Below are positions 1 through 64,000 of a DNA stretch of 64,000 nucleotides, one piece after another. How positions within the stretch are numbered: position 1 is the stretch's first letter; each line of letters starts with the position of its first letter. This DNA comes from Alphaproteobacteria bacterium (lineage in GTDB: Bacteria > Pseudomonadota > Alphaproteobacteria > UBA2966). The DNA lies in NCBI GenBank assembly GCA_964291395.2, contig OZ219856.1, positions 736,001 to 800,000 on the forward strand. The letters are read 5' to 3'. The notes below the pieces were generated by a model. It was not told where the DNA came from. It made no database searches and saw nothing but the letters and a program-made list of their open reading frames with translations. A program made the position numbers and the translations under genes.

Positions 1-541
1 CCCGGGCGGCCGCGACGCACAGGTGTCCGCCAACGAATACGAGCGCGAGGCCGACCGCGAACGTGAAGGGTTTGACGTCCGAGAGCCACGTCAATCGGAT
101 GAACGGCCCGATCAGGGCACCCGACGCGCCGCCGACGCAGACCCACAGGGCGAAATCGAGGTTCCACTGCCTGTTGCGCCGGAACCCGAACAACGCGCCA
201 AGCGGGTTGAACAGGGTCAGGATCTGAGTGGTCGGAGAGACGGCCGGGCCCGAAAACTGCAACACCGACATCGTGTAGGGGAGGGCGAAGATTCCCGATG
301 CCTCGCCGACGAGAGCGAGCGTGTAGCCGGTCCACGCCCCCATCCACACGAGGTGCCAGATAGGGACCCGCACACCGGCGATGGGAAACTCGACGTCTCC
401 TCCGGGGAGCGTTCCGTGCTGCAGGTATGCGGCCGCGAGGCCCGCCGTCAACGTCAATGCGATGAGCGGAAGCTGCTCGGCGAAGAACTCGCGCGCGACC
501 GAGACCTGGCTTCCGCCGGGATTTGACTCCTTTCCGGTCAA
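1..541 (-). CDS. Sulfite exporter TauE/SafE-like membrane protein, partial (runs off window start)
   Basis: Minus-strand frame read by hand from TTG 541: ...GAWTGYTLALVGEASGIFALPY...NPLGALFGFRRNRQWNLDFALWVCVGGASGALIGPF; multi-TM, TauE-like. Not in the ORF track because there is no stop inside the window. Confidence 0.6.
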   Translation of the reverse strand, partial: MTGKESNPGGSQVSVAREFFAEQLPLIALTLTAGLAAAYLQHGTLPGGDVEFPIAGVRVPIWHLVWMGAWTGYTLALVGEASGIFALPYTMSVLQFSGPAVSPTTQILTLFNPLGALFGFRRNRQWNLDFALWVCVGGASGALIGPFIRLTWLSDVKPFTFAVGLALVFVGGHLCVAAAR

Positions 542-730
542 AGTGATCGTTTCTCAACCACGAGGATCACGGAAACCACCGAGGGACCGCGGCGGTATGC
601 CGGGGCGAGCCTCGGTGACGTTAGTCCCGCGGCGGCATTTGGGTCCGCTCATCGGACTCTGACCTCGTTCAGGGCGTGTGAAACGGTGGGGCTTCGTTGT
701 TGCCTGTCGGGCAAGGTACTCTTGGCAGGG

Positions 731-778
731 ATGTCCGCCAAGTCCCGCCAAGTCCCGTCAAGTCTCGTCAAGGCACGC
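731..778 (+). repeat. 10-bp tandem repeat (AGTCCCGYCA, about 4.5 degenerate copies) upstream of dapA
   Basis: atgtccgcca agtcccgcca agtcccgtca agtctcgtca aggcacgc. Confidence 0.8.
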
Positions 779-884
779 ATCCCATGTCTGTCCGAACGAG
801 GTCGGGCCGGTTGTGGGCTCCCGCTTGCTGGGGCGCACAAGAATTTGTATTTTCGGAATCGATTGGAGCGCGAAGGAGAACGGG

Positions 885-1760
885 ATGTTCCAGGGATCAT
901 TTGTCGCGCTGATCACGCCGTTTCGTGACGGCGAGGTCGACGAACAGGCATTTCAATCGCTCGTTGAGTGGCATATCCGGGAGGGGACGCACGGTCTGGT
1001 ACCGTGCGGAACTACGGGTGAATCACCGACCTTGAGCCACGCCGAGCACAAACGAGTCGTCGAGCTTTGCATCGAGGCGGCGGCCGGACGCGTTCCCGTC
1101 ATTGCGGGTGCAGGTTCCAATTCGACCCGGGAAGCGATCGAATTGACGGAGCACGCGAAAGAGGCGGGGGCGGACGCGACGTTGCACGTCACGCCCTACT
1201 ACAACAAGCCGACGCAAGAGGGGCTGTACCATCACTTCAAGGCCATCGCCGACGCGGTCGACCTGCCGATGTTCATTTACAACATCCCGGGGCGTTCGGT
1301 CGTCAACATGTCAAACGACACCATGGCCCGACTGGCGGAGATGACCCAGATCGTCGGCGTCAAGGACGCTACGGCGGATATCGCACGGGTCAGCAGCCAG
1401 CGTCTGCTCATGGGTTCGGATTTCATTCAATTGTCGGGTGAAGATTCCACGGCACTCGCCTTGATGGCGCATGGGGGACACGGCTGCATCTCCGTGACCG
1501 CGAACCTCGCCCCGCGGGCCTGTGCGGAGTTCCAGTCGGCGTGTCTGGCAGGCGATTTCGGCACCGCGCTGGAGTACCAGGACCGCCTGATGCCGCTGCA
1601 TACCGCCCTGTTCCTGGAAACGAGTCCGGCACCCGTCAAGTACGGGGCCAGTCTGCTGGAGCTGTGTACCGGCGAGTTGCGGTCGCCGCTGGTCGAAGTT
1701 TCCGACGAGACGAAAGGGTCCGTCAAAACCGCCATGCGCGCGGCCGGTTTGCTCAATTGA
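885..1760 (+). CDS. dapA: 4-hydroxy-tetrahydrodipicolinate synthase
   Basis: [32 protein letters not shown] motifs; AAGGAG RBS before ATG 885. Confidence 0.97.
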
Positions 1761-1764
1761 CCGG

Positions 1765-2238
1765 ATGGCGCGCTCGGCGGGCGGCGCGGGACGGGCAATC
1801 GCCGTCAACAGGAAAGCCCGCCGCAACTATTTCATAGACGACACGTTCGAAGCCGGCATCGTCCTGCAGGGCTCCGAGGTCAAGAGCATGCGTGCCGGCC
1901 GGAGCAGCATCGACGAGGCCTATGCCACCGAACGCAAGGGCGAGTTCTTTCTGATCAATGCCCACATTCCGGGGTATGCGGCCGCGAACCGACAAAACCA
2001 CGACCCGCGCCGCGCCCGCAAGCTGCTGCTGCACAAGCGCGAGATCAGGCGGCTCGCGGGCGCCATTCAGCGGGAAGGGATGACGCTGGTTCCGCTCTCC
2101 CTCTACTTCAATGATCAGGGCCGGGCCAAGGTGGAGCTGGGTCTCGCCCACGGCAAGCGTAAGTACGACAAGCGCGCGGCGGAGCGCGATCGCGACTGGA
2201 GCCGGCAGAAAGCGCGACTGCTGCGGGACAAGGGATAG
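1765..2238 (+). CDS. smpB: SsrA-binding protein
   Basis: NRKARRNY...[13 protein letters not shown]...[10 protein letters not shown]...GKRKYDKR. Confidence 0.97.
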
Positions 2239-2320
2239 CCACCTGGACGGTGCGGTTCCGCTGCGGCAAGTACGTCGCATGCGGACGTGGCGGTCCGACC
2301 CCGGTCGAACCGGAACCGGG

Positions 2321-2977
2321 TTAGCCGGCGTCCGGCGAGTCCCCGAGCCGCGCCTTCACGGCCGCGAACACATCCCGGAACATCGCCTCCGTCAGCCGAC
2401 CGGTATTCACGTTGTAGCGGGAGCAGTGATAGCTGTCCGCGAGCACGAGCGACTCTCGCAACCGGTGGAAAGCGCCGTGCCGGAACGGAAACAGTTTCCG
2501 CCGGATGTCCAGCGCGTCGAGAACGGCGGAGTGGGCGACGGTTCCGAGCGCAACGATCGCCCGAACTTTCTTCAGGGCCGCGAGTTCCGAAACGAGGAAC
2601 GGGCGGCAGGCCCCGATTTCCGAACCGACGGGGCGGTTCCGAGGCGGTACGCATCGAACGGCGTTCGTGATCCGGCAACCCACGAGACGAAATCGGTCCC
2701 TGGCGTTCTCGGAGTAGCGGCCGTGGGCCCAGCCGAATTCCCGGAGCGTCGGATACAGGAGCGCCCCGGCGGCATCACCTGTGAAGGGGCGCCCCGTCCG
2801 ATTGGCGCCCCGCAGGCCGGGCGCCAGCCCGACGACCAGGAGTTCCGCGTCCTCGCCCCCGAAAGAGGGCACGGGCGCGTTGTGCCAACCTGGCTCGGAC
2901 GTCCTGTTGTTCTCGCGGAAATCCACGAGGCGGGGGCAGAGGGGGCAGTTCCTGTCGGGCTCCAGCGGTACGGCCAT
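2321..2977 (-). CDS. Uracil-DNA glycosylase (family 4/5, Fe-S type)
   Basis: CPLCPRL, GLAPGLRGANRTGRPFTGD, YHCSRYN. Confidence 0.92.
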   Translation of the reverse strand: MAVPLEPDRNCPLCPRLVDFRENNRTSEPGWHNAPVPSFGGEDAELLVVGLAPGLRGANRTGRPFTGDAAGALLYPTLREFGWAHGRYSENARDRFRLVGCRITNAVRCVPPRNRPVGSEIGACRPFLVSELAALKKVRAIVALGTVAHSAVLDALDIRRKLFPFRHGAFHRLRESLVLADSYHCSRYNVNTGRLTEAMFRDVFAAVKARLGDSPDAG

Positions 2978-3054
2978 GGCGGACGGCGAGCTACGGACCG
3001 GAGAGCCGGACCGGGAGTCGGAGCGCAGCGCCCGGCGGGGAGGAATTGTTCAGG

Positions 3055-3681
3055 TCAGGCGAAGCGGCGGACGTCGTCGTCCAAGGCAATCTCGCGCCTG
3101 AGATCGTCCTCCTCTTCGATGTCGTCCGCGGGAGGCTCTTCACGTTGCATACGGACATCCCGCTCGATAAGCGCTTGAATGTCGCAAAGGTCGATGAAGT
3201 GATCGGCCTGACGGCGAAGCTCGTCAGCCACCATGGGAGGGCTTGATTCGACCGTGCTGACCACGGTGACCCGCGTGCCTTTACGCTGCACCGCGTCGAC
3301 GAGACGCCGAAAGTCGCCATCGCCGGAGAACAGCACGACATGGTCCACGTGCGGCGCCATCTCCATGAGGTCGACAGCGAGCTCAATATCCATATTTCCC
3401 TTGATTTTGCGCCGCCCCGAGGCATCCGTGAACTCTTTCGTCGGCTTGGTGACCAAAGTGAAGCCGTTGTAATCGAGCCAGTCGACCAAAGGCCGGATGG
3501 GCGAATACTCCTGGTCCTCGATCAACGCCGTGTAGTAGAACGCGCGAATGACGCGGGCCTGGGAGGAGAAATGCTCCCGAAGCCGCTTGTAATCGATATC
3601 GAAGTTCAAGGTACGGGCGGCGGAATACAGGTTGGCGCCGTCGATGAACAGCGCGATACGCTCATTCGGATAAAAGGTCAT
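3055..3681 (-). CDS. NYN domain (LabA/DUF88) protein
   Basis: FIDGANLY, KGNMDIELAVD, FSGDGDF; conserved position next to folK. Confidence 0.92.
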   Translation of the reverse strand: MTFYPNERIALFIDGANLYSAARTLNFDIDYKRLREHFSSQARVIRAFYYTALIEDQEYSPIRPLVDWLDYNGFTLVTKPTKEFTDASGRRKIKGNMDIELAVDLMEMAPHVDHVVLFSGDGDFRRLVDAVQRKGTRVTVVSTVESSPPMVADELRRQADHFIDLCDIQALIERDVRMQREEPPADDIEEEDDLRREIALDDDVRRFA

Positions 3682-3873
3682 CTCTCAAAATTCCCACGAA
3701 ATCAATTGTTCCAAGAAAAGGGGTCTCGACAGGCACAAACCGCGAAAGTTCCGCCCCTGGGCCAAGCTGCGGACCCCATCGCACAGGGCGCGACGTTATC
3801 GGCGCCCGGACTGACCCGGGCCCGGAATAGGATTTAGCACACAAGGTCTTGAGGGCAAGGGGATACCGCCTGG

Positions 3874-4401
3874 ATGCACGACAAAGTGATCCTGATCGGT
3901 TTGGGCGCCAACCTGCCGGGTCCCGCCGGTGCGACACCCTTGGAAACGCTGGAGGCCGTGCTGGAAGACCTTGATAAACGGGGCGTTCGCGTCAGCCGGC
4001 GCTCGCGATGGTACCGCAGCGCGCCGGTGCCGAAGTCGGACCAGCCCTGGTTCATCAACGGCGTGGCCGTCGTCGAGTTCGACGACGCACCCGGGAACCT
4101 TCTCCGGATCCTTCGGCAGGTCGAGGACAAGTTCGGCAGGGTTCGGCGAGTCCGCAACGAGGCGCGTGTCATCGATCTGGACATCCTGGCCTTTGGCGAC
4201 ATGGTCGAGACTTCGGGCACCGGAGACCGCGCCGAGGGGTCGCTCGAGCTGCCCCATCCCGAGCTTCAAAATCGCGCGTTCGTGCTCCGGCCAATGGCGG
4301 AGGTCGTGCCGGATTGGCGCCATCCCGTCAGCGGGCGAACCCTCGACGACTTGATTGCCGGTCTGCCGCCCGATCAGTTGGTGGAACCGCTGGACGAGTG
4401 A
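3874..4401 (+). CDS. folK: 2-amino-4-hydroxy-6-hydroxymethyldihydropteridine diphosphokinase
   Basis: IGLGANL, QPWFING, RVIDLDIL, LPHP..RAFVL. Confidence 0.96.
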   Translation: MHDKVILIGLGANLPGPAGATPLETLEAVLEDLDKRGVRVSRRSRWYRSAPVPKSDQPWFINGVAVVEFDDAPGNLLRILRQVEDKFGRVRRVRNEARVIDLDILAFGDMVETSGTGDRAEGSLELPHPELQNRAFVLRPMAEVVPDWRHPVSGRTLDDLIAGLPPDQLVEPLDE

Positions 4402-4503
4402 CGTGGCGCAACCGCGGCGACGCAAGGCTCGGCCGTGCCCTTGCTTTGGCGAGTCATTGCGAATATGTATTGACTGGATATCTGGGACTTTCGGAGTTGA
4501 GCC

Positions 4504-4908
4504 ATGGCTCGCGTTACCGTCGAGGATTGTATCGACAAGGTTACGAACCGATTCGATCTGGTTCTTCTGGCCGGACAGCGGTCCCGCCAGATTTCCGCCG
4601 GTGAGGAACCGACGGTCGATCGCGACAACGACAAAAATCCCGTCGTTGCGTTGCGCGAGATCGCCGATACGACGATCGAAAACGAGGAACTTCGCGAGTC
4701 GCTCATTCGAAGCATGCAGCGGCATGTCGAACACGATGAGCCCGAAGAAGACGACATGGCTTTGCTCATGGCAGGTCAAGAGTGGTCCGCCGCCACGGGC
4801 TCGGGCGACGACCAAGGCGCGGCAGATGCCAGCGAGGAAGAAACCGTCGACGCCGAAGGGGCGGAGCCGGGTGATAGCGATGCCACCGGCGAACCGGAAG
4901 AGGCGTGA
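4504..4908 (+). CDS. rpoZ: RNA polymerase omega subunit
   Basis: [30 protein letters not shown]. Confidence 0.97.
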
Positions 4909-5022
4909 TCGAGCGCTCGATCTGAAATCGGCGCACGATCAGATTATCCACGATCGGCTGCGCCCTTCGTTTTCGGATAGTTGGAAGTTTCCTGAGCGGT
5001 GGTGGGAACCGCCGGGCAAGCC

Positions 5023-7173
5023 ATGATGGAGCAGGTCGAACTCCTCGAACGGGTGCGCGCGTACGACCCACACGCGAGCGAGGATTTGCTGAGCCGCGCC
5101 TATGATTTCTCCGTCGCGGCGCACGGGAGCCAAACTCGCGAGTCGGGGGATCCCTACTATCTGCACCCGGTGGCGGTCGCGGGTATCCTCACCGACATGA
5201 AGCTCGACGCGGACACGATCGCCACGGCGCTTCTTCACGATACGGTGGAAGATACGCTGGCCACGCTCGAACAGATCGAAGGGCAGTTCGGCGCCGACAT
5301 CGCGCGCCTTGTCGACGGCGTAACCAAACTGTCCCTGATCGAGATGCCGCACACGGAAGAGACTCGGCAAGCCGAGAACTTTCGAAAGCTCGTGCTGGCC
5401 ATGTCGAACGACATCCGCGTGCTGCTGGTAAAGCTGGCGGACCGCCTCCACAACATGCGCACCCTGAAGTTCGTCAAGAGCGGCGGGAAGCGGCGGCGTA
5501 TCGCCTTGGAGACGATGGAGATCTACGCTCCGCTCGCCGAGCGGATCGGCATGCATCACATGAAGGACGAACTCGAGGACCTCGCCTTCGCCGAACTCCG
5601 GCCCGAGGCCCGGGAGACGGTCCTGTCGCGCCTCAAGTTCCTGCGAGAGCAGGGCAGCGATTTGGTGCCGCGCATCACGGAGCAGATGCAGGAGACCCTG
5701 GAGGCGGCATCCATCAGAGCGTCGGTGACGGGCCGCGAAAAGCGTCCCTATTCCATCTGGCACAAGATGGAGAGGGATAACGTCAGCTTCGAGCAGCTCT
5801 CCGATATCATGGCGTTTCGGATCGTGGTCGGGAAGGCCGAGGACTGTTATCGGGCTCTTGGTGTCGTTCATGCCCGCTATCCGATGGTACCGGGCCGATT
5901 CAAGGATTACATCTCGACACCGAAGCGGAACAACTATCGCTCGCTTCACACGGCGGTCATCGGTCCGGAGCAAAACCGGGTCGAGATTCAAATCCGTACG
6001 CAGGAGATGCACCAGATCGCGGAATACGGCGTTGCCGCGCATTGGCAATATAAACAGCACGCGGACCATATCGACGGAAATCAATACCGATGGCTCAGGG
6101 AGCTGCGGGAAATTCTCGAGAACGCGTCCAATCCGCAGGAGTTCCTCGAGCACACCAAGCTCGAAATGTTCTCCGATCAGGTATTCTGCTTTTCACCCAA
6201 GGGTGAGCTGATCGCCTTGCCGAGTGGCGCGACGCCCGTCGATTTCGCTTACGCCGTGCACACGGACGTGGGCGACACCTGCGTCGGCGCGCGAATCAAC
6301 GGCAAGTTGGCCCCGTTGCGCTCTCAGCTCAAGAATGGCGATCAGGTTGAGATACTGCGCTCCGCCGATCCGTCGCCGTCCCCCATCTGGGAGAATTTCG
6401 TCATCACCGGAAAGGCTCGCTCGGCGGTCAGGCGGTTCGTGCGAAAACAGCAGCGCTCGCAATACCGGGAGCTCGGCCGCGCCATCGTGAAAAAGGCGGT
6501 TCGCGAGACCAATCGGCGACTGACCAATGAGACCATGAGGCGCGCGCTCAAGTCGCTCGGCCGGAGATCCCTCGAAGACCTGTACATCGCGGTGGGCAGT
6601 GGCGACATCGACAAGGCGACGGTCATCAATGCGATCTACCCCGACCCGACGGTTCGCCAACGGGCGGGTAAGATCCTCTCCCGGATGCGGCCCCGGATCG
6701 GTTCGGCCAAAGACCGGACCGATCCCGTGCCCATACGGGGCTTGATGTCGGGAGTTGCCGTGCACATGGCCGGGTGCTGCCATCCGCTCCCCGGGGAACG
6801 CATCATCGGCATTCTGACCGCCGGCAAAGGCGTGACCGTGCATACGATCGACTGCGAAGCACTGGAACAGTTCAACGACGTGCCCGAGAGATGGCTGGAC
6901 GTCTCTTGGGATGCGAACACGTATCCGCATCAGATGCATGTGGGACGGATCGAAACGGTGCTGTCGAATACGCCGGGAAGTCTCTCGCGGCTGACGACGG
7001 TCATCGCCGACCATCGTGCCAATATCTCGAACCTCAAGATTACGGATCGATCATCCGATTTTTATGAGTTTCTCGTCGATATCGAGGTCAAGGACGTCGC
7101 CCATCTGACCGGTATTCTCGCGGCGCTGCGCGCCGAATCGGCGATCAACTCGGTTGAACGGGTGCGCGGATGA
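5023..7173 (+). CDS. spoT: Bifunctional (p)ppGpp synthetase/hydrolase RelA/SpoT
   Basis: HD (LLHDTVED), KLADRLHNMRT, synthetase, TGS and ACT domains. Confidence 0.97.
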   Translation: MMEQVELLERVRAYDPHASEDLLSRAYDFSVAAHGSQTRESGDPYYLHPVAVAGILTDMKLDADTIATALLHDTVEDTLATLEQIEGQFGADIARLVDGVTKLSLIEMPHTEETRQAENFRKLVLAMSNDIRVLLVKLADRLHNMRTLKFVKSGGKRRRIALETMEIYAPLAERIGMHHMKDELEDLAFAELRPEARETVLSRLKFLREQGSDLVPRITEQMQETLEAASIRASVTGREKRPYSIWHKMERDNVSFEQLSDIMAFRIVVGKAEDCYRALGVVHARYPMVPGRFKDYISTPKRNNYRSLHTAVIGPEQNRVEIQIRTQEMHQIAEYGVAAHWQYKQHADHIDGNQYRWLRELREILENASNPQEFLEHTKLEMFSDQVFCFSPKGELIALPSGATPVDFAYAVHTDVGDTCVGARINGKLAPLRSQLKNGDQVEILRSADPSPSPIWENFVITGKARSAVRRFVRKQQRSQYRELGRAIVKKAVRETNRRLTNETMRRALKSLGRRSLEDLYIAVGSGDIDKATVINAIYPDPTVRQRAGKILSRMRPRIGSAKDRTDPVPIRGLMSGVAVHMAGCCHPLPGERIIGILTAGKGVTVHTIDCEALEQFNDVPERWLDVSWDANTYPHQMHVGRIETVLSNTPGSLSRLTTVIADHRANISNLKITDRSSDFYEFLVDIEVKDVAHLTGILAALRAESAINSVERVRG

Positions 7174-7246
7174 GGTTTGGAGTTCGCTCGGTGGGTCTTT
7201 GGGGGACCGGTAACATCCCGAATTCAATGGTGACGCAGGCGAATCG

Positions 7247-7825
7247 ATGTTTCGTCGCCGGGTGAGCATGACCTACCTGCAGCGGGCGCGAGAGTTCCTG
7301 TGGCCGCGCATGGGGTGGTTCCGGGTCGGCACCTACCTTCGCCACCGCGTCGGGCGACTCACGGGATCGCCGTATTCGATCGCGGCCGGGCTTGCCTGCG
7401 GTGCCGCCATTTCGTTCACGCCCTTCATCGGCCTTCATTTTGTGTTCGCCGCCCTTGTCGCATGGTTGATCGGCGCCAACGTCATCGCCTCCGCCATCGG
7501 GACGGCCGTCGGCAACCCCTGGACGTTCCCGTTCATCTGGTGGGGCACGCTTCGCCTCGGGGAGCTGATCCTGGGGTCGTCGCGTCTGACCGATGTGCCG
7601 CGGCAGATCAGCCTTCAGTACATCTTCGATCATCCCTTCGCGGTCTTGCTGCCGATGTCCGTCGGTGGCGTGCTCTGCGCCGTCGCGGTGTGGATCGTCG
7701 TCTTTTTTTCCACTCACTACTTTGTCGAACGGTACCAGCGTCTTCGGTCCGAGCGCTTGCGTCGCCGACGGAAGGGAACGTCCCCCGTCTCCGGCCCCGG
7801 CGCCGGGAGAGGGCTGGTTCCGTGA
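7247..7825 (+). CDS. DUF2062 membrane protein
   Basis: SPYSIAAGLACG..SFTPFIGLH..GNPWT; usual position between spoT and pdxJ. Confidence 0.85.
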   Translation: MFRRRVSMTYLQRAREFLWPRMGWFRVGTYLRHRVGRLTGSPYSIAAGLACGAAISFTPFIGLHFVFAALVAWLIGANVIASAIGTAVGNPWTFPFIWWGTLRLGELILGSSRLTDVPRQISLQYIFDHPFAVLLPMSVGGVLCAVAVWIVVFFSTHYFVERYQRLRSERLRRRRKGTSPVSGPGAGRGLVP

Positions 7826-8559
7826 GTACGGGTCCGAGGTTGGGCGTGAATGTCGATCATGTCGCGACTGTCCGGAACGCGAGGGGCATTGACCATCCGG
7901 ATCCCGTCAGGGCGGCCCATCTCGCCGCCAAGGCCGGCGCCGACGGTATTACCGCCCATCTCAGAGAGGATCGGAGACACATCCGGGACGATGACATCGC
8001 TCGGCTGAGCGAGGAACTCGACGTGCCGCTGAATCTCGAAATGGCGGCAACCGACGAAATGGTTGCCGTCGCCCTGAAGTTTCGGCCCCATGCCGCGTGT
8101 ATCGTTCCCGAGAAACGGGAGGAGTTGACGACCGAAGGTGGTCTCGACGTGGTGGGCTCGAGCGATCGCCTTGGGGCGATCGTTCCACGGCTGTTGGAGG
8201 CGGGTTGCCGCGTGTCGCTGTTCGTCGATCCGGACAGGCGGCAACTCGACGCGGCGGTCGCGGTCGATGCGCCCGTGGTCGAGCTGCACACGGGAACGTA
8301 CTGCGAGGCCGCGGGTTCCGAGCGCGAAGCTGAGCTGTGGCGACTGAAGGACGCCGCGGCGCATGCCGAGGAGATCGGTCTCGAATGTCATGCAGGCCAC
8401 GGGTTGAGTTTCGAGACCGTGGGCGCCGTCGCCGCCATCCCAACCATCGCGGAGCTCAATATCGGTCACTTTCTCATGGGGGAAGCCATGTTCAGAGGAC
8501 TGGAAGGCGCGATTCGCCACATGCGTGTGCTCATGGACGAGGCGAGGGCCTCGTCGTAA
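7822..8559 (+). CDS. pdxJ: Pyridoxine 5'-phosphate synthase
   Basis: LGVNVDHVATVRNAR, HLREDRRHI, HAGHGL, ELNIGH; GTG start overlaps upstream stop. Confidence 0.97.
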   Translation: MSTGPRLGVNVDHVATVRNARGIDHPDPVRAAHLAAKAGADGITAHLREDRRHIRDDDIARLSEELDVPLNLEMAATDEMVAVALKFRPHAACIVPEKREELTTEGGLDVVGSSDRLGAIVPRLLEAGCRVSLFVDPDRRQLDAAVAVDAPVVELHTGTYCEAAGSEREAELWRLKDAAAHAEEIGLECHAGHGLSFETVGAVAAIPTIAELNIGHFLMGEAMFRGLEGAIRHMRVLMDEARASS

Positions 8560-8574
8560 CGGGGGAACAGTGTC

Positions 8575-8985
8575 TTGAAGGTGATCGGGATGGGCAGCGA
8601 CCTCATCGACATCCGGCGCATCGAGAGAACCCTCGACCGCTTCGGAGAGCGCTTCGTCAAACGGCTTTTCACCGAATTCGAGCGCTCGAAATCGGAAGGC
8701 CACGCGGACCGGGCGGCCTCGTATGCACGCCGGTTTGCCGCCAAGGAAGCTTGTGCCAAAGCACTCGGGACCGGGTTTCGGCAGGGCGTCTACTGGCGCG
8801 ACCTGGGGGTTTACAACCTTCCCTCCGGCAAGCCCATGCTCGAACTTACCGGAGGCGCCCGGACCCGGCTCGAAGAACTCACGCCGGACGGCATGCGCGC
8901 GGATATCGAGCTTACGCTCACGGACGAGCCCCCACTCGCTCAGGCGATCGTCCTGATCTCCGCTCTCCCGGTCGAGGCCCCGTGA
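8575..8985 (+). CDS. acpS: Holo-ACP synthase
   Basis: [27 protein letters not shown]. Confidence 0.96.
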
Positions 8986-9055
8986 TCGGCCACATGTTCC
9001 GCACTGGTGGCGGTCGGCTCGTTTCCGGACTCTGGGAATCGCCAGTTCTCTTACG

Positions 9056-9826
9056 ATGTCACGGGCGGGAAGCACGCCGGTGAGCGGAGAGAAAGCGAAA
9101 GGCGGAATCGGCGAGACGGTCCGCACGATCATCTATGCCGTGTTGATCGCAGGAGTCATACGGACGCTCGCCTTCGAGCCGTTCAACATTCCATCGGAAT
9201 CGATGCTTCCCACCCTGTTGGTCGGGGACTACCTGTTCGTTTCCAAGTACGCCTACGGGTACAGCAGGCATTCGTTGCCGTGGAGCCCGCCGCTATTTTC
9301 AGGTCGGATCGCCGACTCCACACCCGAGCGTGGAGACATCGCGGTGTTCAAGCTCCCGCGGGACAATGCCACGGATTACATCAAGCGGATCATCGGATTG
9401 CCCGGCGACCGGATTCAAATGAGGGAAGGCCGGCTGTATCTGAACGGCGAACTTGTGGCGCGAACGCGCATCGGTGACTTCGCCTACGCCGACGGCTTCG
9501 GGAACGTCTACTTCGTGCCTCAATACGAAGAGAGGTTGCCCAATGGAGCCACCTACAAGACCTTGGATCTGCTGCGAAATAGTGTCCACGACGACACCGA
9601 GGAATACTTGGTGCCGCCGGGCCACTACTTCACGATGGGCGACAATCGCGACAATTCCCTGGATAGCCGGGTCGAATCGGCCGTGGGATTGGTCCCGGCG
9701 GAGAACCTCGTCGGCCGGGCGGAGATTCTGTTTTTCTCCACAGACGGTTCCGCGCGGTGGTGGGAGGTCTGGAACTGGCCGTTCGCCGTCAGGTACTCGC
9801 GTCTGTTCGACGGCCTCCGAAGCTAG
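9056..9826 (+). CDS. lepB: Signal peptidase I
   Basis: IPSESMLPTL, DYIKRIIGLPGD, GDNRDNSLDSR. Confidence 0.97.
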   Translation: MSRAGSTPVSGEKAKGGIGETVRTIIYAVLIAGVIRTLAFEPFNIPSESMLPTLLVGDYLFVSKYAYGYSRHSLPWSPPLFSGRIADSTPERGDIAVFKLPRDNATDYIKRIIGLPGDRIQMREGRLYLNGELVARTRIGDFAYADGFGNVYFVPQYEERLPNGATYKTLDLLRNSVHDDTEEYLVPPGHYFTMGDNRDNSLDSRVESAVGLVPAENLVGRAEILFFSTDGSARWWEVWNWPFAVRYSRLFDGLRS

Positions 9827-9832
9827 GCCGGC

Positions 9833-10546
9833 ATGCCGCCATCTCGCACCGGGCTCGGCAGGTTACTCGGTCACGAGTTCAAACGGACCAAACTGCTCGA
9901 CGAAGCCTTGACGCACCCGAGCGCCGTCAAGGGTGGCCGCCGGTCCGGTCGACGTCGACGCGACTACGAGCGCCTGGAATTCCTTGGAGACCGGGTCCTG
10001 GGCCTTGTCATCGCCGACGAACTGCTCGCGCGCTTCGAAGATGCAGACGCGGGACAACTCGCGCATCGGTACAATGCATTGGTAAGACGGGAGACCCTGG
10101 CCGGTGTTGCTCGGGAAATGAATCTCGGTGCTTATTTGGACCTAGCCAAGGGCGAACGCGGCGCGGGCGGCGCGGACAAGCCGGCCATCTTGGCGAATGC
10201 CTGCGAAGCCATCATCGGCGCCCTGTACCTCGATGGCGGCTTGGAAGCGGCGGCTCAATTCATTCATCGTTACTGGGACGACAAGGCCGATGCGCTCGTC
10301 CGGGCACCGAAGGACGCCAAGACGCAGTTGCAGGAGTGGGCCCACTCCATGGGTCTGGAGCCGCCCACCTACAACCTCGTCACTCGCGAAGGCGCTGCCC
10401 ACGACCCGACGTTCACGATCGAAGCGTCCGTGCAAGGGCATTCGGTGCGATGGGGACGAGGCAGCTCGAAGCGCGATGCGGAGCAGGTTGCCGCGGCTGC
10501 GCTGCTCGCGGAAATCGAGCGCCATGCGCTCTCGAACGGCGATTGA
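9833..10546 (+). CDS. rnc: Ribonuclease III
   Basis: ERLEFLGDRVL signature plus dsRBD. Confidence 0.97.
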   Translation: MPPSRTGLGRLLGHEFKRTKLLDEALTHPSAVKGGRRSGRRRRDYERLEFLGDRVLGLVIADELLARFEDADAGQLAHRYNALVRRETLAGVAREMNLGAYLDLAKGERGAGGADKPAILANACEAIIGALYLDGGLEAAAQFIHRYWDDKADALVRAPKDAKTQLQEWAHSMGLEPPTYNLVTREGAAHDPTFTIEASVQGHSVRWGRGSSKRDAEQVAAAALLAEIERHALSNGD

Positions 10547-10550
10547 CGAC

Positions 10551-11483
10551 ATGGCACGGGAACCGGAAGGGCATACGTGCGCGGATGCGCGCTGCGGCGT
10601 GATCGCGCTCGTAGGCGCACCCAATGCCGGAAAGTCCACATTGTTGAACGCATTCGTCGGGACGAAGGTATCGATCGTCACACCCAAGGTTCAAACGACG
10701 CGGGCGCGGGTTATCGGGGTTGCCGTCGAGGGATACGCTCAGTTCATATTTGTCGACACCCCCGGGATCTTCTTTCCCCGTCGTCGCCTCGAGCGGGCGA
10801 TGGTGGATGCGGCGTGGTCCGGTGCCCATGACGCGGACGCGGTCGTGCTCCTCGTCGATTCCCGTCGGCCGACGGACACGGACGACGACGACACGGCGCG
10901 GATCGTCAGAGGACTGGCCGAGGCGGATTTGACGACGGTACTCGCCCTGAACAAGATCGATCTCGTTGAGAAGAGCAAGCTGCTTGCCCTGAGCGGTGCT
11001 TTAAACGGATCCGGCGCGTTTCGCGAAACCTTCATGATCTCCGCACAGTCCGGAGACGGCGTGGGAGACTTGCGAAATTTCCTCACCGAGACCTTGCCCG
11101 AAGGTCCCTGGTTGTACCCGGAGGATCAGGTCGCCGTCATGCCCATGCGGTTGCTGGCCGCCGAGACGACGCGGGAAAAGCTGTTCATGCAGCTTCACCA
11201 GGAACTCCCATACCACCTCACGGTGGAGACGGAGGGTTGGGAAGAACGCCCCGATGGCAGCGTGAAGATCGATCAGGTGATCTACGTGTCGCGCAACACC
11301 CACAAAGGAATCGTGCTGGGAAAGGGTGGGAAATTGATCAGGTCGGTGGGGTCGGCGTCGCGCATCGAGCTCGAAAATGCCATGCAACGTCGGGTCCATC
11401 TGTTCCTTCACGTGAAGGTGCGGGAGGGCTGGCTCGACGAACCAGCCCGGTATCAGGAAATGGGCCTGGAGTTTCCCCGTTAA
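10551..11483 (+). CDS. era: GTPase Era
   Basis: GAPNAGKSTL, DTPG, NKID, KH domain. Confidence 0.97.
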   Translation: MAREPEGHTCADARCGVIALVGAPNAGKSTLLNAFVGTKVSIVTPKVQTTRARVIGVAVEGYAQFIFVDTPGIFFPRRRLERAMVDAAWSGAHDADAVVLLVDSRRPTDTDDDDTARIVRGLAEADLTTVLALNKIDLVEKSKLLALSGALNGSGAFRETFMISAQSGDGVGDLRNFLTETLPEGPWLYPEDQVAVMPMRLLAAETTREKLFMQLHQELPYHLTVETEGWEERPDGSVKIDQVIYVSRNTHKGIVLGKGGKLIRSVGSASRIELENAMQRRVHLFLHVKVREGWLDEPARYQEMGLEFPR

Positions 11484-11498
11484 GCAGGTGTTGGCTCG

Positions 11499-12281
11499 AT
11501 GGATTGGACCGACGAAGGGATCGTTCTATCCGTACGCAAGCACGGCGAATCATCCGCTATCGCGCAGCTGCTGACTAGACGTCGGGGCCGCCACGCAGGC
11601 CTCGTTCGCGGCGGTGCCGGACGAAAGATCCGCGGTGTGCTCCAGCCGGGCAATCAGGTCACCGCGAGCTGGCGCGCCCGGCTTGCGGAACATCTCGGAA
11701 CCCTGACCGTTGAGCCCGTGCGTGCACGCGCCGCAAATCTTCTCTCCGACTCGAATCGACTGGCGGGCCTCAGCGCCGCCTGTGCGGTCGCGGAGGTCGC
11801 CCTGCCCGAGCGTGAACCCCATCCGGGCGCTTACGAGGGGATGCTGACTCTGCTCGACGAACTCGAGCAGAGCGACTCCTGGCCGCTCATCTATGTTCGG
11901 TGGGAGGTGGGACTGCTGGCCGAACTGGGATTCGGGCTGGATCTCGGGTCGTGCGCGCGGACGGGCGTAGAGACGGGATTGGCGTACCTCTCCCCCCGAA
12001 GTGGGCGTGCCGTCAGCGAGGCGGCAGCCGGGGAGTATCGTGACCGTTTGCTGCCCTTGCCCGCGTTCCTCGTTGCGAACGGGCGGGGTGCAGGTCACGC
12101 GGTGCCTGCAACGCCCGAAGACTTGCGGGACGCGACTACGGATGGATTGGCGTTGACAGGCCATTTCCTGGAACGCCACGTTCTCGGCAATCGAGGTGGC
12201 GCGCTTCCGCCCGCTAGGACGCGACTGGTAGAACGATTTTCTCGCAGAACCACAATATCTAGTGATATATCAGTGCAATGA
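11499..12281 (+). CDS. recO: DNA repair protein RecO
   Basis: [17 protein letters not shown]..., position after era. Confidence 0.95.
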
Positions 12282-14506
12282 CTGTTGCTTCACCCGTGGA
12301 AGACATTCGTGATACCGCTCTCACCGATGCATTGAGCGAGCGATATCTCGCCTATGCGCTCTCGACCATTACCGCCCGGTCCCTGCCGGACGTGCGCGAT
12401 GGCCTGAAGCCCGTTCATCGCCGACTTCTGTATGCGATGCGGCAGCTCAGGCTCAACCCCGATCAGGGTTTCAAGAAATGCGCCCGCGTCGTGGGCGACG
12501 TCATCGGCAAGTTTCATCCCCACGGCGATCAGGCCGTTTACGATGCGCTCGTCCGCCTTGCCCAGTCGTTCGCCGCGCGCTACCCGCTCGTCGACGGCCA
12601 GGGGAACTTCGGCAACGTCGACGGCGACAACGCCGCGGCGATGCGTTACACCGAAGCGCGTCTCACCGGCGTCGCTGAGGCGCTGCTCGATGGAATCGAC
12701 GAAGACACGGTCGACTTTCGGGATACTTATGACGGCGAGGAGAGCGAGCCGGTAGTCTTGCCGGCGGCATTTCCGAATCTGTTGGCCAACGGCGCCAGCG
12801 GGATCGCCGTCGGCATGGCGACGAACATTCCGCCGCACAATGCCGGCGAACTTTGCGACGCGCTGCTGCATCTCATCAAATACCCCAAGGCGCGTGCCGT
12901 GAAGCTGGTCGAATTGGTGCCGGGCCCGGATTTTCCTACCGGCGGAGTTCTCGTCGAACCGGTCGAGAACGTCATCGAGGCCTACGCCACGGGACGTGGC
13001 AGCTTTCGGCTCCGGGCAAGGTGGGAAAAGGAGAAGCAGGGCCACGGTCAGTACCGGATAGTCGTGACCGAGATCCCGTACCAAGTGCAGAAAGCGCGGT
13101 TGGTCGAGAAGGTCGCGGAGCTCGTCGAGTCGCGAAAACTGGCCATGCTGGCGGATATCCGCGACGAGTCGGCGGACGAGGTGCGGATAGTGCTCGAGCC
13201 GAAGAGCCGTTCGGTAGATGCGGCCATGCTCATGGAGACGCTTTACCGGCTGACCGATTTGGAGGTGCGGATCCCCCTCAACCTCAACGTCCTCGATGCC
13301 GGCAACACGCCGAGGGTCATGGGATTGCGCGAAGCGCTTTTGGCGTTTCTGGAGCATCGGCTGGATGTGCTCGTGCGGCGTACCCGTCATCGCCTGGACC
13401 GGACGGAACGGCGTCTCGAGGTCCTGGAAGGCTATCTCGTCGCTTTTCTTGATCTCGATGAGGTGATTCGCGTCATCCGCGAGGAAGACGATCCCAAGCC
13501 GGCGCTGATGAGGGCCTTCGAGCTGTCGGACATGCAGGCCGAAGCCATTCTCAACCTGCGTCTGCGGGCCTTGCGACGCCTCGAGGAGGAAGGCATCCGG
13601 CGGGAGCACGCCGACCTGACCGAAGAACGCGAGAAACTCGGAGCGTTGCTCGGGGACGAGGAAAAGCGCTCGTCGGCCCTCGCGGCGGAAGTCCGGGCCA
13701 TTCGTGAGCGATTCGGCGGAAAAACCGAGTTGGGCCGCCGCCGAACCGAGATCGGCTCATCCCCGACCACGACCGTCGTGCCCTTCGAGGCGATGGTCGA
13801 AAAGGAAGCCGTCACGGTGATCTGTTCCGAGAAAGGCTGGATTCGGGCGATCAAGGGCCACGTCGATCCGAACGGCGACACCCGCTACAAAGAAGGCGAT
13901 CGTGGCCGTTTCTGGCTGCATGCGGACACGACCGACAAGCTTGTGCTGTTCGGGACGAACGGCCGCTTCTACACCATCCCCTGCGACAGGATTCCACGGG
14001 GACGCGGCCATGGAGATCCGGTGCGCCTCATGGTCGAATTGGGCACCGAAGATGACATCGTTCGGCTGCTGGTTCACGAAGAAGGACGGACCTTGCTGGT
14101 CGCGTCGAGCGACGGCCGCGGTTTCCTCGTCAAGGAGGACCAGGTCATCGCCCAAACCCGCGGCGGAAAACAAGTGCTGAACGTCGGCGGTGGCGTGGAG
14201 GCACAGGTCTGCGCCGTGGTGTCGGAGAGCGCGGACTCCATCGCCGTCGTGGGAGAAAACCGGAAGTTGGTGGTGTTTCCCATCTCTGAACTGCCGACCA
14301 TGACCCGGGGACGCGGCGTCCTGCTCCAACGCTACAAGGACGGAGGCCTGTCCGACGCCGTCGCGTTCAATCTTGCCGAAGGTCTCTCCTGGCGGTCCGG
14401 CGATCGGACACGGACCGAGACGGATGTCGTGCCATGGACGGGTAAGCGCGCGCAGGCCGGCCGCCTCGCGCCCAGGGGCTTCCCGAGATCGAACCGGTTC
14501 GCCTGA
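12278..14506 (+). CDS. parC: DNA topoisomerase IV subunit A
   Basis: [26 protein letters not shown]; 742 aa ParC-type C-terminus. Confidence 0.95.
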
Positions 14507-14556
14507 CCCGAGACCCGGCGGGACACTCGCGGCCCCATGGGGCGCAGGCGCCCGCC

Positions 14557-15035
14557 ATGGAGACGCGTACGGGCGGGGTGCCGTGCAGCGCGAACTCGCA
14601 AAGCTCGCCGGGAGCGGCATCGCGGCCGTGTCCCAGGTTGGCAACCGAAAATACTATCGGGCGAACCCCGATTCGCCTCTCTTCGATGAGATTTGCGGCA
14701 TCGTTCGCAAGACCTTCGGCGTGGAAGAGTCCGTTCGCGACGCGCTCGCGCCGGTGGCGGACAGGCTGACGCTTGCCGTGCTCTTCGGATCGGTTGCCCG
14801 GGGAACCGACACCGCGGCAAGCGATATCGATCTGTTGCTGGTTTCGGACGATCTGACGTTGGAGGCGGTCTACGGCGCTCTGGCGCCGGCCGAGAAGTTG
14901 CTCGGTCGCCGCGTCAACCCGACGCTCTACACGTCGGACGAATTCAGGCGCCGGCGCGTGGAAAAGTCCGGATTCGTGACGCGGGTGCTCGAAGTGCCGC
15001 ATGCCATTCTGATGGGCAGCCTCGATGGGGGATGA
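14557..15035 (+). pseudogene. HTH-fused minimal nucleotidyltransferase (MNT) antitoxin, N-terminally truncated/frameshifted
   Basis: GAVQRELAKL..KYYRAN..LFGSVARG..SDIDLLLV (GS..DxD); no proper in-frame start. Confidence 0.75.
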
Positions 15036-15189
15036 ACACCTGGACAATCTGGTGAGAGCGGGCGGTCTCAAGAGCGAGGCCGCGACCGAGGTCGATGAGA
15101 GCTTGGTGGAGGCACTGATCCGGGCGACGGAAGAGGTCGCCGTGCGCCTCCAGGACATGCTGGCGGGAAGCATGCCGGACGCGGAATAG
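15025..15189 (+). pseudogene. Internally deleted remnant of HEPN-type partner (54 aa)
   Basis: MGDEHLDNLVRAGGLKSEAAT|EVDESLVEALIRATEEVAVRL resembles N- and C-termini of HEPN genes that follow HTH-MNT genes; centre absent. Confidence 0.55.
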
Positions 15190-15316
15190 TCCGTTCGGAA
15201 CAGCGGTGCGGTGGCGGGGCGGACGGTTCTCGGTTCCTGGTATTGACCAGCCGGATCAGCGAGCGGCTCTCGGGTTAGCGTGCCTATCGGCATCCGATCA
15301 ACACGCCGATCAACAA

Positions 15317-16039
15317 TCACTCCCTCAGCAGAACCCAGCCTTCGGCTCTGAGCGCCTCGATGGGCTTGAACCTCGTCTTGTAGGCCATCTTCTCGCTTTC
15401 GGAGATCCAGTACCCGAGATAGACGTAGTCGAGGCTCAATTCCGCCGCCCGCCGAATGTGCCACAGGATAATCGCGGAGCCGAGGCTCAGGCGATGAAGG
15501 TCGGGACGGACGAAGCTGTAGACCATCGACAGTCCGTCCGCCAGGACGTCGGTCAGGCAGGCGCCGCCGAGCTGTCCGTCGGGTTCCCGGAATTCGACCA
15601 TCGAGGTGACGACGGGCGTTTCCTCGACCATGGCCCGGTACTCGTCGAAATCCATGTCCATCATGCCGCCGTCCGGGTGTCGCCACGACAGATACCGGCG
15701 GAACAGCCGGAACTGCTCGGCGGTGGCCGTCGGCGGCCGCTCGCTGACCTCGAGATGCGCGGACTTGGCGGCGATGCGCCGCATCCATTTCTTGGGCCGA
15801 AATTCTCCCGCTAGTACGCGAACGGGCACGCAGGCCGTGCAGCCGTCGCACAGGGGACGGTAGACGATACCCTGGCTTCGACGAAAACCCGCCACCGCCA
15901 GAGCGTCGTGAAGCTGCTCGGCATCTTCACCCCAAAGCTCCGTGAATACCTTCCGCTCGAGTTTGCCCGGCAGATAAGGGCATGGCATTCGCGGCGTGGC
16001 GAAGAATTTCTTCTCGTGAGGATCGACGGACAGATTCAT
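15317..16039 (-). CDS. ate: Arginyl-tRNA-protein transferase family (Ate/Bpt)
   Basis: CPYLPG.ERKVFT, GFRRSQ..YRP.C..C..C, YVYLGYWI..KMAYK. Confidence 0.92.
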   Translation of the reverse strand: MNLSVDPHEKKFFATPRMPCPYLPGKLERKVFTELWGEDAEQLHDALAVAGFRRSQGIVYRPLCDGCTACVPVRVLAGEFRPKKWMRRIAAKSAHLEVSERPPTATAEQFRLFRRYLSWRHPDGGMMDMDFDEYRAMVEETPVVTSMVEFREPDGQLGGACLTDVLADGLSMVYSFVRPDLHRLSLGSAIILWHIRRAAELSLDYVYLGYWISESEKMAYKTRFKPIEALRAEGWVLLRE

Positions 16040-16183
16040 CCCGGGGGCCGTTGATGCGTCTCGCTCAAGAGGTTGCGGCTCACGATCATAAGCGTTTCGT
16101 CCGTCACGTGCATGCGATCACGCTTTCCATATTACGGACGCCTTTCGGACGTTTTTCAGGGAAACGGACACGCAGACCTTTGG

Positions 16184-18574
16184 TTACCGCCTCGGTTGCA
16201 ATAGGAGGGTTCCCAACGCGCCTGCGAGGATGTCCGCGCGATCCATGCTCATGGAGACATATGCGACGTCCCGCCACTCCTTCGCGAAGTTGCCGTAATA
16301 CGACGACAGGATATTTCCGGACTGCCCGGTGCTGTGCATGTAGAGCGACCGGTCGGGGTCCGACAGATCGTAGATCGCCCGATAGCCGGCGCCGTGAAAT
16401 TGCTGGAACGGTTTTCGTTGGTTTCCGATGCGATGGGCCGCCGCATTCACCGTAAATCCGTCCCCGTCCGACTCGAGAGCGATATCGAACAAGTGTGCCA
16501 GCAAGGGCTGATGCGAGAACGGCGTGTGGCCCGCGTAGGCCACATGCGCTTTGCCCCAACGCCATGCCGTCGGGTGGGGTCCGTACTTTCCCGTGAGGTA
16601 GGCAGTGGCTGATGCGAGGGCCTGGGTGATGATCTCCGAGCATGTCTCCTCTCGTCTCGTCCGCTTGTCGTCGCAAAGGTGTTGGCGGTGGTTCAATATG
16701 TCGTCCACCAACAGCGGACGCGCGCTCCAGAATTCTCCGAACAAGGCGCCGATATCATCCTCGAGAAGGAGGCGCGTGATTTCGCGGTACCAGGCCCAGA
16801 AAAGCAACGGTTCAGGACGGTGGCGATCCATGGTGCCGTCCCATTCCGACAACATGTCGACGAAAGGCCGGTTCGCGTCGTCTACCGCGATGCGACCCAG
16901 GAACAAAGGCAGGAAGTCGACCGCGACGAGACTCGTGCTGTCCGCCTGCATCCGTTGCATGTCCGGGATGGTATGCCGGTCGACTTCCGCGAGCATGGTC
17001 TCGATGCGCCGTATCCGGTACGGGGGCGCCCAGTTTTTCGATATGAGGTGAGGGTACGCCTCGCCGACGATTTTGTGATTGGCCGTAGCGATCGATCCGC
17101 CGTCCGGGTTGTAGACGTGCGGCATCTCTTCGAACGGGATGTAACCCGTCCATTCGTAAGTGGCGTCCCAGCCGGGCACGGGCATGGTTCCCTGGACAGC
17201 GTTCGTGGGTCGGCGGATGGGCACGCGTCCGGCCGCGCGGTAGCCGATGTTGCCGTCGACATCCGCGTAGACGACGTTTTGCTGCGGATCCTTGAAATCT
17301 CTGAGGGCGTCGGTGAACTCTTTCCAGTTCCTGGCGCGGTTCATGTACAGGATCGCGCGGGCCGTCGTGTCGCCGCGCCGCAGGGCCGTCCAGGCCAACG
17401 AGATCACGTGACTCGATTCGGCCGCGTCGGCCGTGCGGGGGGAGGCGTCGGATATGACGGGCCCGTGAATCGTCTCCCGCGCATCGAAGCTGAGGTCGTC
17501 TGCGTCCCGCACGTGCACGACCTCGGGACGAATGGCCAGCGGCCTCGGCCCGTCGGGCGTGACGTACGAGTTGGGGTCGCCCGTCGCAAGCTTTTCGACA
17601 TAGAGGTCCTGAACGTCGGCGTTCAGGTTGGTAAAGCCCCAGGCGATCCGGTCGTTCCGGCCCAGGATGATCCCCGCAACGCCGGGAAGCGTCGCGCCGA
17701 TCGCACGGAACTCGGGACAGTCCAGATGGGCGAGGTACCAGACCGACGGCACGCCCAGGCCCAGGTGAGGATCGTTTGCGAGGAACGGTTTGCCAGTGGC
17801 CGTTCGCGTGCCGTCAACGACCCAATTGTTGGAGCCGTTCGCCGAAGATCGGGCCCGCATCGCCGGCATGTCCGCGACCTCGACCGGCGACCTCGACCAA
17901 ATGCCGGTGAGGTTCGGCAGGGCAACGGGCGCGTCCCCCGGATAGGGCGGAAAGAGCTCGGCCAACTGATCGGGCCGCAAGCCGGCCAGCTTGATCAAAC
18001 GCAGCCGGAGCAGCTCGTTCCGCCAGTTCTGAGCCAGGTCCCAGGCCATCATCTTTGCCCACGCGAGGGTGTCCTGTGGCGCCCAGGGCTCGGGTTTATG
18101 GTTGAGGATCAGGAATTCCGGCGGGAGCGGGGCATCATGGGTGTCGAGAAAGGCGTTTACGCCGGCTGCGTAGGAGTCGAGAACCTCACGGGTTTGTCGA
18201 TCGAGCTCGTCGTACGTGCGTTGTGCCGCCCGACGGATGCCGAGCGTACGGAGAAACCGGTCGGTGTTCCGGGCCGGAGGGCCGAGGATCTCCGCGAGGC
18301 GCCCCGCGCCGATGCGGCGATTGACCTCCATCTGCCAGAGTCGGTCCTGAGCATGCGCGAACCCCAAGCCGAACATTACGTCTCTGACGTTTTCCGCATA
18401 GATGTGCGGCACGGCGTTCCGATCCCGAATGATGCGGACAGGGGCGGTCAAGCCCGTCAGTTCGATGGTCCCCTCCACCACCGGCAGGGATCCCCGAAGC
18501 CAGACGTAGGCCCCGCCCGTCGCCAGACAGAGGACCGCGGCGAAGGCGAACAGCGCCCGTGCGAGAGATTTCAT
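16184..18574 (-). CDS. Penicillin acylase family Ntn-hydrolase, N-terminal membrane anchor
   Basis: AVPHIYA, AQDRLWQM, GSNNWVV, LANDPHL, GQSG. Confidence 0.93.
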   Translation of the reverse strand: MKSLARALFAFAAVLCLATGGAYVWLRGSLPVVEGTIELTGLTAPVRIIRDRNAVPHIYAENVRDVMFGLGFAHAQDRLWQMEVNRRIGAGRLAEILGPPARNTDRFLRTLGIRRAAQRTYDELDRQTREVLDSYAAGVNAFLDTHDAPLPPEFLILNHKPEPWAPQDTLAWAKMMAWDLAQNWRNELLRLRLIKLAGLRPDQLAELFPPYPGDAPVALPNLTGIWSRSPVEVADMPAMRARSSANGSNNWVVDGTRTATGKPFLANDPHLGLGVPSVWYLAHLDCPEFRAIGATLPGVAGIILGRNDRIAWGFTNLNADVQDLYVEKLATGDPNSYVTPDGPRPLAIRPEVVHVRDADDLSFDARETIHGPVISDASPRTADAAESSHVISLAWTALRRGDTTARAILYMNRARNWKEFTDALRDFKDPQQNVVYADVDGNIGYRAAGRVPIRRPTNAVQGTMPVPGWDATYEWTGYIPFEEMPHVYNPDGGSIATANHKIVGEAYPHLISKNWAPPYRIRRIETMLAEVDRHTIPDMQRMQADSTSLVAVDFLPLFLGRIAVDDANRPFVDMLSEWDGTMDRHRPEPLLFWAWYREITRLLLEDDIGALFGEFWSARPLLVDDILNHRQHLCDDKRTRREETCSEIITQALASATAYLTGKYGPHPTAWRWGKAHVAYAGHTPFSHQPLLAHLFDIALESDGDGFTVNAAAHRIGNQRKPFQQFHGAGYRAIYDLSDPDRSLYMHSTGQSGNILSSYYGNFAKEWRDVAYVSMSMDRADILAGALGTLLLQPRR

Positions 18575-18935
18575 GACTTCAGTTTGCGCGAATCGGCAGA
18601 ACGGGCAATGGGCGGTATTTATGTAGGACATGCGCGGCCGTGACTGCGCTGCGCCGTGATCGTTCGCGCATGCTCAAGAGCATACGCTCGATCCGCCATG
18701 CTCCTGACGTCGATTGGCGTTGAAAGCGCAGATGAATGCATGACAAGCGCGCGCACGGAGTGCACCCGCAGCATGCAGCGATCCGGTGTGACAAACCAAC
18801 GGCCGCAAGGCCGTACAGCGAGTTCGCCGGCGATGGTTTGGCCGGCGGCGCGGCTTGTGATGCTCTGGCTGACGACAGCGGGACGTGCATCGAACTCGAC
18901 AGTGCAACACACGAACGGTGCCGGCGACCGTGGGA

Positions 18936-19373
18936 TCAGGCGGGTAGCGTTTCGAAGGGGTTCACCGCCCGGATGGCGAGCGGAGCGAAATGGCGCACGT
19001 TGCGCGTGAGGACCGTAAGATCGCGGCAGCCCGCCGTCGCCGCGATGGCGAGGTCGGCGAAGCCGGGCGATTGGCCAGTCGCGCGTGCTCTGTCCATCAA
19101 CGTCCCCGCCAAACGCGCCGCGGCAATGTCGAACGGCATCACCCGGTCGCCGTAGAGGTGGAGCACCAGTTCGAGCCAGTCGCCGAGGCGCGCGGCTCTG
19201 GCGCCGCCGCCGGTCCGTTTCAGCTTGGCGATACCGTCGCAGATCTCGGCGACGGTGACCGTGGACAGGAACAACGCGTCGGAGTGCGCCTCCATCCAGT
19301 CGACCAACGCCAGCGGGCGCTCTCGCCGACCGGGCGCTCCGGTCGACAGAACGTCGGTATCGATCAGATACAA
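18936..19373 (-). CDS. vapC: PIN-domain toxin (VapC)
   Basis: YLIDTDVLS, STVTVAEI, ADLAIAATA, TRNVRHF. Confidence 0.92.
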   Translation of the reverse strand: MYLIDTDVLSTGAPGRRERPLALVDWMEAHSDALFLSTVTVAEICDGIAKLKRTGGGARAARLGDWLELVLHLYGDRVMPFDIAAARLAGTLMDRARATGQSPGFADLAIAATAGCRDLTVLTRNVRHFAPLAIRAVNPFETLPA

Positions 19374-19384
19374 TAAGGCGGTCC

Positions 19385-19627
19385 CTAAAGCGCGGCGTCC
19401 CGCGGTGGTGTCGTGTCCCGCGGCGTCAGATCACCGTCGTCCAGTCCCGAGGCCATCAAAAGACGGCCGAACGACGGGATCGTGCGCAGGCGGTTCCATT
19501 CATCGACCCCGACGATGACGGCCCGGGGCTCGCCGCGGCGGGTGATGACGGCGGTCTCTCCGTGCGCCGCCTCTTCCACCAGGGCCGACAGTTTGGCCTT
19601 GGCCTCGCGCAACTGAACTTCTCGCAT
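19385..19627 (-). CDS. Phd/YefM antitoxin
   Basis: MREVQLREAKAKLSALVEEA..ITRRGEPRAV. Confidence 0.92.
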   Translation of the reverse strand: MREVQLREAKAKLSALVEEAAHGETAVITRRGEPRAVIVGVDEWNRLRTIPSFGRLLMASGLDDGDLTPRDTTPPRDAAL

Positions 19628-19815
19628 GGCGATCCTCCCGCGAACCAATGTGGTCACTTTAGGTCGCGTCACCCGATCCGGCAATCGCATCAGCGGTTGG
19701 ACAGGACGGAACCCCCCGCTTGCGACTTTCGCCCCGACTTGTGAATCTGTAGGAATCTGCGGTCCGATTCGGCGACAACCGTACCGCAGCCACAGGGAGA
19801 GGATGGGAGAATCTC

Positions 19816-20688
19816 ATGGGAATGAAACTGGCGTTCATCGGCCTCGGAGTCATGGGGTTCCCCATGGCGGGCCACCTGGCCACCGCCGGTCATGACGTAA
19901 CGGTCTATAACCGGACGACGGCGAGAGCGCGAAGCTGGGTCAAGAAGTACGGCGGCAGGATGGCCAAGACACCCGCCCAGGCGGCCCGTGGGATGGAGAT
20001 CGTCTTTGCCTGCGTGGGAAACGACGATGACGTCCGCAGCGTCGCCATGGCGAAGGACGGCATCTATCAGGGAATCGAGAAGGGCGCCGTCTTCGTGGAC
20101 CACACGACCGCGTCGGCCAACCTCGCACGGGAACTGGACGCCGCGGCGAAAAAGAAGGGCTGTCAATTTCTTGACGCGCCCGTTTCCGGCGGACAGGCGG
20201 GAGCGGAGAACGGCGTACTCACGGTCATGGTCGGTGGCCGGAAGAGCGCGTTTCGCAAAGTGGAGCCGGTCATCGGGGCCTATGCGCGGGAAGCGCAGCT
20301 CCTCGGTCCCGCCGGGGCCGGTCAACTGACCAAGATGGTCAACCAGATCTGCATCGCCGGGCTGGTTCAGGGCCTGGCCGAAGGCATGAACTTCGCCCAG
20401 CGGGCGGGCCTCGATGGGGACCAGGTTCTCGACGTCATCTCCAAGGGCGCCGCCCAGTCGTGGCAGATGGAAAACCGCGGACGCACGATGTTGCGCAACA
20501 GGTTCAACTTCGGCTTTGCCGTCGAATGGATGCGCAAGGATCTTTCCATCTGTTTGGAGGAGTCCCGGCGCAATGGCGCGCGACTGCCCGTCGCGGCGCT
20601 CGTCGACCAGTTCTATGCTGAAGTGCAGGCACTGGGCGGAAGTCGTTGGGACACGTCCAGCCTGATGAAATTGCTGACCCGCCCATAA
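19816..20688 (+). CDS. NAD(P)-dependent beta-hydroxyacid (3-HIBADH family) dehydrogenase
   Basis: FIGLGVMG, DAPVSGG, TKMVNQI. Confidence 0.92.
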   Translation: MGMKLAFIGLGVMGFPMAGHLATAGHDVTVYNRTTARARSWVKKYGGRMAKTPAQAARGMEIVFACVGNDDDVRSVAMAKDGIYQGIEKGAVFVDHTTASANLARELDAAAKKKGCQFLDAPVSGGQAGAENGVLTVMVGGRKSAFRKVEPVIGAYAREAQLLGPAGAGQLTKMVNQICIAGLVQGLAEGMNFAQRAGLDGDQVLDVISKGAAQSWQMENRGRTMLRNRFNFGFAVEWMRKDLSICLEESRRNGARLPVAALVDQFYAEVQALGGSRWDTSSLMKLLTRP

Positions 20689-20692
20689 TCCG

Positions 20693-21580
20693 ATGAGTGA
20701 AGACGTCGCCTTTCTGGGCCTCGGAGTCATGGGCGGTCCCATGGCGGGGCACCTGGCGGCGGCAGGGCATCGGGTCACCGTCTACAATCGCACGGCGGCC
20801 AAGGCACAGGCGTGGCTTTCCAAGTGCGGAGGTGCCGCTGCCGCCACACCGGCGGAAGCGGCCAGGTCGGCGCGTTTCGTGTTTTCTTGCGTCGGCGGCG
20901 ACGACGACCTCCGGGCCGTCACGGTAGGTCGGGATGGCGCTTTCCCCGCGATGCAACCGGGCGCGGTATTCGTCGATCACACCACGACGTCCGCCGAAGT
21001 GGCCCGCGAGGTTGCGGAGCAGGCGCGGTCCAACGGTCTCGGCTTTCTGGATGCCCCGATCGCGGGAGGCGAGCCCGGTGCGCTGCAGGGCGCGTTGTCC
21101 ATCATGGTGGGCGGCGACGCCGGGGCATTCGAGCAAGCCGCGCCTCTGCTGAAGGTGTACGGGCGTAGTGTCCTCCACATGGGCCCTGTCGGCACCGGGC
21201 AGCTGACGAAGATGGTCAATCAGATCTGCGCGACCGGAATCATCGCATCTCTGGCGGAGGGCCTGTCCTTCGCGGAGCGGGCGGGCCTCGACGGAGAAAA
21301 GGTCATAGAGGTGATCTCGAACGGGTCAGCCGCGTCCTGGCAGGTCGGCAATCGCGCCAGACCGATGCTGCAACGGGACTTCAGTGCCGGCGGCGCCGTG
21401 GGTCTCTTGCACAAGGACCTCGGCATCTGTCTGGAGGAAGCGGCACGGATTGGCGCGTCTTTGCCCGTGGTCGAGCTCGTGCGGTCGTATCACGAAACCT
21501 TCGTCGACCGGGGAGAGGGCAAGCTCGACGCGGCCTGCCTGATCGACCTCTTCAGCGGGAAGAGCGGTGGTGCCGGCTAA
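20693..21580 (+). CDS. Second beta-hydroxyacid dehydrogenase paralog
   Basis: FLGLGVMG, DAPIAGG, TKMVNQI. Confidence 0.9.
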   Translation: MSEDVAFLGLGVMGGPMAGHLAAAGHRVTVYNRTAAKAQAWLSKCGGAAAATPAEAARSARFVFSCVGGDDDLRAVTVGRDGAFPAMQPGAVFVDHTTTSAEVAREVAEQARSNGLGFLDAPIAGGEPGALQGALSIMVGGDAGAFEQAAPLLKVYGRSVLHMGPVGTGQLTKMVNQICATGIIASLAEGLSFAERAGLDGEKVIEVISNGSAASWQVGNRARPMLQRDFSAGGAVGLLHKDLGICLEEAARIGASLPVVELVRSYHETFVDRGEGKLDAACLIDLFSGKSGGAG

Positions 21581-22542
21581 TTGAGGCGGAAGGACACGGG
21601 GACGTCCACGGCGCCGGAGGCCGCCTCGCCGTTGACCATCGCCGGCAGGAATCGCCATTTGTCCATCGCCCGGCGTGCGGCCTCGTCGAGAAGCCGGTGG
21701 CCGCTGCTCTTTGCGATCGCCACGTGTTTCACGGCGCCCGTGCGATCCACGTCAACCCGCAACAGGACGCGGCCTTCCAGCCCCAACCGTCGGGCCGCCA
21801 GGGGGTATCCTGGCGGGCGATTTTCCGCGGCGACTCGAACGCCGCGGGTGATTCCCGTCGGTATCTTCGCGGGCCGCCGGACATCCGCGACCTGAAGTGA
21901 CGCGTCGACGGACGTTTCCGGCCGCGGCTCGCCCGTGAGGAACTGCGATGCCGCCAAGGGTCCGCCCTGTCCCGTATCCGGCGATTTGTCCGACGGTACG
22001 GGTGTGGCGGACATATCCACCTGATCCGGCATCCCGTCGATGCCGTTATCCGAAGCCACCCCTGTCGGGCGGCGGATATCGACATCCGGACCGACGGGAG
22101 AGCTGACGTCATCGACGACTGCCGTGACGTCGGATTCGGGACGGGTCCGCGCCGGCGGCGGTTCGGACAGGACGGCCGGTTCGATCCTCGGGATTGGGGG
22201 TTTGATCCGCGGCAGGCGGTCCGCATTGCCGGACGATCGGTCGTCGCGTGGAATCCCGGCGCTCGGCGAGGGCGCGGCGTCCGGCGGCACGGGCCGCCTC
22301 GACGACGCCGGCTCGGGCGATATATCTGGCGCGACGTCCGGTGGTGGCGGACCCGCCGGAGTTTTCGCCGAGGGTGCCGGTTCGTCGAGGAGTACGAGCT
22401 CTACCATGATCGACGGCGGACCTTCGGGCGGGAGGGTGTTCTCGAGGTCGATAACGATCGCCGCGGCCGCGGCGTGACCGGCCAACGATACGGTCGCTGC
22501 CGTCAACCAGTTCCCCGTGGCGTTGCCGGGAATCACGTTCAC
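21577..22542 (-). CDS. tonB: TonB family energy transducer
   Basis: N-terminal TM (S..H), Pro-rich linker, YP..ARRLGLEGRV..SSG..LDEAA..W.F.PA. Confidence 0.88.
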   Translation of the reverse strand: MNVIPGNATGNWLTAATVSLAGHAAAAAIVIDLENTLPPEGPPSIMVELVLLDEPAPSAKTPAGPPPPDVAPDISPEPASSRRPVPPDAAPSPSAGIPRDDRSSGNADRLPRIKPPIPRIEPAVLSEPPPARTRPESDVTAVVDDVSSPVGPDVDIRRPTGVASDNGIDGMPDQVDMSATPVPSDKSPDTGQGGPLAASQFLTGEPRPETSVDASLQVADVRRPAKIPTGITRGVRVAAENRPPGYPLAARRLGLEGRVLLRVDVDRTGAVKHVAIAKSSGHRLLDEAARRAMDKWRFLPAMVNGEAASGAVDVPVSFRLN

Positions 22543-23333
22543 GATGCCTCGTCCCGGGCGTCCAGGCGCCGCCAGGGCACCACCAGGTTTCCGGCACTGG
22601 TGGAGGCGGTGATCGTCTCGACACCGTAGACCTCGCCGACGATGTCGGATGTCAGAACCTCCTCGGGGTTCCCGTCACGAACGATGCCTCCGTTCGCGAT
22701 GAGCACGATCTCGTCGCAGAAACGGGCGGCCAGGGTCAGATCGTGGAGGACCGGTACGACGATCCGATCACCTGCCGCGAACTCCCGGAGGAGCTCCATG
22801 ACCCGGAGCTGGTGGTAGGGGTCGAGCGAGGAAATCGGCTCGTCCGCGAGCAGCACTTCAGGGTCGCCGGCAAGGGCGCGGGCGATGAGGACCCGCGCCC
22901 GTTCGCCGCTGGATAGGGATGAAATCACCCGATCCGACAGGTGAAGAACCTCGGTTCGGCTCATTGCGGCTTCCGTCATCCGGGCATCGGCATCGTCCGA
23001 ACCCCGCCAGGGGCTGGCGTGGGGGATGCGCCCGAGCATGACCAATCGGTCGACGCGCAACGGCCAGTGGACCGGCGCGTCCGCGGGCAGGTAGGCGATG
23101 CGTTCGGCGCGGTTTGCGCGTGGGATGGCCGCCAGCTCGATATCCCCGAGTCTGACGGTGCCGCGGTCGGGTGCCATGAGTCCGCTCAAGACGCGCAAGA
23201 GCGTGGTCTTGCCGGCGCCGTTGGGTCCGACGAGGCCGACGACCCGGCCGCGCCGGGCGGTGAAATCCACGCCGTCCAGCACCCTGCGTCCGCCGCGGGA
23301 GACGGCCAGGTCTCGCGTGACGAGCCCGCTCAT
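22539..23333 (-). CDS. Cobalamin/Fe-siderophore ABC transporter ATPase (BtuD-like)
   Basis: GPNGAGKT, LSSGE, LLADEP. Confidence 0.9.
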   Translation of the reverse strand: MSGLVTRDLAVSRGGRRVLDGVDFTARRGRVVGLVGPNGAGKTTLLRVLSGLMAPDRGTVRLGDIELAAIPRANRAERIAYLPADAPVHWPLRVDRLVMLGRIPHASPWRGSDDADARMTEAAMSRTEVLHLSDRVISSLSSGERARVLIARALAGDPEVLLADEPISSLDPYHQLRVMELLREFAAGDRIVVPVLHDLTLAARFCDEIVLIANGGIVRDGNPEEVLTSDIVGEVYGVETITASTSAGNLVVPWRRLDARDEAS

Positions 23334-24394
23334 GCCAGCGTTCTCCGCGTGCGCACGATCAGATGGAGAAAGAAGGGCGCGCCGATCAGCGCGGTGACGA
23401 CGCCCAGACGTAGTTCGTGCGTCACCGGCAGAAGGCGAGCCGCCAGGTCGGCGGCCACGAGCAGTGCCGCCCCTCCCAGCCCGCTCGCGATCAGCAGGCG
23501 GCCGGGTTCATGGCCGACGAAGGGGCGCAGGAGATGAGGGACGACGAGGCCGACGAAACCGATGACGCCGCTCACCGCCACTCCCGCTCCCACGCAGCAG
23601 GCCGCGCCCAGGACGATTCGGGCCCGGACACGCGACAAATTGAACCCCAGAGATCGTGCCACGTCGTCACCGAGAGTGAGGGCGTCGAGCGGCCGAGCCG
23701 CCGTGGCCAACAGAAACCATCCGATCAGCGTAAGCGGCAGCGCGACCCGAACGTGCGAGAAGCTTCGATCGGCGAGGGATCCGAGAAGCCAGAACACGGC
23801 TTCGATGACGGCATAGGGACTGGGCGCCAGGTTGAGCGCAAGCGAGATCAACGCGCCGGCGAACGCGTTCACGGCGACGCCCGCAAGGATGAGCGTGAGG
23901 GGGCCGGCATCGCGTCCGGCTAGGGCGAGCAGGAGCGCCACCGCCGCCGCGGCCCCCGCCATCGCCGCGAGCGGAACCATGAGGTCGGACCCGGCCGCCA
24001 GCCCGAAGTAGATGACGATGACCGCGCCCAACCCCGCGCTGCTCGAGACGCCGATCACGCCGGGATCCGCCAGCGGGTTGCGCAGCAAGCCTTGGAGGGC
24101 AGCGCCCGCGAGGCCGAGGCTGCCCCCGACGATGACCCCAAGCAAGGCGCGTGGCAAGCGGATTTCCACGAGGATCAGGCCCAGCATTCCCGGATCATCG
24201 CCGAACGCCCCTGCCAGCGTTCGGATCAGCGGCAAGGACACGTGCCCTGTCGCGAGCGACGCGGTGAACAGCGCCACAACCAGGATCGACAGGACGATCA
24301 GCAGACGCGCGGATTCCGTGCCCAGGGGCTTCCGCGCCGCGGCCGGCGGTCGTCGGGTATCCGGTCCGCCATCATCCGTTTCCGAGGCTCTCAC
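23330..24394 (-). CDS. FecCD/BtuC-type ABC permease
   Basis: IRLPRALL, LRNPLADP, GFVGLVVPH; GTG start overlaps upstream stop. Confidence 0.9.
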   Translation of the reverse strand: MRASETDDGGPDTRRPPAAARKPLGTESARLLIVLSILVVALFTASLATGHVSLPLIRTLAGAFGDDPGMLGLILVEIRLPRALLGVIVGGSLGLAGAALQGLLRNPLADPGVIGVSSSAGLGAVIVIYFGLAAGSDLMVPLAAMAGAAAAVALLLALAGRDAGPLTLILAGVAVNAFAGALISLALNLAPSPYAVIEAVFWLLGSLADRSFSHVRVALPLTLIGWFLLATAARPLDALTLGDDVARSLGFNLSRVRARIVLGAACCVGAGVAVSGVIGFVGLVVPHLLRPFVGHEPGRLLIASGLGGAALLVAADLAARLLPVTHELRLGVVTALIGAPFFLHLIVRTRRTLA

Positions 24395-25230
24395 GGCCGC
24401 GCCTCCATCAGCAGTTCCACCGCTTCCGCGAGCATGGGGCCCGGACATACCCAGAGGCGGGTGGGAACCCGGATTAGCGTCTTGCCCTTCATCAGCCTTG
24501 CAAAAGCGGGGTGACGGAGCCCCTCTTCGGCGATCGAGCCGCCGCCGTCTCCGAGGGAGCTCAGGATCAATACCTCGGGATTGGAGGCCATCAATCGCTC
24601 CATCGGAAGGACAGCGGTTCCCGTCACCCCGAGTTCGGCGACCTTGTTCCGGAAACCGGCGGCAGTGAGAATGGAATGCACGGGTGTCCCGCTGCCCGCG
24701 GTGTATCCGTTCGGGAGGTAAAAGGCGGCGGTTCGTCGGTCGGCGGACGCGGCAAGCCTGGCCCGCTCCAGCCGTCGGTCCATATCCGACAGAAGCGCGT
24801 TGCCCCGTTCCTCCTCTTCCAGGATCGCTGCGAGGTGACGGACCTGGGCGCGGATTCCCGGGAAATCCTCGGGCAGGTCGAGGATGACCACGCGATAGCC
24901 CGTGCGCTTCAGGAAGGCGACCGACCCTTGCGACGTGAAGCGTCCCGCGAGTATCAGGTCGGGTTCGAGCGGAAGAATTTCCTCGACACGCCCGTGCGTT
25001 GCCGGGAAATCGCGGGCGACCGATGCCATGTACGAGTTGACGGGGTCGTGCGACAGGTAACTGACCGCAGCTATGTTGGGAGCCTGCGCGAGCATCAGGA
25101 CGAGCTGGTCCGTACAGAGGTTGAGTGAGACGATTCGCTGGGGTTTCGCATTCGCCACACCCGCGAGACATCCCGCGAGAAGGATGGCGGCAAGGAATCG
25201 CGAGCCGAAACGAAGGATGCCTGCCGCCAT
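24391..25230 (-). CDS. BtuF-like ABC substrate-binding protein
   Basis: Signal peptide, PQRIVSLNLCTDQL, WVCPGP. Confidence 0.88.
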   Translation of the reverse strand: MAAGILRFGSRFLAAILLAGCLAGVANAKPQRIVSLNLCTDQLVLMLAQAPNIAAVSYLSHDPVNSYMASVARDFPATHGRVEEILPLEPDLILAGRFTSQGSVAFLKRTGYRVVILDLPEDFPGIRAQVRHLAAILEEEERGNALLSDMDRRLERARLAASADRRTAAFYLPNGYTAGSGTPVHSILTAAGFRNKVAELGVTGTAVLPMERLMASNPEVLILSSLGDGGGSIAEEGLRHPAFARLMKGKTLIRVPTRLWVCPGPMLAEAVELLMEARP

Positions 25231-25242
25231 CGTCGCCGGCCT

Positions 25243-27159
25243 CTAGAACCCCGCCCGAACGCCCGCGTGGACCGCGCGGCCGGGAGTGCCGTAGGTCACG
25301 ACCTCCTCGTATTCGCGGTCGAGCAGGTTCTCGCCCCGAACGTAGATCTCGATGCCGGGTCCGACCTGATAGCCGGCGACGATCTTGAACAGCGTGAAGC
25401 TTTCGAGACGAACCCTGGTGGCTGGGAAGGAATCGAAATTGAGGTCGGCACGCTCGCCGTTGAAATCGATGCCGACGTTCACCCAGCCCGGACGGTCCCC
25501 GAACTCGAACGCGTAGTTCGCGTTCAGGCTGGCGATATGCTTGGGCCGGCGGACCAGTTCCGAGCCGTTTGCATCCTGCCCGACCGACCAGGTGTAGGTT
25601 CCCGACAACGTCAGACCGTCGCCGGGCTGCCACGTTCCGGCAAGCTCGACGCCGTAGGTCCCGCTGGTGCCCGGGAGATTCACCGCCGTGTCGCCAAAGC
25701 CCTGGATCAGGTCGGTAACGTCGGTCTCGAAGTACGTGACGTCGAGGATCGCCTCGCCGCCGGGCAGCGACTGCTCGAGACCGGCATCCCAGCCTGTCGC
25801 GGTTTCCGGGGACAGGTTCGGGTTGCCCCTGAAGCCGGACGCGAACCCGAACAGCTCGAAGATCGTCGGGTTCTTGGCCCCTTCGCCGTAGCTCGCATGG
25901 AACCGTGTCCCCCACGGCGCGTGTTCGTACGCCCCCGTGATTCGGTAGGTGCGGGTGTCGTCGAAAAGGTCCGCGTCGTCATGTCGGCCGGCCAGGGAGA
26001 CGTGGATCGAGTCGAGCAGGTCGAGCCTGTACTCCGCGACGTACCCCACGTTCGCGACGTCGCGGTCGACGTCCAGGAAGGCGCTCCTCGAAACGACGTT
26101 CTCTTCCTCCCGCTCCGCCGCCAACGTCACGGAGTGTTCGGCGCCCGCCGCTCCGGGTGTGCCGAAACGCAGGCTCGTCTGGTAGTCGAACTTCCGTTTC
26201 TCGCCTTCGAATACGCTGTCGAAGGCGCCGTTCTGGAAGTTCTTGCGGTGGCTGTTCGTGAGCCCCGCGCTCACCTCGTGAGTCCAGAGGCCGTCGAGCG
26301 TGGATAGGGCGGCGGACCCGCGATGGTACCGCTTGACGGAGCTCGTCCGGGACTCGGTATCGGTGAGACCCGTGCCGAAGACGAAACTGTCCGTCTCCAA
26401 TTCGGCGTCCGTCCACCGCCCCACCAGGTCGAGGCGCGCGTTCGGCGATGGCGAGAGACCCGCCTTGACGTGAACGGTACGGTTGCGATGGCCGTCCTGC
26501 TCGTCGTTGCCCCGCCACTCGCTCGCCATCGAGACGCCGTCCGTGTGAACGCCCACGGCATGCGCGGCGAAGTGGTAGCGGTCGCTTCCGGTGCGGAAGC
26601 CCGCAACGCCGCGCGCCGTACGAAAGGACCCGGCCTCGGTCCCGACGGAAATTTGAGGTTTGCCGCGTCCCCGTCGGGTAACGACGTTGACGACGCCGCC
26701 GATCGCGTCGCTGCCCCACAGTGCGCTTTGGGGCCCGCGAAGCACTTCGATGCGCTCGATTTCGTTCGCAAGGAGATTTCCGAAGTCGAATTCGGATCCG
26801 TTCGCCGGATCGCCCACCTCGATCCCATCGATCAGAACGAGGGTCTGGTTCGCTTCCGCGCCCCGGATGCGAACCTGCGTCTGGGCTCCGACGTTTCCCG
26901 TGCGACTGACGGCGACGCCGGGAACCTCCCGGAGGATTTCGCCGACGAAACGGTCCTGCTTGGCGTCGATGTCGTTGCCGTCGATGACGGTCATGGCGCT
27001 GCCGACCGCCGGGGACGGGACGGGTATCCGGCTGGCGGTTACCACGACTTCCGGCAACATCTCGACCTGCGCCGACAGGTGCTCCGAAGTGGCGCCGAGG
27101 ATTGCCGACGCGCCGGCCAGGACAAGCGGAAGACGCGCAAATTTGCTATCGAATTTCAT
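25243..27159 (-). CDS. btuB: TonB-dependent cobalamin receptor
   Basis: EVVVTASR TonB box, LVLIDG, RIEVLRGPQSALWGSDAIGGV, C-terminal F; downstream of B12 riboswitch. Confidence 0.88.
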   Translation of the reverse strand: MKFDSKFARLPLVLAGASAILGATSEHLSAQVEMLPEVVVTASRIPVPSPAVGSAMTVIDGNDIDAKQDRFVGEILREVPGVAVSRTGNVGAQTQVRIRGAEANQTLVLIDGIEVGDPANGSEFDFGNLLANEIERIEVLRGPQSALWGSDAIGGVVNVVTRRGRGKPQISVGTEAGSFRTARGVAGFRTGSDRYHFAAHAVGVHTDGVSMASEWRGNDEQDGHRNRTVHVKAGLSPSPNARLDLVGRWTDAELETDSFVFGTGLTDTESRTSSVKRYHRGSAALSTLDGLWTHEVSAGLTNSHRKNFQNGAFDSVFEGEKRKFDYQTSLRFGTPGAAGAEHSVTLAAEREEENVVSRSAFLDVDRDVANVGYVAEYRLDLLDSIHVSLAGRHDDADLFDDTRTYRITGAYEHAPWGTRFHASYGEGAKNPTIFELFGFASGFRGNPNLSPETATGWDAGLEQSLPGGEAILDVTYFETDVTDLIQGFGDTAVNLPGTSGTYGVELAGTWQPGDGLTLSGTYTWSVGQDANGSELVRRPKHIASLNANYAFEFGDRPGWVNVGIDFNGERADLNFDSFPATRVRLESFTLFKIVAGYQVGPGIEIYVRGENLLDREYEEVVTYGTPGRAVHAGVRAGF

Positions 27160-27349
27160 GGATGGCTCCCGAACTGATCTGTGTTGGACACGGCGAAAGC
27201 CGTGCCGCGGCCGAGAGCCGGTCGGCGAGGTCGTGGAGTCCCTGTTGCTATCATCGACGGCCCGTTCGCGGCGACACGCTTGCTTTCCGTTCGTCGCCAC
27301 CAACGGCAGTCCGTCCCGACGAAGTAACCCCGTTCACCGGTTGGGCGAC

Positions 27350-27530
27350 GTGCGGCGGCAGGTCTCCTGGCTCGCGGGTTGTTGCGGGTCGCTCGCCTTC
27401 CCGGTTTCCCAGTGGCAATCGTGAGCGCCGGCTATCCGCTTACAGTTGCGGGGGCAGCCGCGGACTCGATCCCGAAGGAATCTCACCGCGTTCCCTTTTT
27501 ATCCCCAACGGGGGAACCACCACGCCACGG
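27350..27530 (-). promoter_or_regulatory. Cobalamin riboswitch
   Basis: Minus strand: AAAAGGGAACGCGGTG...GCTGCCCCCGCAACTGTAA...GCCACTGGGAAACCGGGAAGGC...GAGCCAGGAGACCTGCC (B12 box). Confidence 0.95.
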
Positions 27531-27639
27531 AGCGTATACGTGGACTTCCGTACGAGCAAGAATTTGTCCTGTCGGCTGCCCGAAAGAGACAGATTGCAGG
27601 GAATTCGTAATACTTTCGAAATGTTTTCTTTGTCGGTAC

Positions 27640-27684
27640 GAAATGATATTTCCATTGGACGTCGATAATGGAACATATATTTCA
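27640..27684. promoter_or_regulatory. AT-rich dyads upstream of malate synthase, IclR-operator-like
   Basis: GAAATGATATTTCCA and TTCCATT-N10-AATGGAA. Confidence 0.4.
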
Positions 27685-27842
27685 ACATTCGCTTAAGTCG
27701 GAAAGGCTGCAGGGGGGCAACCTCTTGTAAGGGTTGATCTCAATCGGTTGAATACGGCGCCGATTTTGAGAGTGGGTGGATCGTACCCGAATTGAGCCGG
27801 CGTGCCGGCGCGATCTCGATGGAAATTTCAAGGGGGTTGGAG

Positions 27843-29468
<1,626 letters not shown>

Positions 29469-29611
29469 GGTGTAGCGCGGCGGCCAGTGCCGGCAAGGCC
29501 GGTGACGATCTCCGGGCGCCGGCTGTAGCGAGTCGAATCTCTGGAGTCGTTGCGAGCGGTTCGCGGTTGGACTCCAACGGATCGACCCCTGAAACCGGCG
29601 TTGAAACCCCT

Positions 29612-29963
29612 TCAGGCGTCCGCCTACCAGCTTCCGGATGGACTCGACCTTGGCCGACGTCCGTCCGCCGAACGTCGCCACTTGGATGGTCACTGGGATG
29701 TTCGCCAGATCCGCGAGCTCGACATCCCGTCCGCCCATTCCCAAGACCACGAGGATATCGAGCAGCTCCTTCTCCGTGACCGGGTGCGGATGGTTCCATG
29801 TGCGGCCCTCGGCCTTGAACGAGAAGGTGATGTCGTAGCCGCCGTCCTCTGCCTCGGCGACCGATGCGATGGTGCCGGTGTGGCTGCCCATCGGCGGGAC
29901 CGAACCCTTCTTCGGCGCCCACGCCTTCTTCGGCCTGGACCTCGTCGGTACTGTCAACGTCAT
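29612..29963 (-). CDS. Terminal phage gene, possible DUF669/OB-fold ssDNA-binding-like protein; stop apparently lost by a 1-nt indel near 29625
   Basis: ATGA-coupled to upstream gene; PMGSHTGTIASV..YDITFSF..LLDILVVLG..ELADLANIPVTIQV; frame then runs antisense through aceB. Confidence 0.45.
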
Positions 29964-31132
29964 CGGTTTCTCTCCCTGCTGCGTTCCACGAGATCGGGCG
30001 GCAGCCCGTACACGGCCGTGAGCTGCGGCGGCGACGGCGGCCAGAGGTAGCCCACGTCCGACCGGAATATCAGCGCATCGCCGGGCTGCATCGTCACCAG
30101 GCCGTGGCCCTCGATCGTGATGCCCGTGAAGTTGTCCGGGTTCAGGCACACCACGACCCTGACACGGTGGGTCTCGCTCTCCGCAAGGTCCACCGCCCAG
30201 CCGGCCGCTCCACGGGCGAAGCCGATGGCGGACCGGTGTTCGTGCCCGGCGAAGGCGCAACCGGAGATCATGCCAGGCGTCGCATCCGCCACGATCCTGC
30301 GCAGTCGGCTGGTGAGCCAGCTCGGCGGTCCCGATGCCTCGGTGTCGACGACGGTCCGGCACTCGCCAGCGGACAACAGGCTCGGGAACAGAAAGTGCGT
30401 GCGGGGTTCGTGGGCCAGGCGCTGGCTGGTGCAGCCGGCCTCCATCAGGTGCTCCACGTCGCCGAGGCGGGGTCGGCCGCCGAGCTCATCCAGGCCGGCA
30501 TCGGCCAATAGGTCGATCTCCCTCGACGAGTGCGTGCGCACCGGCTCGAAGGTGGAATACCGCATGAACAGCATTCTCCCTTCCCGTCCCGGATAGGGCG
30601 GCCGCCAGTGATGCACGTCGTGCCCGGCGAACAGCAGCGCCCGATCGGCCGAGGAATTGTCGAGCACGTCGACGGCGCCGTCCGGCCTCTCGACGTGGAG
30701 CGGCCAGCCGCCGTCGACGTCGAGTGCTGCGGGCCACGAGAGGAGGTATTTCGAGCCGGCGCCGATGTCCCGGTGCCGGGTCATGGCGACCCCGGCGAGC
30801 GTCACCAGCACGCCGGCGTAGCTCAGCCAGGCGCGGCGCTCCAGAACACGCGACACCTCGCCCTCGAGCGCGCGGCCGACGGCCGCCACGACCGGCTCGC
30901 TGTTGCACCACCAGCCGCCGGGATAGCTGTTGCTGAGCGGATAGCTGCCCGGGCGGTCGCGGTACGGCAGGGCCGCCGCCCAGCGCCGGACGCCCTCGTA
31001 CATGCCGGAAGGCAAGGCCGATCGCACGTCGACCCATTCCCGCGTCGCGTCGGCCTCCGGGTGGTTCGCGCCGCCGAACAGCTCGTCCATGCTCCCGACG
31101 TAGGACTGAAAGGCGGACCGGTCGAACGTCAT
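29960..31132 (-). CDS. 2OG-Fe(II) oxygenase-like protein with a second degenerate domain
   Basis: SYA..MTRHRD (HxD)..WPL..LLFAGHDVHHWRPPYPG..LFMRY; C-half LLSAGEC..VVCLN..PGDALIF. Confidence 0.65.
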   Translation of the reverse strand: MTFDRSAFQSYVGSMDELFGGANHPEADATREWVDVRSALPSGMYEGVRRWAAALPYRDRPGSYPLSNSYPGGWWCNSEPVVAAVGRALEGEVSRVLERRAWLSYAGVLVTLAGVAMTRHRDIGAGSKYLLSWPAALDVDGGWPLHVERPDGAVDVLDNSSADRALLFAGHDVHHWRPPYPGREGRMLFMRYSTFEPVRTHSSREIDLLADAGLDELGGRPRLGDVEHLMEAGCTSQRLAHEPRTHFLFPSLLSAGECRTVVDTEASGPPSWLTSRLRRIVADATPGMISGCAFAGHEHRSAIGFARGAAGWAVDLAESETHRVRVVVCLNPDNFTGITIEGHGLVTMQPGDALIFRSDVGYLWPPSPPQLTAVYGLPPDLVERSRERNR

Positions 31133-31710
31133 GACGCTGCCGGACGCCAAACCGTGGCGCTGTGGTAGTCGATGGCCTCGAGCTCGGCCAACGTCGTGGC
31201 GGCTTTCACCTTGGCCTCGAGGGCATGGCAGACGCCGATCATCCGCTTGCGCTCGGCATCCTTGAGCGCGCTCTCTGCGGCCGACAGCGAGAAGCGCGCC
31301 TCCCATTCCTTGTTGCGGTCGTGGGCGGCCTCCGGGTGGTAGATCCGGGCGATGTTCCGCGCCGCATAGACGTTCACGACCTCCGGCAGGAACGTGTCCT
31401 TCATCCATTGCCGGTAGACGGCCGTCGCCTTCGCCCAGGTGGGCTTGGGCCCCACGTCGACGGATTCGCGGCTCCAGCCCCAGGTGCCGTCGGCGTTCCA
31501 GACCGGCGTGATGACGGGGTCCCACGACAGGACCTTCCACTTTTCCGCGGTGAGCTCCCAATCCTCGATCGTCTCGAGGTCGGGGAAGGGCCCGGTCGTC
31601 GGCGCCGTCCAGTCCGTGCCGGGGTCCGGCGTGACCAGGCCCGACACTTCCAGCCCTCCGCCGTCCCGAAGCGCCTGCTTGACCCGCCGCCATTTCCTTC
31701 GCGTCGCCAT
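31129..31710 (-). CDS. Putative tail-fibre assembly chaperone
   Basis: Follows fibre; C-terminal LEAKVKAATTLAELEAI motif. Confidence 0.5.
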   Translation of the reverse strand: MATRRKWRRVKQALRDGGGLEVSGLVTPDPGTDWTAPTTGPFPDLETIEDWELTAEKWKVLSWDPVITPVWNADGTWGWSRESVDVGPKPTWAKATAVYRQWMKDTFLPEVVNVYAARNIARIYHPEAAHDRNKEWEARFSLSAAESALKDAERKRMIGVCHALEAKVKAATTLAELEAIDYHSATVWRPAAS

Positions 31711-34700
31711 CACGGACCGCTGTACGTGTAGGAGGTAATCCGGAACTCGCCACGGCGCTCGCCGTTTTTCCCGGAGGTGAGATTGGCCCACGAGGGACTG
31801 TGGGCGCTGACCGATGGGGGGTATCTGCCGCTCGTCGACGTGACCGCAATTCGAATCTGGTCGTAAAGGCCCGACCGGCTCACCGTCGCTTCCGTCCCGG
31901 CCGTCCCGCACGGTGAAGGTGCTGGTGGTGCCGTCATCGTAGGTGACGGTGACCACGCCGGTGGAGCTGTTGCGGCTTATCGACCTGATGCCCCGGCCAT
32001 CGGCCCCGGCCGCCCCCGCAGGGATGTCGATGCGGGCGCCGTCGGAGAAGACGACCCTGATCGCCCCGCCCGACAGGGTGGTGGTCGAGGAGATGTCGAT
32101 GGATGTTCCGTCCGCGCCGTCCTGCACCGTGAAGCTGTCGCTTGACGCAGTTGTCGGTGTAGCGGATCGTCACCAGGCCTGTCGTCGAGCGGTCGATCGA
32201 GCTGATGCCGACGCCGTCGGCGCCGTCCGCCAACGTGAAGGTCGCGGACGCCGAGCCGTCGTCGTAGGCCACCGTGACCACGCCGGTGGTGCTGTTGCGC
32301 GTGATCGACCTGATGCCCCGCCCCGCCTGGCCGGCGCTGATGGTGAAGCTCGTCCCGTCCGAGAAGGTGACCGTCACGTTCCCTTCGGTGTCGGTCGCGA
32401 AGCCGGCGGTGATGCTGGAGCCGTCCGCGCCGTCGACGACCGTGAAGGTATCCGTCGTGCCGTCGTCGAAGGTCAGCGTGACGACGCCGGTGTCCTCGTC
32501 GCGCGAGACGCTGAGGATGCCCCTGCCTTCGAGCAGCGTGGGCGCCCCCCAGTTGAACTGCCGACCCGCCCCGGACGCGGACGCCGATGCTGACCCAGAT
32601 GCGCCCCCGCCCGGCCGGCACGCTCGACACCCGGTCGTACCAGCCGGCCGGGACGCCGTTCGAGTTGGCCGGCTCCGCCGGCTTCGACGCCGCGCGCCTG
32701 TAGATGATGTTGATGGCGCCCTCGTCGGACACCAGGACCGGCCCGACCCAGTCGTTCCCGTCCGCGTTCCAGGTGTCCCGGCGGGTGCCGTCGGCGGCCT
32801 CGTCCGACGCGGTCGCCGTGATCGCCCAGACCGCCTCGCTCTGCGTGCGGCCGGGCCATGGGAACACCCATCCCGCAGGCGGCGTGAAGACCCCGGTGCG
32901 GAAGTCGAAGGACCCTCTCGCTCCCGGGTTCGCCGGCGCCGCCGCGGTGACGCTCTGCTTGCGGTAGGCGGTGAGCTCCTTCCGGCTCACGGCGTCCTGG
33001 CCCTCGAGCTGGGTCGGCAGCCCCCACACGTAGTTCTCCGAGCCGCGCCGGCGGACGCCGATCGACACGTAGATGGGGTGGGCCCCCGCGGGCACGTCGC
33101 CGACGAGATCGTGCCAGCCGGCCGGTATCCCCTGGGAGGGAGCCGGGGCCTCCTCCGGCTGCGCCTCGAACCGCCTGTAGATGATGTTGAGGTCGTCGGC
33201 GTCCCCGACGACGACCGGTTCCGACCAGTCGTCCTCGTCAGGCGCTCCAGATGTCGCCCTCGCCCCGGTCGGCGGTGGCCGTGGAGGCATAGACGACCTG
33301 CGACCTGTCGTAGGCCGGGAACTTCGGCCCCACCCAGCCCGCCGGCGGGGTCAGGGCCCGCCCCGCGAAGTCGTAGCTGCCGCCGGTCGGGCGGTCGGGC
33401 GCCTCGGAGCCGGCCTCCTGCACCCTGTACACCTCGACTTCCTCGAAGTCCGTGCCCTTGCGCGGCAGCGGCCCCAGGGCGGCGGTCACGAACGTCGGAA
33501 GCGTCCGGCGGCCGTCGGCGAGGACGGCGGCGATGGCGAAGCGCCACGTCCCGGCGCCCGGGCGGTCCATGAACTCCGCCGGCGAGGACAGCAGCAGACC
33601 GTCGTGCAGGTCCGCCATGCTGTCCCATTCCGCTGCGGCGGCGGTCCCGTCCTCGGCGTAGCGGATGCGGTACCCGACCACGTCCGGCGACGGGTGCCGG
33701 CTCCAGGTCGCGATCCGCACGCCGAGCGCGTTGTCGGTGACGGAGAACCCGCCCACCGGCTCCAGGTGGGGATCGGCGGCGCCGGCGAGCGGGTTCCACG
33801 TCAGGTCGGCCGTCCGGTGCCCGTAGTAGGCGTCGACCTCGTCGCGGGCGATGAAGCGCAGCCGGTCCTCGCCGGCCGGCTCCTTGCCGGTGATCCGGAG
33901 CTTCACGAGGTCCGCCTCGGCCGTGAAGCACATGAAGCGGTAGGCGTGCGGGTCGTCGTCCACGCCCATGGGCGCGGCCGGCAGCGCCGCGTCCAGCACG
34001 ATCGCGCCGGCGCCGGCCCGCGTGTAGGCGCGCTTCAGGACCGCGTCGTCGAGGTCCCAGATCCAGGCGAACCCGTCGCCGGCGACGTCCCGCGAGAGCG
34101 TGCATGTGCGCCGGTCGGCCGAGATCGCCAGGAGGCGGCCGCCGGCGCCCGAGCCCACGAGGCCGTGGCTCATGCCGACGACGTCGCCGCGCGCGATGCC
34201 CATCCCCTCTCCGATGTGCATCTCCCAGCCGATCGTGCGGATGTGGTAGAACTGCGCCGCCACCGCCCGGTTGAGCTCCTTGGCCGCGTGGTCGCCGTCG
34301 GTGATGCCGTCGAGCTCGACCGTGACCGGCCGCTCCGGGGTCGCCGCGCCGGGCACCGAACGCCGGATCTGGTTGACCTGGTAATCGCTCGTCCGGTCGA
34401 TGAAGTTGCCGACCACCTCGTCGGCGAGTCCCTCGTTGTCGTAGGTGACCCCGAGGGTGCCTGCCACCACGTTGGCGGGCGTCACGAGCGACGTCATCGG
34501 CCGGCCGGCGTCCTCCCACAGCACTCCCCATTTGCCGGACTGCCTGTCTATCGCCCCCCAGCCGCACTGGCAGATGAGCTCGAGGGCGGCCGCGTGGTCG
34601 CGGCCGTCCTCGATGACGAGGTTGCACTCGAGGCCTTGCGCCCTGCAGTGCTCGGCGAAGCCCTGGATCGAGGGGAAGTCGATGCGGCTGTCGGGGAGGC

Positions 34701-36102
34701 CCATGCCGGCGACGAGCCGCCCGTCGATCCGCCAGCCCCGGAGGTAGCGGAGCAGCACGTCGCCGCAGTTCCCGGTGACCTGGCCGGGCACCCACCGCGT
34801 GCCGTCCCAATGGGCGGCCCGCTGCGAGGCGATGGCGTTGACCGCCTCCATCCGGCCGTAGAGCTGTCCCGTGGCCTTGGCCCGGACGGCGAGGGGATTG
34901 CGGCCGTCGAAGTCCGTCGCGTCGTCCTGGAACGCCCGGAAGGCGGCGACGCTGGCCCGGAAGATCAGGCGGTCGTCCTCCTCGTCGTGCTCGGTGAGCA
35001 GCGTGGCGCGCACGTCCCACGCCGCGGCGCGGCCGGTGGCGAACCTGAACGACCTGCGGACGGCGTTGCGCGCCTCGGCGCCGTCCGGTGTGACGAGGAC
35101 GAGGTCGCGCGACTGCCAGGGGCCCGCGGTGCCCGACTCCCGCCACTCGGCGCGGATCTCCGTATCGCGGCCGTCGAGGCTGCCGTTGCCCTGGGTGCGG
35201 AAGTGCTGCGCGGTGAGATCGAAGGCGACGGCCGTCGTGTCCGCGGCCGTCGTCCTCTGGAGCGGCGCGTCGTGCTCGAGGTCGCCGCCGGGGATGGTGT
35301 CGACGTTGCCGGCGACGAGCGTGACGCGGGAGACGTCCTGCTGGGTCCGGACGTCGTCGAAACTGCCGAAGGCGGTCTCGCCCATGTGCAGCGTGCCGAC
35401 GTCGAGGTCGCCGATCCCGAAATCGAAGATCTGATTCAGATACTGGTCGCCCTCCTCGTCGAACTCGGTGTATTCCCGCGCCGCGAGGTCCGGGAACACC
35501 CGGTGCGTGCCGAGCACGAGCTGGAGCGGCTCGTAGGGCCGCGCGCGGTTGGCGCCGCCGGAGATGCTGTACTGCGGCCTGGGCTGGCCGGTGTCCTGCG
35601 GTTTGGGCAGGCGGGGCGGGAACAGCGAGTTGACGATCAGCAGCCCGCCGAGGCCGATGGCCGCGGTGAGGAGCTGGCCGGCGATCGGTCTCCGCCGCCA
35701 CGATCGCCCGAACGAGCCGAAGCCGGCACCCAGAATGCCGCCCGCCAGGTACGGCGCCGCCACGAGCACCGCGATCGAGAGGATCACGGCGATGGGGTTG
35801 GAGCCCTCGCCGCCGGCGACGGCGGCGCGCACGTTGACGACGTCGCCCTCGCGCAAGGTGACGTCCCGCCACGCCGCGCGCGCGACGAGGGCGCCGTTGA
35901 CCGAGGCCACGGCCGGCTCCCACTCGGGCAGGCGGTCGCGGAACACCTCGTCGAGCGTCTGGCCCGCCACGGCGACGACCGCGCACCGGCCCTCGGTGGT
36001 GATCGGGTGCGGCCGGAAGTCGGCGAGGATCTCGGCGCCGGTCTTCGGACGGGACGCGTCATGCGTCCCGCGCATGTCGCGGGGCGGCATGGTCAGGTCC
36101 AT
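31710..36102 (-). pseudogene. Tail tip/host-specificity protein (I+J-like) fused to repeat fibre; split by frameshifts near 33241, 32560, 32149 and 31880
   Basis: GEGSNP, GGANRARPYEPLQLVLGTHRVFPD TipJ motifs; internal repeats continue across the frame breaks. Confidence 0.8.
31885..32530 (-). repeat. Six ~33-37 aa fibre repeats GRGIxSIxR..TGVVTVTYDDGT..TFTV.DGAD
   Basis: Read across ORF-track frames 31129..32127 and 31934..32377 and its upstream in-frame extension. Confidence 0.8.
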
Positions 36103-36482
36103 CTGTAGAATCCCACGAGCTCGAGGTTGACGGTCGCCAGCCGCCGCAGCGGCGTGAATATCGCCCCCGTCCCGGCGAGGTTGTGCAGGACCCACCCCTC
36201 GTTACCGGTCTCGGCATACACGCCGATGTGGCTCCCCAGCGACCGGCGGGAGCCGAGGACGCGCATCAGCACGGCGTCGTGCTCGCGCGGGCTCTCCGTG
36301 GGCACGGCCCATTCCGCGCCGAGCCCGGCCACCCGCTCGGGCGGCATCCGCCGCCACTCCCGCTCGGAGGGGAGCGCGATCTCGATGCCGAGCCGGTCGT
36401 GGACGACGTCGCGCACCAGGTCCGCGCAGTCGTACCTTCCCGCCTCCCACGGCCGCCCGAGATAGGCCTCCGTCCAGTGCAT
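36093..36482 (-). CDS. NlpC/P60 tail assembly protein (K-like)
   Basis: YLGRPW..GRYDCADLV..HIGVY..VLH. Confidence 0.85.
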   Translation of the reverse strand: MHWTEAYLGRPWEAGRYDCADLVRDVVHDRLGIEIALPSEREWRRMPPERVAGLGAEWAVPTESPREHDAVLMRVLGSRRSLGSHIGVYAETGNEGWVLHNLAGTGAIFTPLRRLATVNLELVGFYRWT

Positions 36483-38671
36483 CAGAACAGCCCCGGCGAG
36501 GTCGCGGGGTCGTGGCGCATGATCACGGCCGGCCGGCCGAAGATCGGCTCGTCGGTAAGCGAGACGGTGACGTACTCGTTCGTGACCTCCGCGACGCCGA
36601 CCGACATCTCGACCTCCCAGGCGACCACGCTTTCGTCGCCGTCCGCGACCGGCGGGATCAGCCGCAGCACCCGCATCGAGGCGCCGCGGCCGCCGTCCGA
36701 GGCATCGACCCATTCCATCAGCTCCTCGCCGACGTTGTCGATCCGCAGCACGGCGTTCCGGACCTCGCCCTCCCTGGATTGGGGCACCCGGGCGTGAAAG
36801 GCCAGCGGGATGTAGCGGTTGCCCTCGACGGTGTGCTCCGCGGTGTCCGCCACGATGCGGGCGGGCTCGGTGATGTCGGGATGCTCGATCTCCAGCGCGA
36901 ACACCTGGTCGCGCCCGGCGAGCGACCGGGCAGTCTCCCGCGCGGTGCCGGCGGCAGCCGGGTCGAGACCTGCGACCCGCCCGGCCGGCCGGCCGAGGCG
37001 GGCGCGGGCGGCCAGCGCCTCCCTCGGAACCGGGTCGACGAGCGCGATCGGACGACCGAGACGGGCGCGTGCGGCCAGCGCCGCCGGGTCCGCCTCGACG
37101 AGAACGACCGGGGGATCGAGGCGCGCGCGGGCGGCGATCGGCGCGGGGACCGCCTCGACCGCGGCAACCGGACGGTCGAGGGTTGCGCGCGCGGTCAGCT
37201 CCCCCGGAACCGCCTCGACTTCGGCGATCGGCCGGGCGGTGCGGGCGCGCACGACGATCGGCGCGGGGATGGCCTCGACCTCGGCGACCGGCCGGCCCAG
37301 GCGCGCACGCGCGGTCAGCGTCTCCGGGAGCGGCTCGACCAGTGCGACCGGGCGGCCGAGGCGGGCGCGGGCGGTGAGCGCCTCCGGCTCGGGATCGACG
37401 ACCCCGATCGGGCGGCCCAGGGCCGCGCGCGCGGTGAGGGGGTGCGGCAGGGCGCCTTCTGAGATGCGCAGGCGGGCGATGCCGGGCCGGGCGGTCAGGG
37501 GCCGGGGAACGGCCTCCACCTCGGCCGCCGGCCGCCCCAGGCGCGCCCGCGCCGTGAGGTCCCCGGCGGGCACCGGCATCAGCATGACCTCGCCGGAGAG
37601 CGTGCCGTCCAGGCCTCCCGCGACCGGCCCCTCGATGTCGAGAGGCGGATGGGGCCGCCAGAAGGCGACGATGAAGCGGATGCCCTCGACGATCGCGTGG
37701 AGGTCGGCCACGTGGCCGCTCTCGTCGAAGTTGGCGAAGTTCGGCCCGCCGCCCTGGTAGGGCAGCGTGAACTCGCCGGCGTCCCGGGTCTGGATCGTCA
37801 GGTTGAGGTCGGCGCCGGCGCCGCCCTCGTGGAGGAAGCCTCCCGCGCCTCCGAGGGCGTCGCCGCTCGGGTTGTCCCACAGGCGAAATTCCCGGCCGCC
37901 GCGCCGGATTCTGATCCGCGTGATCGACTGGCCGGGCCGGAGCTCGAGGTCGGAGCCCGCGTGGACCGTGCCTGCGGGGTCGCCGTTGTCGGCGTCGCGG
38001 TAGACGTCGTCCCGTTCGCCCGCCGTGATGAGCGCGAGCACGACCGTCCGGCGCCCGACGGTGTTGAATTCCCCGAGGGTCAGCTCGGCGGTGACGGTGC
38101 CGGAGAGCGCCCCCGAGAGCCCGCCGGCGATGGTGCCCGTGATCCGCAGCGGGACGTGGCCGAGGGTGACCGGGCCGGCGAGCGTTCCCGAGAGGCCGCC
38201 CGCGATCGTGCCGGTGATCTCGAGAGCCTGGTCGTCGTCCAGGACGGCGGTGAAGTCCGGGGTCCCGGTGAGGGCTGCGACGTTCGTCAGGAACGTTCGA
38301 AGCTCGGCCACCCTGCTGCCGACCAGCGTCCACGCATACGCCTCCGTCGGGTCTCGCAAATCCGCCCGCACGAGAGGGCTGTTGGGGCCGGGAATGACCA
38401 GTTCATGGCCTCCGACACTGACGATGAGCGCCTTGGCCGACTGTTCCCACTCTGCGGTAAGCTCGTCGCCTGACCAGTAGGGGTTTTCGGTCCGGCTCGA
38501 CCCGACGGCGACGTAGATGTCGCCATACGACTGGATATAGATCTCGCGCAGGCGGTAGCCGGACGCCCCGCCGGAGACGAGACCCGGGTCGATCGCGAGA
38601 TTGAATTGGAAACGCAGATCGGACGCCGTGCGCGTGATCGGCGCCGGAAGATCGAAGACCTGTCGTGCCAT
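36482..38671 (-). CDS. DUF1833-type (gpL-like) tail protein with long repeat-containing N-terminal extension
   Basis: C-terminal LEIEHPD..RIV.D..Y.PLAF..LRIDNVG..PATSPGLF. Confidence 0.75.
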   Translation of the reverse strand: MARQVFDLPAPITRTASDLRFQFNLAIDPGLVSGGASGYRLREIYIQSYGDIYVAVGSSRTENPYWSGDELTAEWEQSAKALIVSVGGHELVIPGPNSPLVRADLRDPTEAYAWTLVGSRVAELRTFLTNVAALTGTPDFTAVLDDDQALEITGTIAGGLSGTLAGPVTLGHVPLRITGTIAGGLSGALSGTVTAELTLGEFNTVGRRTVVLALITAGERDDVYRDADNGDPAGTVHAGSDLELRPGQSITRIRIRRGGREFRLWDNPSGDALGGAGGFLHEGGAGADLNLTIQTRDAGEFTLPYQGGGPNFANFDESGHVADLHAIVEGIRFIVAFWRPHPPLDIEGPVAGGLDGTLSGEVMLMPVPAGDLTARARLGRPAAEVEAVPRPLTARPGIARLRISEGALPHPLTARAALGRPIGVVDPEPEALTARARLGRPVALVEPLPETLTARARLGRPVAEVEAIPAPIVVRARTARPIAEVEAVPGELTARATLDRPVAAVEAVPAPIAARARLDPPVVLVEADPAALAARARLGRPIALVDPVPREALAARARLGRPAGRVAGLDPAAAGTARETARSLAGRDQVFALEIEHPDITEPARIVADTAEHTVEGNRYIPLAFHARVPQSREGEVRNAVLRIDNVGEELMEWVDASDGGRGASMRVLRLIPPVADGDESVVAWEVEMSVGVAEVTNEYVTVSLTDEPIFGRPAVIMRHDPATSPGLF
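36956..37558 (-). repeat. Ten 60-bp (20-aa) tandem repeats LTARARLGRPxAxVExxPxx
   Basis: Visible in translation and DNA periodicity. Confidence 0.9.
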
Positions 38672-38704
38672 CGGGGACGGACCTCAGACCGGGAGCGGGC
38701 CGGG

Positions 38705-39097
38705 CTAGACCGTGATCCGGAACCCGTTGGCGATCTGCACCGGCTGGCCCTGCCGGGGCGCCGCGATGTCGGGGTACTGGAACCAGCCCGTGAGCTGGTT
38801 GCCGGCAACGGCCGCGTCGAAGAACGCGATGTGGGTGGCGTCCACGGCGTTCCCGGTGTTGGGCGTGTAGATCGTCACCGCCTTGTTGAAGGCGATCGAG
38901 GAGCCGTCCGCCGCCACCGTCAGGTCGGCCACCGGGATCTGCTTCCGCGCGTAGCCGTTGGCGGCCGCGATCTCGGCGACGGCCGTCCCCCCGGAGGGGA
39001 CCGCGCCGAGGGCCGCGTGGACGCCGGCGATCCGCTGGTTGGCGCCGGTCGCGAACAGGTCGCCGACCTTCTTCTTGAAATGGTTGGTCCAGGCCAT
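38705..39097 (-). CDS. Small phage minor tail protein
   Basis: GYARKQI..THIAFFDAAVAGN; tail operon position. Confidence 0.6.
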   Translation of the reverse strand: MAWTNHFKKKVGDLFATGANQRIAGVHAALGAVPSGGTAVAEIAAANGYARKQIPVADLTVAADGSSIAFNKAVTIYTPNTGNAVDATHIAFFDAAVAGNQLTGWFQYPDIAAPRQGQPVQIANGFRITV

Positions 39098-39114
39098 GGG
39101 GCTGCCTCCTTTGC

Positions 39115-39498
39115 CTAGCGGGCGAGCACGAGGTCGAGGGTGCCGGCGGCGATGCGGAACGGCCGGCCCGTCACCAGGGTCACCGGCGCCACCAGCTCCA
39201 TCCGCCCGTACCAGGTGTTGCCGAAGCGGATGCCGAGGTGGTTCACCACGGTGCCCGCCTCGGCGGCCGCCGGCGTGAAGACGTCGATGGCGTTGTCATT
39301 GTCGGACGTCGCCGCGTTCGCCGACCAGCCGGCCGCCGCCTCGGTGTGGCGGGCGTAGTTCCGGCCGGCGCCGGTCGCGAGCTCGTTGTCCGCGCCGGCC
39401 GCGCCGGGGTCGTCGGTGTGGACGCTGATGGTCACCGACCGGGTCGCGAGGTAGGCCGCCAGGAAGGCGAGCCCGCTGTCGTCTACTTGGGTGGTCAT
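39115..39498 (-). CDS. Small phage minor tail protein, distant paralog of 38705-39097
   Basis: SVHTDDPG..NEL..NYAR..HLGI..FRIAAGTL. Confidence 0.6.
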   Translation of the reverse strand: MTTQVDDSGLAFLAAYLATRSVTISVHTDDPGAAGADNELATGAGRNYARHTEAAAGWSANAATSDNDNAIDVFTPAAAEAGTVVNHLGIRFGNTWYGRMELVAPVTLVTGRPFRIAAGTLDLVLAR

Positions 39499-39510
39499 AG
39501 TCTCCTCCGT

Positions 39511-39866
39511 CTAGTGAAACCCCTCGAGCTCCAGCTCGAAGTCCCATGTGCGCTTCGCCCGCCGCGCACCCGCGCGGTGTAGCGGATCGCCCCGGCGCCG
39601 CCCCGGACGCGCACGCGGCGCGTCACGGCGTCCTCGGTGTCGCGCCAGTCGAACCAGGCGTGCGCGCTCTCCCGCGCCCAGGCCCGGAAGCGCACCAGGT
39701 CCGCGTCCGAGGCGAGCCAGCCCCGCACGCGCCTGAGGTCGAGCGCGCGGGTGTGCCGCTTGCCCTGGCGGACCGCGCCGTCGTCGAACCTGGTGCGCGC
39801 GACGTCCGCATCCTGGCCGAGTCCGTAGCCGTCAGCCGCGACGTTCGCGTAGGCCGGCCAGGTCAC
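39511..39866 (-). pseudogene. Distal tail (gpM-like) protein, frameshift near 39555
   Basis: MTWPAY..RTRFDDG..FRAW..WFDW; natural end RTWDFELELEGFH* lies in another frame. Confidence 0.65.
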
Positions 39867-42427
39867 GGCCGCCTCGACACGGCGTGGCGGAAGGCCTGCG
39901 TCACCGGGCCGTTCCCCCGGGCGTCGCGGAGCAGCACGGTGACGATGAACTTCTCGCCGTCCCAGCGGACGCCGTCGTCCGTGGCCTCCTGGGGGGTGCC
40001 GCCCTCGTTGATCAGCCGCACCTCGAGGTTGGGCGCCCCGCCCATGGCCCGCATCTGCTCCGGCGTGAACACGCCCTCGCCGCGGCGCAGGATCGCCGGG
40101 ACCTCGTCGGAGGCCAATCCGCCATGGGGGAAGCGCGGCGCGCCGGCGAAGGCGCGCGGGTCGACGCCGTGGCGCACGCTGCCGCCGGGGGCGCCGGCGA
40201 CGCCGCCCGCGTGGAGGAACAGGTGCCCGCCGACCTCGCTCACGCCGCGGAACGAGCCGCCGCCGAGGCCGAGCAGGCCGCCGAGGGCGGCCGAGAGCGG
40301 GCCGGTGATGGCCCGCTGGACGGCGATGCGCGCGAGGTCCGCGATGATGGAATCGGCGAGCGAGCGGAACTCGATCTCGCCGGTGCGCGCGAAGTTCACC
40401 AGCGCGTCCTCCATGCCGCGCGCGGCGTCGGCCGTCGCCCGCTCGATCTCGTCGAAGGTGTCGAGAGCGTCATCGGCATAGCGTGAGAGTGCGCCGGAGA
40501 TTGCCTCGCTCCCGCCCGCCGCCGCCCCGGCCTGGGCCTCGGCCACCTGCCGCGCGGCAGCGGTGATGTGCTCCGCCGCGATTCGGTGCACCTCCGCGGC
40601 GCGCTCGGCGTAGTCCTCATGGGCCGGCAGCAGCTCGCGTAGGGCCACCAGGGTCCCGGTCCGCCAGCGGTCGGTCTCGACGAGGGTGCGGTCGAACGGC
40701 GTCGCGAGGGCCAGTGCCATGTCCGCGAGCCCGCGCTCGAGGTCGGCGAGCCGCGCGGCCTCCTCCTCGTAACGCGCGCGGTCGCGTGCCGCGTCCTCCT
40801 CGGCGACCGCCTCGCGCTCGAGCCGCGCCTTCCGGCGCACCGCCAGGACCGCCACCTCGATCGCGGCCTCGTCGTGCTTGCCGGCCTGGCGGAGCGCCGC
40901 GAGTTCCTCGAGCTGCTGCCGCTCGGCCCGATCGACGAGGTGGATGCGGTCGAGGGTGAGCCGCGCGACCGCGTCCTCGGCGCGCCTGCGGATGGCGAGC
41001 ACAGCCGCCGCCCGCTCGGCGTCCCGCGCGGCATCGCCGTCGTCGCCTCCGCGCTGCTGCTGCAGCGGCGCCGGCGGGAAGGTGAAGTCGGGGTCGTCAG
41101 GCAGGATGGAGAGGACGCGGAATCGGGGCTCGAGGGCGGCGTCGCGCAGGCGCCGGAGCTCCTCGATCTGCCGGCGCAGCGGCTCGATGGTGCCGCGCCG
41201 CCTCCCCCGGGGATCCGGACGATCGGCCACTGCCTCCAGTCTGTCGATCCGCTCCTGAAGCCGGTCGATCTCTTGCGCCGCCCGGTTGGCGATCGCCTCG
41301 AGCGCCGCGGCGCCGGCGTCGCCGGAGGTCATCAGGCGGCGCTCGACCTCCTCCAGTTCGACGGCCGCCGTCCGCGCCAGGGTCAGGGTCGGCCTGGGGC
41401 CGCGCGGTCCTTGCGCCGGCCTATCGAGGGCATCGCGCAGCTCGATGTAGCGCTCCAGGTCGTGCTGCACGGCGTCGGGCACCGGGGTGTGGCCCGAGAG
41501 CGCATCGATGAACCGTGTGGCCAGGTCCGTGGCCTTCGCAAGATTTTCCAACAGGCCGGACCGGGCGAACGATTCCCGCAGCCGCTCGATGGCGTTACCG
41601 AGCCGGGCGAAGCTGGCCTCGGCGTCCTGCGTCGCGTAGGGGACGCCTTCGGCCACGTGCTCGCGCAGCGCCCGGGCGAAGCGCGGCAGGAACTCGTCGG
41701 ACAGCAGCTCGCCGGCGGCGAGCATGCGGTCGAGCTCGCGCGTCGATACGCCTATGGCGCGGGCTGCCACCTGGAAGGCGTCCGGCAGCCGCTCGCCGAG
41801 CTGCCCGCGCAGATCCTCGGCTGAGACCTTGCCTTTCGACATGATCTGCTCGAGGGCCAGCAGGGCGCCGGACTGCTGCTCGGCGCTGAGCCCCATGACC
41901 CGGCCGGCCTCGGCGACGGCGAGGAAGATCTCCCGGGTCGCCTGCCCCTCGAGCGCCGTCCCGCGCGAGGCGTTGGCGAGCCCGGAATAGGCGTTCGCCG
42001 TGGTGAGGAAGTCGATGCCGAGGCGGTCCGCTTCCCGGCGCACGAACTGCAGCTCGCGGGCGCCCGCGGCGATCGAGCCGGCGGCGAAGCGGAAGCGCCG
42101 GTCCAGGCGCTCGGCCGCCAGGCCGCTCTCGATCAGCGCCTCGGGGAGCTCGGCCAGCGTCGCAATCCCGCGCGAGAGCGCGGCGGCCGAAAGGCCGGCG
42201 GCGAAGTTCCCGAAAAATATGTCCATCCGCGACAGCGACCGGCTCGCTTTCCTGGCCTCGCGGTCGATGCGCTCGATGCCGCGGGCCGCTTGCCCGGCCT
42301 GCCTCCCCGCCCGCCCGGCGGCCGTGCCGGTGCCGCGCAGCTCCCTTTCCAGCCGGTCAAGTTGGCGGACCGCCTGGTTCAGGTCGGCGCGGACCCGGAG
42401 AGCGAGGTTGAGGTTGCGGTCGGGCAC
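39863..42427 (-). CDS. Tail tape measure protein
   Basis: ALEQIMSKGKVSAEDLRGQLGERLP; helical body; DEVPAILRRGEGV C-terminus. Confidence 0.92.
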   Translation of the reverse strand: MPDRNLNLALRVRADLNQAVRQLDRLERELRGTGTAAGRAGRQAGQAARGIERIDREARKASRSLSRMDIFFGNFAAGLSAAALSRGIATLAELPEALIESGLAAERLDRRFRFAAGSIAAGARELQFVRREADRLGIDFLTTANAYSGLANASRGTALEGQATREIFLAVAEAGRVMGLSAEQQSGALLALEQIMSKGKVSAEDLRGQLGERLPDAFQVAARAIGVSTRELDRMLAAGELLSDEFLPRFARALREHVAEGVPYATQDAEASFARLGNAIERLRESFARSGLLENLAKATDLATRFIDALSGHTPVPDAVQHDLERYIELRDALDRPAQGPRGPRPTLTLARTAAVELEEVERRLMTSGDAGAAALEAIANRAAQEIDRLQERIDRLEAVADRPDPRGRRRGTIEPLRRQIEELRRLRDAALEPRFRVLSILPDDPDFTFPPAPLQQQRGGDDGDAARDAERAAAVLAIRRRAEDAVARLTLDRIHLVDRAERQQLEELAALRQAGKHDEAAIEVAVLAVRRKARLEREAVAEEDAARDRARYEEEAARLADLERGLADMALALATPFDRTLVETDRWRTGTLVALRELLPAHEDYAERAAEVHRIAAEHITAAARQVAEAQAGAAAGGSEAISGALSRYADDALDTFDEIERATADAARGMEDALVNFARTGEIEFRSLADSIIADLARIAVQRAITGPLSAALGGLLGLGGGSFRGVSEVGGHLFLHAGGVAGAPGGSVRHGVDPRAFAGAPRFPHGGLASDEVPAILRRGEGVFTPEQMRAMGGAPNLEVRLINEGGTPQEATDDGVRWDGEKFIVTVLLRDARGNGPVTQAFRHAVSRRP

Positions 42428-42448
42428 GTCAGCACCTATATGCGAAAC

Positions 42449-42571
42449 ATGAGCGAATACACCAGGGAATGGGCTCGGGTGGCGGCCCTCGCCATCGCTA
42501 TCGGGATCGGAGGCCCCGTCGCCTTCGCCGTCCTGATGGGCCTCGCCCTGTTCATGGTGTCGATCCTGTAG
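42449..42571 (+). CDS. 40-aa single-TM peptide, antisense in tail operon (moron-like)
   Basis: MSEYTREWARVAALAIAIGIGGPVAFAVLMGLALFMVSIL; TATATG just upstream. Confidence 0.5.
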   Translation: MSEYTREWARVAALAIAIGIGGPVAFAVLMGLALFMVSIL

Positions 42572-42652
42572 CGAGCCAGGACGGCGGCCGCATTCGCCGG
42601 CGCTCCTCGCACCGCCAGAACGCCTCGATCTGCCGCCATGTCAAGCGGTCGC

Positions 42653-43123
42653 TCACGTCGGCGTGCCCCCGTCCGTGTCCGGCCCGGACGAGGGCGTCGA
42701 GGACCTCCGCGAGTCCGACTGCGTCCGCTTGCGCGCCGCCGCGACGGCGACGCGCCGCGAGAAAAAACCGGAATTCGCGCTCCACATCGCCTCCGAGACG
42801 GCCTCGCCGTCGGCGTCCGAGAGCCGCGCCAGCCACTCCGGATCGCGCCCGCAAGCGCGCCCGGCGAGGGTCAGCCAGAGATCGGCGTGCTCTCCCAGGA
42901 TGCCGGCGATGCCGCCCGCGTTGATGTCCTCGTCCTCCGCGACCAGCTCCGCCAGCGCCTCGATCAGGGGCCGCGCCAGCGCTTGGGCTTCCAGACTCTC
43001 GCGGAAGCGGAACTCCCGCATCGTGAGCGTGACATCCTCGCCGGTGTCCGGGTCCCGGACGGTGAGCTCGACGTCTGGAAAGAGGATCTCGAGCTCCTCG
43101 GCGGGATCGGGGCGGTCCGTCAT
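42653..43123 (-). CDS. Tail assembly chaperone G, with -1 frameshift extension GT to 42552
   Basis: ELEILFPD..MREFRF..W.ANSGFF; in-frame T TTT TTC at 42767-42761. Confidence 0.75.
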   Translation of the reverse strand: MTDRPDPAEELEILFPDVELTVRDPDTGEDVTLTMREFRFRESLEAQALARPLIEALAELVAEDEDINAGGIAGILGEHADLWLTLAGRACGRDPEWLARLSDADGEAVSEAMWSANSGFFSRRVAVAAARKRTQSDSRRSSTPSSGPDTDGGTPT

Positions 43124-43175
43124 CAGACGGCCTCCCCGTCGGTCATGATCCCGGTCTCCGTCGCGGGGCCGGCCA

Positions 43176-44129
43176 TCAGCTCTCGACTCCGTCGATCAGC
43201 AGCACCGGATGTGCGCCGCCCGGCTCGACGATCGCGGCGATCAGCGTGGCCTGCTGCTCGGTATCGCGGCTCTTCAGCGCGAAGTCGCCACCCGGCCGGA
43301 TGTTGCACTTGCGGGCGTAGACGTGGCGGCCCTTGGCGCCGATGGCGTCATCGCCGTCCTCCAGGTACCGCACGGCGGCCGTGATCTGGCCGGGCGAGGT
43401 GACCTCGACCTTCTTGCGGTCGGCCACCGCGACGGCGTCGTAGAGCACGACGATCTCGGCCTCGGCCTCGTTGGCCGCGACGACGTTGGTGCTGCCGGGC
43501 TCGATGTAGATCCGCCCCCGCTCGTGGTCGACCTGGAAATCGTTCGTCGCCTTGTCGGGATCCGTGGTCTCGGAGAGCGCCGCCCCGATGCCGCTGCCGG
43601 CGACGGCGCCGTTGGCCTTCAACTGCGCGAGCGTCGCGTTGCCGAAATTCCCGGCGTTGGTGATCTTGCGCAGCTTCAGCTTGCCGGCCTTGTCCGAGAC
43701 CCTGGCATGGCCTTCGACCGAGCCCGCCGCGGCCTTGTCCGCGCCGTTGAAGCTCTGGCCGCTCAGCCCGAGCTGGTACCAGCGGCCCTTCCGCACGGTG
43801 ATGCGGTCGTACTGCTCGGCCGCCGCGGCCGCGGCGGCCGCGACCGCGTCGCCGCCGAAGAACAGCCTCGCGTTCTCCAGCGACTGGTCGTGCAGGACGA
43901 TCGTCAGCGTGCGGGCGACCGAGCGCTGCTGCTGCACCAGGCTCTGCGCGACCGCGCCGTCGCCGCTCTGGATCGTGACCTCGTCGGCGGTGATGCCGAT
44001 GGTGGCGCTCACGCTGTCGCCGAGGTAGCGCTCGCCGCTGCGGTCGCCGTCGGCGTCCAGCAGGTCGAGATAGATCTCCCCGGCACCCAGGAAGACGTTG
44101 TTTTCGTGCCGTTCTCTCGCGAGTGTCAT
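43176..44129 (-). CDS. Major tail tube protein (non-contractile)
   Basis: FLGAGEIY..RYLGD..S.ENARLFFGG..P.GDFALK; no sheath gene present. Confidence 0.8.
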   Translation of the reverse strand: MTLARERHENNVFLGAGEIYLDLLDADGDRSGERYLGDSVSATIGITADEVTIQSGDGAVAQSLVQQQRSVARTLTIVLHDQSLENARLFFGGDAVAAAAAAAAEQYDRITVRKGRWYQLGLSGQSFNGADKAAAGSVEGHARVSDKAGKLKLRKITNAGNFGNATLAQLKANGAVAGSGIGAALSETTDPDKATNDFQVDHERGRIYIEPGSTNVVAANEAEAEIVVLYDAVAVADRKKVEVTSPGQITAAVRYLEDGDDAIGAKGRHVYARKCNIRPGGDFALKSRDTEQQATLIAAIVEPGGAHPVLLIDGVES

Positions 44130-44151
44130 GGTTGCCTCCATAAGGGTGGGT

Positions 44152-44607
44152 TCATGGTTTCGTGCTCAGGGTCCAGGGCATCACGTAGGTGTCGCTCCAG
44201 TAGACCTGTCCCTCGCCGATCTCCTCCAGCCGGCCGGAGCGGCCGGGGTTGAGCTGCAGCGGCGCGTCGGCGCCGCCGGGCGTCCAGCCGAGCAGCTCCC
44301 CGCGCGTGGCCGCGACGATGCGCCCGAGCTCGGCGCGGGCGTTCGCGCCTTGCGGGTCGTTGGGCGCTCCGATCACGTGGAGGACCGCGATCAGCCCGGA
44401 CATCTTCTGCAGGGCCCGGGCGCGGCCGCCGAGGTTGCCGGCGGCCTGGTCGGCCACCGGGTAGACGATCGCCGCTGGCAGCTTGGGCTGGCGGTTCCGG
44501 GCGGCCTCGAGCACGCTTTCGACCGACTTGAGATCCTCCACCGTCGTGGCGAGCCGGTCGCGGATCTGCTCGACCGCGTCGAACGTGGCGTCGAGACGGG
44601 GGCTCAC
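44152..44607 (-). CDS. Tail terminator (Mu gp37-like)
   Basis: PAAIVYP..D.A..LLGWTP; position. Confidence 0.7.
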   Translation of the reverse strand: MSPRLDATFDAVEQIRDRLATTVEDLKSVESVLEAARNRQPKLPAAIVYPVADQAAGNLGGRARALQKMSGLIAVLHVIGAPNDPQGANARAELGRIVAATRGELLGWTPGGADAPLQLNPGRSGRLEEIGEGQVYWSDTYVMPWTLSTKP

Positions 44608-44620
44608 GGCGCGCCCTCCA

Positions 44621-45028
44621 TCACCAGCCCCCGAGCCGGTCCCGGGTGAAGGTCCGGCGCCCCGGCGTCGCCGTGCCCGCGTCGGCGCGGACCGCCGGCC
44701 GCCCCTGCGAGTCGACGAGACGGACGCTGCCGTCCGCGATGTCGCCGAGCTGCTTGCGGGCCGCCGCGGCGTTGGCGCTCACCCGCTCCGGCGGGGCGTC
44801 GTCGTAGAGCAGGCCGCGGGCGAGGTCGCACTGAATCCTGAGGAGCGTCGGCCACGCGCCGGCGGGCAGGGGCAGGCGGAAGGCCGGCGCCAGGCGGCCG
44901 TCGATCTCCGCCGCCGCGTCGGCGAGCACCGCCGTGATCCGGGCGGCGCCGTCCGCGCCGTCGGCGAGCTTGAGGATCTCGGCGGCGCCGAAGCGGCTTT
45001 CCAGGTCCCGGCGCGTGGCGTAGGTCAT
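44621..45028 (-). CDS. Mu gp36/DUF1320 head-tail adaptor
   Basis: MTYAT..DL..RFG..EIDG.L..LPL..CDLAR..L. Confidence 0.88.
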   Translation of the reverse strand: MTYATRRDLESRFGAAEILKLADGADGAARITAVLADAAAEIDGRLAPAFRLPLPAGAWPTLLRIQCDLARGLLYDDAPPERVSANAAAARKQLGDIADGSVRLVDSQGRPAVRADAGTATPGRRTFTRDRLGGW

Positions 45029-45448
45029 GCCGCGGCCGCCGTCTGCCGGTGGTCCTCCCAGGCCGCGTCGCGCTCGGCCGCGCTGACGCCTTGGTCAGGC
45101 CGCTGGCGGCTTCCAGCGCCCGGACCCCGGGCTTGCCCGACCTGGTGAAGTGATCGGGGTTGTCGGGATCGAGCCCGGCGCCGCGGCGACCAGCCGGGAC
45201 CGGCGGCCGGCCGCGGCGCCGATCTCGGCGAATTTCTTCGGATCCTCCGACAGGTGCTTGAGGATTTTCTGGACCTCGCCGGCCGTGTCCGCGACGACGA
45301 GCATCGGCTCGGCGCGGAGCCGTTCGAGCTGCTCCTCGCTCCAGTGCCCGGCCGGGTACTCGACCGGGCTGGCCGGGTGCGGGACGCCGCAGCGGTGGAA
45401 ACCGTCGCGGCGGGCGGTGACGGTCACCGCGGGGGTGGCGTGTTCCAT
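45025..45448 (-). pseudogene. HI1506/gp35-like protein, two frameshifts (near 45178 and 45090)
   Basis: ARRDGFHRCG..H..L.AEPMLVV; then LDPDNPDHFTRSGKP and VSAAERDAAW in successive frames. Confidence 0.7.
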
Positions 45449-45458
45449 GCGGGCCTCC

Positions 45459-46361
45459 CTAGGCGAGCCAGGGAACGACGACGAGCTCGGCGGTGCCGCG
45501 CCAGACGTTGGTCGCCCCGTTCGCGTCGCGCTCCGCGTTGAGGATTTCGAGCCCCGCTTCCCGCAGCGCCGGCGGCACCACCAGATGCGTCGGCACGATG
45601 CCGAGGGGGCGGCCGTAATCGCCCTTCATGCCTTCGAGGGCCTGGTAGGCCGCCTTGAAGTTGGCCTTGTCGAGGGTCTGCTTCGAGCCGTAGGCCTTCT
45701 GCCAGAGACCGAAGCCGACGTTGGACCGCGCGTGCACGCCGTAGAGAAACTCCCGGCGCATGAAGACGTTATCGTCCTCCTCGCGGTCCTTGCGGACGAT
45801 GTTGTCGGCGCGCTTGCGCTGCTGGAAGACGAGCGGCTTCGCCGTCCCCCGCAGATCCATCAGGAACCAGGCGGTGCCGTTGCCGCCGCCCGAATTGGAA
45901 ACGGTGGTCGCGCCGCCGTCCGCCTCGAGCACCGGATGGTCGGTGTCGAAGAAGTACTGGCCGTCGTAGCAGGTCTTGGCGAAGCCGTCCTTGAGCAGCT
46001 TCCACACGAGCTCGTCGGGATGGGCCGCGACCGCCTCGCCCAGCGCCGTGAACATCGGCGCGTAGACGCCGTACCTGTCGTCCTCGATGTGGTTGCGGTC
46101 GACCTCGATCGTGTCCTCGAAGTCGCGGTTGCGCAGCGTGTAGCCGTGCTGGCGCAGGTTCTCGATCACGCGCTCGCCGACCCATTCCTTGAGGCCCGGG
46201 ATCTTGCCGAGCCAGGCGTAGACCTCCTCGGCCGTGCTCGACGGCACGGTCATTGCGACCTGCGTGTACTGGCTGTTCGCCTGCATGGCGGCGAGGCCCG
46301 TCCTGAAGGCGGCGTTGTAGCTGGCGAACAGGGTGTCCATGTTGGCGCGGTTGATGAGCAT
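45459..46361 (-). CDS. Mu-like major capsid protein T
   Basis: VPSSTAEEVYAWLG..EWVGER..IEDD..CYDGQYFFDTDHP..GFGLWQ. Confidence 0.95.
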   Translation of the reverse strand: MLINRANMDTLFASYNAAFRTGLAAMQANSQYTQVAMTVPSSTAEEVYAWLGKIPGLKEWVGERVIENLRQHGYTLRNRDFEDTIEVDRNHIEDDRYGVYAPMFTALGEAVAAHPDELVWKLLKDGFAKTCYDGQYFFDTDHPVLEADGGATTVSNSGGGNGTAWFLMDLRGTAKPLVFQQRKRADNIVRKDREEDDNVFMRREFLYGVHARSNVGFGLWQKAYGSKQTLDKANFKAAYQALEGMKGDYGRPLGIVPTHLVVPPALREAGLEILNAERDANGATNVWRGTAELVVVPWLA

Positions 46362-46379
46362 CTTGCGAGGGCCCTCCGC

Positions 46380-46811
46380 TCAGGAGTTGAAGAAAATGCC
46401 GGTGGCGACCCAGGCGCCCCGGTCGTCGACGTCGACCAGCCGTCCGGCGGGCGTGGCGTTCGCGTTCTGGCTCTTGCGGACGGTCTGGTCGTCCTCGACG
46501 TAGACCTTGTCGCCGATCTCGGCGATCGCGACCTTGTCGGTCGCCAGGTTGTCCCAGAGGAAGATGCCGGTGCGCACCCGCACGCTCCGGTCGCCGTTCG
46601 AGTCGGCCGCCGGGCTGGTCACCGTCTCCTCGGCGCGGCCGACGGTGACCTGGTCGGCCGCCTTCGACGCCGGGATCAGGTAGCCGTCCGCGTCGAGCTG
46701 GACGAGCGATCCGGCATGGATGGTGTCGCCCTTCTTCATGCCGTAGGCGCGGACGAAGTCGATGCCGCCGCCGAGCCGCCTGGTGTCGCGGTCCCTGGTG
46801 AGCGCCGCCAT
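46380..46811 (-). CDS. Head decoration/cement protein
   Basis: ALTRDRDT..GRAEE..IGDKVYVEDDQTV..AG..DVD..WV. Confidence 0.75.
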   Translation of the reverse strand: MAALTRDRDTRRLGGGIDFVRAYGMKKGDTIHAGSLVQLDADGYLIPASKAADQVTVGRAEETVTSPAADSNGDRSVRVRTGIFLWDNLATDKVAIAEIGDKVYVEDDQTVRKSQNANATPAGRLVDVDDRGAWVATGIFFNS

Positions 46812-46812
46812 G

Positions 46813-47766
46813 TCAGGCCTCCTCGGTCTGCGCCGCGAGCGCCTTCCGGGACGCCCGGAAGTCCTCCTCGCTGACGCCGGTGGCGCGGCAGACCGCGCGT
46901 TCCTCGGCGGTGAGCGCGTCGCCGCCTTCGCCCGGCGCGGCCGCGGGAACCGCCCGCCCGTCGCCGAGGATCGCCGGCGCGCCCTCGACGAACTCGGCGA
47001 AGCCGGCCGCGTCCTTCCTGGCGTAGCCGAGCGCCCAGTCCCGGCTCGCCGGCGTGACCTTGCCGGCCTTCACCGCCGCGTCGACGGCGGCTGTCGCGCG
47101 CGCCTCGGCGCCCTCGGTCTCGAGCCGGGCCAGCGTCTCGCGCAGCCGGTCGAACTCGGCGCGCGGCACGAACTCGTCGGGGTCGGGGTCGGGGTCGCCG
47201 CCGGCCGCGGCGGCGGCCTCGAGGATCTCCGCCTCGCCGGCCTCGTCGGCGAGGCCCAGGGCCGTCCTGAGCTTGTCGAGGTCCATGTCGGTCTCCGTTC
47301 GTGGTTGGGTGGATGCGATCGCCCGCATGAACATCGCGGGATCGTTGGTGAGCGCGGCGCCGGTGATGCGGCGCACGACGCGGGTGGCGGTCTCGTAGCG
47401 GAACACCGGGCTGACGAAGCGGTACTCGCGGGCCCCGATCATCGCGGCGGCGCGCTCGGTCCACTCGACCTCGCCCCACACCGCCCCGTCGCGCTCGAAC
47501 ACCCGCCTGATCCAGCCGGCCGCCGGCGCGGGCTGGCCGTTGGCGGCGCTGCGGTCGCTCTGGTGGTCGTAGTCGACCGCCAGATCGAGGGCCAGCTCGC
47601 GGGTCGCCGCGACCACGGCGCCGGCGTCCGGATTGTGCCAGGGCGGGCGGCCGTCGTGGGGCCGGGTCGGGATCTCGCCCGCCGGCAGCAGCAGGATCTC
47701 GCGGGGAGGCTGGGCTGCGGCCGGCAGTGCCACCGCCGCGGCCGCGCGTGGGTGTTTCGGGTCCAT
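46813..47766 (-). CDS. Mu-like I protease/scaffold
   Basis: VDYDHQ..PAAGWI..VEWT..EYRFVSPVF..ALTNDP; scaffold-like C-half. Confidence 0.93.
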   Translation of the reverse strand: MDPKHPRAAAAVALPAAAQPPREILLLPAGEIPTRPHDGRPPWHNPDAGAVVAATRELALDLAVDYDHQSDRSAANGQPAPAAGWIRRVFERDGAVWGEVEWTERAAAMIGAREYRFVSPVFRYETATRVVRRITGAALTNDPAMFMRAIASTQPRTETDMDLDKLRTALGLADEAGEAEILEAAAAAGGDPDPDPDEFVPRAEFDRLRETLARLETEGAEARATAAVDAAVKAGKVTPASRDWALGYARKDAAGFAEFVEGAPAILGDGRAVPAAAPGEGGDALTAEERAVCRATGVSEEDFRASRKALAAQTEEA

Positions 47767-47774
47767 GGGCGGCG

Positions 47775-47819
47775 ATTATCGGCCCGGCCGCCGAACCGCG
47801 TCAGGGGAACATGTTCCCC
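47775..47819 (-). promoter_or_regulatory. Putative Mor/C-dependent late promoter
   Basis: Perfect 16-bp palindrome GGGGAACATGTTCCCC (47804-47819), 23 bp upstream of GATAAT (47780-47775). Confidence 0.65.
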
Positions 47820-47966
47820 CGAGGCGGGGCGGGGGAGAGGGAGCGATCTCGCGTCTCGTCGCGGGGGGCGGCTTGATCCTCTCCTATGGAGAGCTCAAGG
47901 GCAGGATGTCTGTCTGCGCGCGCTCGAGCAGGTCCCGAGCGAATGGCCTGTGCCGGCGCCGAACTG

Positions 47967-48715
47967 CTACTGCCGCGCTCCTCCAGTCAGCGACCGCGCG
48001 GTCCATATGACCTCGCCGACGGTCTCCGCGTCGTCGGGCCAGGGCACCGGCGCCCAGGCCGGATGATCGCTCTCCAGAAGCCAGCCGCCGCCGTCGTCCT
48101 TGCCGGCGCGCTTGGCGATCAGGCCGTCCCCGGTTCTCAGCACGTAGACGCGGCCCCGGCGCACAGGCGCCGCCGCGTGCGCGTGCGATCCACCAGGATC
48201 GAGCAGCCGTCCGGCAAGGCCGGTTCCATCGATTCGCCCGTCACCCCGATCACCACGCAGCGGGCCGGATCGAGGCCGCGCCGGTCCAGCCAGTCGCGGC
48301 GGAACCAGAGCCGGCCCACCACCTCCTCCGACGCCGCGTCCGCGCCGCCGCCCGCGGCGGCGGCCAGTTCGACGACGTCCACCGGGCGGGCGCCGGCAAC
48401 GTCGTCCGCGTCGTTCGCCGGCGCCAGGTCCGCGGCCCGGGCGGCCCGCGCCTGCAGCCGCTCCAGCTCGGCGGCGACCTCGCGCAACTGCTTCCTGATC
48501 GCGCCGTGGTCCGGCCCCGCGCGCGGCGGGCCGACGTAGAACTCGAGACCGAGGGCGTCCGCCAGCTCGACGGCGCGCGAGAGACGCGGGTCGTGGCCGA
48601 CCAGGACGCTGCGGATGGCGTCCCTGGGCAGCCCCGCCTCCACGGCGGTTCCGGCGAGCGACCGGTCGGCCAGCGCCGTCCTCAGGGCTTCCCGAAACTC
48701 CTCCAGCACGCTCAT
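47967..48715 (-). pseudogene. CI-like repressor (HTH + S24 peptidase), frameshifted by an 8-bp insertion at 48158-48170
   Basis: HTH..PRLSRAVELADALG; VTGESMEP; catalytic AKR and VGEVIW lie in the next frame. Confidence 0.85.
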
Positions 48716-48718
48716 GCA

Positions 48719-48824
48719 TGGCATATATGCCACGATCAGGGGGGAAACGAAAGGCGTCGAAAAAATTCCATTCCCTCTTGCGCGTATGTCGAATGTATGC
48801 AATATATCGTTGCATGTTTTCGAC
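48719..48824. promoter_or_regulatory. Divergent cI/early promoter-operator region
   Basis: Palindrome TGGCATATATGCCA (48719-48732); GTCGAA-N3-ATGCA at 48788-48801 and inverted at 48811-48824; TTGCGC-16-CAATAT. Confidence 0.6.
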
Positions 48825-48942
48825 GGACCGGATCGAATGCCTGACCGCGCTTTACCTCGGGGCGGGCGGCTGCGGGCGCGGCCCGGCGGGATCGTCGACG
48901 ATGTCCGGGCGGCCGCCTCGGGTGCCGCGGGGCCATGGCTGA
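48814..48942 (+). pseudogene. Truncated Cro/Ner-like first early gene (probable deletion junction)
   Basis: Leaderless MFSTDRIECLTALYL.. then low-complexity tail running into mor. Confidence 0.4.
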
Positions 48943-49303
48943 CGCGCCGCTGCCCGGCGTGCTCGCCGAGGTCGAGACGGTCGCCGGACGCGAGGCGGCC
49001 CTCGGCCTCGCGCTGGCGCTCGGCGGCCAGTCGATCCACGTCCCGCGGCCGGAAAATCTCCACGCCGGTCATCCCCTGGCCGTGGCGGCCGGGGCGGGCG
49101 CCGGGGCGATCGCCGAGTACTTCGCGGGCGAGAGCGTCTACGTGCCGCACGCGAGGTCCGCGCTCGTCCTGCACCTGACCGAAATCGGGCACGGCACCCG
49201 CCAGATCGCCGCCCGCCTCGGCATTTCCCCCCGCGCCGTGCGCCAGCACCGCCGTCGGCAGCGCGGGGGCGTGTTACCCTCTCACGGGTCCACGGCCTCG
49301 TAG
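48935..49303 (+). CDS. Mor/C-family transcription activator
   Basis: LPGVLAEV..G..AAL.LA..GGQSIHVP..GE.VYVP..IAARLGIS.RAV. Confidence 0.85.
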   Translation: MADAPLPGVLAEVETVAGREAALGLALALGGQSIHVPRPENLHAGHPLAVAAGAGAGAIAEYFAGESVYVPHARSALVLHLTEIGHGTRQIAARLGISPRAVRQHRRRQRGGVLPSHGSTAS

Positions 49304-49376
49304 CGCGCGCCGTTCGGCCGGTCGACCCCGTTGCGGGAGGAGGGCGCGCGTGCGCCTTCGCGACCTTGGAGACGCG

Positions 49377-49868
49377 ATGATGAACGAGTTTGCGGAGATG
49401 TATGCGCCGCGGGACGAACGTCCCTTCGAGGCCAGATACCGGGCCGCTTGCCACTGCGAGGCGGTGCGCTACGAAGTCTGCGCCGATCCGGTCGACGCCA
49501 AGATCTGTCACTGCCCCGTCTGCCGGAAATTGCACGGCGCGCCGATGCAGTGGGCGGCGATCTTTCACAAGCACCACGTCAGGTTCGTGGCGGGGATCGA
49601 TCGCCTTCGCTTCTACAACAGCGGTCTCGACGAGCCGGCGAGGCTCCTCCCGTGCAAGGTCGGTTGCGCCCTGTGCGGCACGCCGATCGCCGACGAGGGC
49701 CGCCGGATGTGGCTGGCGTTTCCCTCGCTCTTCGATTTCGGGGCGCCGCCGCAGGTCCCGGAGCCCTTCAGGCCGACCTGTCACATCTTCTACGGCGCCC
49801 GCATGATCGACGTGCACGACGGTCTGCCCAAATGGTCGGGCCACAGGAACGACTCGGTCCTCCTGTAG
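49377..49868 (+). CDS. GFA (CENP-V) family protein
   Basis: CHCEAV..CHC..CRK..C..CGTPI..PTCHIFY. Confidence 0.9.
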   Translation: MMNEFAEMYAPRDERPFEARYRAACHCEAVRYEVCADPVDAKICHCPVCRKLHGAPMQWAAIFHKHHVRFVAGIDRLRFYNSGLDEPARLLPCKVGCALCGTPIADEGRRMWLAFPSLFDFGAPPQVPEPFRPTCHIFYGARMIDVHDGLPKWSGHRNDSVLL

Positions 49869-49887
49869 GCTTGTCCGCGCGCACGCC

Positions 49888-49927
49888 CCGACACGCAACC
49901 ATCACGAATTCGTCACTGAACCGCAAC
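49888..49927 (+). promoter_or_regulatory. Pho-box-like array (four 7-mers at 11-bp period)
   Basis: CCGACAC-4-CCATCAC-4-TCGTCAC-4-CCGCAAC upstream of phoX. Confidence 0.65.
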
Positions 49928-50020
49928 GGTTCGTCGCTATTAGGAACGACGGGAGCCGCGACCGCGCGGGCCCGTCTCGTTTTCGTTCCGACCATTCAAG
50001 TCGCCTCAGGGGAGTGGAGA

Positions 50021-51928
50021 ATGCCAGCTAAGAGAATCGTTGAATCCGAAGAGATTTCTTTCGACGAGTTCGATGAAATCAACAATCCTCCGCCGGCGGA
50101 AACCGATTTCAGCGAGCTCGCCGAAAAGGCCATTTCGCGCCGCGGTCTTCTCGGCACCGGCATGGCGTTCGGCACGGCTGCGTTGGTCATGGGCACGTCG
50201 GGCCTGACCCCGGTGTCGGCGCTCGCCGCAACCCGGCGCGTCGGTTTTGAGCCTGTCGCCGCCAACGGTCTCGACACCGTCACCGTACCCAAGGGTTACA
50301 GCTGGCATATCGTCGCCAGATGGGGTGATCCGATGTGGTCGAATTCAATCGAATTCGACCAGGCCACGCGCGGCAGCGGCGCCAGCCAGGAGCTCGCGTT
50401 CGGCGACAACTGCGACGGCATGGCGCTGTTTGCCGACGGCGGCAGGAGCGTACTGGCGGTCAACAACGAGTACGTCAATCGGAGCATCATCTACGGCGGC
50501 GTCGGCACGGGCGAGCCGCAGAACGCCGACGACGTGCGCAAGGGCAAGGCCGGCCACGGAGTCTCGGTGATCGAAATCGCCCAGGTCGACGGTAGATGGT
50601 CGATCGTCAAGGATTCACCCTACAACCGTCGCATCACCGCCGATACGCCGATGGAGATCACCGGCCCGGCGCGCGGTCACGATCTCATGAAAACCGCCGC
50701 CGACCCGTCGGGCACCGGGTCCAAGGGCACGTGGAACAACTGCGGCAACGGCCGCACGCCCTGGGGCACGTACCTGACCTGCGAGGAGAACTTCAACGGC
50801 TATTTCTCGTCGAGCGACCCCGACCTTGAGATCGGTGCCGAATTGAAGCGCTACGGCGTCGGCCTCGAAGACTGGGGTTACGCCTGGGCCACCGCGGACG
50901 AACGCTTCGATGTCGCCACGCACCCCAATGAACCCAACCGCGCCGGCTATGTCGTGGAGATCGACCCGCTGGACCCGACGTCGACGCCCAGGAAGCGCAC
51001 GGCGCTGGGCCGCTTCAAGCATGAGAACGCCGACGTCGTCCTCGCCGCAAGCGGCCAGGTGGTCGTTTACATGGGCGACGACGAGCGCGGCGAGTTCCTC
51101 TACAAATTCGTCAGCGACGGCCACTACGTCGAGGGCGGCGACAACGCGGACCTGCTGGAAACGGGAAAGTTGTACGTTGCGAAGTTCGCCGACGGCGGCC
51201 GTGGCGAATGGGTCGAATTGACACCCGCGTCGGCCGGCATGAAATCGCAGGCCGAGATCTGCATCCACACCCGGCAGGCCGCATCCGCGGTCGGTGCGAC
51301 GACCATGGACCGGCCCGAGTGGATCGCCTCCAACCCGCACAGGGCCGAAACCTATTGCTGCCTCACCAACAACAAGAATCGTGGCGTCAAGCCCAACGCC
51401 GGCGGCGACGCGACCCCGGTCGGCGGTCCCAACCCGCGCGAGAAGAACCTCTATGGGCAGATCGTGCGCTGGATTCCGGACGGCGGCGATCACCTCGCCG
51501 GCACCTTCGCCTGGGACCTGTACGTGATCGCCGGCAACCCGTCGGTATACGACGACGCGAGAGGGGGCTCGAAGAACGTCAACGCGGGCAACATGTTCAA
51601 CTCGCCCGACGGTCTTGCGTTCGACGGGAACGGCATGCTGTGGATCCAGACCGACGGCGACTACTCCAACGACAAGGACTTCGCCGGCCAGGGCAACAAC
51701 CAGATGTTGGTGGGCGATCCGGCGACGGGGGAGATCTGCCGCTTCCTCGTCGGCCCCAGGCAGTGCGAGGTCACCGGAATAACCTGGAGCGCAGACCGCA
51801 AGACCATGTTTGTCGGCATCCAGCACCCGGGCGAACGCGGCGACAGCCGTTTCCCCGACGGCGGCGGCACCGCGCCGCGGTCGGCGGTGATAGCGATCAC
51901 CAGGGACGATGGCGGCCTGATCGGCTGA
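50021..51928 (+). CDS. phoX: PhoX alkaline phosphatase (Tat-exported)
   Basis: SRRGLL Tat motif, NCGNG.TPWGTYLTCEEN, GRFKHE, MDRPE, SPDGL, IQHPG. Confidence 0.95.
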   Translation: MPAKRIVESEEISFDEFDEINNPPPAETDFSELAEKAISRRGLLGTGMAFGTAALVMGTSGLTPVSALAATRRVGFEPVAANGLDTVTVPKGYSWHIVARWGDPMWSNSIEFDQATRGSGASQELAFGDNCDGMALFADGGRSVLAVNNEYVNRSIIYGGVGTGEPQNADDVRKGKAGHGVSVIEIAQVDGRWSIVKDSPYNRRITADTPMEITGPARGHDLMKTAADPSGTGSKGTWNNCGNGRTPWGTYLTCEENFNGYFSSSDPDLEIGAELKRYGVGLEDWGYAWATADERFDVATHPNEPNRAGYVVEIDPLDPTSTPRKRTALGRFKHENADVVLAASGQVVVYMGDDERGEFLYKFVSDGHYVEGGDNADLLETGKLYVAKFADGGRGEWVELTPASAGMKSQAEICIHTRQAASAVGATTMDRPEWIASNPHRAETYCCLTNNKNRGVKPNAGGDATPVGGPNPREKNLYGQIVRWIPDGGDHLAGTFAWDLYVIAGNPSVYDDARGGSKNVNAGNMFNSPDGLAFDGNGMLWIQTDGDYSNDKDFAGQGNNQMLVGDPATGEICRFLVGPRQCEVTGITWSADRKTMFVGIQHPGERGDSRFPDGGGTAPRSAVIAITRDDGGLIG

Positions 51929-51998
51929 TTGCGGCCGGCTCCACGGACCGCCGGGCGGGGTTCACCGCACGGTCGAGGGCGGAGACATCCCGGGTCCG

Positions 51999-52230
51999 GG
52001 TAGTGGGTCGGTTTGAAAATGGTTGGGGGGCGCCAAGGCGCCCCCTCGCTCGTCTTTCCCGCAATTCGTATCACTCGGCTGGTCTTCCCGACGCACCTTC
52101 GCGGCCACGCTCGCGACCCGCGACCTGATCCATCGCTCCTGAATGCGCACCCGGCAATCTTGAGTCGGTTTCCGCGATGGGTTTTCGAGCGGTGATCGCG
52201 AACTGGACGAGCCGGGTCAAGTGTCATACC
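51999..52230. mobile_element. Possible IS1-family-derived MITE/remnant
   Basis: Begins GGTAGTGGGTCGGTTTGAAA (GGnnnTG-type end), other end GTCAAGTGTCATACC; internal hairpin GGGGGCGCC-AA-GGCGCCCCC; no transposase, no TSD seen. Confidence 0.3.
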
Positions 52231-52272
52231 TTGTCGGACATCCTGCCGATTGCGGCACGAAGGACTCCCGGT

Positions 52273-52557
52273 GTGACGAGCGAACGGCTCAGCCTGCGAA
52301 TCGACGCAGACCTTAAACGGCGCCTGGAACGAGAGGCAAGGCGCGAGGAGCGTTCCGCGTCCTACCTTGCCGTCAAGGCGATCGAGGCGCTGCTGCGCGG
52401 TCGGGAGGAGAAGAGGAAAGCGATTCGGACGGCCATCGCGGAGGCCGCCGAAGGCGCCTTCATCTCCCAGGATGCCATGGATGCGTGGATTTCCTCTTGG
52501 GATACGGAGTCCGAGTTGCCGCCGCCCGAGCCCGATATCCGCTTCGATTCAAAGTGA
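52273..52557 (+). CDS. CopG/RHH antitoxin
   Basis: LSLRIDADLKRRLE..RSASYL..AI..W..SW..ELPPP. Confidence 0.85.
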   Translation: MTSERLSLRIDADLKRRLEREARREERSASYLAVKAIEALLRGREEKRKAIRTAIAEAAEGAFISQDAMDAWISSWDTESELPPPEPDIRFDSK

Positions 52558-52560
52558 TCG

Positions 52561-52848
52561 ATGAAGCTCGTTTTCCTGCCGTCCACGCGTCCGGATCTGC
52601 TGTGGATGCGCACCTACTACACTCAGATATTCCCGGACGGCGCGAAGCGCGCCGCCGAACACTATGGCAGGGCCTGCCGCGCAATCCGGGACAATCCCTC
52701 GATCGGCCACCCCGTCGAGGACATGGCGGAGATACGAGAGTTCTCGATCCCGCGCACCCCCTTCTCGTTTATCTACCGGGTCGTCGAGGATCGGATAGAA
52801 GTGTTGCGGGTCTGGGATCAACGCGGCGATCGTTCGAGGCTCGGCTGA
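52561..52848 (+). CDS. ParE/RelE family toxin
   Basis: NPSIGH..REF..PFSFIYRV..IEVLRVWDQR. Confidence 0.88.
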   Translation: MKLVFLPSTRPDLLWMRTYYTQIFPDGAKRAAEHYGRACRAIRDNPSIGHPVEDMAEIREFSIPRTPFSFIYRVVEDRIEVLRVWDQRGDRSRLG

Positions 52849-52910
52849 GCGTCCGGAAAACGACCGTCCGGCCGGTGCGGCCGCTGTCCCGTCCGGCGGC
52901 CCGGGCACCC

Positions 52911-53249
52911 TCAGGCATCGAGGGCGGCAAGCGCCTCCGCCCTGGACGGGTGAATGGGGATGAACTGGTCGAAGCCGCTTATCGTGATGACCTTCCGGAC
53001 TTGCTCCGACACGGTGCAGAACGCCACCGCGGTCTCCCGGCGCAGAAGATCCCTGATGAGCATGAGGAGGACGCGAAGGCCCGTGCTGCTGATGTAGGTG
53101 AGGTTCTCGAGGTCCATGATCACGGCGCGGTCGCCGTCCTCGACCACGGCCCTGACGGCCTCCTCGAACTGGGGAGCGTTGAAGCCGTCGACGCGGCCGC
53201 TCACCAGGATCGACAGGACGTCGTCCAGCCGTTCCGTCGTCACATTCAT
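52911..53249 (-). CDS. STAS anti-sigma-factor antagonist
   Basis: GRVD..NAP..DLENLTYISSTGLRVLL. Confidence 0.9.
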   Translation of the reverse strand: MNVTTERLDDVLSILVSGRVDGFNAPQFEEAVRAVVEDGDRAVIMDLENLTYISSTGLRVLLMLIRDLLRRETAVAFCTVSEQVRKVITISGFDQFIPIHPSRAEALAALDA

Positions 53250-53334
53250 CGCTTTACCCCTCCCGGGTCCCGCCCGGCATGATTATGCCGTCCAGGGGTC
53301 GCGTCGGGCAACTTCCGGCCGATTGCCGGCCGGG

Positions 53335-54717
53335 CTATGCCTCGGAGAGCCGGGCGACGAACCGCCTGTGCCAGACCTCGACGCTGTTCGATCGGAGAAC
53401 GTGCATCGACCCCCGCCAGCGCTCCCGCCGTTCCTCCAGGGGCATGGTCAGCGCCGCTTGGATGGTCTTGGCCGCGCCCTCCACGTCGTAAGGATTGACG
53501 ATCAGCGCGTCCGGCAGGGATTGGGCCGCGCCCGCGAAACGCGAGAGCACCAGGACTCCCGGATCCTCCGGCGCCTGGGCGGCGAGATACTCCATCGCGA
53601 CGAGGTTCATGCCGTCCCGCAGCGGCGTGACCAGACCGACCCGCGCGAGACGCAGGAAGCCGAAGAGGGTGCGCCGGCCGAAGCTCTTGTTGAGATATCT
53701 GATCGGCACCCAGTCGAAGTCCGCCAGCGCGCCGTTCACGTGTCCGGCGAGGGCCTCGAGGGTGCGGCGGATTTCGGTGTATTCGGGCACGCCGCCGCGC
53801 GTCGGCGGCGCGATCTGCATCAGGGACACGCGGTTGAGGTTGCGGGGATAGGCCCGCAGAAGATGGGCGAAGGCCTCGAAGCGCTGCGGCAGGCCCTTGG
53901 TGTAGTCGAGCCGGTCGACGCCGATGATCAGACGGCGGCCGCCGAGGCTGGCCTGAAGGCGCTCGACCTCCCGGCTGTTCTCGGTGCTGGCGGCGCTATG
54001 CTCGACATGGCGGGTGTCGATGCCGATCGGATGGGCCTCGACCCTGAACGTCCGCCGGAACGCCCGAACGACCGCTCCTCCCTCGCGCTCCTCCACCCGG
54101 GCGTCCGCCTCGCGGACCAGATAGTCCAACAGGTGGCCGCGGTCCGTCTCCGTCTGGAAGCCGACGAGGTCGAAGAAGGAAAAGCAGCGCATGAGCTCCC
54201 CGTGCACGGGCAGGGTCGCCAGGAGCTCCCGGGGCGGCAGGGGCGTGTGCAGAAAGAAGCCTATGCGGTTCCGGACGCCGAGCCGCCGCAATTCTTCGCC
54301 GAGGGGAATCAGGTGGTAGTCGTGAACCCAGATCATGTCGTCGGGCCGCAGCACGCCGGTCAGCTTGCGGGCGAAATCCGCGTTGACGCGCCGATAGCCG
54401 GCGTAGGTCCCGCGGTCGAAGTTGACGAGATCGACGCGGTAATGGAAAAGCGGCCAGAGCGTGGCGTTGGCGAAGCGGTTGTAATACTCCTCGTGGTCGC
54501 GTTCGCTGAGATCCACGGTGGCGCGGCTGAGCCGTCCGCTCTCGGTCACGCGCACGGTCTCGTCGGGAGCGGCGGCGACCTCGCCGCTCCAGCCGAACCA
54601 GACGCCCCCGGAGCGCCTCAGAGCGGCGAGCACGGCGACGGCCAGACCGCCCGCGGCGGTCTTGCCCTCGTTGACCGGCGCCACGCGGTTCGAAACGACG
54701 ACGATACGATTCGTCAT
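53335..54717 (-). CDS. otsA: Trehalose-6-phosphate synthase
   Basis: [32 protein letters not shown]. Confidence 0.96.
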
Positions 54718-54730
54718 GCGCCCCCCGGGG

Positions 54731-56509
54731 CTAGAACGCGTCCTCCCAGGGCTGAGAGAGCTTGATCGCCGATGCGATCAGGCCGACCATGCTGTAGGTC
54801 TGCGGGAAGTTGCCCCACAGCTCCCCCGTTTTCGGATCCAGATCCTCCGACAGGAGGCCCATCGAATTGCAGGACGCCAGCATGTTTTCGAACAGCCGGC
54901 GCGCCTCCTTCCATTTGCCGACGGCCGCGAGGGCGTCGATGTACCAGAACGTGCACACGTTGAAGGCGTTTTCCGGCGCGCCGAAATCGTCCGTCTCGAC
55001 GTAACGGAAGACGTGGTCGCCGCGGCGCAGCTCGCGCTCGACCGCGGCGACGGTGCCGATGAAGCGCGGATCGCGGGCGCTGCAGAAGGAAATCTCGTGC
55101 ATGAGCAGCAGTGCCGCGTCGATCTCGCTGCCGCCGAAGGCGCTCACATAGCTGTGTTTTTCGTCGTTCCAGGCCTCGCGCTCGATGCACTCGCGGATCG
55201 TGTCGGCGCGCGCCTCCCACAGATCGGCCCGGTCCGCGAGTCCGAGACGGCGGGCGATGCGGCCCAGACGGTCACAGGCCGCCCAGCACATGAGCGCCGA
55301 AAAGGTGTGGACGCGCTCACGCCCGCGCAGTTCCCAGATCCCCGCGTCCTCCTTGTCGTAAAGCCGGGCCGCCACTTCGCCGACCCGCTCCAGAACCCGG
55401 AACAAACTCTCGTCCCCGCGCAGATCGAGGCGCTCGTCGAAGAACGCCTGTGCGCAGGCGAGGATGACGGTCCCGTAGACGTCGTTCTGGGTCTGGACAT
55501 AGGCGAGATTGCCCGCCCTCACCGGCTGGTGGCCGCGATACCCCTGGAGCGTGTCGATCTCGCGCTCGGCGAGGTCGGTCTCCATCTGGATGCCGAAAAC
55601 CGGTTGAAGCGTGCCGTCCGGGCTCGCCGCGACGATGTTCAGGATGTAGCGAAGGTACTCCTCCATCGTTCGGGTGACGCCCAGGCGATTGAAGGCACGG
55701 ATGACGAAATAGGTATCGCGCAACCAGCAATAGCGGTAGTCCCAGGTGCGCGAGGTGCCGTTTGCTTCGGGGATCGACGTGGTGATCGCGGCCAGGACGG
55801 CGCCCGTCTCCTCGACCTCGCACAGCTTGAGCGTGATGGCCGCCCGGATCACCGGGCTCTGCCATTCGAAGGGCAGGGCGAGGTAACGGACCCATTCCCG
55901 CCAATAGTCGTCCGTCCTTTCCAGGAACTCCCGGGCAAGCTCGGCGATGTCCCGCTCTATGGGGTCGTCCGGGCCGAGTATGAGATCGAACGAGCGGTTC
56001 AGCAGGAACGCCGTTTCCTCGAGTATGAAGGAGACCGGCGCGTTCGTCGTGAGTCGCAGGATGTGGTCGGGCAGGACGTAGCGCAGATGGTTGCTGCCGC
56101 GCGTGACGACCGGCTTCTCCGCCCCGTAGTTCCCGGCCGGCCGCAGCCTGATGCGGACGTGCGGGGTGCCGGAGAGCGGGATCAGTCTGCGGACCAGCGT
56201 CAGGGGGCGGGCGATGCGGCCGTGCCGCTTGAAGCGCGGCGCGAAGTCCTGGATCTTCAGCGCATCGCCGGTCTTCGTGCGGAGGGTCGTCTCGACGATC
56301 GCGGTGTTCGGCAGATAGCGCTGTTCGCTCGTCGCGAGATCGGCGAGCTCGACCTCGTAGAAGCCGACGGGCTCGGTGGGCTGCAGCAGATCGCAGAAGA
56401 CGGGGTTGCCGTCGAAGCGGGGCATGCACGCCCAAACCAGGCGCGCCCGCGGGTCGAGCAGCCCCGCATAGCTGCAGTTCCCCACCATGGCGAGATCGAG
56501 CGACTGCAT
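54731..56509 (-). CDS. Glycoside hydrolase family 15 (trehalase/glucoamylase-like)
   Basis: WDYRYCWLRD, GIWELRG, LLSED..GNFPQTYS. Confidence 0.92.
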   Translation of the reverse strand: MQSLDLAMVGNCSYAGLLDPRARLVWACMPRFDGNPVFCDLLQPTEPVGFYEVELADLATSEQRYLPNTAIVETTLRTKTGDALKIQDFAPRFKRHGRIARPLTLVRRLIPLSGTPHVRIRLRPAGNYGAEKPVVTRGSNHLRYVLPDHILRLTTNAPVSFILEETAFLLNRSFDLILGPDDPIERDIAELAREFLERTDDYWREWVRYLALPFEWQSPVIRAAITLKLCEVEETGAVLAAITTSIPEANGTSRTWDYRYCWLRDTYFVIRAFNRLGVTRTMEEYLRYILNIVAASPDGTLQPVFGIQMETDLAEREIDTLQGYRGHQPVRAGNLAYVQTQNDVYGTVILACAQAFFDERLDLRGDESLFRVLERVGEVAARLYDKEDAGIWELRGRERVHTFSALMCWAACDRLGRIARRLGLADRADLWEARADTIRECIEREAWNDEKHSYVSAFGGSEIDAALLLMHEISFCSARDPRFIGTVAAVERELRRGDHVFRYVETDDFGAPENAFNVCTFWYIDALAAVGKWKEARRLFENMLASCNSMGLLSEDLDPKTGELWGNFPQTYSMVGLIASAIKLSQPWEDAF

Positions 56510-56732
56510 CTCAGGCCGTCGCCTGGGCGCTGTGCGCCGCGATCCGTTCGAGCCGGTCGGCCAGGCGTTCCCGTAACTCCGGATCATGCAATGGATGGTG
56601 TGTCACGCTGACAGCATATCACACCAATAGTATCGAGCGGGCCGCTCGACCGATTCCCTGCTCGTTTCGCCTCGTGGCGTGGCTTGCGCCGGCCATGCGC
56701 CGCGCCTGCGCCCGGACATCGCCGAGGCGCGC

Positions 56733-57050
56733 TCAGTCGATGGGGTCGAGGGTGATGGCCAGGCGCTTCCCGAGCAGCGGCCGGACCTTGTCCGCCCATT
56801 CGCCGGTGCGGATGGCGGTCTGCCAGGCTTCCGAAGACCTCGTTTCGGCGGAGTCGACCTCGTACAGCGCGAAATACGTGGGTACGTCCAGGTCGCCGTC
56901 GACACCGTTCAACTTGTAGCGCTTCGCCCCGTGCACGCCGGGGATGCTCAACAGCGCCGGGATATGGCTTTCGTTGTAGAGACGGTTGAACTCCTCTTCG
57001 CTGACGCCGTCGGGCTTTTCCATCATTATCATGAGCAACGTCTTCGACAT
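56733..57050 (-). CDS. EthD/DUF4286-like dimeric alpha-beta barrel protein
   Basis: EEEFNRLYNESHIP..PGV..RY..YFALYE. Confidence 0.7.
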   Translation of the reverse strand: MSKTLLMIMMEKPDGVSEEEFNRLYNESHIPALLSIPGVHGAKRYKLNGVDGDLDVPTYFALYEVDSAETRSSEAWQTAIRTGEWADKVRPLLGKRLAITLDPID

Positions 57051-57098
57051 CTGTCCTCTCCCTTGTTGCGCGTTCACTCGATCAAGATCGGCTTGGGG

Positions 57099-58307
57099 TC
57101 ACGACACCAGGAGCCCGCCGGACCCCTTGAGATTGTCGATCTCGTCTTCCCGGTACCCCAACTCCCTCAAAACCTCGGCGCCGTGCTCTCCATGGCGCGG
57201 CGCATGCCGGTGGATGGATGCGGGCGTCCCCGAGAACCGAACCGTCGGTCTGGTCAGGACGGTCGCGCCCTCGCTCGGATGCGTCGAACGGTGAAAGAAG
57301 CCAACCGCTTGCAGGTGCTCGTCCTCGAACAGGTCATCGAGCGTGTTCACCGGTGCCCAGGGGATCTGCGCCCGGTCGCAAAGCTCGGCCCACGCGGCAA
57401 CCGTCCGCTCTGCGACCGCCTCCCCCACCATGGCGTAGAGCGCATCGACGTTCTTGATGCGTGAGGCGTAGTCGCGGAATCGGGAATCTTCCCGCATGTC
57501 CGCCCGACCGGATATCTCGAAGAAGGCGGACCATTGCTTCTCCGTATACGGCATGATGCAGATGTAGCCGTCCTTGGCTCTGGCCGGTTTGCGATGCGGT
57601 GACGTGATGCGGGCATATCCCGCGCCTCCCAAAGGCGGCTCGAATGCGCGCCCATTGATGTGCTCGGCCAGCAGGAAGGCCGCCATCGTCTCGAACATCG
57701 GCACCTCGATCTCCTGGCCCTCTCCGGTCTGCGACCGATGGAACAGCGCGCCGAGGATGGCCTGGCTCGCCGTCAGACCGACGATCTTGTCGACCAGGAT
57801 GGTCGGCGTGTAGCGCGGTGCGCCGTCCGCATCTGCGCCGAGTACGGCAAGACCCGACGATCCCTGAATGAGGTCGTCGTAGGCAGGCTTGGCGGCGTAG
57901 GGCCCCTTCTCCGAGTAGCCATACGCGCCGCAGTAGACGATGTCCGACTTCAGAATCTTCACCGCCCCGTAGTCGAACCCGAGCCGCGCGATGGCTTGCG
58001 GCCGCATGTTGTGGAAAAAGACGTCCGCTGTCGGGATGAGGCGCCGCAGGGCTTCCTTCGCCTCCTCCTGCTTGAGATCGAGGACGACGCTCCGCTTGTT
58101 GCGGTTCACGTTGAGGAAGATCCCTGCCATGCCGTCGCTGCGCTTGGGACCCGCGTGGCGGATGGGATCGCCTGCGCCCGGAGCCTCGATCTTGATGACG
58201 TCCGCGCCGAGGTCGCCGAGGAGCTGCGTCGCATAGGGGCCCAGGACGATCGTCGTGATGTCGATCACGCGAACGCCGGAAAGAGGCCCGGTGGGTCGGT
58301 CGGTCAT
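57099..58307 (-). CDS. CaiB/BaiF CoA transferase
   Basis: PLSGVRVID..GPYA..LGADVIKIE..NRNKRS..AYDD. Confidence 0.93.
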   Translation of the reverse strand: MTDRPTGPLSGVRVIDITTIVLGPYATQLLGDLGADVIKIEAPGAGDPIRHAGPKRSDGMAGIFLNVNRNKRSVVLDLKQEEAKEALRRLIPTADVFFHNMRPQAIARLGFDYGAVKILKSDIVYCGAYGYSEKGPYAAKPAYDDLIQGSSGLAVLGADADGAPRYTPTILVDKIVGLTASQAILGALFHRSQTGEGQEIEVPMFETMAAFLLAEHINGRAFEPPLGGAGYARITSPHRKPARAKDGYICIMPYTEKQWSAFFEISGRADMREDSRFRDYASRIKNVDALYAMVGEAVAERTVAAWAELCDRAQIPWAPVNTLDDLFEDEHLQAVGFFHRSTHPSEGATVLTRPTVRFSGTPASIHRHAPRHGEHGAEVLRELGYREDEIDNLKGSGGLLVS

Positions 58308-58496
58308 GGTGCGGAACTACGAAGGGTGTGCGGTCTCCAAGGGGCCGCCTACCGTACGTTTCCGGGCCCCATTGATCGGTTCCCGAACATTGCCTCTCCT
58401 TCCGGTTGCCGACACGGTTTGCCGGACCCGGGCAGGCTAGCTTCGGGCGATAGGTTCAGTCAAAACAGTATTGCTGAACCATATCTTCAAAATAAT

Positions 58497-59552
58497 TTAT
58501 GTTGATGCTTTTTGGGAGGATGTCTGTCGGCGCTGGCGCCGGACCGTCGTCGGGTCGGGAATCTCCCGGACCCGGTGGCCGGCGTCGGGAGCAAGTCCGA
58601 CCGGCCATGCACCGACGTCGAGACCGGACCGGTTGGGGGGGAGCCGGTCAGGCGACCTGCGCTCTCGTGTCGCCGTTCGTTGCCACCCCGTTGCCACCCC
58701 GCACAATGCGTCGTACATCGCGTCCAGAAACTTCGGCCGGCGGGTCTCGCGCTTCTGAACCAGGGAAACCGTGCGTTGTATGGCGGGCGAACCGAATGAA
58801 ACCAGGTAGAGGTCGTCCAGGTATCGCTCTCCGATCGTGGACCTCGGGTTGATCCCGACCGCAAGACCATGCAGCACCATCATCAGGAGGGTTTCCACGG
58901 TATCGAACTCCATGAGCGGATCGATCTTGATTCTGCGTTTCTTCAGAGCCTGTTCGATCAGGCGGCTGACCTCCGAGTTCCGGTTCGGACCGACGTACGG
59001 ATTGCTGGTCAGGATCTCGATGTCGCTCCGGCCGGCATGGCTGCGGGGAGCGACCACGACCAACGTGTCGGTCAGGATCGGCCTGCTGATCAATTCGGCA
59101 TCGAGTTCCGGAAACTGGGTGATGACCGCCGCGTCCAGACGGCCTCGCACGACCGAGTGCGCCAGGTCGCTCGCGTAGCCGGTGACGATTTGCACCTGCA
59201 AGTGACCGTACCTCTTGCGAAGATCGCTGAGCGTCTGGGGAAAGAAGTGCGATAGGCCCGTCACCGCGCCGATCTTGATGGATCCCCTGAGCTCGCTGGA
59301 AACCGGCGCCGAGTCCTTGAACTTCTCGCACATGTCGACGATTTCCCTGGCTTGGTCCAGGATCAGCAAGCCGGCGTTGTTGAGACGCGGCGGCCTGACC
59401 GATCGCTCGAAAAGCTCGAACCCGAGCCATTCCTCCAGGCGCTTGATTTGCATGCTGATCGCCGCCTGGGTCAGCCCCAGTTTGGCGGCGGCCGAGTTGA
59501 AACCGCCCGTGTCGACGATGGCGACGAGAGCCCTGAGATGATTGAGTTGCAT
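58497..59552 (-). CDS. LysR transcriptional regulator, C-terminus extended by an 11-bp duplication
   Basis: FNSAAAKLGLTQAAISMQIKRLE HTH; (CGTTGCCACCC)x2 at 58678-58699. Confidence 0.92.
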   Translation of the reverse strand: MQLNHLRALVAIVDTGGFNSAAAKLGLTQAAISMQIKRLEEWLGFELFERSVRPPRLNNAGLLILDQAREIVDMCEKFKDSAPVSSELRGSIKIGAVTGLSHFFPQTLSDLRKRYGHLQVQIVTGYASDLAHSVVRGRLDAAVITQFPELDAELISRPILTDTLVVVAPRSHAGRSDIEILTSNPYVGPNRNSEVSRLIEQALKKRRIKIDPLMEFDTVETLLMMVLHGLAVGINPRSTIGERYLDDLYLVSFGSPAIQRTVSLVQKRETRRPKFLDAMYDALCGVATGWQRTATRERRSPDRLPPNRSGLDVGAWPVGLAPDAGHRVREIPDPTTVRRQRRQTSSQKAST

Positions 59553-59668
59553 GGTCGAGTCCGAGACGTGCCGGATGTTTCGGCGTGATGCGGAGGTGGC
59601 GACGCCACGCGGCGCGGACCGTGGCGCCGAACGGGAGTCCGGAGCTTCAGCCGATCGGTACGGCCTAT

Positions 59669-59690
59669 CATAACGGTTTTTGAAGTTATG
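59669..59690. promoter_or_regulatory. Inverted repeat in LysR/dioxygenase divergent region
   Basis: CATAAC-N10-GTTATG. Confidence 0.45.
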
Positions 59691-59815
59691 GTTAAGTGAA
59701 ATTAGTTGGCCTGAACCAGTACCCGCATGTAGTGTGGGCGTTCGTGGGTTCGCGCCGATCCGAGGATCGAGCGGCCGGACGGCTGCAGCTTGATGCCACC
59801 CGCTGGGAGGTGTTC

Positions 59816-61174
59816 ATGTCAGACACTAGCATCCACGATCTGGTCAGGGTCGACGACGGGCTGATCAGCCGCAGGATCTTCGTCGATCCCGACATCTATC
59901 GGACCGAGCTGGAGAACATCTTCGCCAGGTGCTGGCTCTTTCTCGCGCACGAAAGCCAGATCCCCGATCCGGGAGACTACACGACGAATTACATGGGCGA
60001 AGACCCGGTGCTGATCTGGCGGGGCCTGGACGGCAAGGTTCGCGCCTTCCTCAACTCGTGCCGTCACCGGGGTATGCGTGTCTGCCGTACCGACACCGGC
60101 AACGCCCGCCAGTTCGCCTGCCCGTTCCACGGCTGGACCTACGGCAGCAATGGCGAGCTCAAGACGGTGCCGAGCTTCGAAGACAGCTATTTCGGCGACC
60201 TCGACAAGGAGAACTGGGGCCTCCACGAGGTGCCGCGGCTTGCCAGCTACGGCGGGTTCATCTTCGGCAACTGGGACGAAGACGCCGAGAGCCTGGACGA
60301 CTACCTTGGAAATACGCGCTGGTACCTGGACATCGTGATAGAGCGGGCGATCGGCGGTATCGAGGTGTTTCCCGGGCAGCAGCGCTATTCCGTCGACGGC
60401 AACTGGAAGATCGCGTCGGAGACCTTCGTCGGCGACGGGTACCACATCCCCCAAAGCCACGGGTCGGCGTTCTCGCTCCCCGTTCGCCCACTCAACCCCG
60501 CCAATCCCTTCAGCGGCTACAGGGGCAAGCTGACCTACTACGACGTTGGCCTCGACAACGGCCACGGCTTCTCGCAGGCCACGCTGGCGGGGGAACGAAT
60601 CGAGGTGGACCGCATGGAGGCCGAGGAGATGGGCCCCGAGGTCGTCGAGTACGTCGAGGAGTGCTATGCCAGGCTGGTCAAGCTCTCGCAGGCCCAGGCG
60701 GACGTTTACGCGTGGACTTTCGGCAACCTGTTCCCCAACTTCTCGATCAATAACTTCAGCGCGCTCCGGCCGATTGGCCTCATGCTCTGGACTCCCAAGG
60801 GTCCGGGACGCCTCGAGGTCTGGCAGTGGGGCGCGACCGACAGGGATGCCCCCAAGATCCTGAAGGACCGGGTCCGTCACGATTTCATCCGCAATCAGGC
60901 GTCCGTGGGAGTCCTGGCGCAGGACGACACGGAGAACTTCGAGCAGGTGACGGCGTCGACCGCCGGGGTCGTCGCCCAGCGTCTCGACTTCAACTACCAG
61001 ATGACCCTGAATCGGGGCCCGGTCTCGGGCTTCGACGAGTTCCCGGGATACATCTCCACCTATTGCTCGGAGGAGAATCATCGCCGTTTCTACAGGCGCT
61101 ATGCCGAGCTGATGGACGGCGGGGAAGGCGCGCGGCAGGCTTATGAGGGACCGCGGTTGGCCGCGCAGGGCTGA
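59816..61174 (+). CDS. Aromatic ring-hydroxylating Rieske dioxygenase alpha subunit
   Basis: CRHRG..CPFHGW Rieske; NWK..E.F.GDGYH..SH; QDD.EN. Confidence 0.95.
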   Translation: MSDTSIHDLVRVDDGLISRRIFVDPDIYRTELENIFARCWLFLAHESQIPDPGDYTTNYMGEDPVLIWRGLDGKVRAFLNSCRHRGMRVCRTDTGNARQFACPFHGWTYGSNGELKTVPSFEDSYFGDLDKENWGLHEVPRLASYGGFIFGNWDEDAESLDDYLGNTRWYLDIVIERAIGGIEVFPGQQRYSVDGNWKIASETFVGDGYHIPQSHGSAFSLPVRPLNPANPFSGYRGKLTYYDVGLDNGHGFSQATLAGERIEVDRMEAEEMGPEVVEYVEECYARLVKLSQAQADVYAWTFGNLFPNFSINNFSALRPIGLMLWTPKGPGRLEVWQWGATDRDAPKILKDRVRHDFIRNQASVGVLAQDDTENFEQVTASTAGVVAQRLDFNYQMTLNRGPVSGFDEFPGYISTYCSEENHRRFYRRYAELMDGGEGARQAYEGPRLAAQG

Positions 61175-61218
61175 CCGGCTCCGACCGGATGGACGGCGGA
61201 AGGGGGCGCCGCGGAATC

Positions 61219-61725
61219 ATGACGAGCCCGGACTTGCAGCACGAGGTCGAGCAGTTCCTTTATCGCGAGGTCCGCATGCTTGCGGAGGGTCGTTTCGAAG
61301 AGTGGCTCGATCTCTTCACCGAGGATTCGCGCTACCTGATGCCGATCCGTGAGACGACCGCCACGCGCGAGGAGTCTGAGCGCGGCGAGGAGTTCCTGCC
61401 GCACGTCGACGACGACAAGGATTTCATGCGGGCCCGCGTCCAGCGGCTGCGCCACCACTTGGCGCACGCGGAGCAGCCGCCCTCGCGGTTGCGCTACTTC
61501 GTCTCGAACATCGAGGTCGAGGACGCGGACGGCGGAGAGGCCGGTGATCTCGACGTGCGTTGCAATCTCATGGTCTATCAGTCGCGGCTCGAGCGGACGG
61601 AGAAGATCTTCGTCGGCCGGCGGGAGGACAGGCTGCGGTCCGAAAACGGAAGCTACCGGATCGCCGGCCGCACGGTCGTTCTCGACCAGTCGTTGCTCCC
61701 CCGGAGCATCACGATCTTCTTCTAG
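61219..61725 (+). CDS. Ring-hydroxylating dioxygenase beta subunit
   Basis: EQFLYRE..WLDLF..Y.MP..E.P.SR..G.RED.LR..LDQ. Confidence 0.93.
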   Translation: MTSPDLQHEVEQFLYREVRMLAEGRFEEWLDLFTEDSRYLMPIRETTATREESERGEEFLPHVDDDKDFMRARVQRLRHHLAHAEQPPSRLRYFVSNIEVEDADGGEAGDLDVRCNLMVYQSRLERTEKIFVGRREDRLRSENGSYRIAGRTVVLDQSLLPRSITIFF

Positions 61726-61753
61726 GCCGTCTCGCCCCGCCTCGCAGAATTCG

Positions 61754-63439
61754 GTGTCGGACACGAGCAGTCACGGTGGAGGTGCGGGCGCTCGGCCCGA
61801 GTGCGTCGATGTCGTCGTCGTCGGTGCGGGGTTTGCCGGCCTCTACGCTCTCTATGGCCTGCGCGAGCGCGGACTCGCCGCCCGCGGATTCGAGGCGGGC
61901 GGCGACGTCGGCGGCACTTGGTACTGGAACCGCTACCCCGGCGCCCGGGTCGACATCGAGAGCCTGCAGTACTGTTTCCACTTCTCCCCCGAGATCCGCG
62001 AGGAGTGGTTCTGGTCGGAGCGGTTCGCCTCCCAGCCGGAACTCCTCCGTTACTTCAACTACGTGGCCGACCGCTTCGACCTGCGCCGCGACATCGAGTT
62101 CAATACGCGGGTCGTCTCCGCGGTGTTCGACGACGTCACGAACCTGTGGACCGTCGGGACCGACAAGGGCGATACCGTCGAGGCGACCTATTGCATCATG
62201 GGGACGGGCCTCCTGTCGGCGCCTTACAGCCCCCCGTTTCCCGGTGTCGAGGACTTCCGGGGCGAGTGGTACCACAGCAGCAGATGGCCGCATGAGGAGG
62301 TCGACCTCTCGGGCAGGCGGGTGGGAGTCATCGGCACGGGCTCGACGGGTATCCAGATCGTTCAGACCATCGCGCCCGAGGTGGAACACTTGACCGTGTT
62401 TCAGCGCACGGCGAACTACACCACGCCGGGAATCAACCGGCCGCTCTCCAAGGAGGAACAGCGCGCGTTCAACTCCCGCCATGACGACTGGCTCGCGGAA
62501 GTGCATGGCATGTTCAGTGGCCAGACGAGCGAGTTTCCCGCCCCGACGAAGTCGGCGTTGGAGGATTCTGCCGAGGAACGCTGGCAGTGGCTCGACGAAC
62601 GGTGGGTGAGGGGCGGCCATCCGCAAACCCTTCTCTACGCCTACAACGACTTGATGGCCAACCGGGAATCGAACGACGCCCTGTGCGACTTCGTGCGGGC
62701 AAAGATCCGCTCCATCGTCAAGAACCCCGAGACCGCCGAGCTCTTGTGTCCGAAGGACCAGCCTATGGGAGCCAAGCGCGTCCCGCTCGAGTTCGGCTAC
62801 TTCGAAACCTTCAACCGGGACAACGTCACCCTCGTCGACGTGAAAAGCGCGCCGATCGAGCGCTTCACGGCGAGCGGACTGCGCACCGGAGGCGCGGAGT
62901 ACGAACTCGACGTCATCATCTTCGCGACGGGTTTCGATGCCATAACCGGCGCCATGTTGGCGATCGACATCCGGCGTGAGGGTGGTCCCGCCTTGGAGGA
63001 GCTCTGGGCCGACGGGCCGAAGAACTACCTCGGGCTCATGGTTGCGGGGCTGCCCAATCTCTTCGTCATCAATGGCCCCGGCAGCGCCGGGATCAAGGCC
63101 AACAACGTGCTGGGCGTCGAGCACGGCATCGAATGGGCCATGAATTGCCTCGACCACCTCGTCGCCAACGGCTTCGACCGCATCGAGGCGGTGGAGCAGG
63201 CCCAGGAGGAATGGATAGCGCATTCGAACGAGGTCGCCGAAGCGTCGTTGGTATCCAAGGCCGGCTCCTGGTACACCGGCGCCAACATCCCCGGCAAGCC
63301 CCGGGTCTACATGCCTTACTTCGGCGGGTGGGATCGCTACCTCAAGATCTGTGAAGAGGCTGTTGCGGACGGATATCGCGGGTTTTGCCTGTCGCGCACG
63401 AGCGGGAAGGCGGATAGGCCGACGATCGCCGCGCAGTAG
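61754..63439 (+). CDS. Baeyer-Villiger monooxygenase (CHMO-like)
   Basis: GAGFAG, GGTWYWNRYPG, FRGEWYHSSRWP, GTGSTG, ATG; GTG start. Confidence 0.93.
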   Translation: MSDTSSHGGGAGARPECVDVVVVGAGFAGLYALYGLRERGLAARGFEAGGDVGGTWYWNRYPGARVDIESLQYCFHFSPEIREEWFWSERFASQPELLRYFNYVADRFDLRRDIEFNTRVVSAVFDDVTNLWTVGTDKGDTVEATYCIMGTGLLSAPYSPPFPGVEDFRGEWYHSSRWPHEEVDLSGRRVGVIGTGSTGIQIVQTIAPEVEHLTVFQRTANYTTPGINRPLSKEEQRAFNSRHDDWLAEVHGMFSGQTSEFPAPTKSALEDSAEERWQWLDERWVRGGHPQTLLYAYNDLMANRESNDALCDFVRAKIRSIVKNPETAELLCPKDQPMGAKRVPLEFGYFETFNRDNVTLVDVKSAPIERFTASGLRTGGAEYELDVIIFATGFDAITGAMLAIDIRREGGPALEELWADGPKNYLGLMVAGLPNLFVINGPGSAGIKANNVLGVEHGIEWAMNCLDHLVANGFDRIEAVEQAQEEWIAHSNEVAEASLVSKAGSWYTGANIPGKPRVYMPYFGGWDRYLKICEEAVADGYRGFCLSRTSGKADRPTIAAQ

Positions 63440-63475
63440 GGCGCACCTTGTTCAATGGGTCTCGGGAGATATTCC

Positions 63476-64000
63476 ATGTCAGACACGAGCATCCACGACG
63501 GCGATGCGGGCCCGGGACCCGAGCGCGTCGACGTCCTCGTCGTGGGCATGGGGTTCGCCGGCATGTACGTCCTTTACTGCGCGCGCCGGCGGGGCCTGAC
63601 GGCGCGCGCATTCGAAGCCGGCGGCGACGTCGGCGGCACCTGGTTCTGGAACCGCTATCCTGGCTGCCGAGTCGACGTCGACAGCGTACAGTACAGCTAC
63701 CATTTTTCGGGCGAACTCGCGAAGGAGTGGCGGTGGACGGAGAAATTCGCCGCCCAGCCGGAGCTTCTACGCTACTGCAACTACGTCGCCGACCGCTTCG
63801 ACCTGCGCCGGGACGCGAAGTTCAATACACGCGTCACCTCGGCCGTCTTCGACGACGGGACGAACCTGTGGACGCTCAGGACCGACAAGGGAGATGTCGC
63901 TTCGGCGCCGTACTGCATCATGGCGACGGGCAGCCTGTCGACGCCCTACAGGCCACCCTATCCCGGGATCGAGGACTTCCGCGGCGACTGGTATCACACC
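63476..64000 (+). CDS. Second Baeyer-Villiger monooxygenase, partial
   Basis: GMGFAG, GGTWFWNRYPG, FRGDWYHT; runs off window end. Confidence 0.9.
   Translation, partial: MSDTSIHDGDAGPGPERVDVLVVGMGFAGMYVLYCARRRGLTARAFEAGGDVGGTWFWNRYPGCRVDVDSVQYSYHFSGELAKEWRWTEKFAAQPELLRYCNYVADRFDLRRDAKFNTRVTSAVFDDGTNLWTLRTDKGDVASAPYCIMATGSLSTPYRPPYPGIEDFRGDWYHT

What the first reader, a model, noticed from the sequence alone, without database searches (positions are those of the whole stretch)
29612..31132. 2OG-Fe(II) oxygenase plus OB-fold-like gene at the end of the late operon, where Mu has com/mom
Seen: chaperone, oxygenase and terminal gene are chained by ATGA overlaps (31129-31132, 29960-29963). The oxygenase has HRD plus a distal HHWR and a second degenerate domain lacking HxD. 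Known: Mu ends with the DNA-modification gene mom, and similar oxygenases occur near fibre genes in marine phages. Inference: either an undescribed DNA-modification pair (oxygenase plus ssDNA-binding partner) or an enzyme that hydroxylates the Pro-rich fibre and tail repeats.
Basis: partly seen in the sequence, partly recalled or inferred. Interest (0 to 1): 0.7.

Follow-up and report, generated by a model that had tools for sequence, protein, structure and literature searches.

The report
Phage tail-operon oxygenase with barrel partner
A broken-up Mu-like prophage in a sponge-associated bacterium ends its tail-fibre operon with a two-domain iron/2-oxoglutarate oxygenase (one domain intact, one dead) and a small DNA-binding-like barrel protein; the enzyme most likely modifies the phage's own fibre proteins, but no chemistry is shown.

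Summary
The observation mostly holds. Gene 29960-31132(-) encodes a 390-aa tandem double-stranded beta-helix protein. Its N-domain has a family-invariant H120-R-D122...H175-W-R177...R191 site. Its C-domain is prolyl-4-hydroxylase-like but has lost its metal and 2OG ligands, which distant relatives keep. Both ATGA overlaps are real.

The last gene is a 114-aa OB-like barrel (DUF669/PrgE-like by fold only). In this window a 7-nt insertion (29623-29629) puts its TGA (29614-29612) out of frame, so the ORF runs on to 27828. All 4 metagenome runs laid and all 11 database variants lack the insertion.

The element is a Mu-like siphovirus prophage, now split and defective.

One distant homologue (29% identity, another bacterial class) again sits directly behind J and fibre genes with an ATGA overlap. 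There the fibre ends in a poly-proline tail and no OB gene follows.

So oxygenase-fibre linkage recurs, while the oxygenase-OB pair is lineage-specific. This favours fibre-protein tailoring (about 0.4) over a mom-like DNA-modification pair (about 0.1).

Verdict: a new variant of the known phage oxygenase theme, of moderate interest.

The parts
29960..31132 (-). Tandem-DSBH oxygenase gene, 390 aa (P0001), intact
   Evidence: Translation. AF2 model pLDDT 68. Both domains have a DSBH fold. Eight full-length variants at 90-96% identity are all intact.
30533..31051 (-). N-terminal catalytic-type DSBH domain (residues about 28-200)
   Evidence: VIA-align: 2rg4_A Z 10.9, AviO1 4xaa Z 9.8. phrog_2954 E 2.7e-7. 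About 200-aa phage relatives.
30767..30775 (-). H120-R121-D122 (HxD metal ligands)
   Evidence: Invariant in 14 of 14 and in 8 of 8 close variants.
30602..30622 (-). H171-D-V-H-H175-W-R177 (distal His motif)
   Evidence: H175 and W176 invariant, R177 nearly invariant. The cyanophage relative has the same H-W-R.
30560..30562 (-). R191 of R-Y-S, candidate 2OG-binding Arg on the last core strand
   Evidence: Nearly invariant. Lies in predicted strand 184-193. Its role is inferred.
29972..30418 (-). C-terminal prolyl-4-hydroxylase-like DSBH domain, ligands lost (pseudo-enzyme domain)
   Evidence: 5c5t_A Z 12.2, PHD2 Z 11.8, P. putida P4H Z 11.7. Relatives carry Pfam 2OG-FeII_Oxy_3 with HxD...H...R. 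The window protein has no Pfam hit at E<=1.
29612..29963 (-). Terminal gene: 114-aa OB-like barrel protein in relatives; in the window the stop is lost
   Evidence: Model pLDDT 81.6, pTM 0.74. PrgE 8s4s_A Z 6.1 and OB folds. DUF669 proteins in BFVD.
29623..29629 (.). 7-nt insertion specific to this assembly; puts TGA 29614-29612 out of frame
   Evidence: 'left out 7' at 29623 in every contig covering it, in X19, X1, X2 and X7.
31129..31132 (-). ATGA stop/start overlap, upstream gene to oxygenase
29960..29963 (-). ATGA stop/start overlap, oxygenase to terminal gene
31129..31710 (-).
   Evidence: No significant family hit. Homology with relatives resumes below 31751.
31752..31883 (-). Hypervariable C-terminal tail of the fibre (44 codons, 8 Pro)
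   Evidence: Replaced by 131 unalignable letters in X1, X2 and X7 (table 5). Translation.
31884..33290 (-). Tail fibre with CFSR-like beta-repeats joined by short G-x-y linkers; read in three frames in the window
   Evidence: Three-frame reading. CFSR E 1.5e-4, below cut-off. 1 nt at 32140 is absent in X19, X2 and X7.
33238..36195 (-). Central tail fibre / tip attachment protein J-like gene
   Evidence: phrog_31 E 2e-56; FNIII-A_GpJ E 1e-9. Homologous to L026 J (E 1e-7).
29484..29529 (.). Variable spot between the host malate synthase end and the prophage end
   Evidence: X1 has 1056 other letters here. X2 has a 22-nt insertion behind 29529. Imperfect 21-nt direct repeats at 29462-29482 and 29515-29535.

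Best explanation
Gene 29960-31132(-) encodes a tandem double-stranded beta-helix protein. It fuses a phage-type 2OG/Fe(II) oxygenase domain at the N-terminus to a prolyl-4-hydroxylase-type domain at the C-terminus. The N-domain site is H120-x-D122...H175...R191. The C-domain has lost its iron and 2OG ligands in this lineage.

It is the next-to-last gene of the tail operon of a Mu-like siphovirus prophage and is translationally coupled to the gene before it.

Most likely it is a protein hydroxylase that tailors the phage's own fibre module in the cytoplasm during assembly. The target would be the fibre's variable C-terminal tail or its assembly factor. The N-domain would do the chemistry and the dead P4H-like domain would serve as a docking module, as the non-catalytic second DSBH does in OGFOD1/Tpa1.

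The last gene encodes a 114-aa OB-like barrel with a basic N-terminal tail. It is cargo specific to this phage lineage and probably binds nucleic acid. No functional tie to the oxygenase is shown.

Shown: fold, motifs, architecture, gene order, and recurrence of the fibre linkage. Inferred: activity, substrate, and the role of the dead domain.
For: Fold. Both domains are DSBH. The C-domain matches 5c5t_A at Z 12.2. The N-domain matches 2rg4_A at Z 10.9. The Foldseek top hits are the tandem-DSBH proteins OGFOD1 (4nhy, E 4e-8) and Tpa1.

Site. HRD, HW and P179 are invariant in 14 of 14; R177 and R191 are nearly so. They are intact in 8 of 8 close variants.

C-domain ancestry. Nine of 32 scanned relatives carry Pfam 2OG-FeII_Oxy_3 at the C-terminus. 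The family profile hits PKHD hydroxylase and B. anthracis P4H by sequence, E 7e-5 to 7e-4. All 6 close-subfamily members have Tyr or Phe at the distal His position and lack the Arg.

Linkage. In the window the order is J, fibre, unknown gene, then the oxygenase by ATGA overlap. In L026 (Gammaproteobacteria MAG, 29% identity) the order is J (phrog_31 E 9e-26), then a fibre-like protein ending DPPPPPPPPPPPRPPRPPPPPPPSQLP, then the oxygenase by ATGA overlap, with an intact C-domain.

A cyanophage two-domain relative (hhalign 98.1%, E 9e-14, 328 columns) sits before four annotated glycosyltransferase genes, one of them family 25.

Published precedent for tail-collar or collagen-like proteins as substrates of co-encoded 2OG dioxygenases: Iyer et al. 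2010, PMC2938197 (passages read).

Of 21 listed differences between populations inside the gene, 11 are synonymous and 10 are not. Chance would give roughly three in four non-synonymous. This is a partial list and only indicative.
Against: No activity or modified residue is shown.

The active-site loops 116-126 and 171-177 have pLDDT under 50 in the model, so ligand geometry was not checked.

The P4H-like domain is dead here, and no strongly Pro-rich tract was found in a coding frame of this phage.

The protein just upstream is not homologous to the L026 fibre.

Context could be read for only one independent tail-operon homologue (L026) and one cyanophage; the contigs of the other homologues could not be fetched.

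The N-domain's structural neighbours (AviO1, ThoJ, PtlH, HrmJ, halogenases) mostly act on small molecules or tethered amino acids.

The prophage is split and several of its genes are frameshifted in this assembly, so the gene may no longer serve any phage.
Confidence: 0.4

Rival explanations
1. Nucleic-acid modification or repair pair at the Mu 'mom' position. The oxygenase would oxidise a base in phage or host DNA/RNA (AlkB- or TET/JBP-like chemistry), and the OB-fold protein would deliver or hold single-stranded substrate.
For: The terminal protein is OB-like. PrgE 8s4s_A gives Z 6.1 with 89 residues aligned, followed by SSB, PriB and RPA folds at Z about 4-5.6. Seven of the 50 BFVD rows are DUF669 proteins and one is an SSB. 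An ESM neighbour cluster has DUF669 on 17% of members. DUF669 proteins are SSBs (PMC4889955, passage; PMC13687109, abstract). The protein has a basic N-terminal tail. The two genes overlap by ATGA. The position matches that of com/mom in Mu (recalled).
Against: The OB gene was found only with the cluster at 90% identity or more (1 hit among 9 candidates; 11 members). It is absent downstream of the L026 oxygenase. There is no DUF669 hit by sequence even at E<=10, and the protein lacks the acidic C-tail noted for DUF669 SSBs. Similarity to AlkB (3khb Z 10.0) and TET (5cg8 Z 9.4) involves mainly the dead C-domain and ranks below the P4H hits. No methyltransferase or other DNA-modification gene was seen among the ORFs scanned in this block.
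Confidence: 0.1
2. Auxiliary ('moron') oxygenase acting on a small molecule, sugar or host component rather than on a virion protein, carried at the variable right end of the prophage like the oxygenases in cyanophage islands.
For: N-domain neighbours are small-molecule or sugar oxygenases (AviO1 Z 9.8, PtlH 9.0, HrmJ 8.6, halogenases 8.5). The cyanophage two-domain relative lies in an island with glycosyltransferases, an aminotransferase-like gene, a radical-SAM gene and other oxygenases. Single-domain relatives (phrog_2954) lie among replication genes in cyanomyovirus-like contigs. The gene is kept intact in 8 of 8 full-length variants although the prophage is defective.
Against: The gene is translationally coupled inside the late tail operon in two distant lineages. 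There is no promoter-like site of its own in 29300-30100. No biosynthetic partner genes were seen here.
Confidence: 0.25
3. Relic without present function. The genes are decaying leftovers of a dead prophage, and the apparent conservation only reflects recent common descent of the sponge-associated populations.
For: The prophage is split. TerS, TerL and portal lie about 26 kb away on the other strand. No Mu-type transposase domain was found (control silent). Frame breaks occur in the J/fibre gene, the repressor and the terminal gene of this assembly. In X1 the prophage part differs at 110 of 2222 positions against 6 of 584 in the adjoining host gene.
Against: The oxygenase is full length with every motif residue intact in 8 of 8 variants, and the OB protein is 114 aa in 11 of 11. 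The listed differences are enriched for synonymous changes. The frame breaks checked (29623, 32140) are peculiar to this assembly and could be assembly errors.
Confidence: 0.2

Closest known systems
OGFOD1 / yeast Tpa1 (ribosomal prolyl hydroxylases; PDB 4nhy, 4nhk)
   Same: Two DSBH domains in one chain, with the N-terminal one catalytic and the C-terminal one lacking the metal site. These are the top Foldseek hits (E 4e-8 to 4e-7).
   Different: TM-score is only about 0.26-0.28 for the whole chain. In OGFOD1/Tpa1 the catalytic N-domain is the P4H-like one (recalled); here the P4H-like domain is C-terminal and dead. There is no sequence relationship, and this is a phage tail-operon gene.
PBCV-1 viral collagen prolyl 4-hydroxylase (vCPH, PDB 5c5t) and bacterial P4Hs (B. 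anthracis 3itq/5hv0; P. putida 4iw3)
   Same: Best structural match of the C-domain (Z 12.2). The family profile hits P4Hs by sequence. In the L026 relative a poly-Pro tail is encoded just upstream. This parallels vCPH and that virus's Pro-rich repeats (the latter recalled).
   Different: The window's C-domain has lost His, His and Arg. It has an extra N-terminal oxygenase domain. This phage has no strongly Pro-rich substrate candidate.
Cyanophage 2OG-Fe(II) oxygenases (PHROG 2954 / PHROG 61 types; tandem dioxygenase arrays such as Syn9, Iyer et al. 2010, PMC2938197)
   Same: The N-domain hits phrog_2954. A two-domain cyanophage relative exists. Separate Oxy_3 and phrog_2954 genes lie side by side in L003.
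   Different: Here the two types are fused. The gene sits at the end of a Mu-like tail operon in a prophage of a heterotroph, and one site has decayed. The PHROG label 'ferrochelatase' does not fit the HxD...HWR site seen here.
DUF669 phage SSBs and PrgE of plasmid pCF10 (PDB 8s4s)
   Same: Small OB-like barrel with a helical insert. PrgE gives Z 6.1. DUF669 proteins appear among BFVD hits with TM about 0.31-0.38 normalised to the target.
   Different: No sequence hit. It is shorter (114 aa), has no acidic C-tail, and lies behind tail genes rather than in a replication or recombination module.
Phage Mu com/mom
   Same: Position only: the last genes at the right end of a Mu-type late region (Mu map recalled).
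   Different: No Pfam or PHROG hit links these proteins to Mom or Com; no direct comparison with Mom or Com sequences was made. Mom is not a 2OG oxygenase (recalled).

Membership tests
2OG/Fe(II)-dependent oxygenase superfamily (N-domain) | Double-stranded beta-helix core | tested here: met
   Model residues 22-200 align to 2rg4_A (Z 10.9, 152 residues, rmsd 4.2) and AviO1 4xaa (Z 9.8, 161 residues).
2OG/Fe(II)-dependent oxygenase superfamily (N-domain) | HxD/E...H facial triad | tested here: met
   H120, D122 and H175 are invariant in 14 of 14. This is by sequence only; those loops have pLDDT under 50, so geometry was not checked.
2OG/Fe(II)-dependent oxygenase superfamily (N-domain) | Basic residue binding the 2OG C5 carboxylate on the last core strand | tested here: inconclusive
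   R191 (R-Y-S) is nearly invariant and lies in strand 184-193. Its contact with 2OG was not modelled.
2OG/Fe(II)-dependent oxygenase superfamily (N-domain) | 2OG-dependent turnover | not testable with these tools
   Needs an enzyme assay.
Prolyl 4-hydroxylase / PKHD type (Pfam PF13640 2OG-FeII_Oxy_3), C-domain | Match to the family model | tested here: not met
   P0001 has no Pfam family at E<=1. Relatives P0010-14, P0020, P0032, P0050 and P0053 do match.
Prolyl 4-hydroxylase / PKHD type (Pfam PF13640 2OG-FeII_Oxy_3), C-domain | HxD...H triad and Arg/Lys for 2OG | tested here: not met
   W-A-V-D instead of H-x-D, Tyr instead of the distal His, and Arg absent. The fold is retained (Z 12.2 to 5c5t_A).
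OGFOD1/Tpa1-type tandem DSBH | Two DSBH domains, first active, second inactive | tested here: met
   This concerns architecture only.
OGFOD1/Tpa1-type tandem DSBH | Homology of the whole chain | tested here: inconclusive
   Foldseek E 4e-8 but TM 0.26 and 10-11% identity. The order of domain types differs.
AlkB or TET/JBP nucleic-acid oxygenases | Specific family match beyond the generic fold | tested here: inconclusive
   Only generic DSBH similarity: AlkB 3khb Z 10.0 and NgTET1 5cg8 Z 9.4, both below the P4H rows. No Pfam or NCBIfam hit.
DUF669 (PF05037) phage SSB | Match to the family model | tested here: not met
   No Pfam family at E<=10 for P0009.
DUF669 (PF05037) phage SSB | OB-like fold shared with DUF669 members | tested here: inconclusive
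   Seven of 50 BFVD rows are DUF669 proteins (best E 9.7e-4, target-normalised TM 0.31-0.38). PDB OB folds score Z 6.1 or less.
DUF669 (PF05037) phage SSB | Acidic C-terminal tail; ssDNA binding | tested here: not met
   The C-terminus is ...VESI(R/Q)KPDA in 11 of 11; the tail feature is as described in PMC4889955. Binding itself cannot be tested here.
Mu-like (transposable) phage late region | Mu-type head genes (portal, gpI, gpT, gp36) | tested here: met
   Pfam hits. Portal_Mu E 8e-104 lies in a second fragment of the same contig.
Mu-like (transposable) phage late region | DDE transposase and terminal att repeats | tested here: inconclusive
   PF02914 was not found in the genome, but the control genomes were silent too. 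The ends were not identified.

The most novel reading that the evidence does not exclude
The oxygenase's live N-domain and the OB-fold protein would form a nucleic-acid-directed system at the 'mom' position of a Mu-like phage. That would be an oxidative base modification or repair function delivered to single-stranded DNA, chemically unlike any known Mu-family anti-restriction device. A second, less radical reading is compatible with it. A phage tailors its receptor-binding fibre by hydroxylation with a two-domain enzyme whose dead prolyl-hydroxylase domain has become a docking module.
Probability: 0.1. Interest if true: 0.8.

Novelty: new variant of a known kind. Interest (0 to 1): 0.4.

Why it matters
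Phage genomes, above all aquatic ones, carry very many 2OG/Fe(II) oxygenase genes whose substrates have never been shown.

This locus and its distant relative place one fused two-domain type directly behind tail-fibre genes, with translational coupling. In the relative the neighbour is a poly-proline fibre tail. That gives a concrete enzyme-substrate pair to test.

The lineage in this window adds a natural experiment. The prolyl-hydroxylase-type site has decayed and the proline tract is absent, while the other site stays invariant.

If fibre hydroxylation is real, it would be a post-translational layer on phage host recognition.

Tried and rejected
Complex prediction of oxygenase plus 114-aa protein: no verdict (score 0.00). 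This counts neither way.

Context searches that gave nothing usable:
- The search for related loci with A1 in genome contigs, metagenome contigs and viral contigs (one weak single-domain hit, L003).
- The search for related loci with A4 in metagenome contigs and viral contigs (L025, single-domain only).
- Single proteins P0013, P0010 and P0011 in viral contigs.
- Of the 3 genome-contig loci from A4, L027 is a chance motif match inside a peptidase S9 gene and L028 has no family hit. Both were dropped.

The genome search:
- None of the 22 other genomes of the order had a match.
- Among 401 genomes of the class, 68 matched, G000 included. Outside G000 every listed match covered the C-domain only, except one N-domain-only match in G064. 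No two-domain relative was found in those searched.

Other negative results:
- N-domain against shorter proteins: none.
- NCBIfam and PADLOC: no hit for the window's proteins.
- No promoter- or terminator-like site in 29300-30100.
- No tandem DNA repeats in the fibre region.
- The Pro-rich scan found four stretches, none taken as coding: two are out of frame and two were judged non-coding by position.
- The phrog_5010 'tail assembly chaperone' hit of the 114-aa protein (E 0.22) is not significant.
- Mu-type terminal repeats in the window's right end: GGTTTCA occurs twice at 29590-29608 (my reading), but no case could be made.

Literature searches for a described phage fibre hydroxylation found genome-annotation mentions only (search listings).
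Full report
SETTING. The window is host DNA of about 63% G+C. It holds a block of about 72% G+C at roughly 29.6-49.3 kb, with all genes on the minus strand.

Pfam and PHROG scans give, from high to low coordinates:
- an S24/HTH repressor split over two frames (48137-49249 and 47967-48815);
- Mu gpI protease/scaffold (46813-47766, E 5e-67);
- a cement-like protein;
- Mu gpT capsid (45459-46361, E 2.5e-125);
- Mu gp36 (44621-45028);
- tail terminator, major tail protein and tail chaperone;
- tape measure (39863-42427);
- small tail proteins and a DUF1833 minor tail protein;
- a J-like tip protein (33238-36195);
- a repeat-bearing fibre, an unassigned gene, the oxygenase and the terminal gene.

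The flanks are malate synthase (27792-29468, +) and PhoX (49331-51928, +). It is therefore the late half of a Mu-like siphovirus. The finding is indeed at its right end, where Mu itself has com/mom (Mu map recalled).

THE PROPHAGE IS NOT WHOLE. The only Mu-type portal of the genome lies about 26 kb further on, on the opposite strand (G000:C1:811040-812056, E 8e-104). Small and large terminase genes precede it in another 72% G+C patch. Ordinary host genes fill window 52-64 kb. There is a single gpT in the genome. I read this as one prophage split by an inversion and deletions. No Mu-type transposase domain was found, but that search's controls were silent.

CHECK OF THE OBSERVATION. Both ATGA overlaps exist. 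Such overlaps are the rule in this operon (39495-39498 and 39863-39866).

The oxygenase ORF from ATG 31132 gives 390 residues with H120-R-D122 and H174-H-W-R177.

From ATG 29963 the frame has no stop until 27828 and runs antisense through malate synthase. The TGA at 29614-29612 is in another frame.
- The nearest database protein (92% identical) is 114 aa and ends ...SIQKPDA.
- Taking out the 7 bases at 29623-29629 gives exactly K-P-D-A-TGA.
- Laying contigs of four sponge-metagenome runs from four studies on the region showed these 7 bases 'left out' in every contig that covers the place, 4 of 4 runs.
- All 11 variants in the protein collection are 114 aa and end KPDA.

This assembly has a stop-loss insertion or an assembly error.

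The same laying shows three further things.
- One extra base in the window at 32140 is absent in X19, X2 and X7. It explains one of the frame hops in the fibre.
- 31752-31883 is replaced by 131 unalignable letters in X1, X2 and X7.
- Malate synthase adjoins the terminal gene in X2 and X7, and in X1 with 1056 extra letters between them. The insertion is therefore old and shared among these populations.

THE OXYGENASE. Sequence searches found few relatives:
- 6 at E<=1e-3 in the word-indexed collection;
- 66 cluster representatives with a profile of 7 sequences, of which 7 at E<=1e-30.

The AlphaFold model (pLDDT 68, 7-row alignment) has two beta-rich domains.
- Foldseek's top PDB hits are OGFOD1 and Tpa1, proteins made of two double-stranded beta-helices (E 4e-8 to 4e-7). 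The whole-chain TM is only about 0.26-0.28.
- VIA-align over 48,161 chains places residues 239-387 with prolyl hydroxylases: PBCV-1 vCPH Z 12.2, Trichoplax PHD Z 11.9, PHD2 Z 11.8, P. putida P4H Z 11.7.
- It places residues 22-200 with 2rg4 (Z 10.9), ThoJ (10.4), AviO1 (9.8), PtlH (9.0) and others.

The 14-sequence alignment is the most telling result.
- In the N-domain, H120, R121, D122, H175, W176 and P179 are invariant, and R177 and R191 nearly so.
- In the C-domain, the distant members (about 21-35% identical) have H-x-D, a distal H-R and an R-x-S-L motif. They are recognised by Pfam 2OG-FeII_Oxy_3 (9 of 32 hits scanned).
- All six members of the window's subfamily have lost the distal His (Tyr or Phe) and the Arg. 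Five of six have also lost the first His.

The family is thus a fusion of a phage-type oxygenase with a P4H-type oxygenase. The N-domain hits phrog_2954 at E 2.7e-7. That PHROG's label 'ferrochelatase' does not fit the site. In this lineage the second site is dead.

The family profile reaches PKHD hydroxylase and bacterial P4H sequences in the PDB through the C-domain only (E 7e-5 to 7e-4).

Eight full-length variants from other assemblies (90-96% identical) keep every motif residue.

WHERE RELATIVES SIT. Two were obtained.

(a) L026 is a 3965-nt contig of a Gammaproteobacteria MAG. Its order is:
- a J-like gene (phrog_31, E 9e-26; homologous to the window's J, E 1e-7);
- a fibre-like gene with tail-fibre PHROG hits, whose product ends ...DPPPPPPPPPPPRPPRPPPPPPPSQLP;
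- by an ATGA overlap, a 427-aa two-domain oxygenase, identical in its Pfam hit figures to P0012, with an intact C-domain.
After it come about 65 A+T-rich bases with two TTTCGCGATC words and a convergent gene. No OB gene follows.

(b) In Synechococcus phage S-SCSM2R a 427-aa two-domain relative has both sites intact (hhalign 98.1%, E 9e-14, 328 columns). It precedes four annotated glycosyltransferase genes, one of family 25, inside an island with more oxygenases.

Single-domain relatives of the N-domain occur in cyanomyovirus-like contigs, once next to two separate Oxy_3 genes (L003).

No two-domain relative turned up in the 22 other genomes of the order or in the 401 sampled genomes of the class.

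THE TERMINAL PROTEIN. The model is good for a two-row alignment (pLDDT 81.6, pTM 0.74). It is a small barrel with one helix and an N-terminal strand.
- Against the PDB the best match is PrgE of plasmid pCF10 (Z 6.1, 89 residues). The list below it is dominated by OB folds: SSB, PriB, RPA, Mop, EF-P. All are under the Z of 8 at which the tool warns of common arrangements.
- Against predicted viral structures, 7 of 50 rows are DUF669 proteins and one is an SSB (best E 1.6e-4, query-normalised TM about 0.4-0.5).
- A language-model search independently lists a cluster with DUF669 on 17% of its members.
- DUF669 proteins were predicted to be SSBs (PMC4889955, passage), and one was reported as such (PMC13687109, abstract).
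- By sequence the protein matches no family even at E<=10, and it lacks the acidic tail.

'OB-fold-like' therefore stands, with moderate confidence. Membership of DUF669 is not shown.

Its homologues were found only in the cluster of variants at 90% identity or more. From matching contig lengths, that cluster shares contigs with the oxygenase variants (inference).

WHAT IT MOST LIKELY DOES. The recurrence of 'J, fibre, ATGA, oxygenase' in two lineages that share only 29% identity and different host classes is the strongest functional clue. So is the poly-proline tail beside the version with a live P4H-type site. It matches the published idea that tail-collar and collagen-like proteins are substrates of co-encoded dioxygenases (PMC2938197). 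It also matches several earlier unchecked notes of this scan on other phages.

I therefore favour a protein hydroxylase serving the fibre module, at confidence about 0.4. In the window's lineage the P4H-type site is dead and no strong proline tract exists. The candidate target is the hypervariable 44-residue fibre tail (8 Pro) or the unassigned upstream protein. The chemistry must come from the N-domain. The dead domain may dock the substrate, as in OGFOD1/Tpa1 (analogy only).

The mom-like DNA-modification pair is not excluded but has no positive support beyond the OB-like fold and gene adjacency (about 0.1). A host- or metabolite-directed accessory role (about 0.25) and simple decay (about 0.2, not exclusive) remain.

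The listed inter-population differences inside the gene are 11 synonymous to 10 non-synonymous. This is a partial list, since the tool showed 40 of about 500 differences. It hints at purifying selection.

VERDICT. The anatomy is real and mostly as described, apart from the end of the terminal gene. It is a new variant (a fused, half-dead, Mu-tail-linked form) of the known but functionally unsolved class of phage 2OG oxygenases. Interest is moderate. The better experimental entry point is the L026-type pair, with its poly-proline tail and intact second site.

Noticed in passing
G000:C1:807181-812116 (L031 7181-12116), about 26 kb beyond window position 49300, + strand: A second 72% G+C patch holds small terminase, large terminase and the genome's only Mu-type portal, in the opposite orientation to the head/tail block. 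The prophage seems split by an inversion and has lost its early region.
   Followed up: partly
G000:C1:1473434-1473577 (L002 about 1500-1645, minus strand): A 48-residue fragment of a second oxygenase copy (…HDVLHWRDPYPGG…), 50% identical to residues 170-217 and closer to the P0005 lineage. It is a remnant without the rest of the gene.
   Followed up: partly
window 33240-33290, about 32570, 32140; 47967-49249: The J/fibre reading hops frame three times, and the S24 repressor domain is split over two ORFs. The extra base at 32140 is absent from three other populations, so at least that break is peculiar to this assembly (mutation or assembly error).
   Followed up: partly
window 29483-29530: Variable spot at the host/prophage border. 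One population has 1056 other letters here and another a 22-nt insertion. It is flanked by imperfect 21-nt direct repeats (29462-29482 and 29515-29535).
   Followed up: no
L026 3717-3780: After the oxygenase stop there are about 65 A+T-rich bases with two TTTCGCGATC words, then a convergent host-like gene. This is possibly a Mu-type right end.
   Followed up: no
L024 (Synechococcus phage S-SCSM2R 228299-234573): The two-domain relative is followed by four annotated glycosyltransferase genes (one of family 25), an aminotransferase-like gene, a radical-SAM gene and another oxygenase. This could be a hydroxylation-plus-glycosylation island.
   Followed up: no
PHROG 2954 (hits in window 30554-30793, L025 2919-3473, L003 4048-4677): The PHROG label 'ferrochelatase' looks like a misnomer. 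P0001, whose residues 114-193 hit it, carries the oxygenase HxD...HWR site and a DSBH fold. I did not inspect the motifs of the L025 and L003 members.
   Followed up: partly
window 28900-31751 against run X1: The host malate synthase part differs at 6 of 584 positions. The adjoining prophage part differs at 110 of 2222, about five times more.
   Followed up: no
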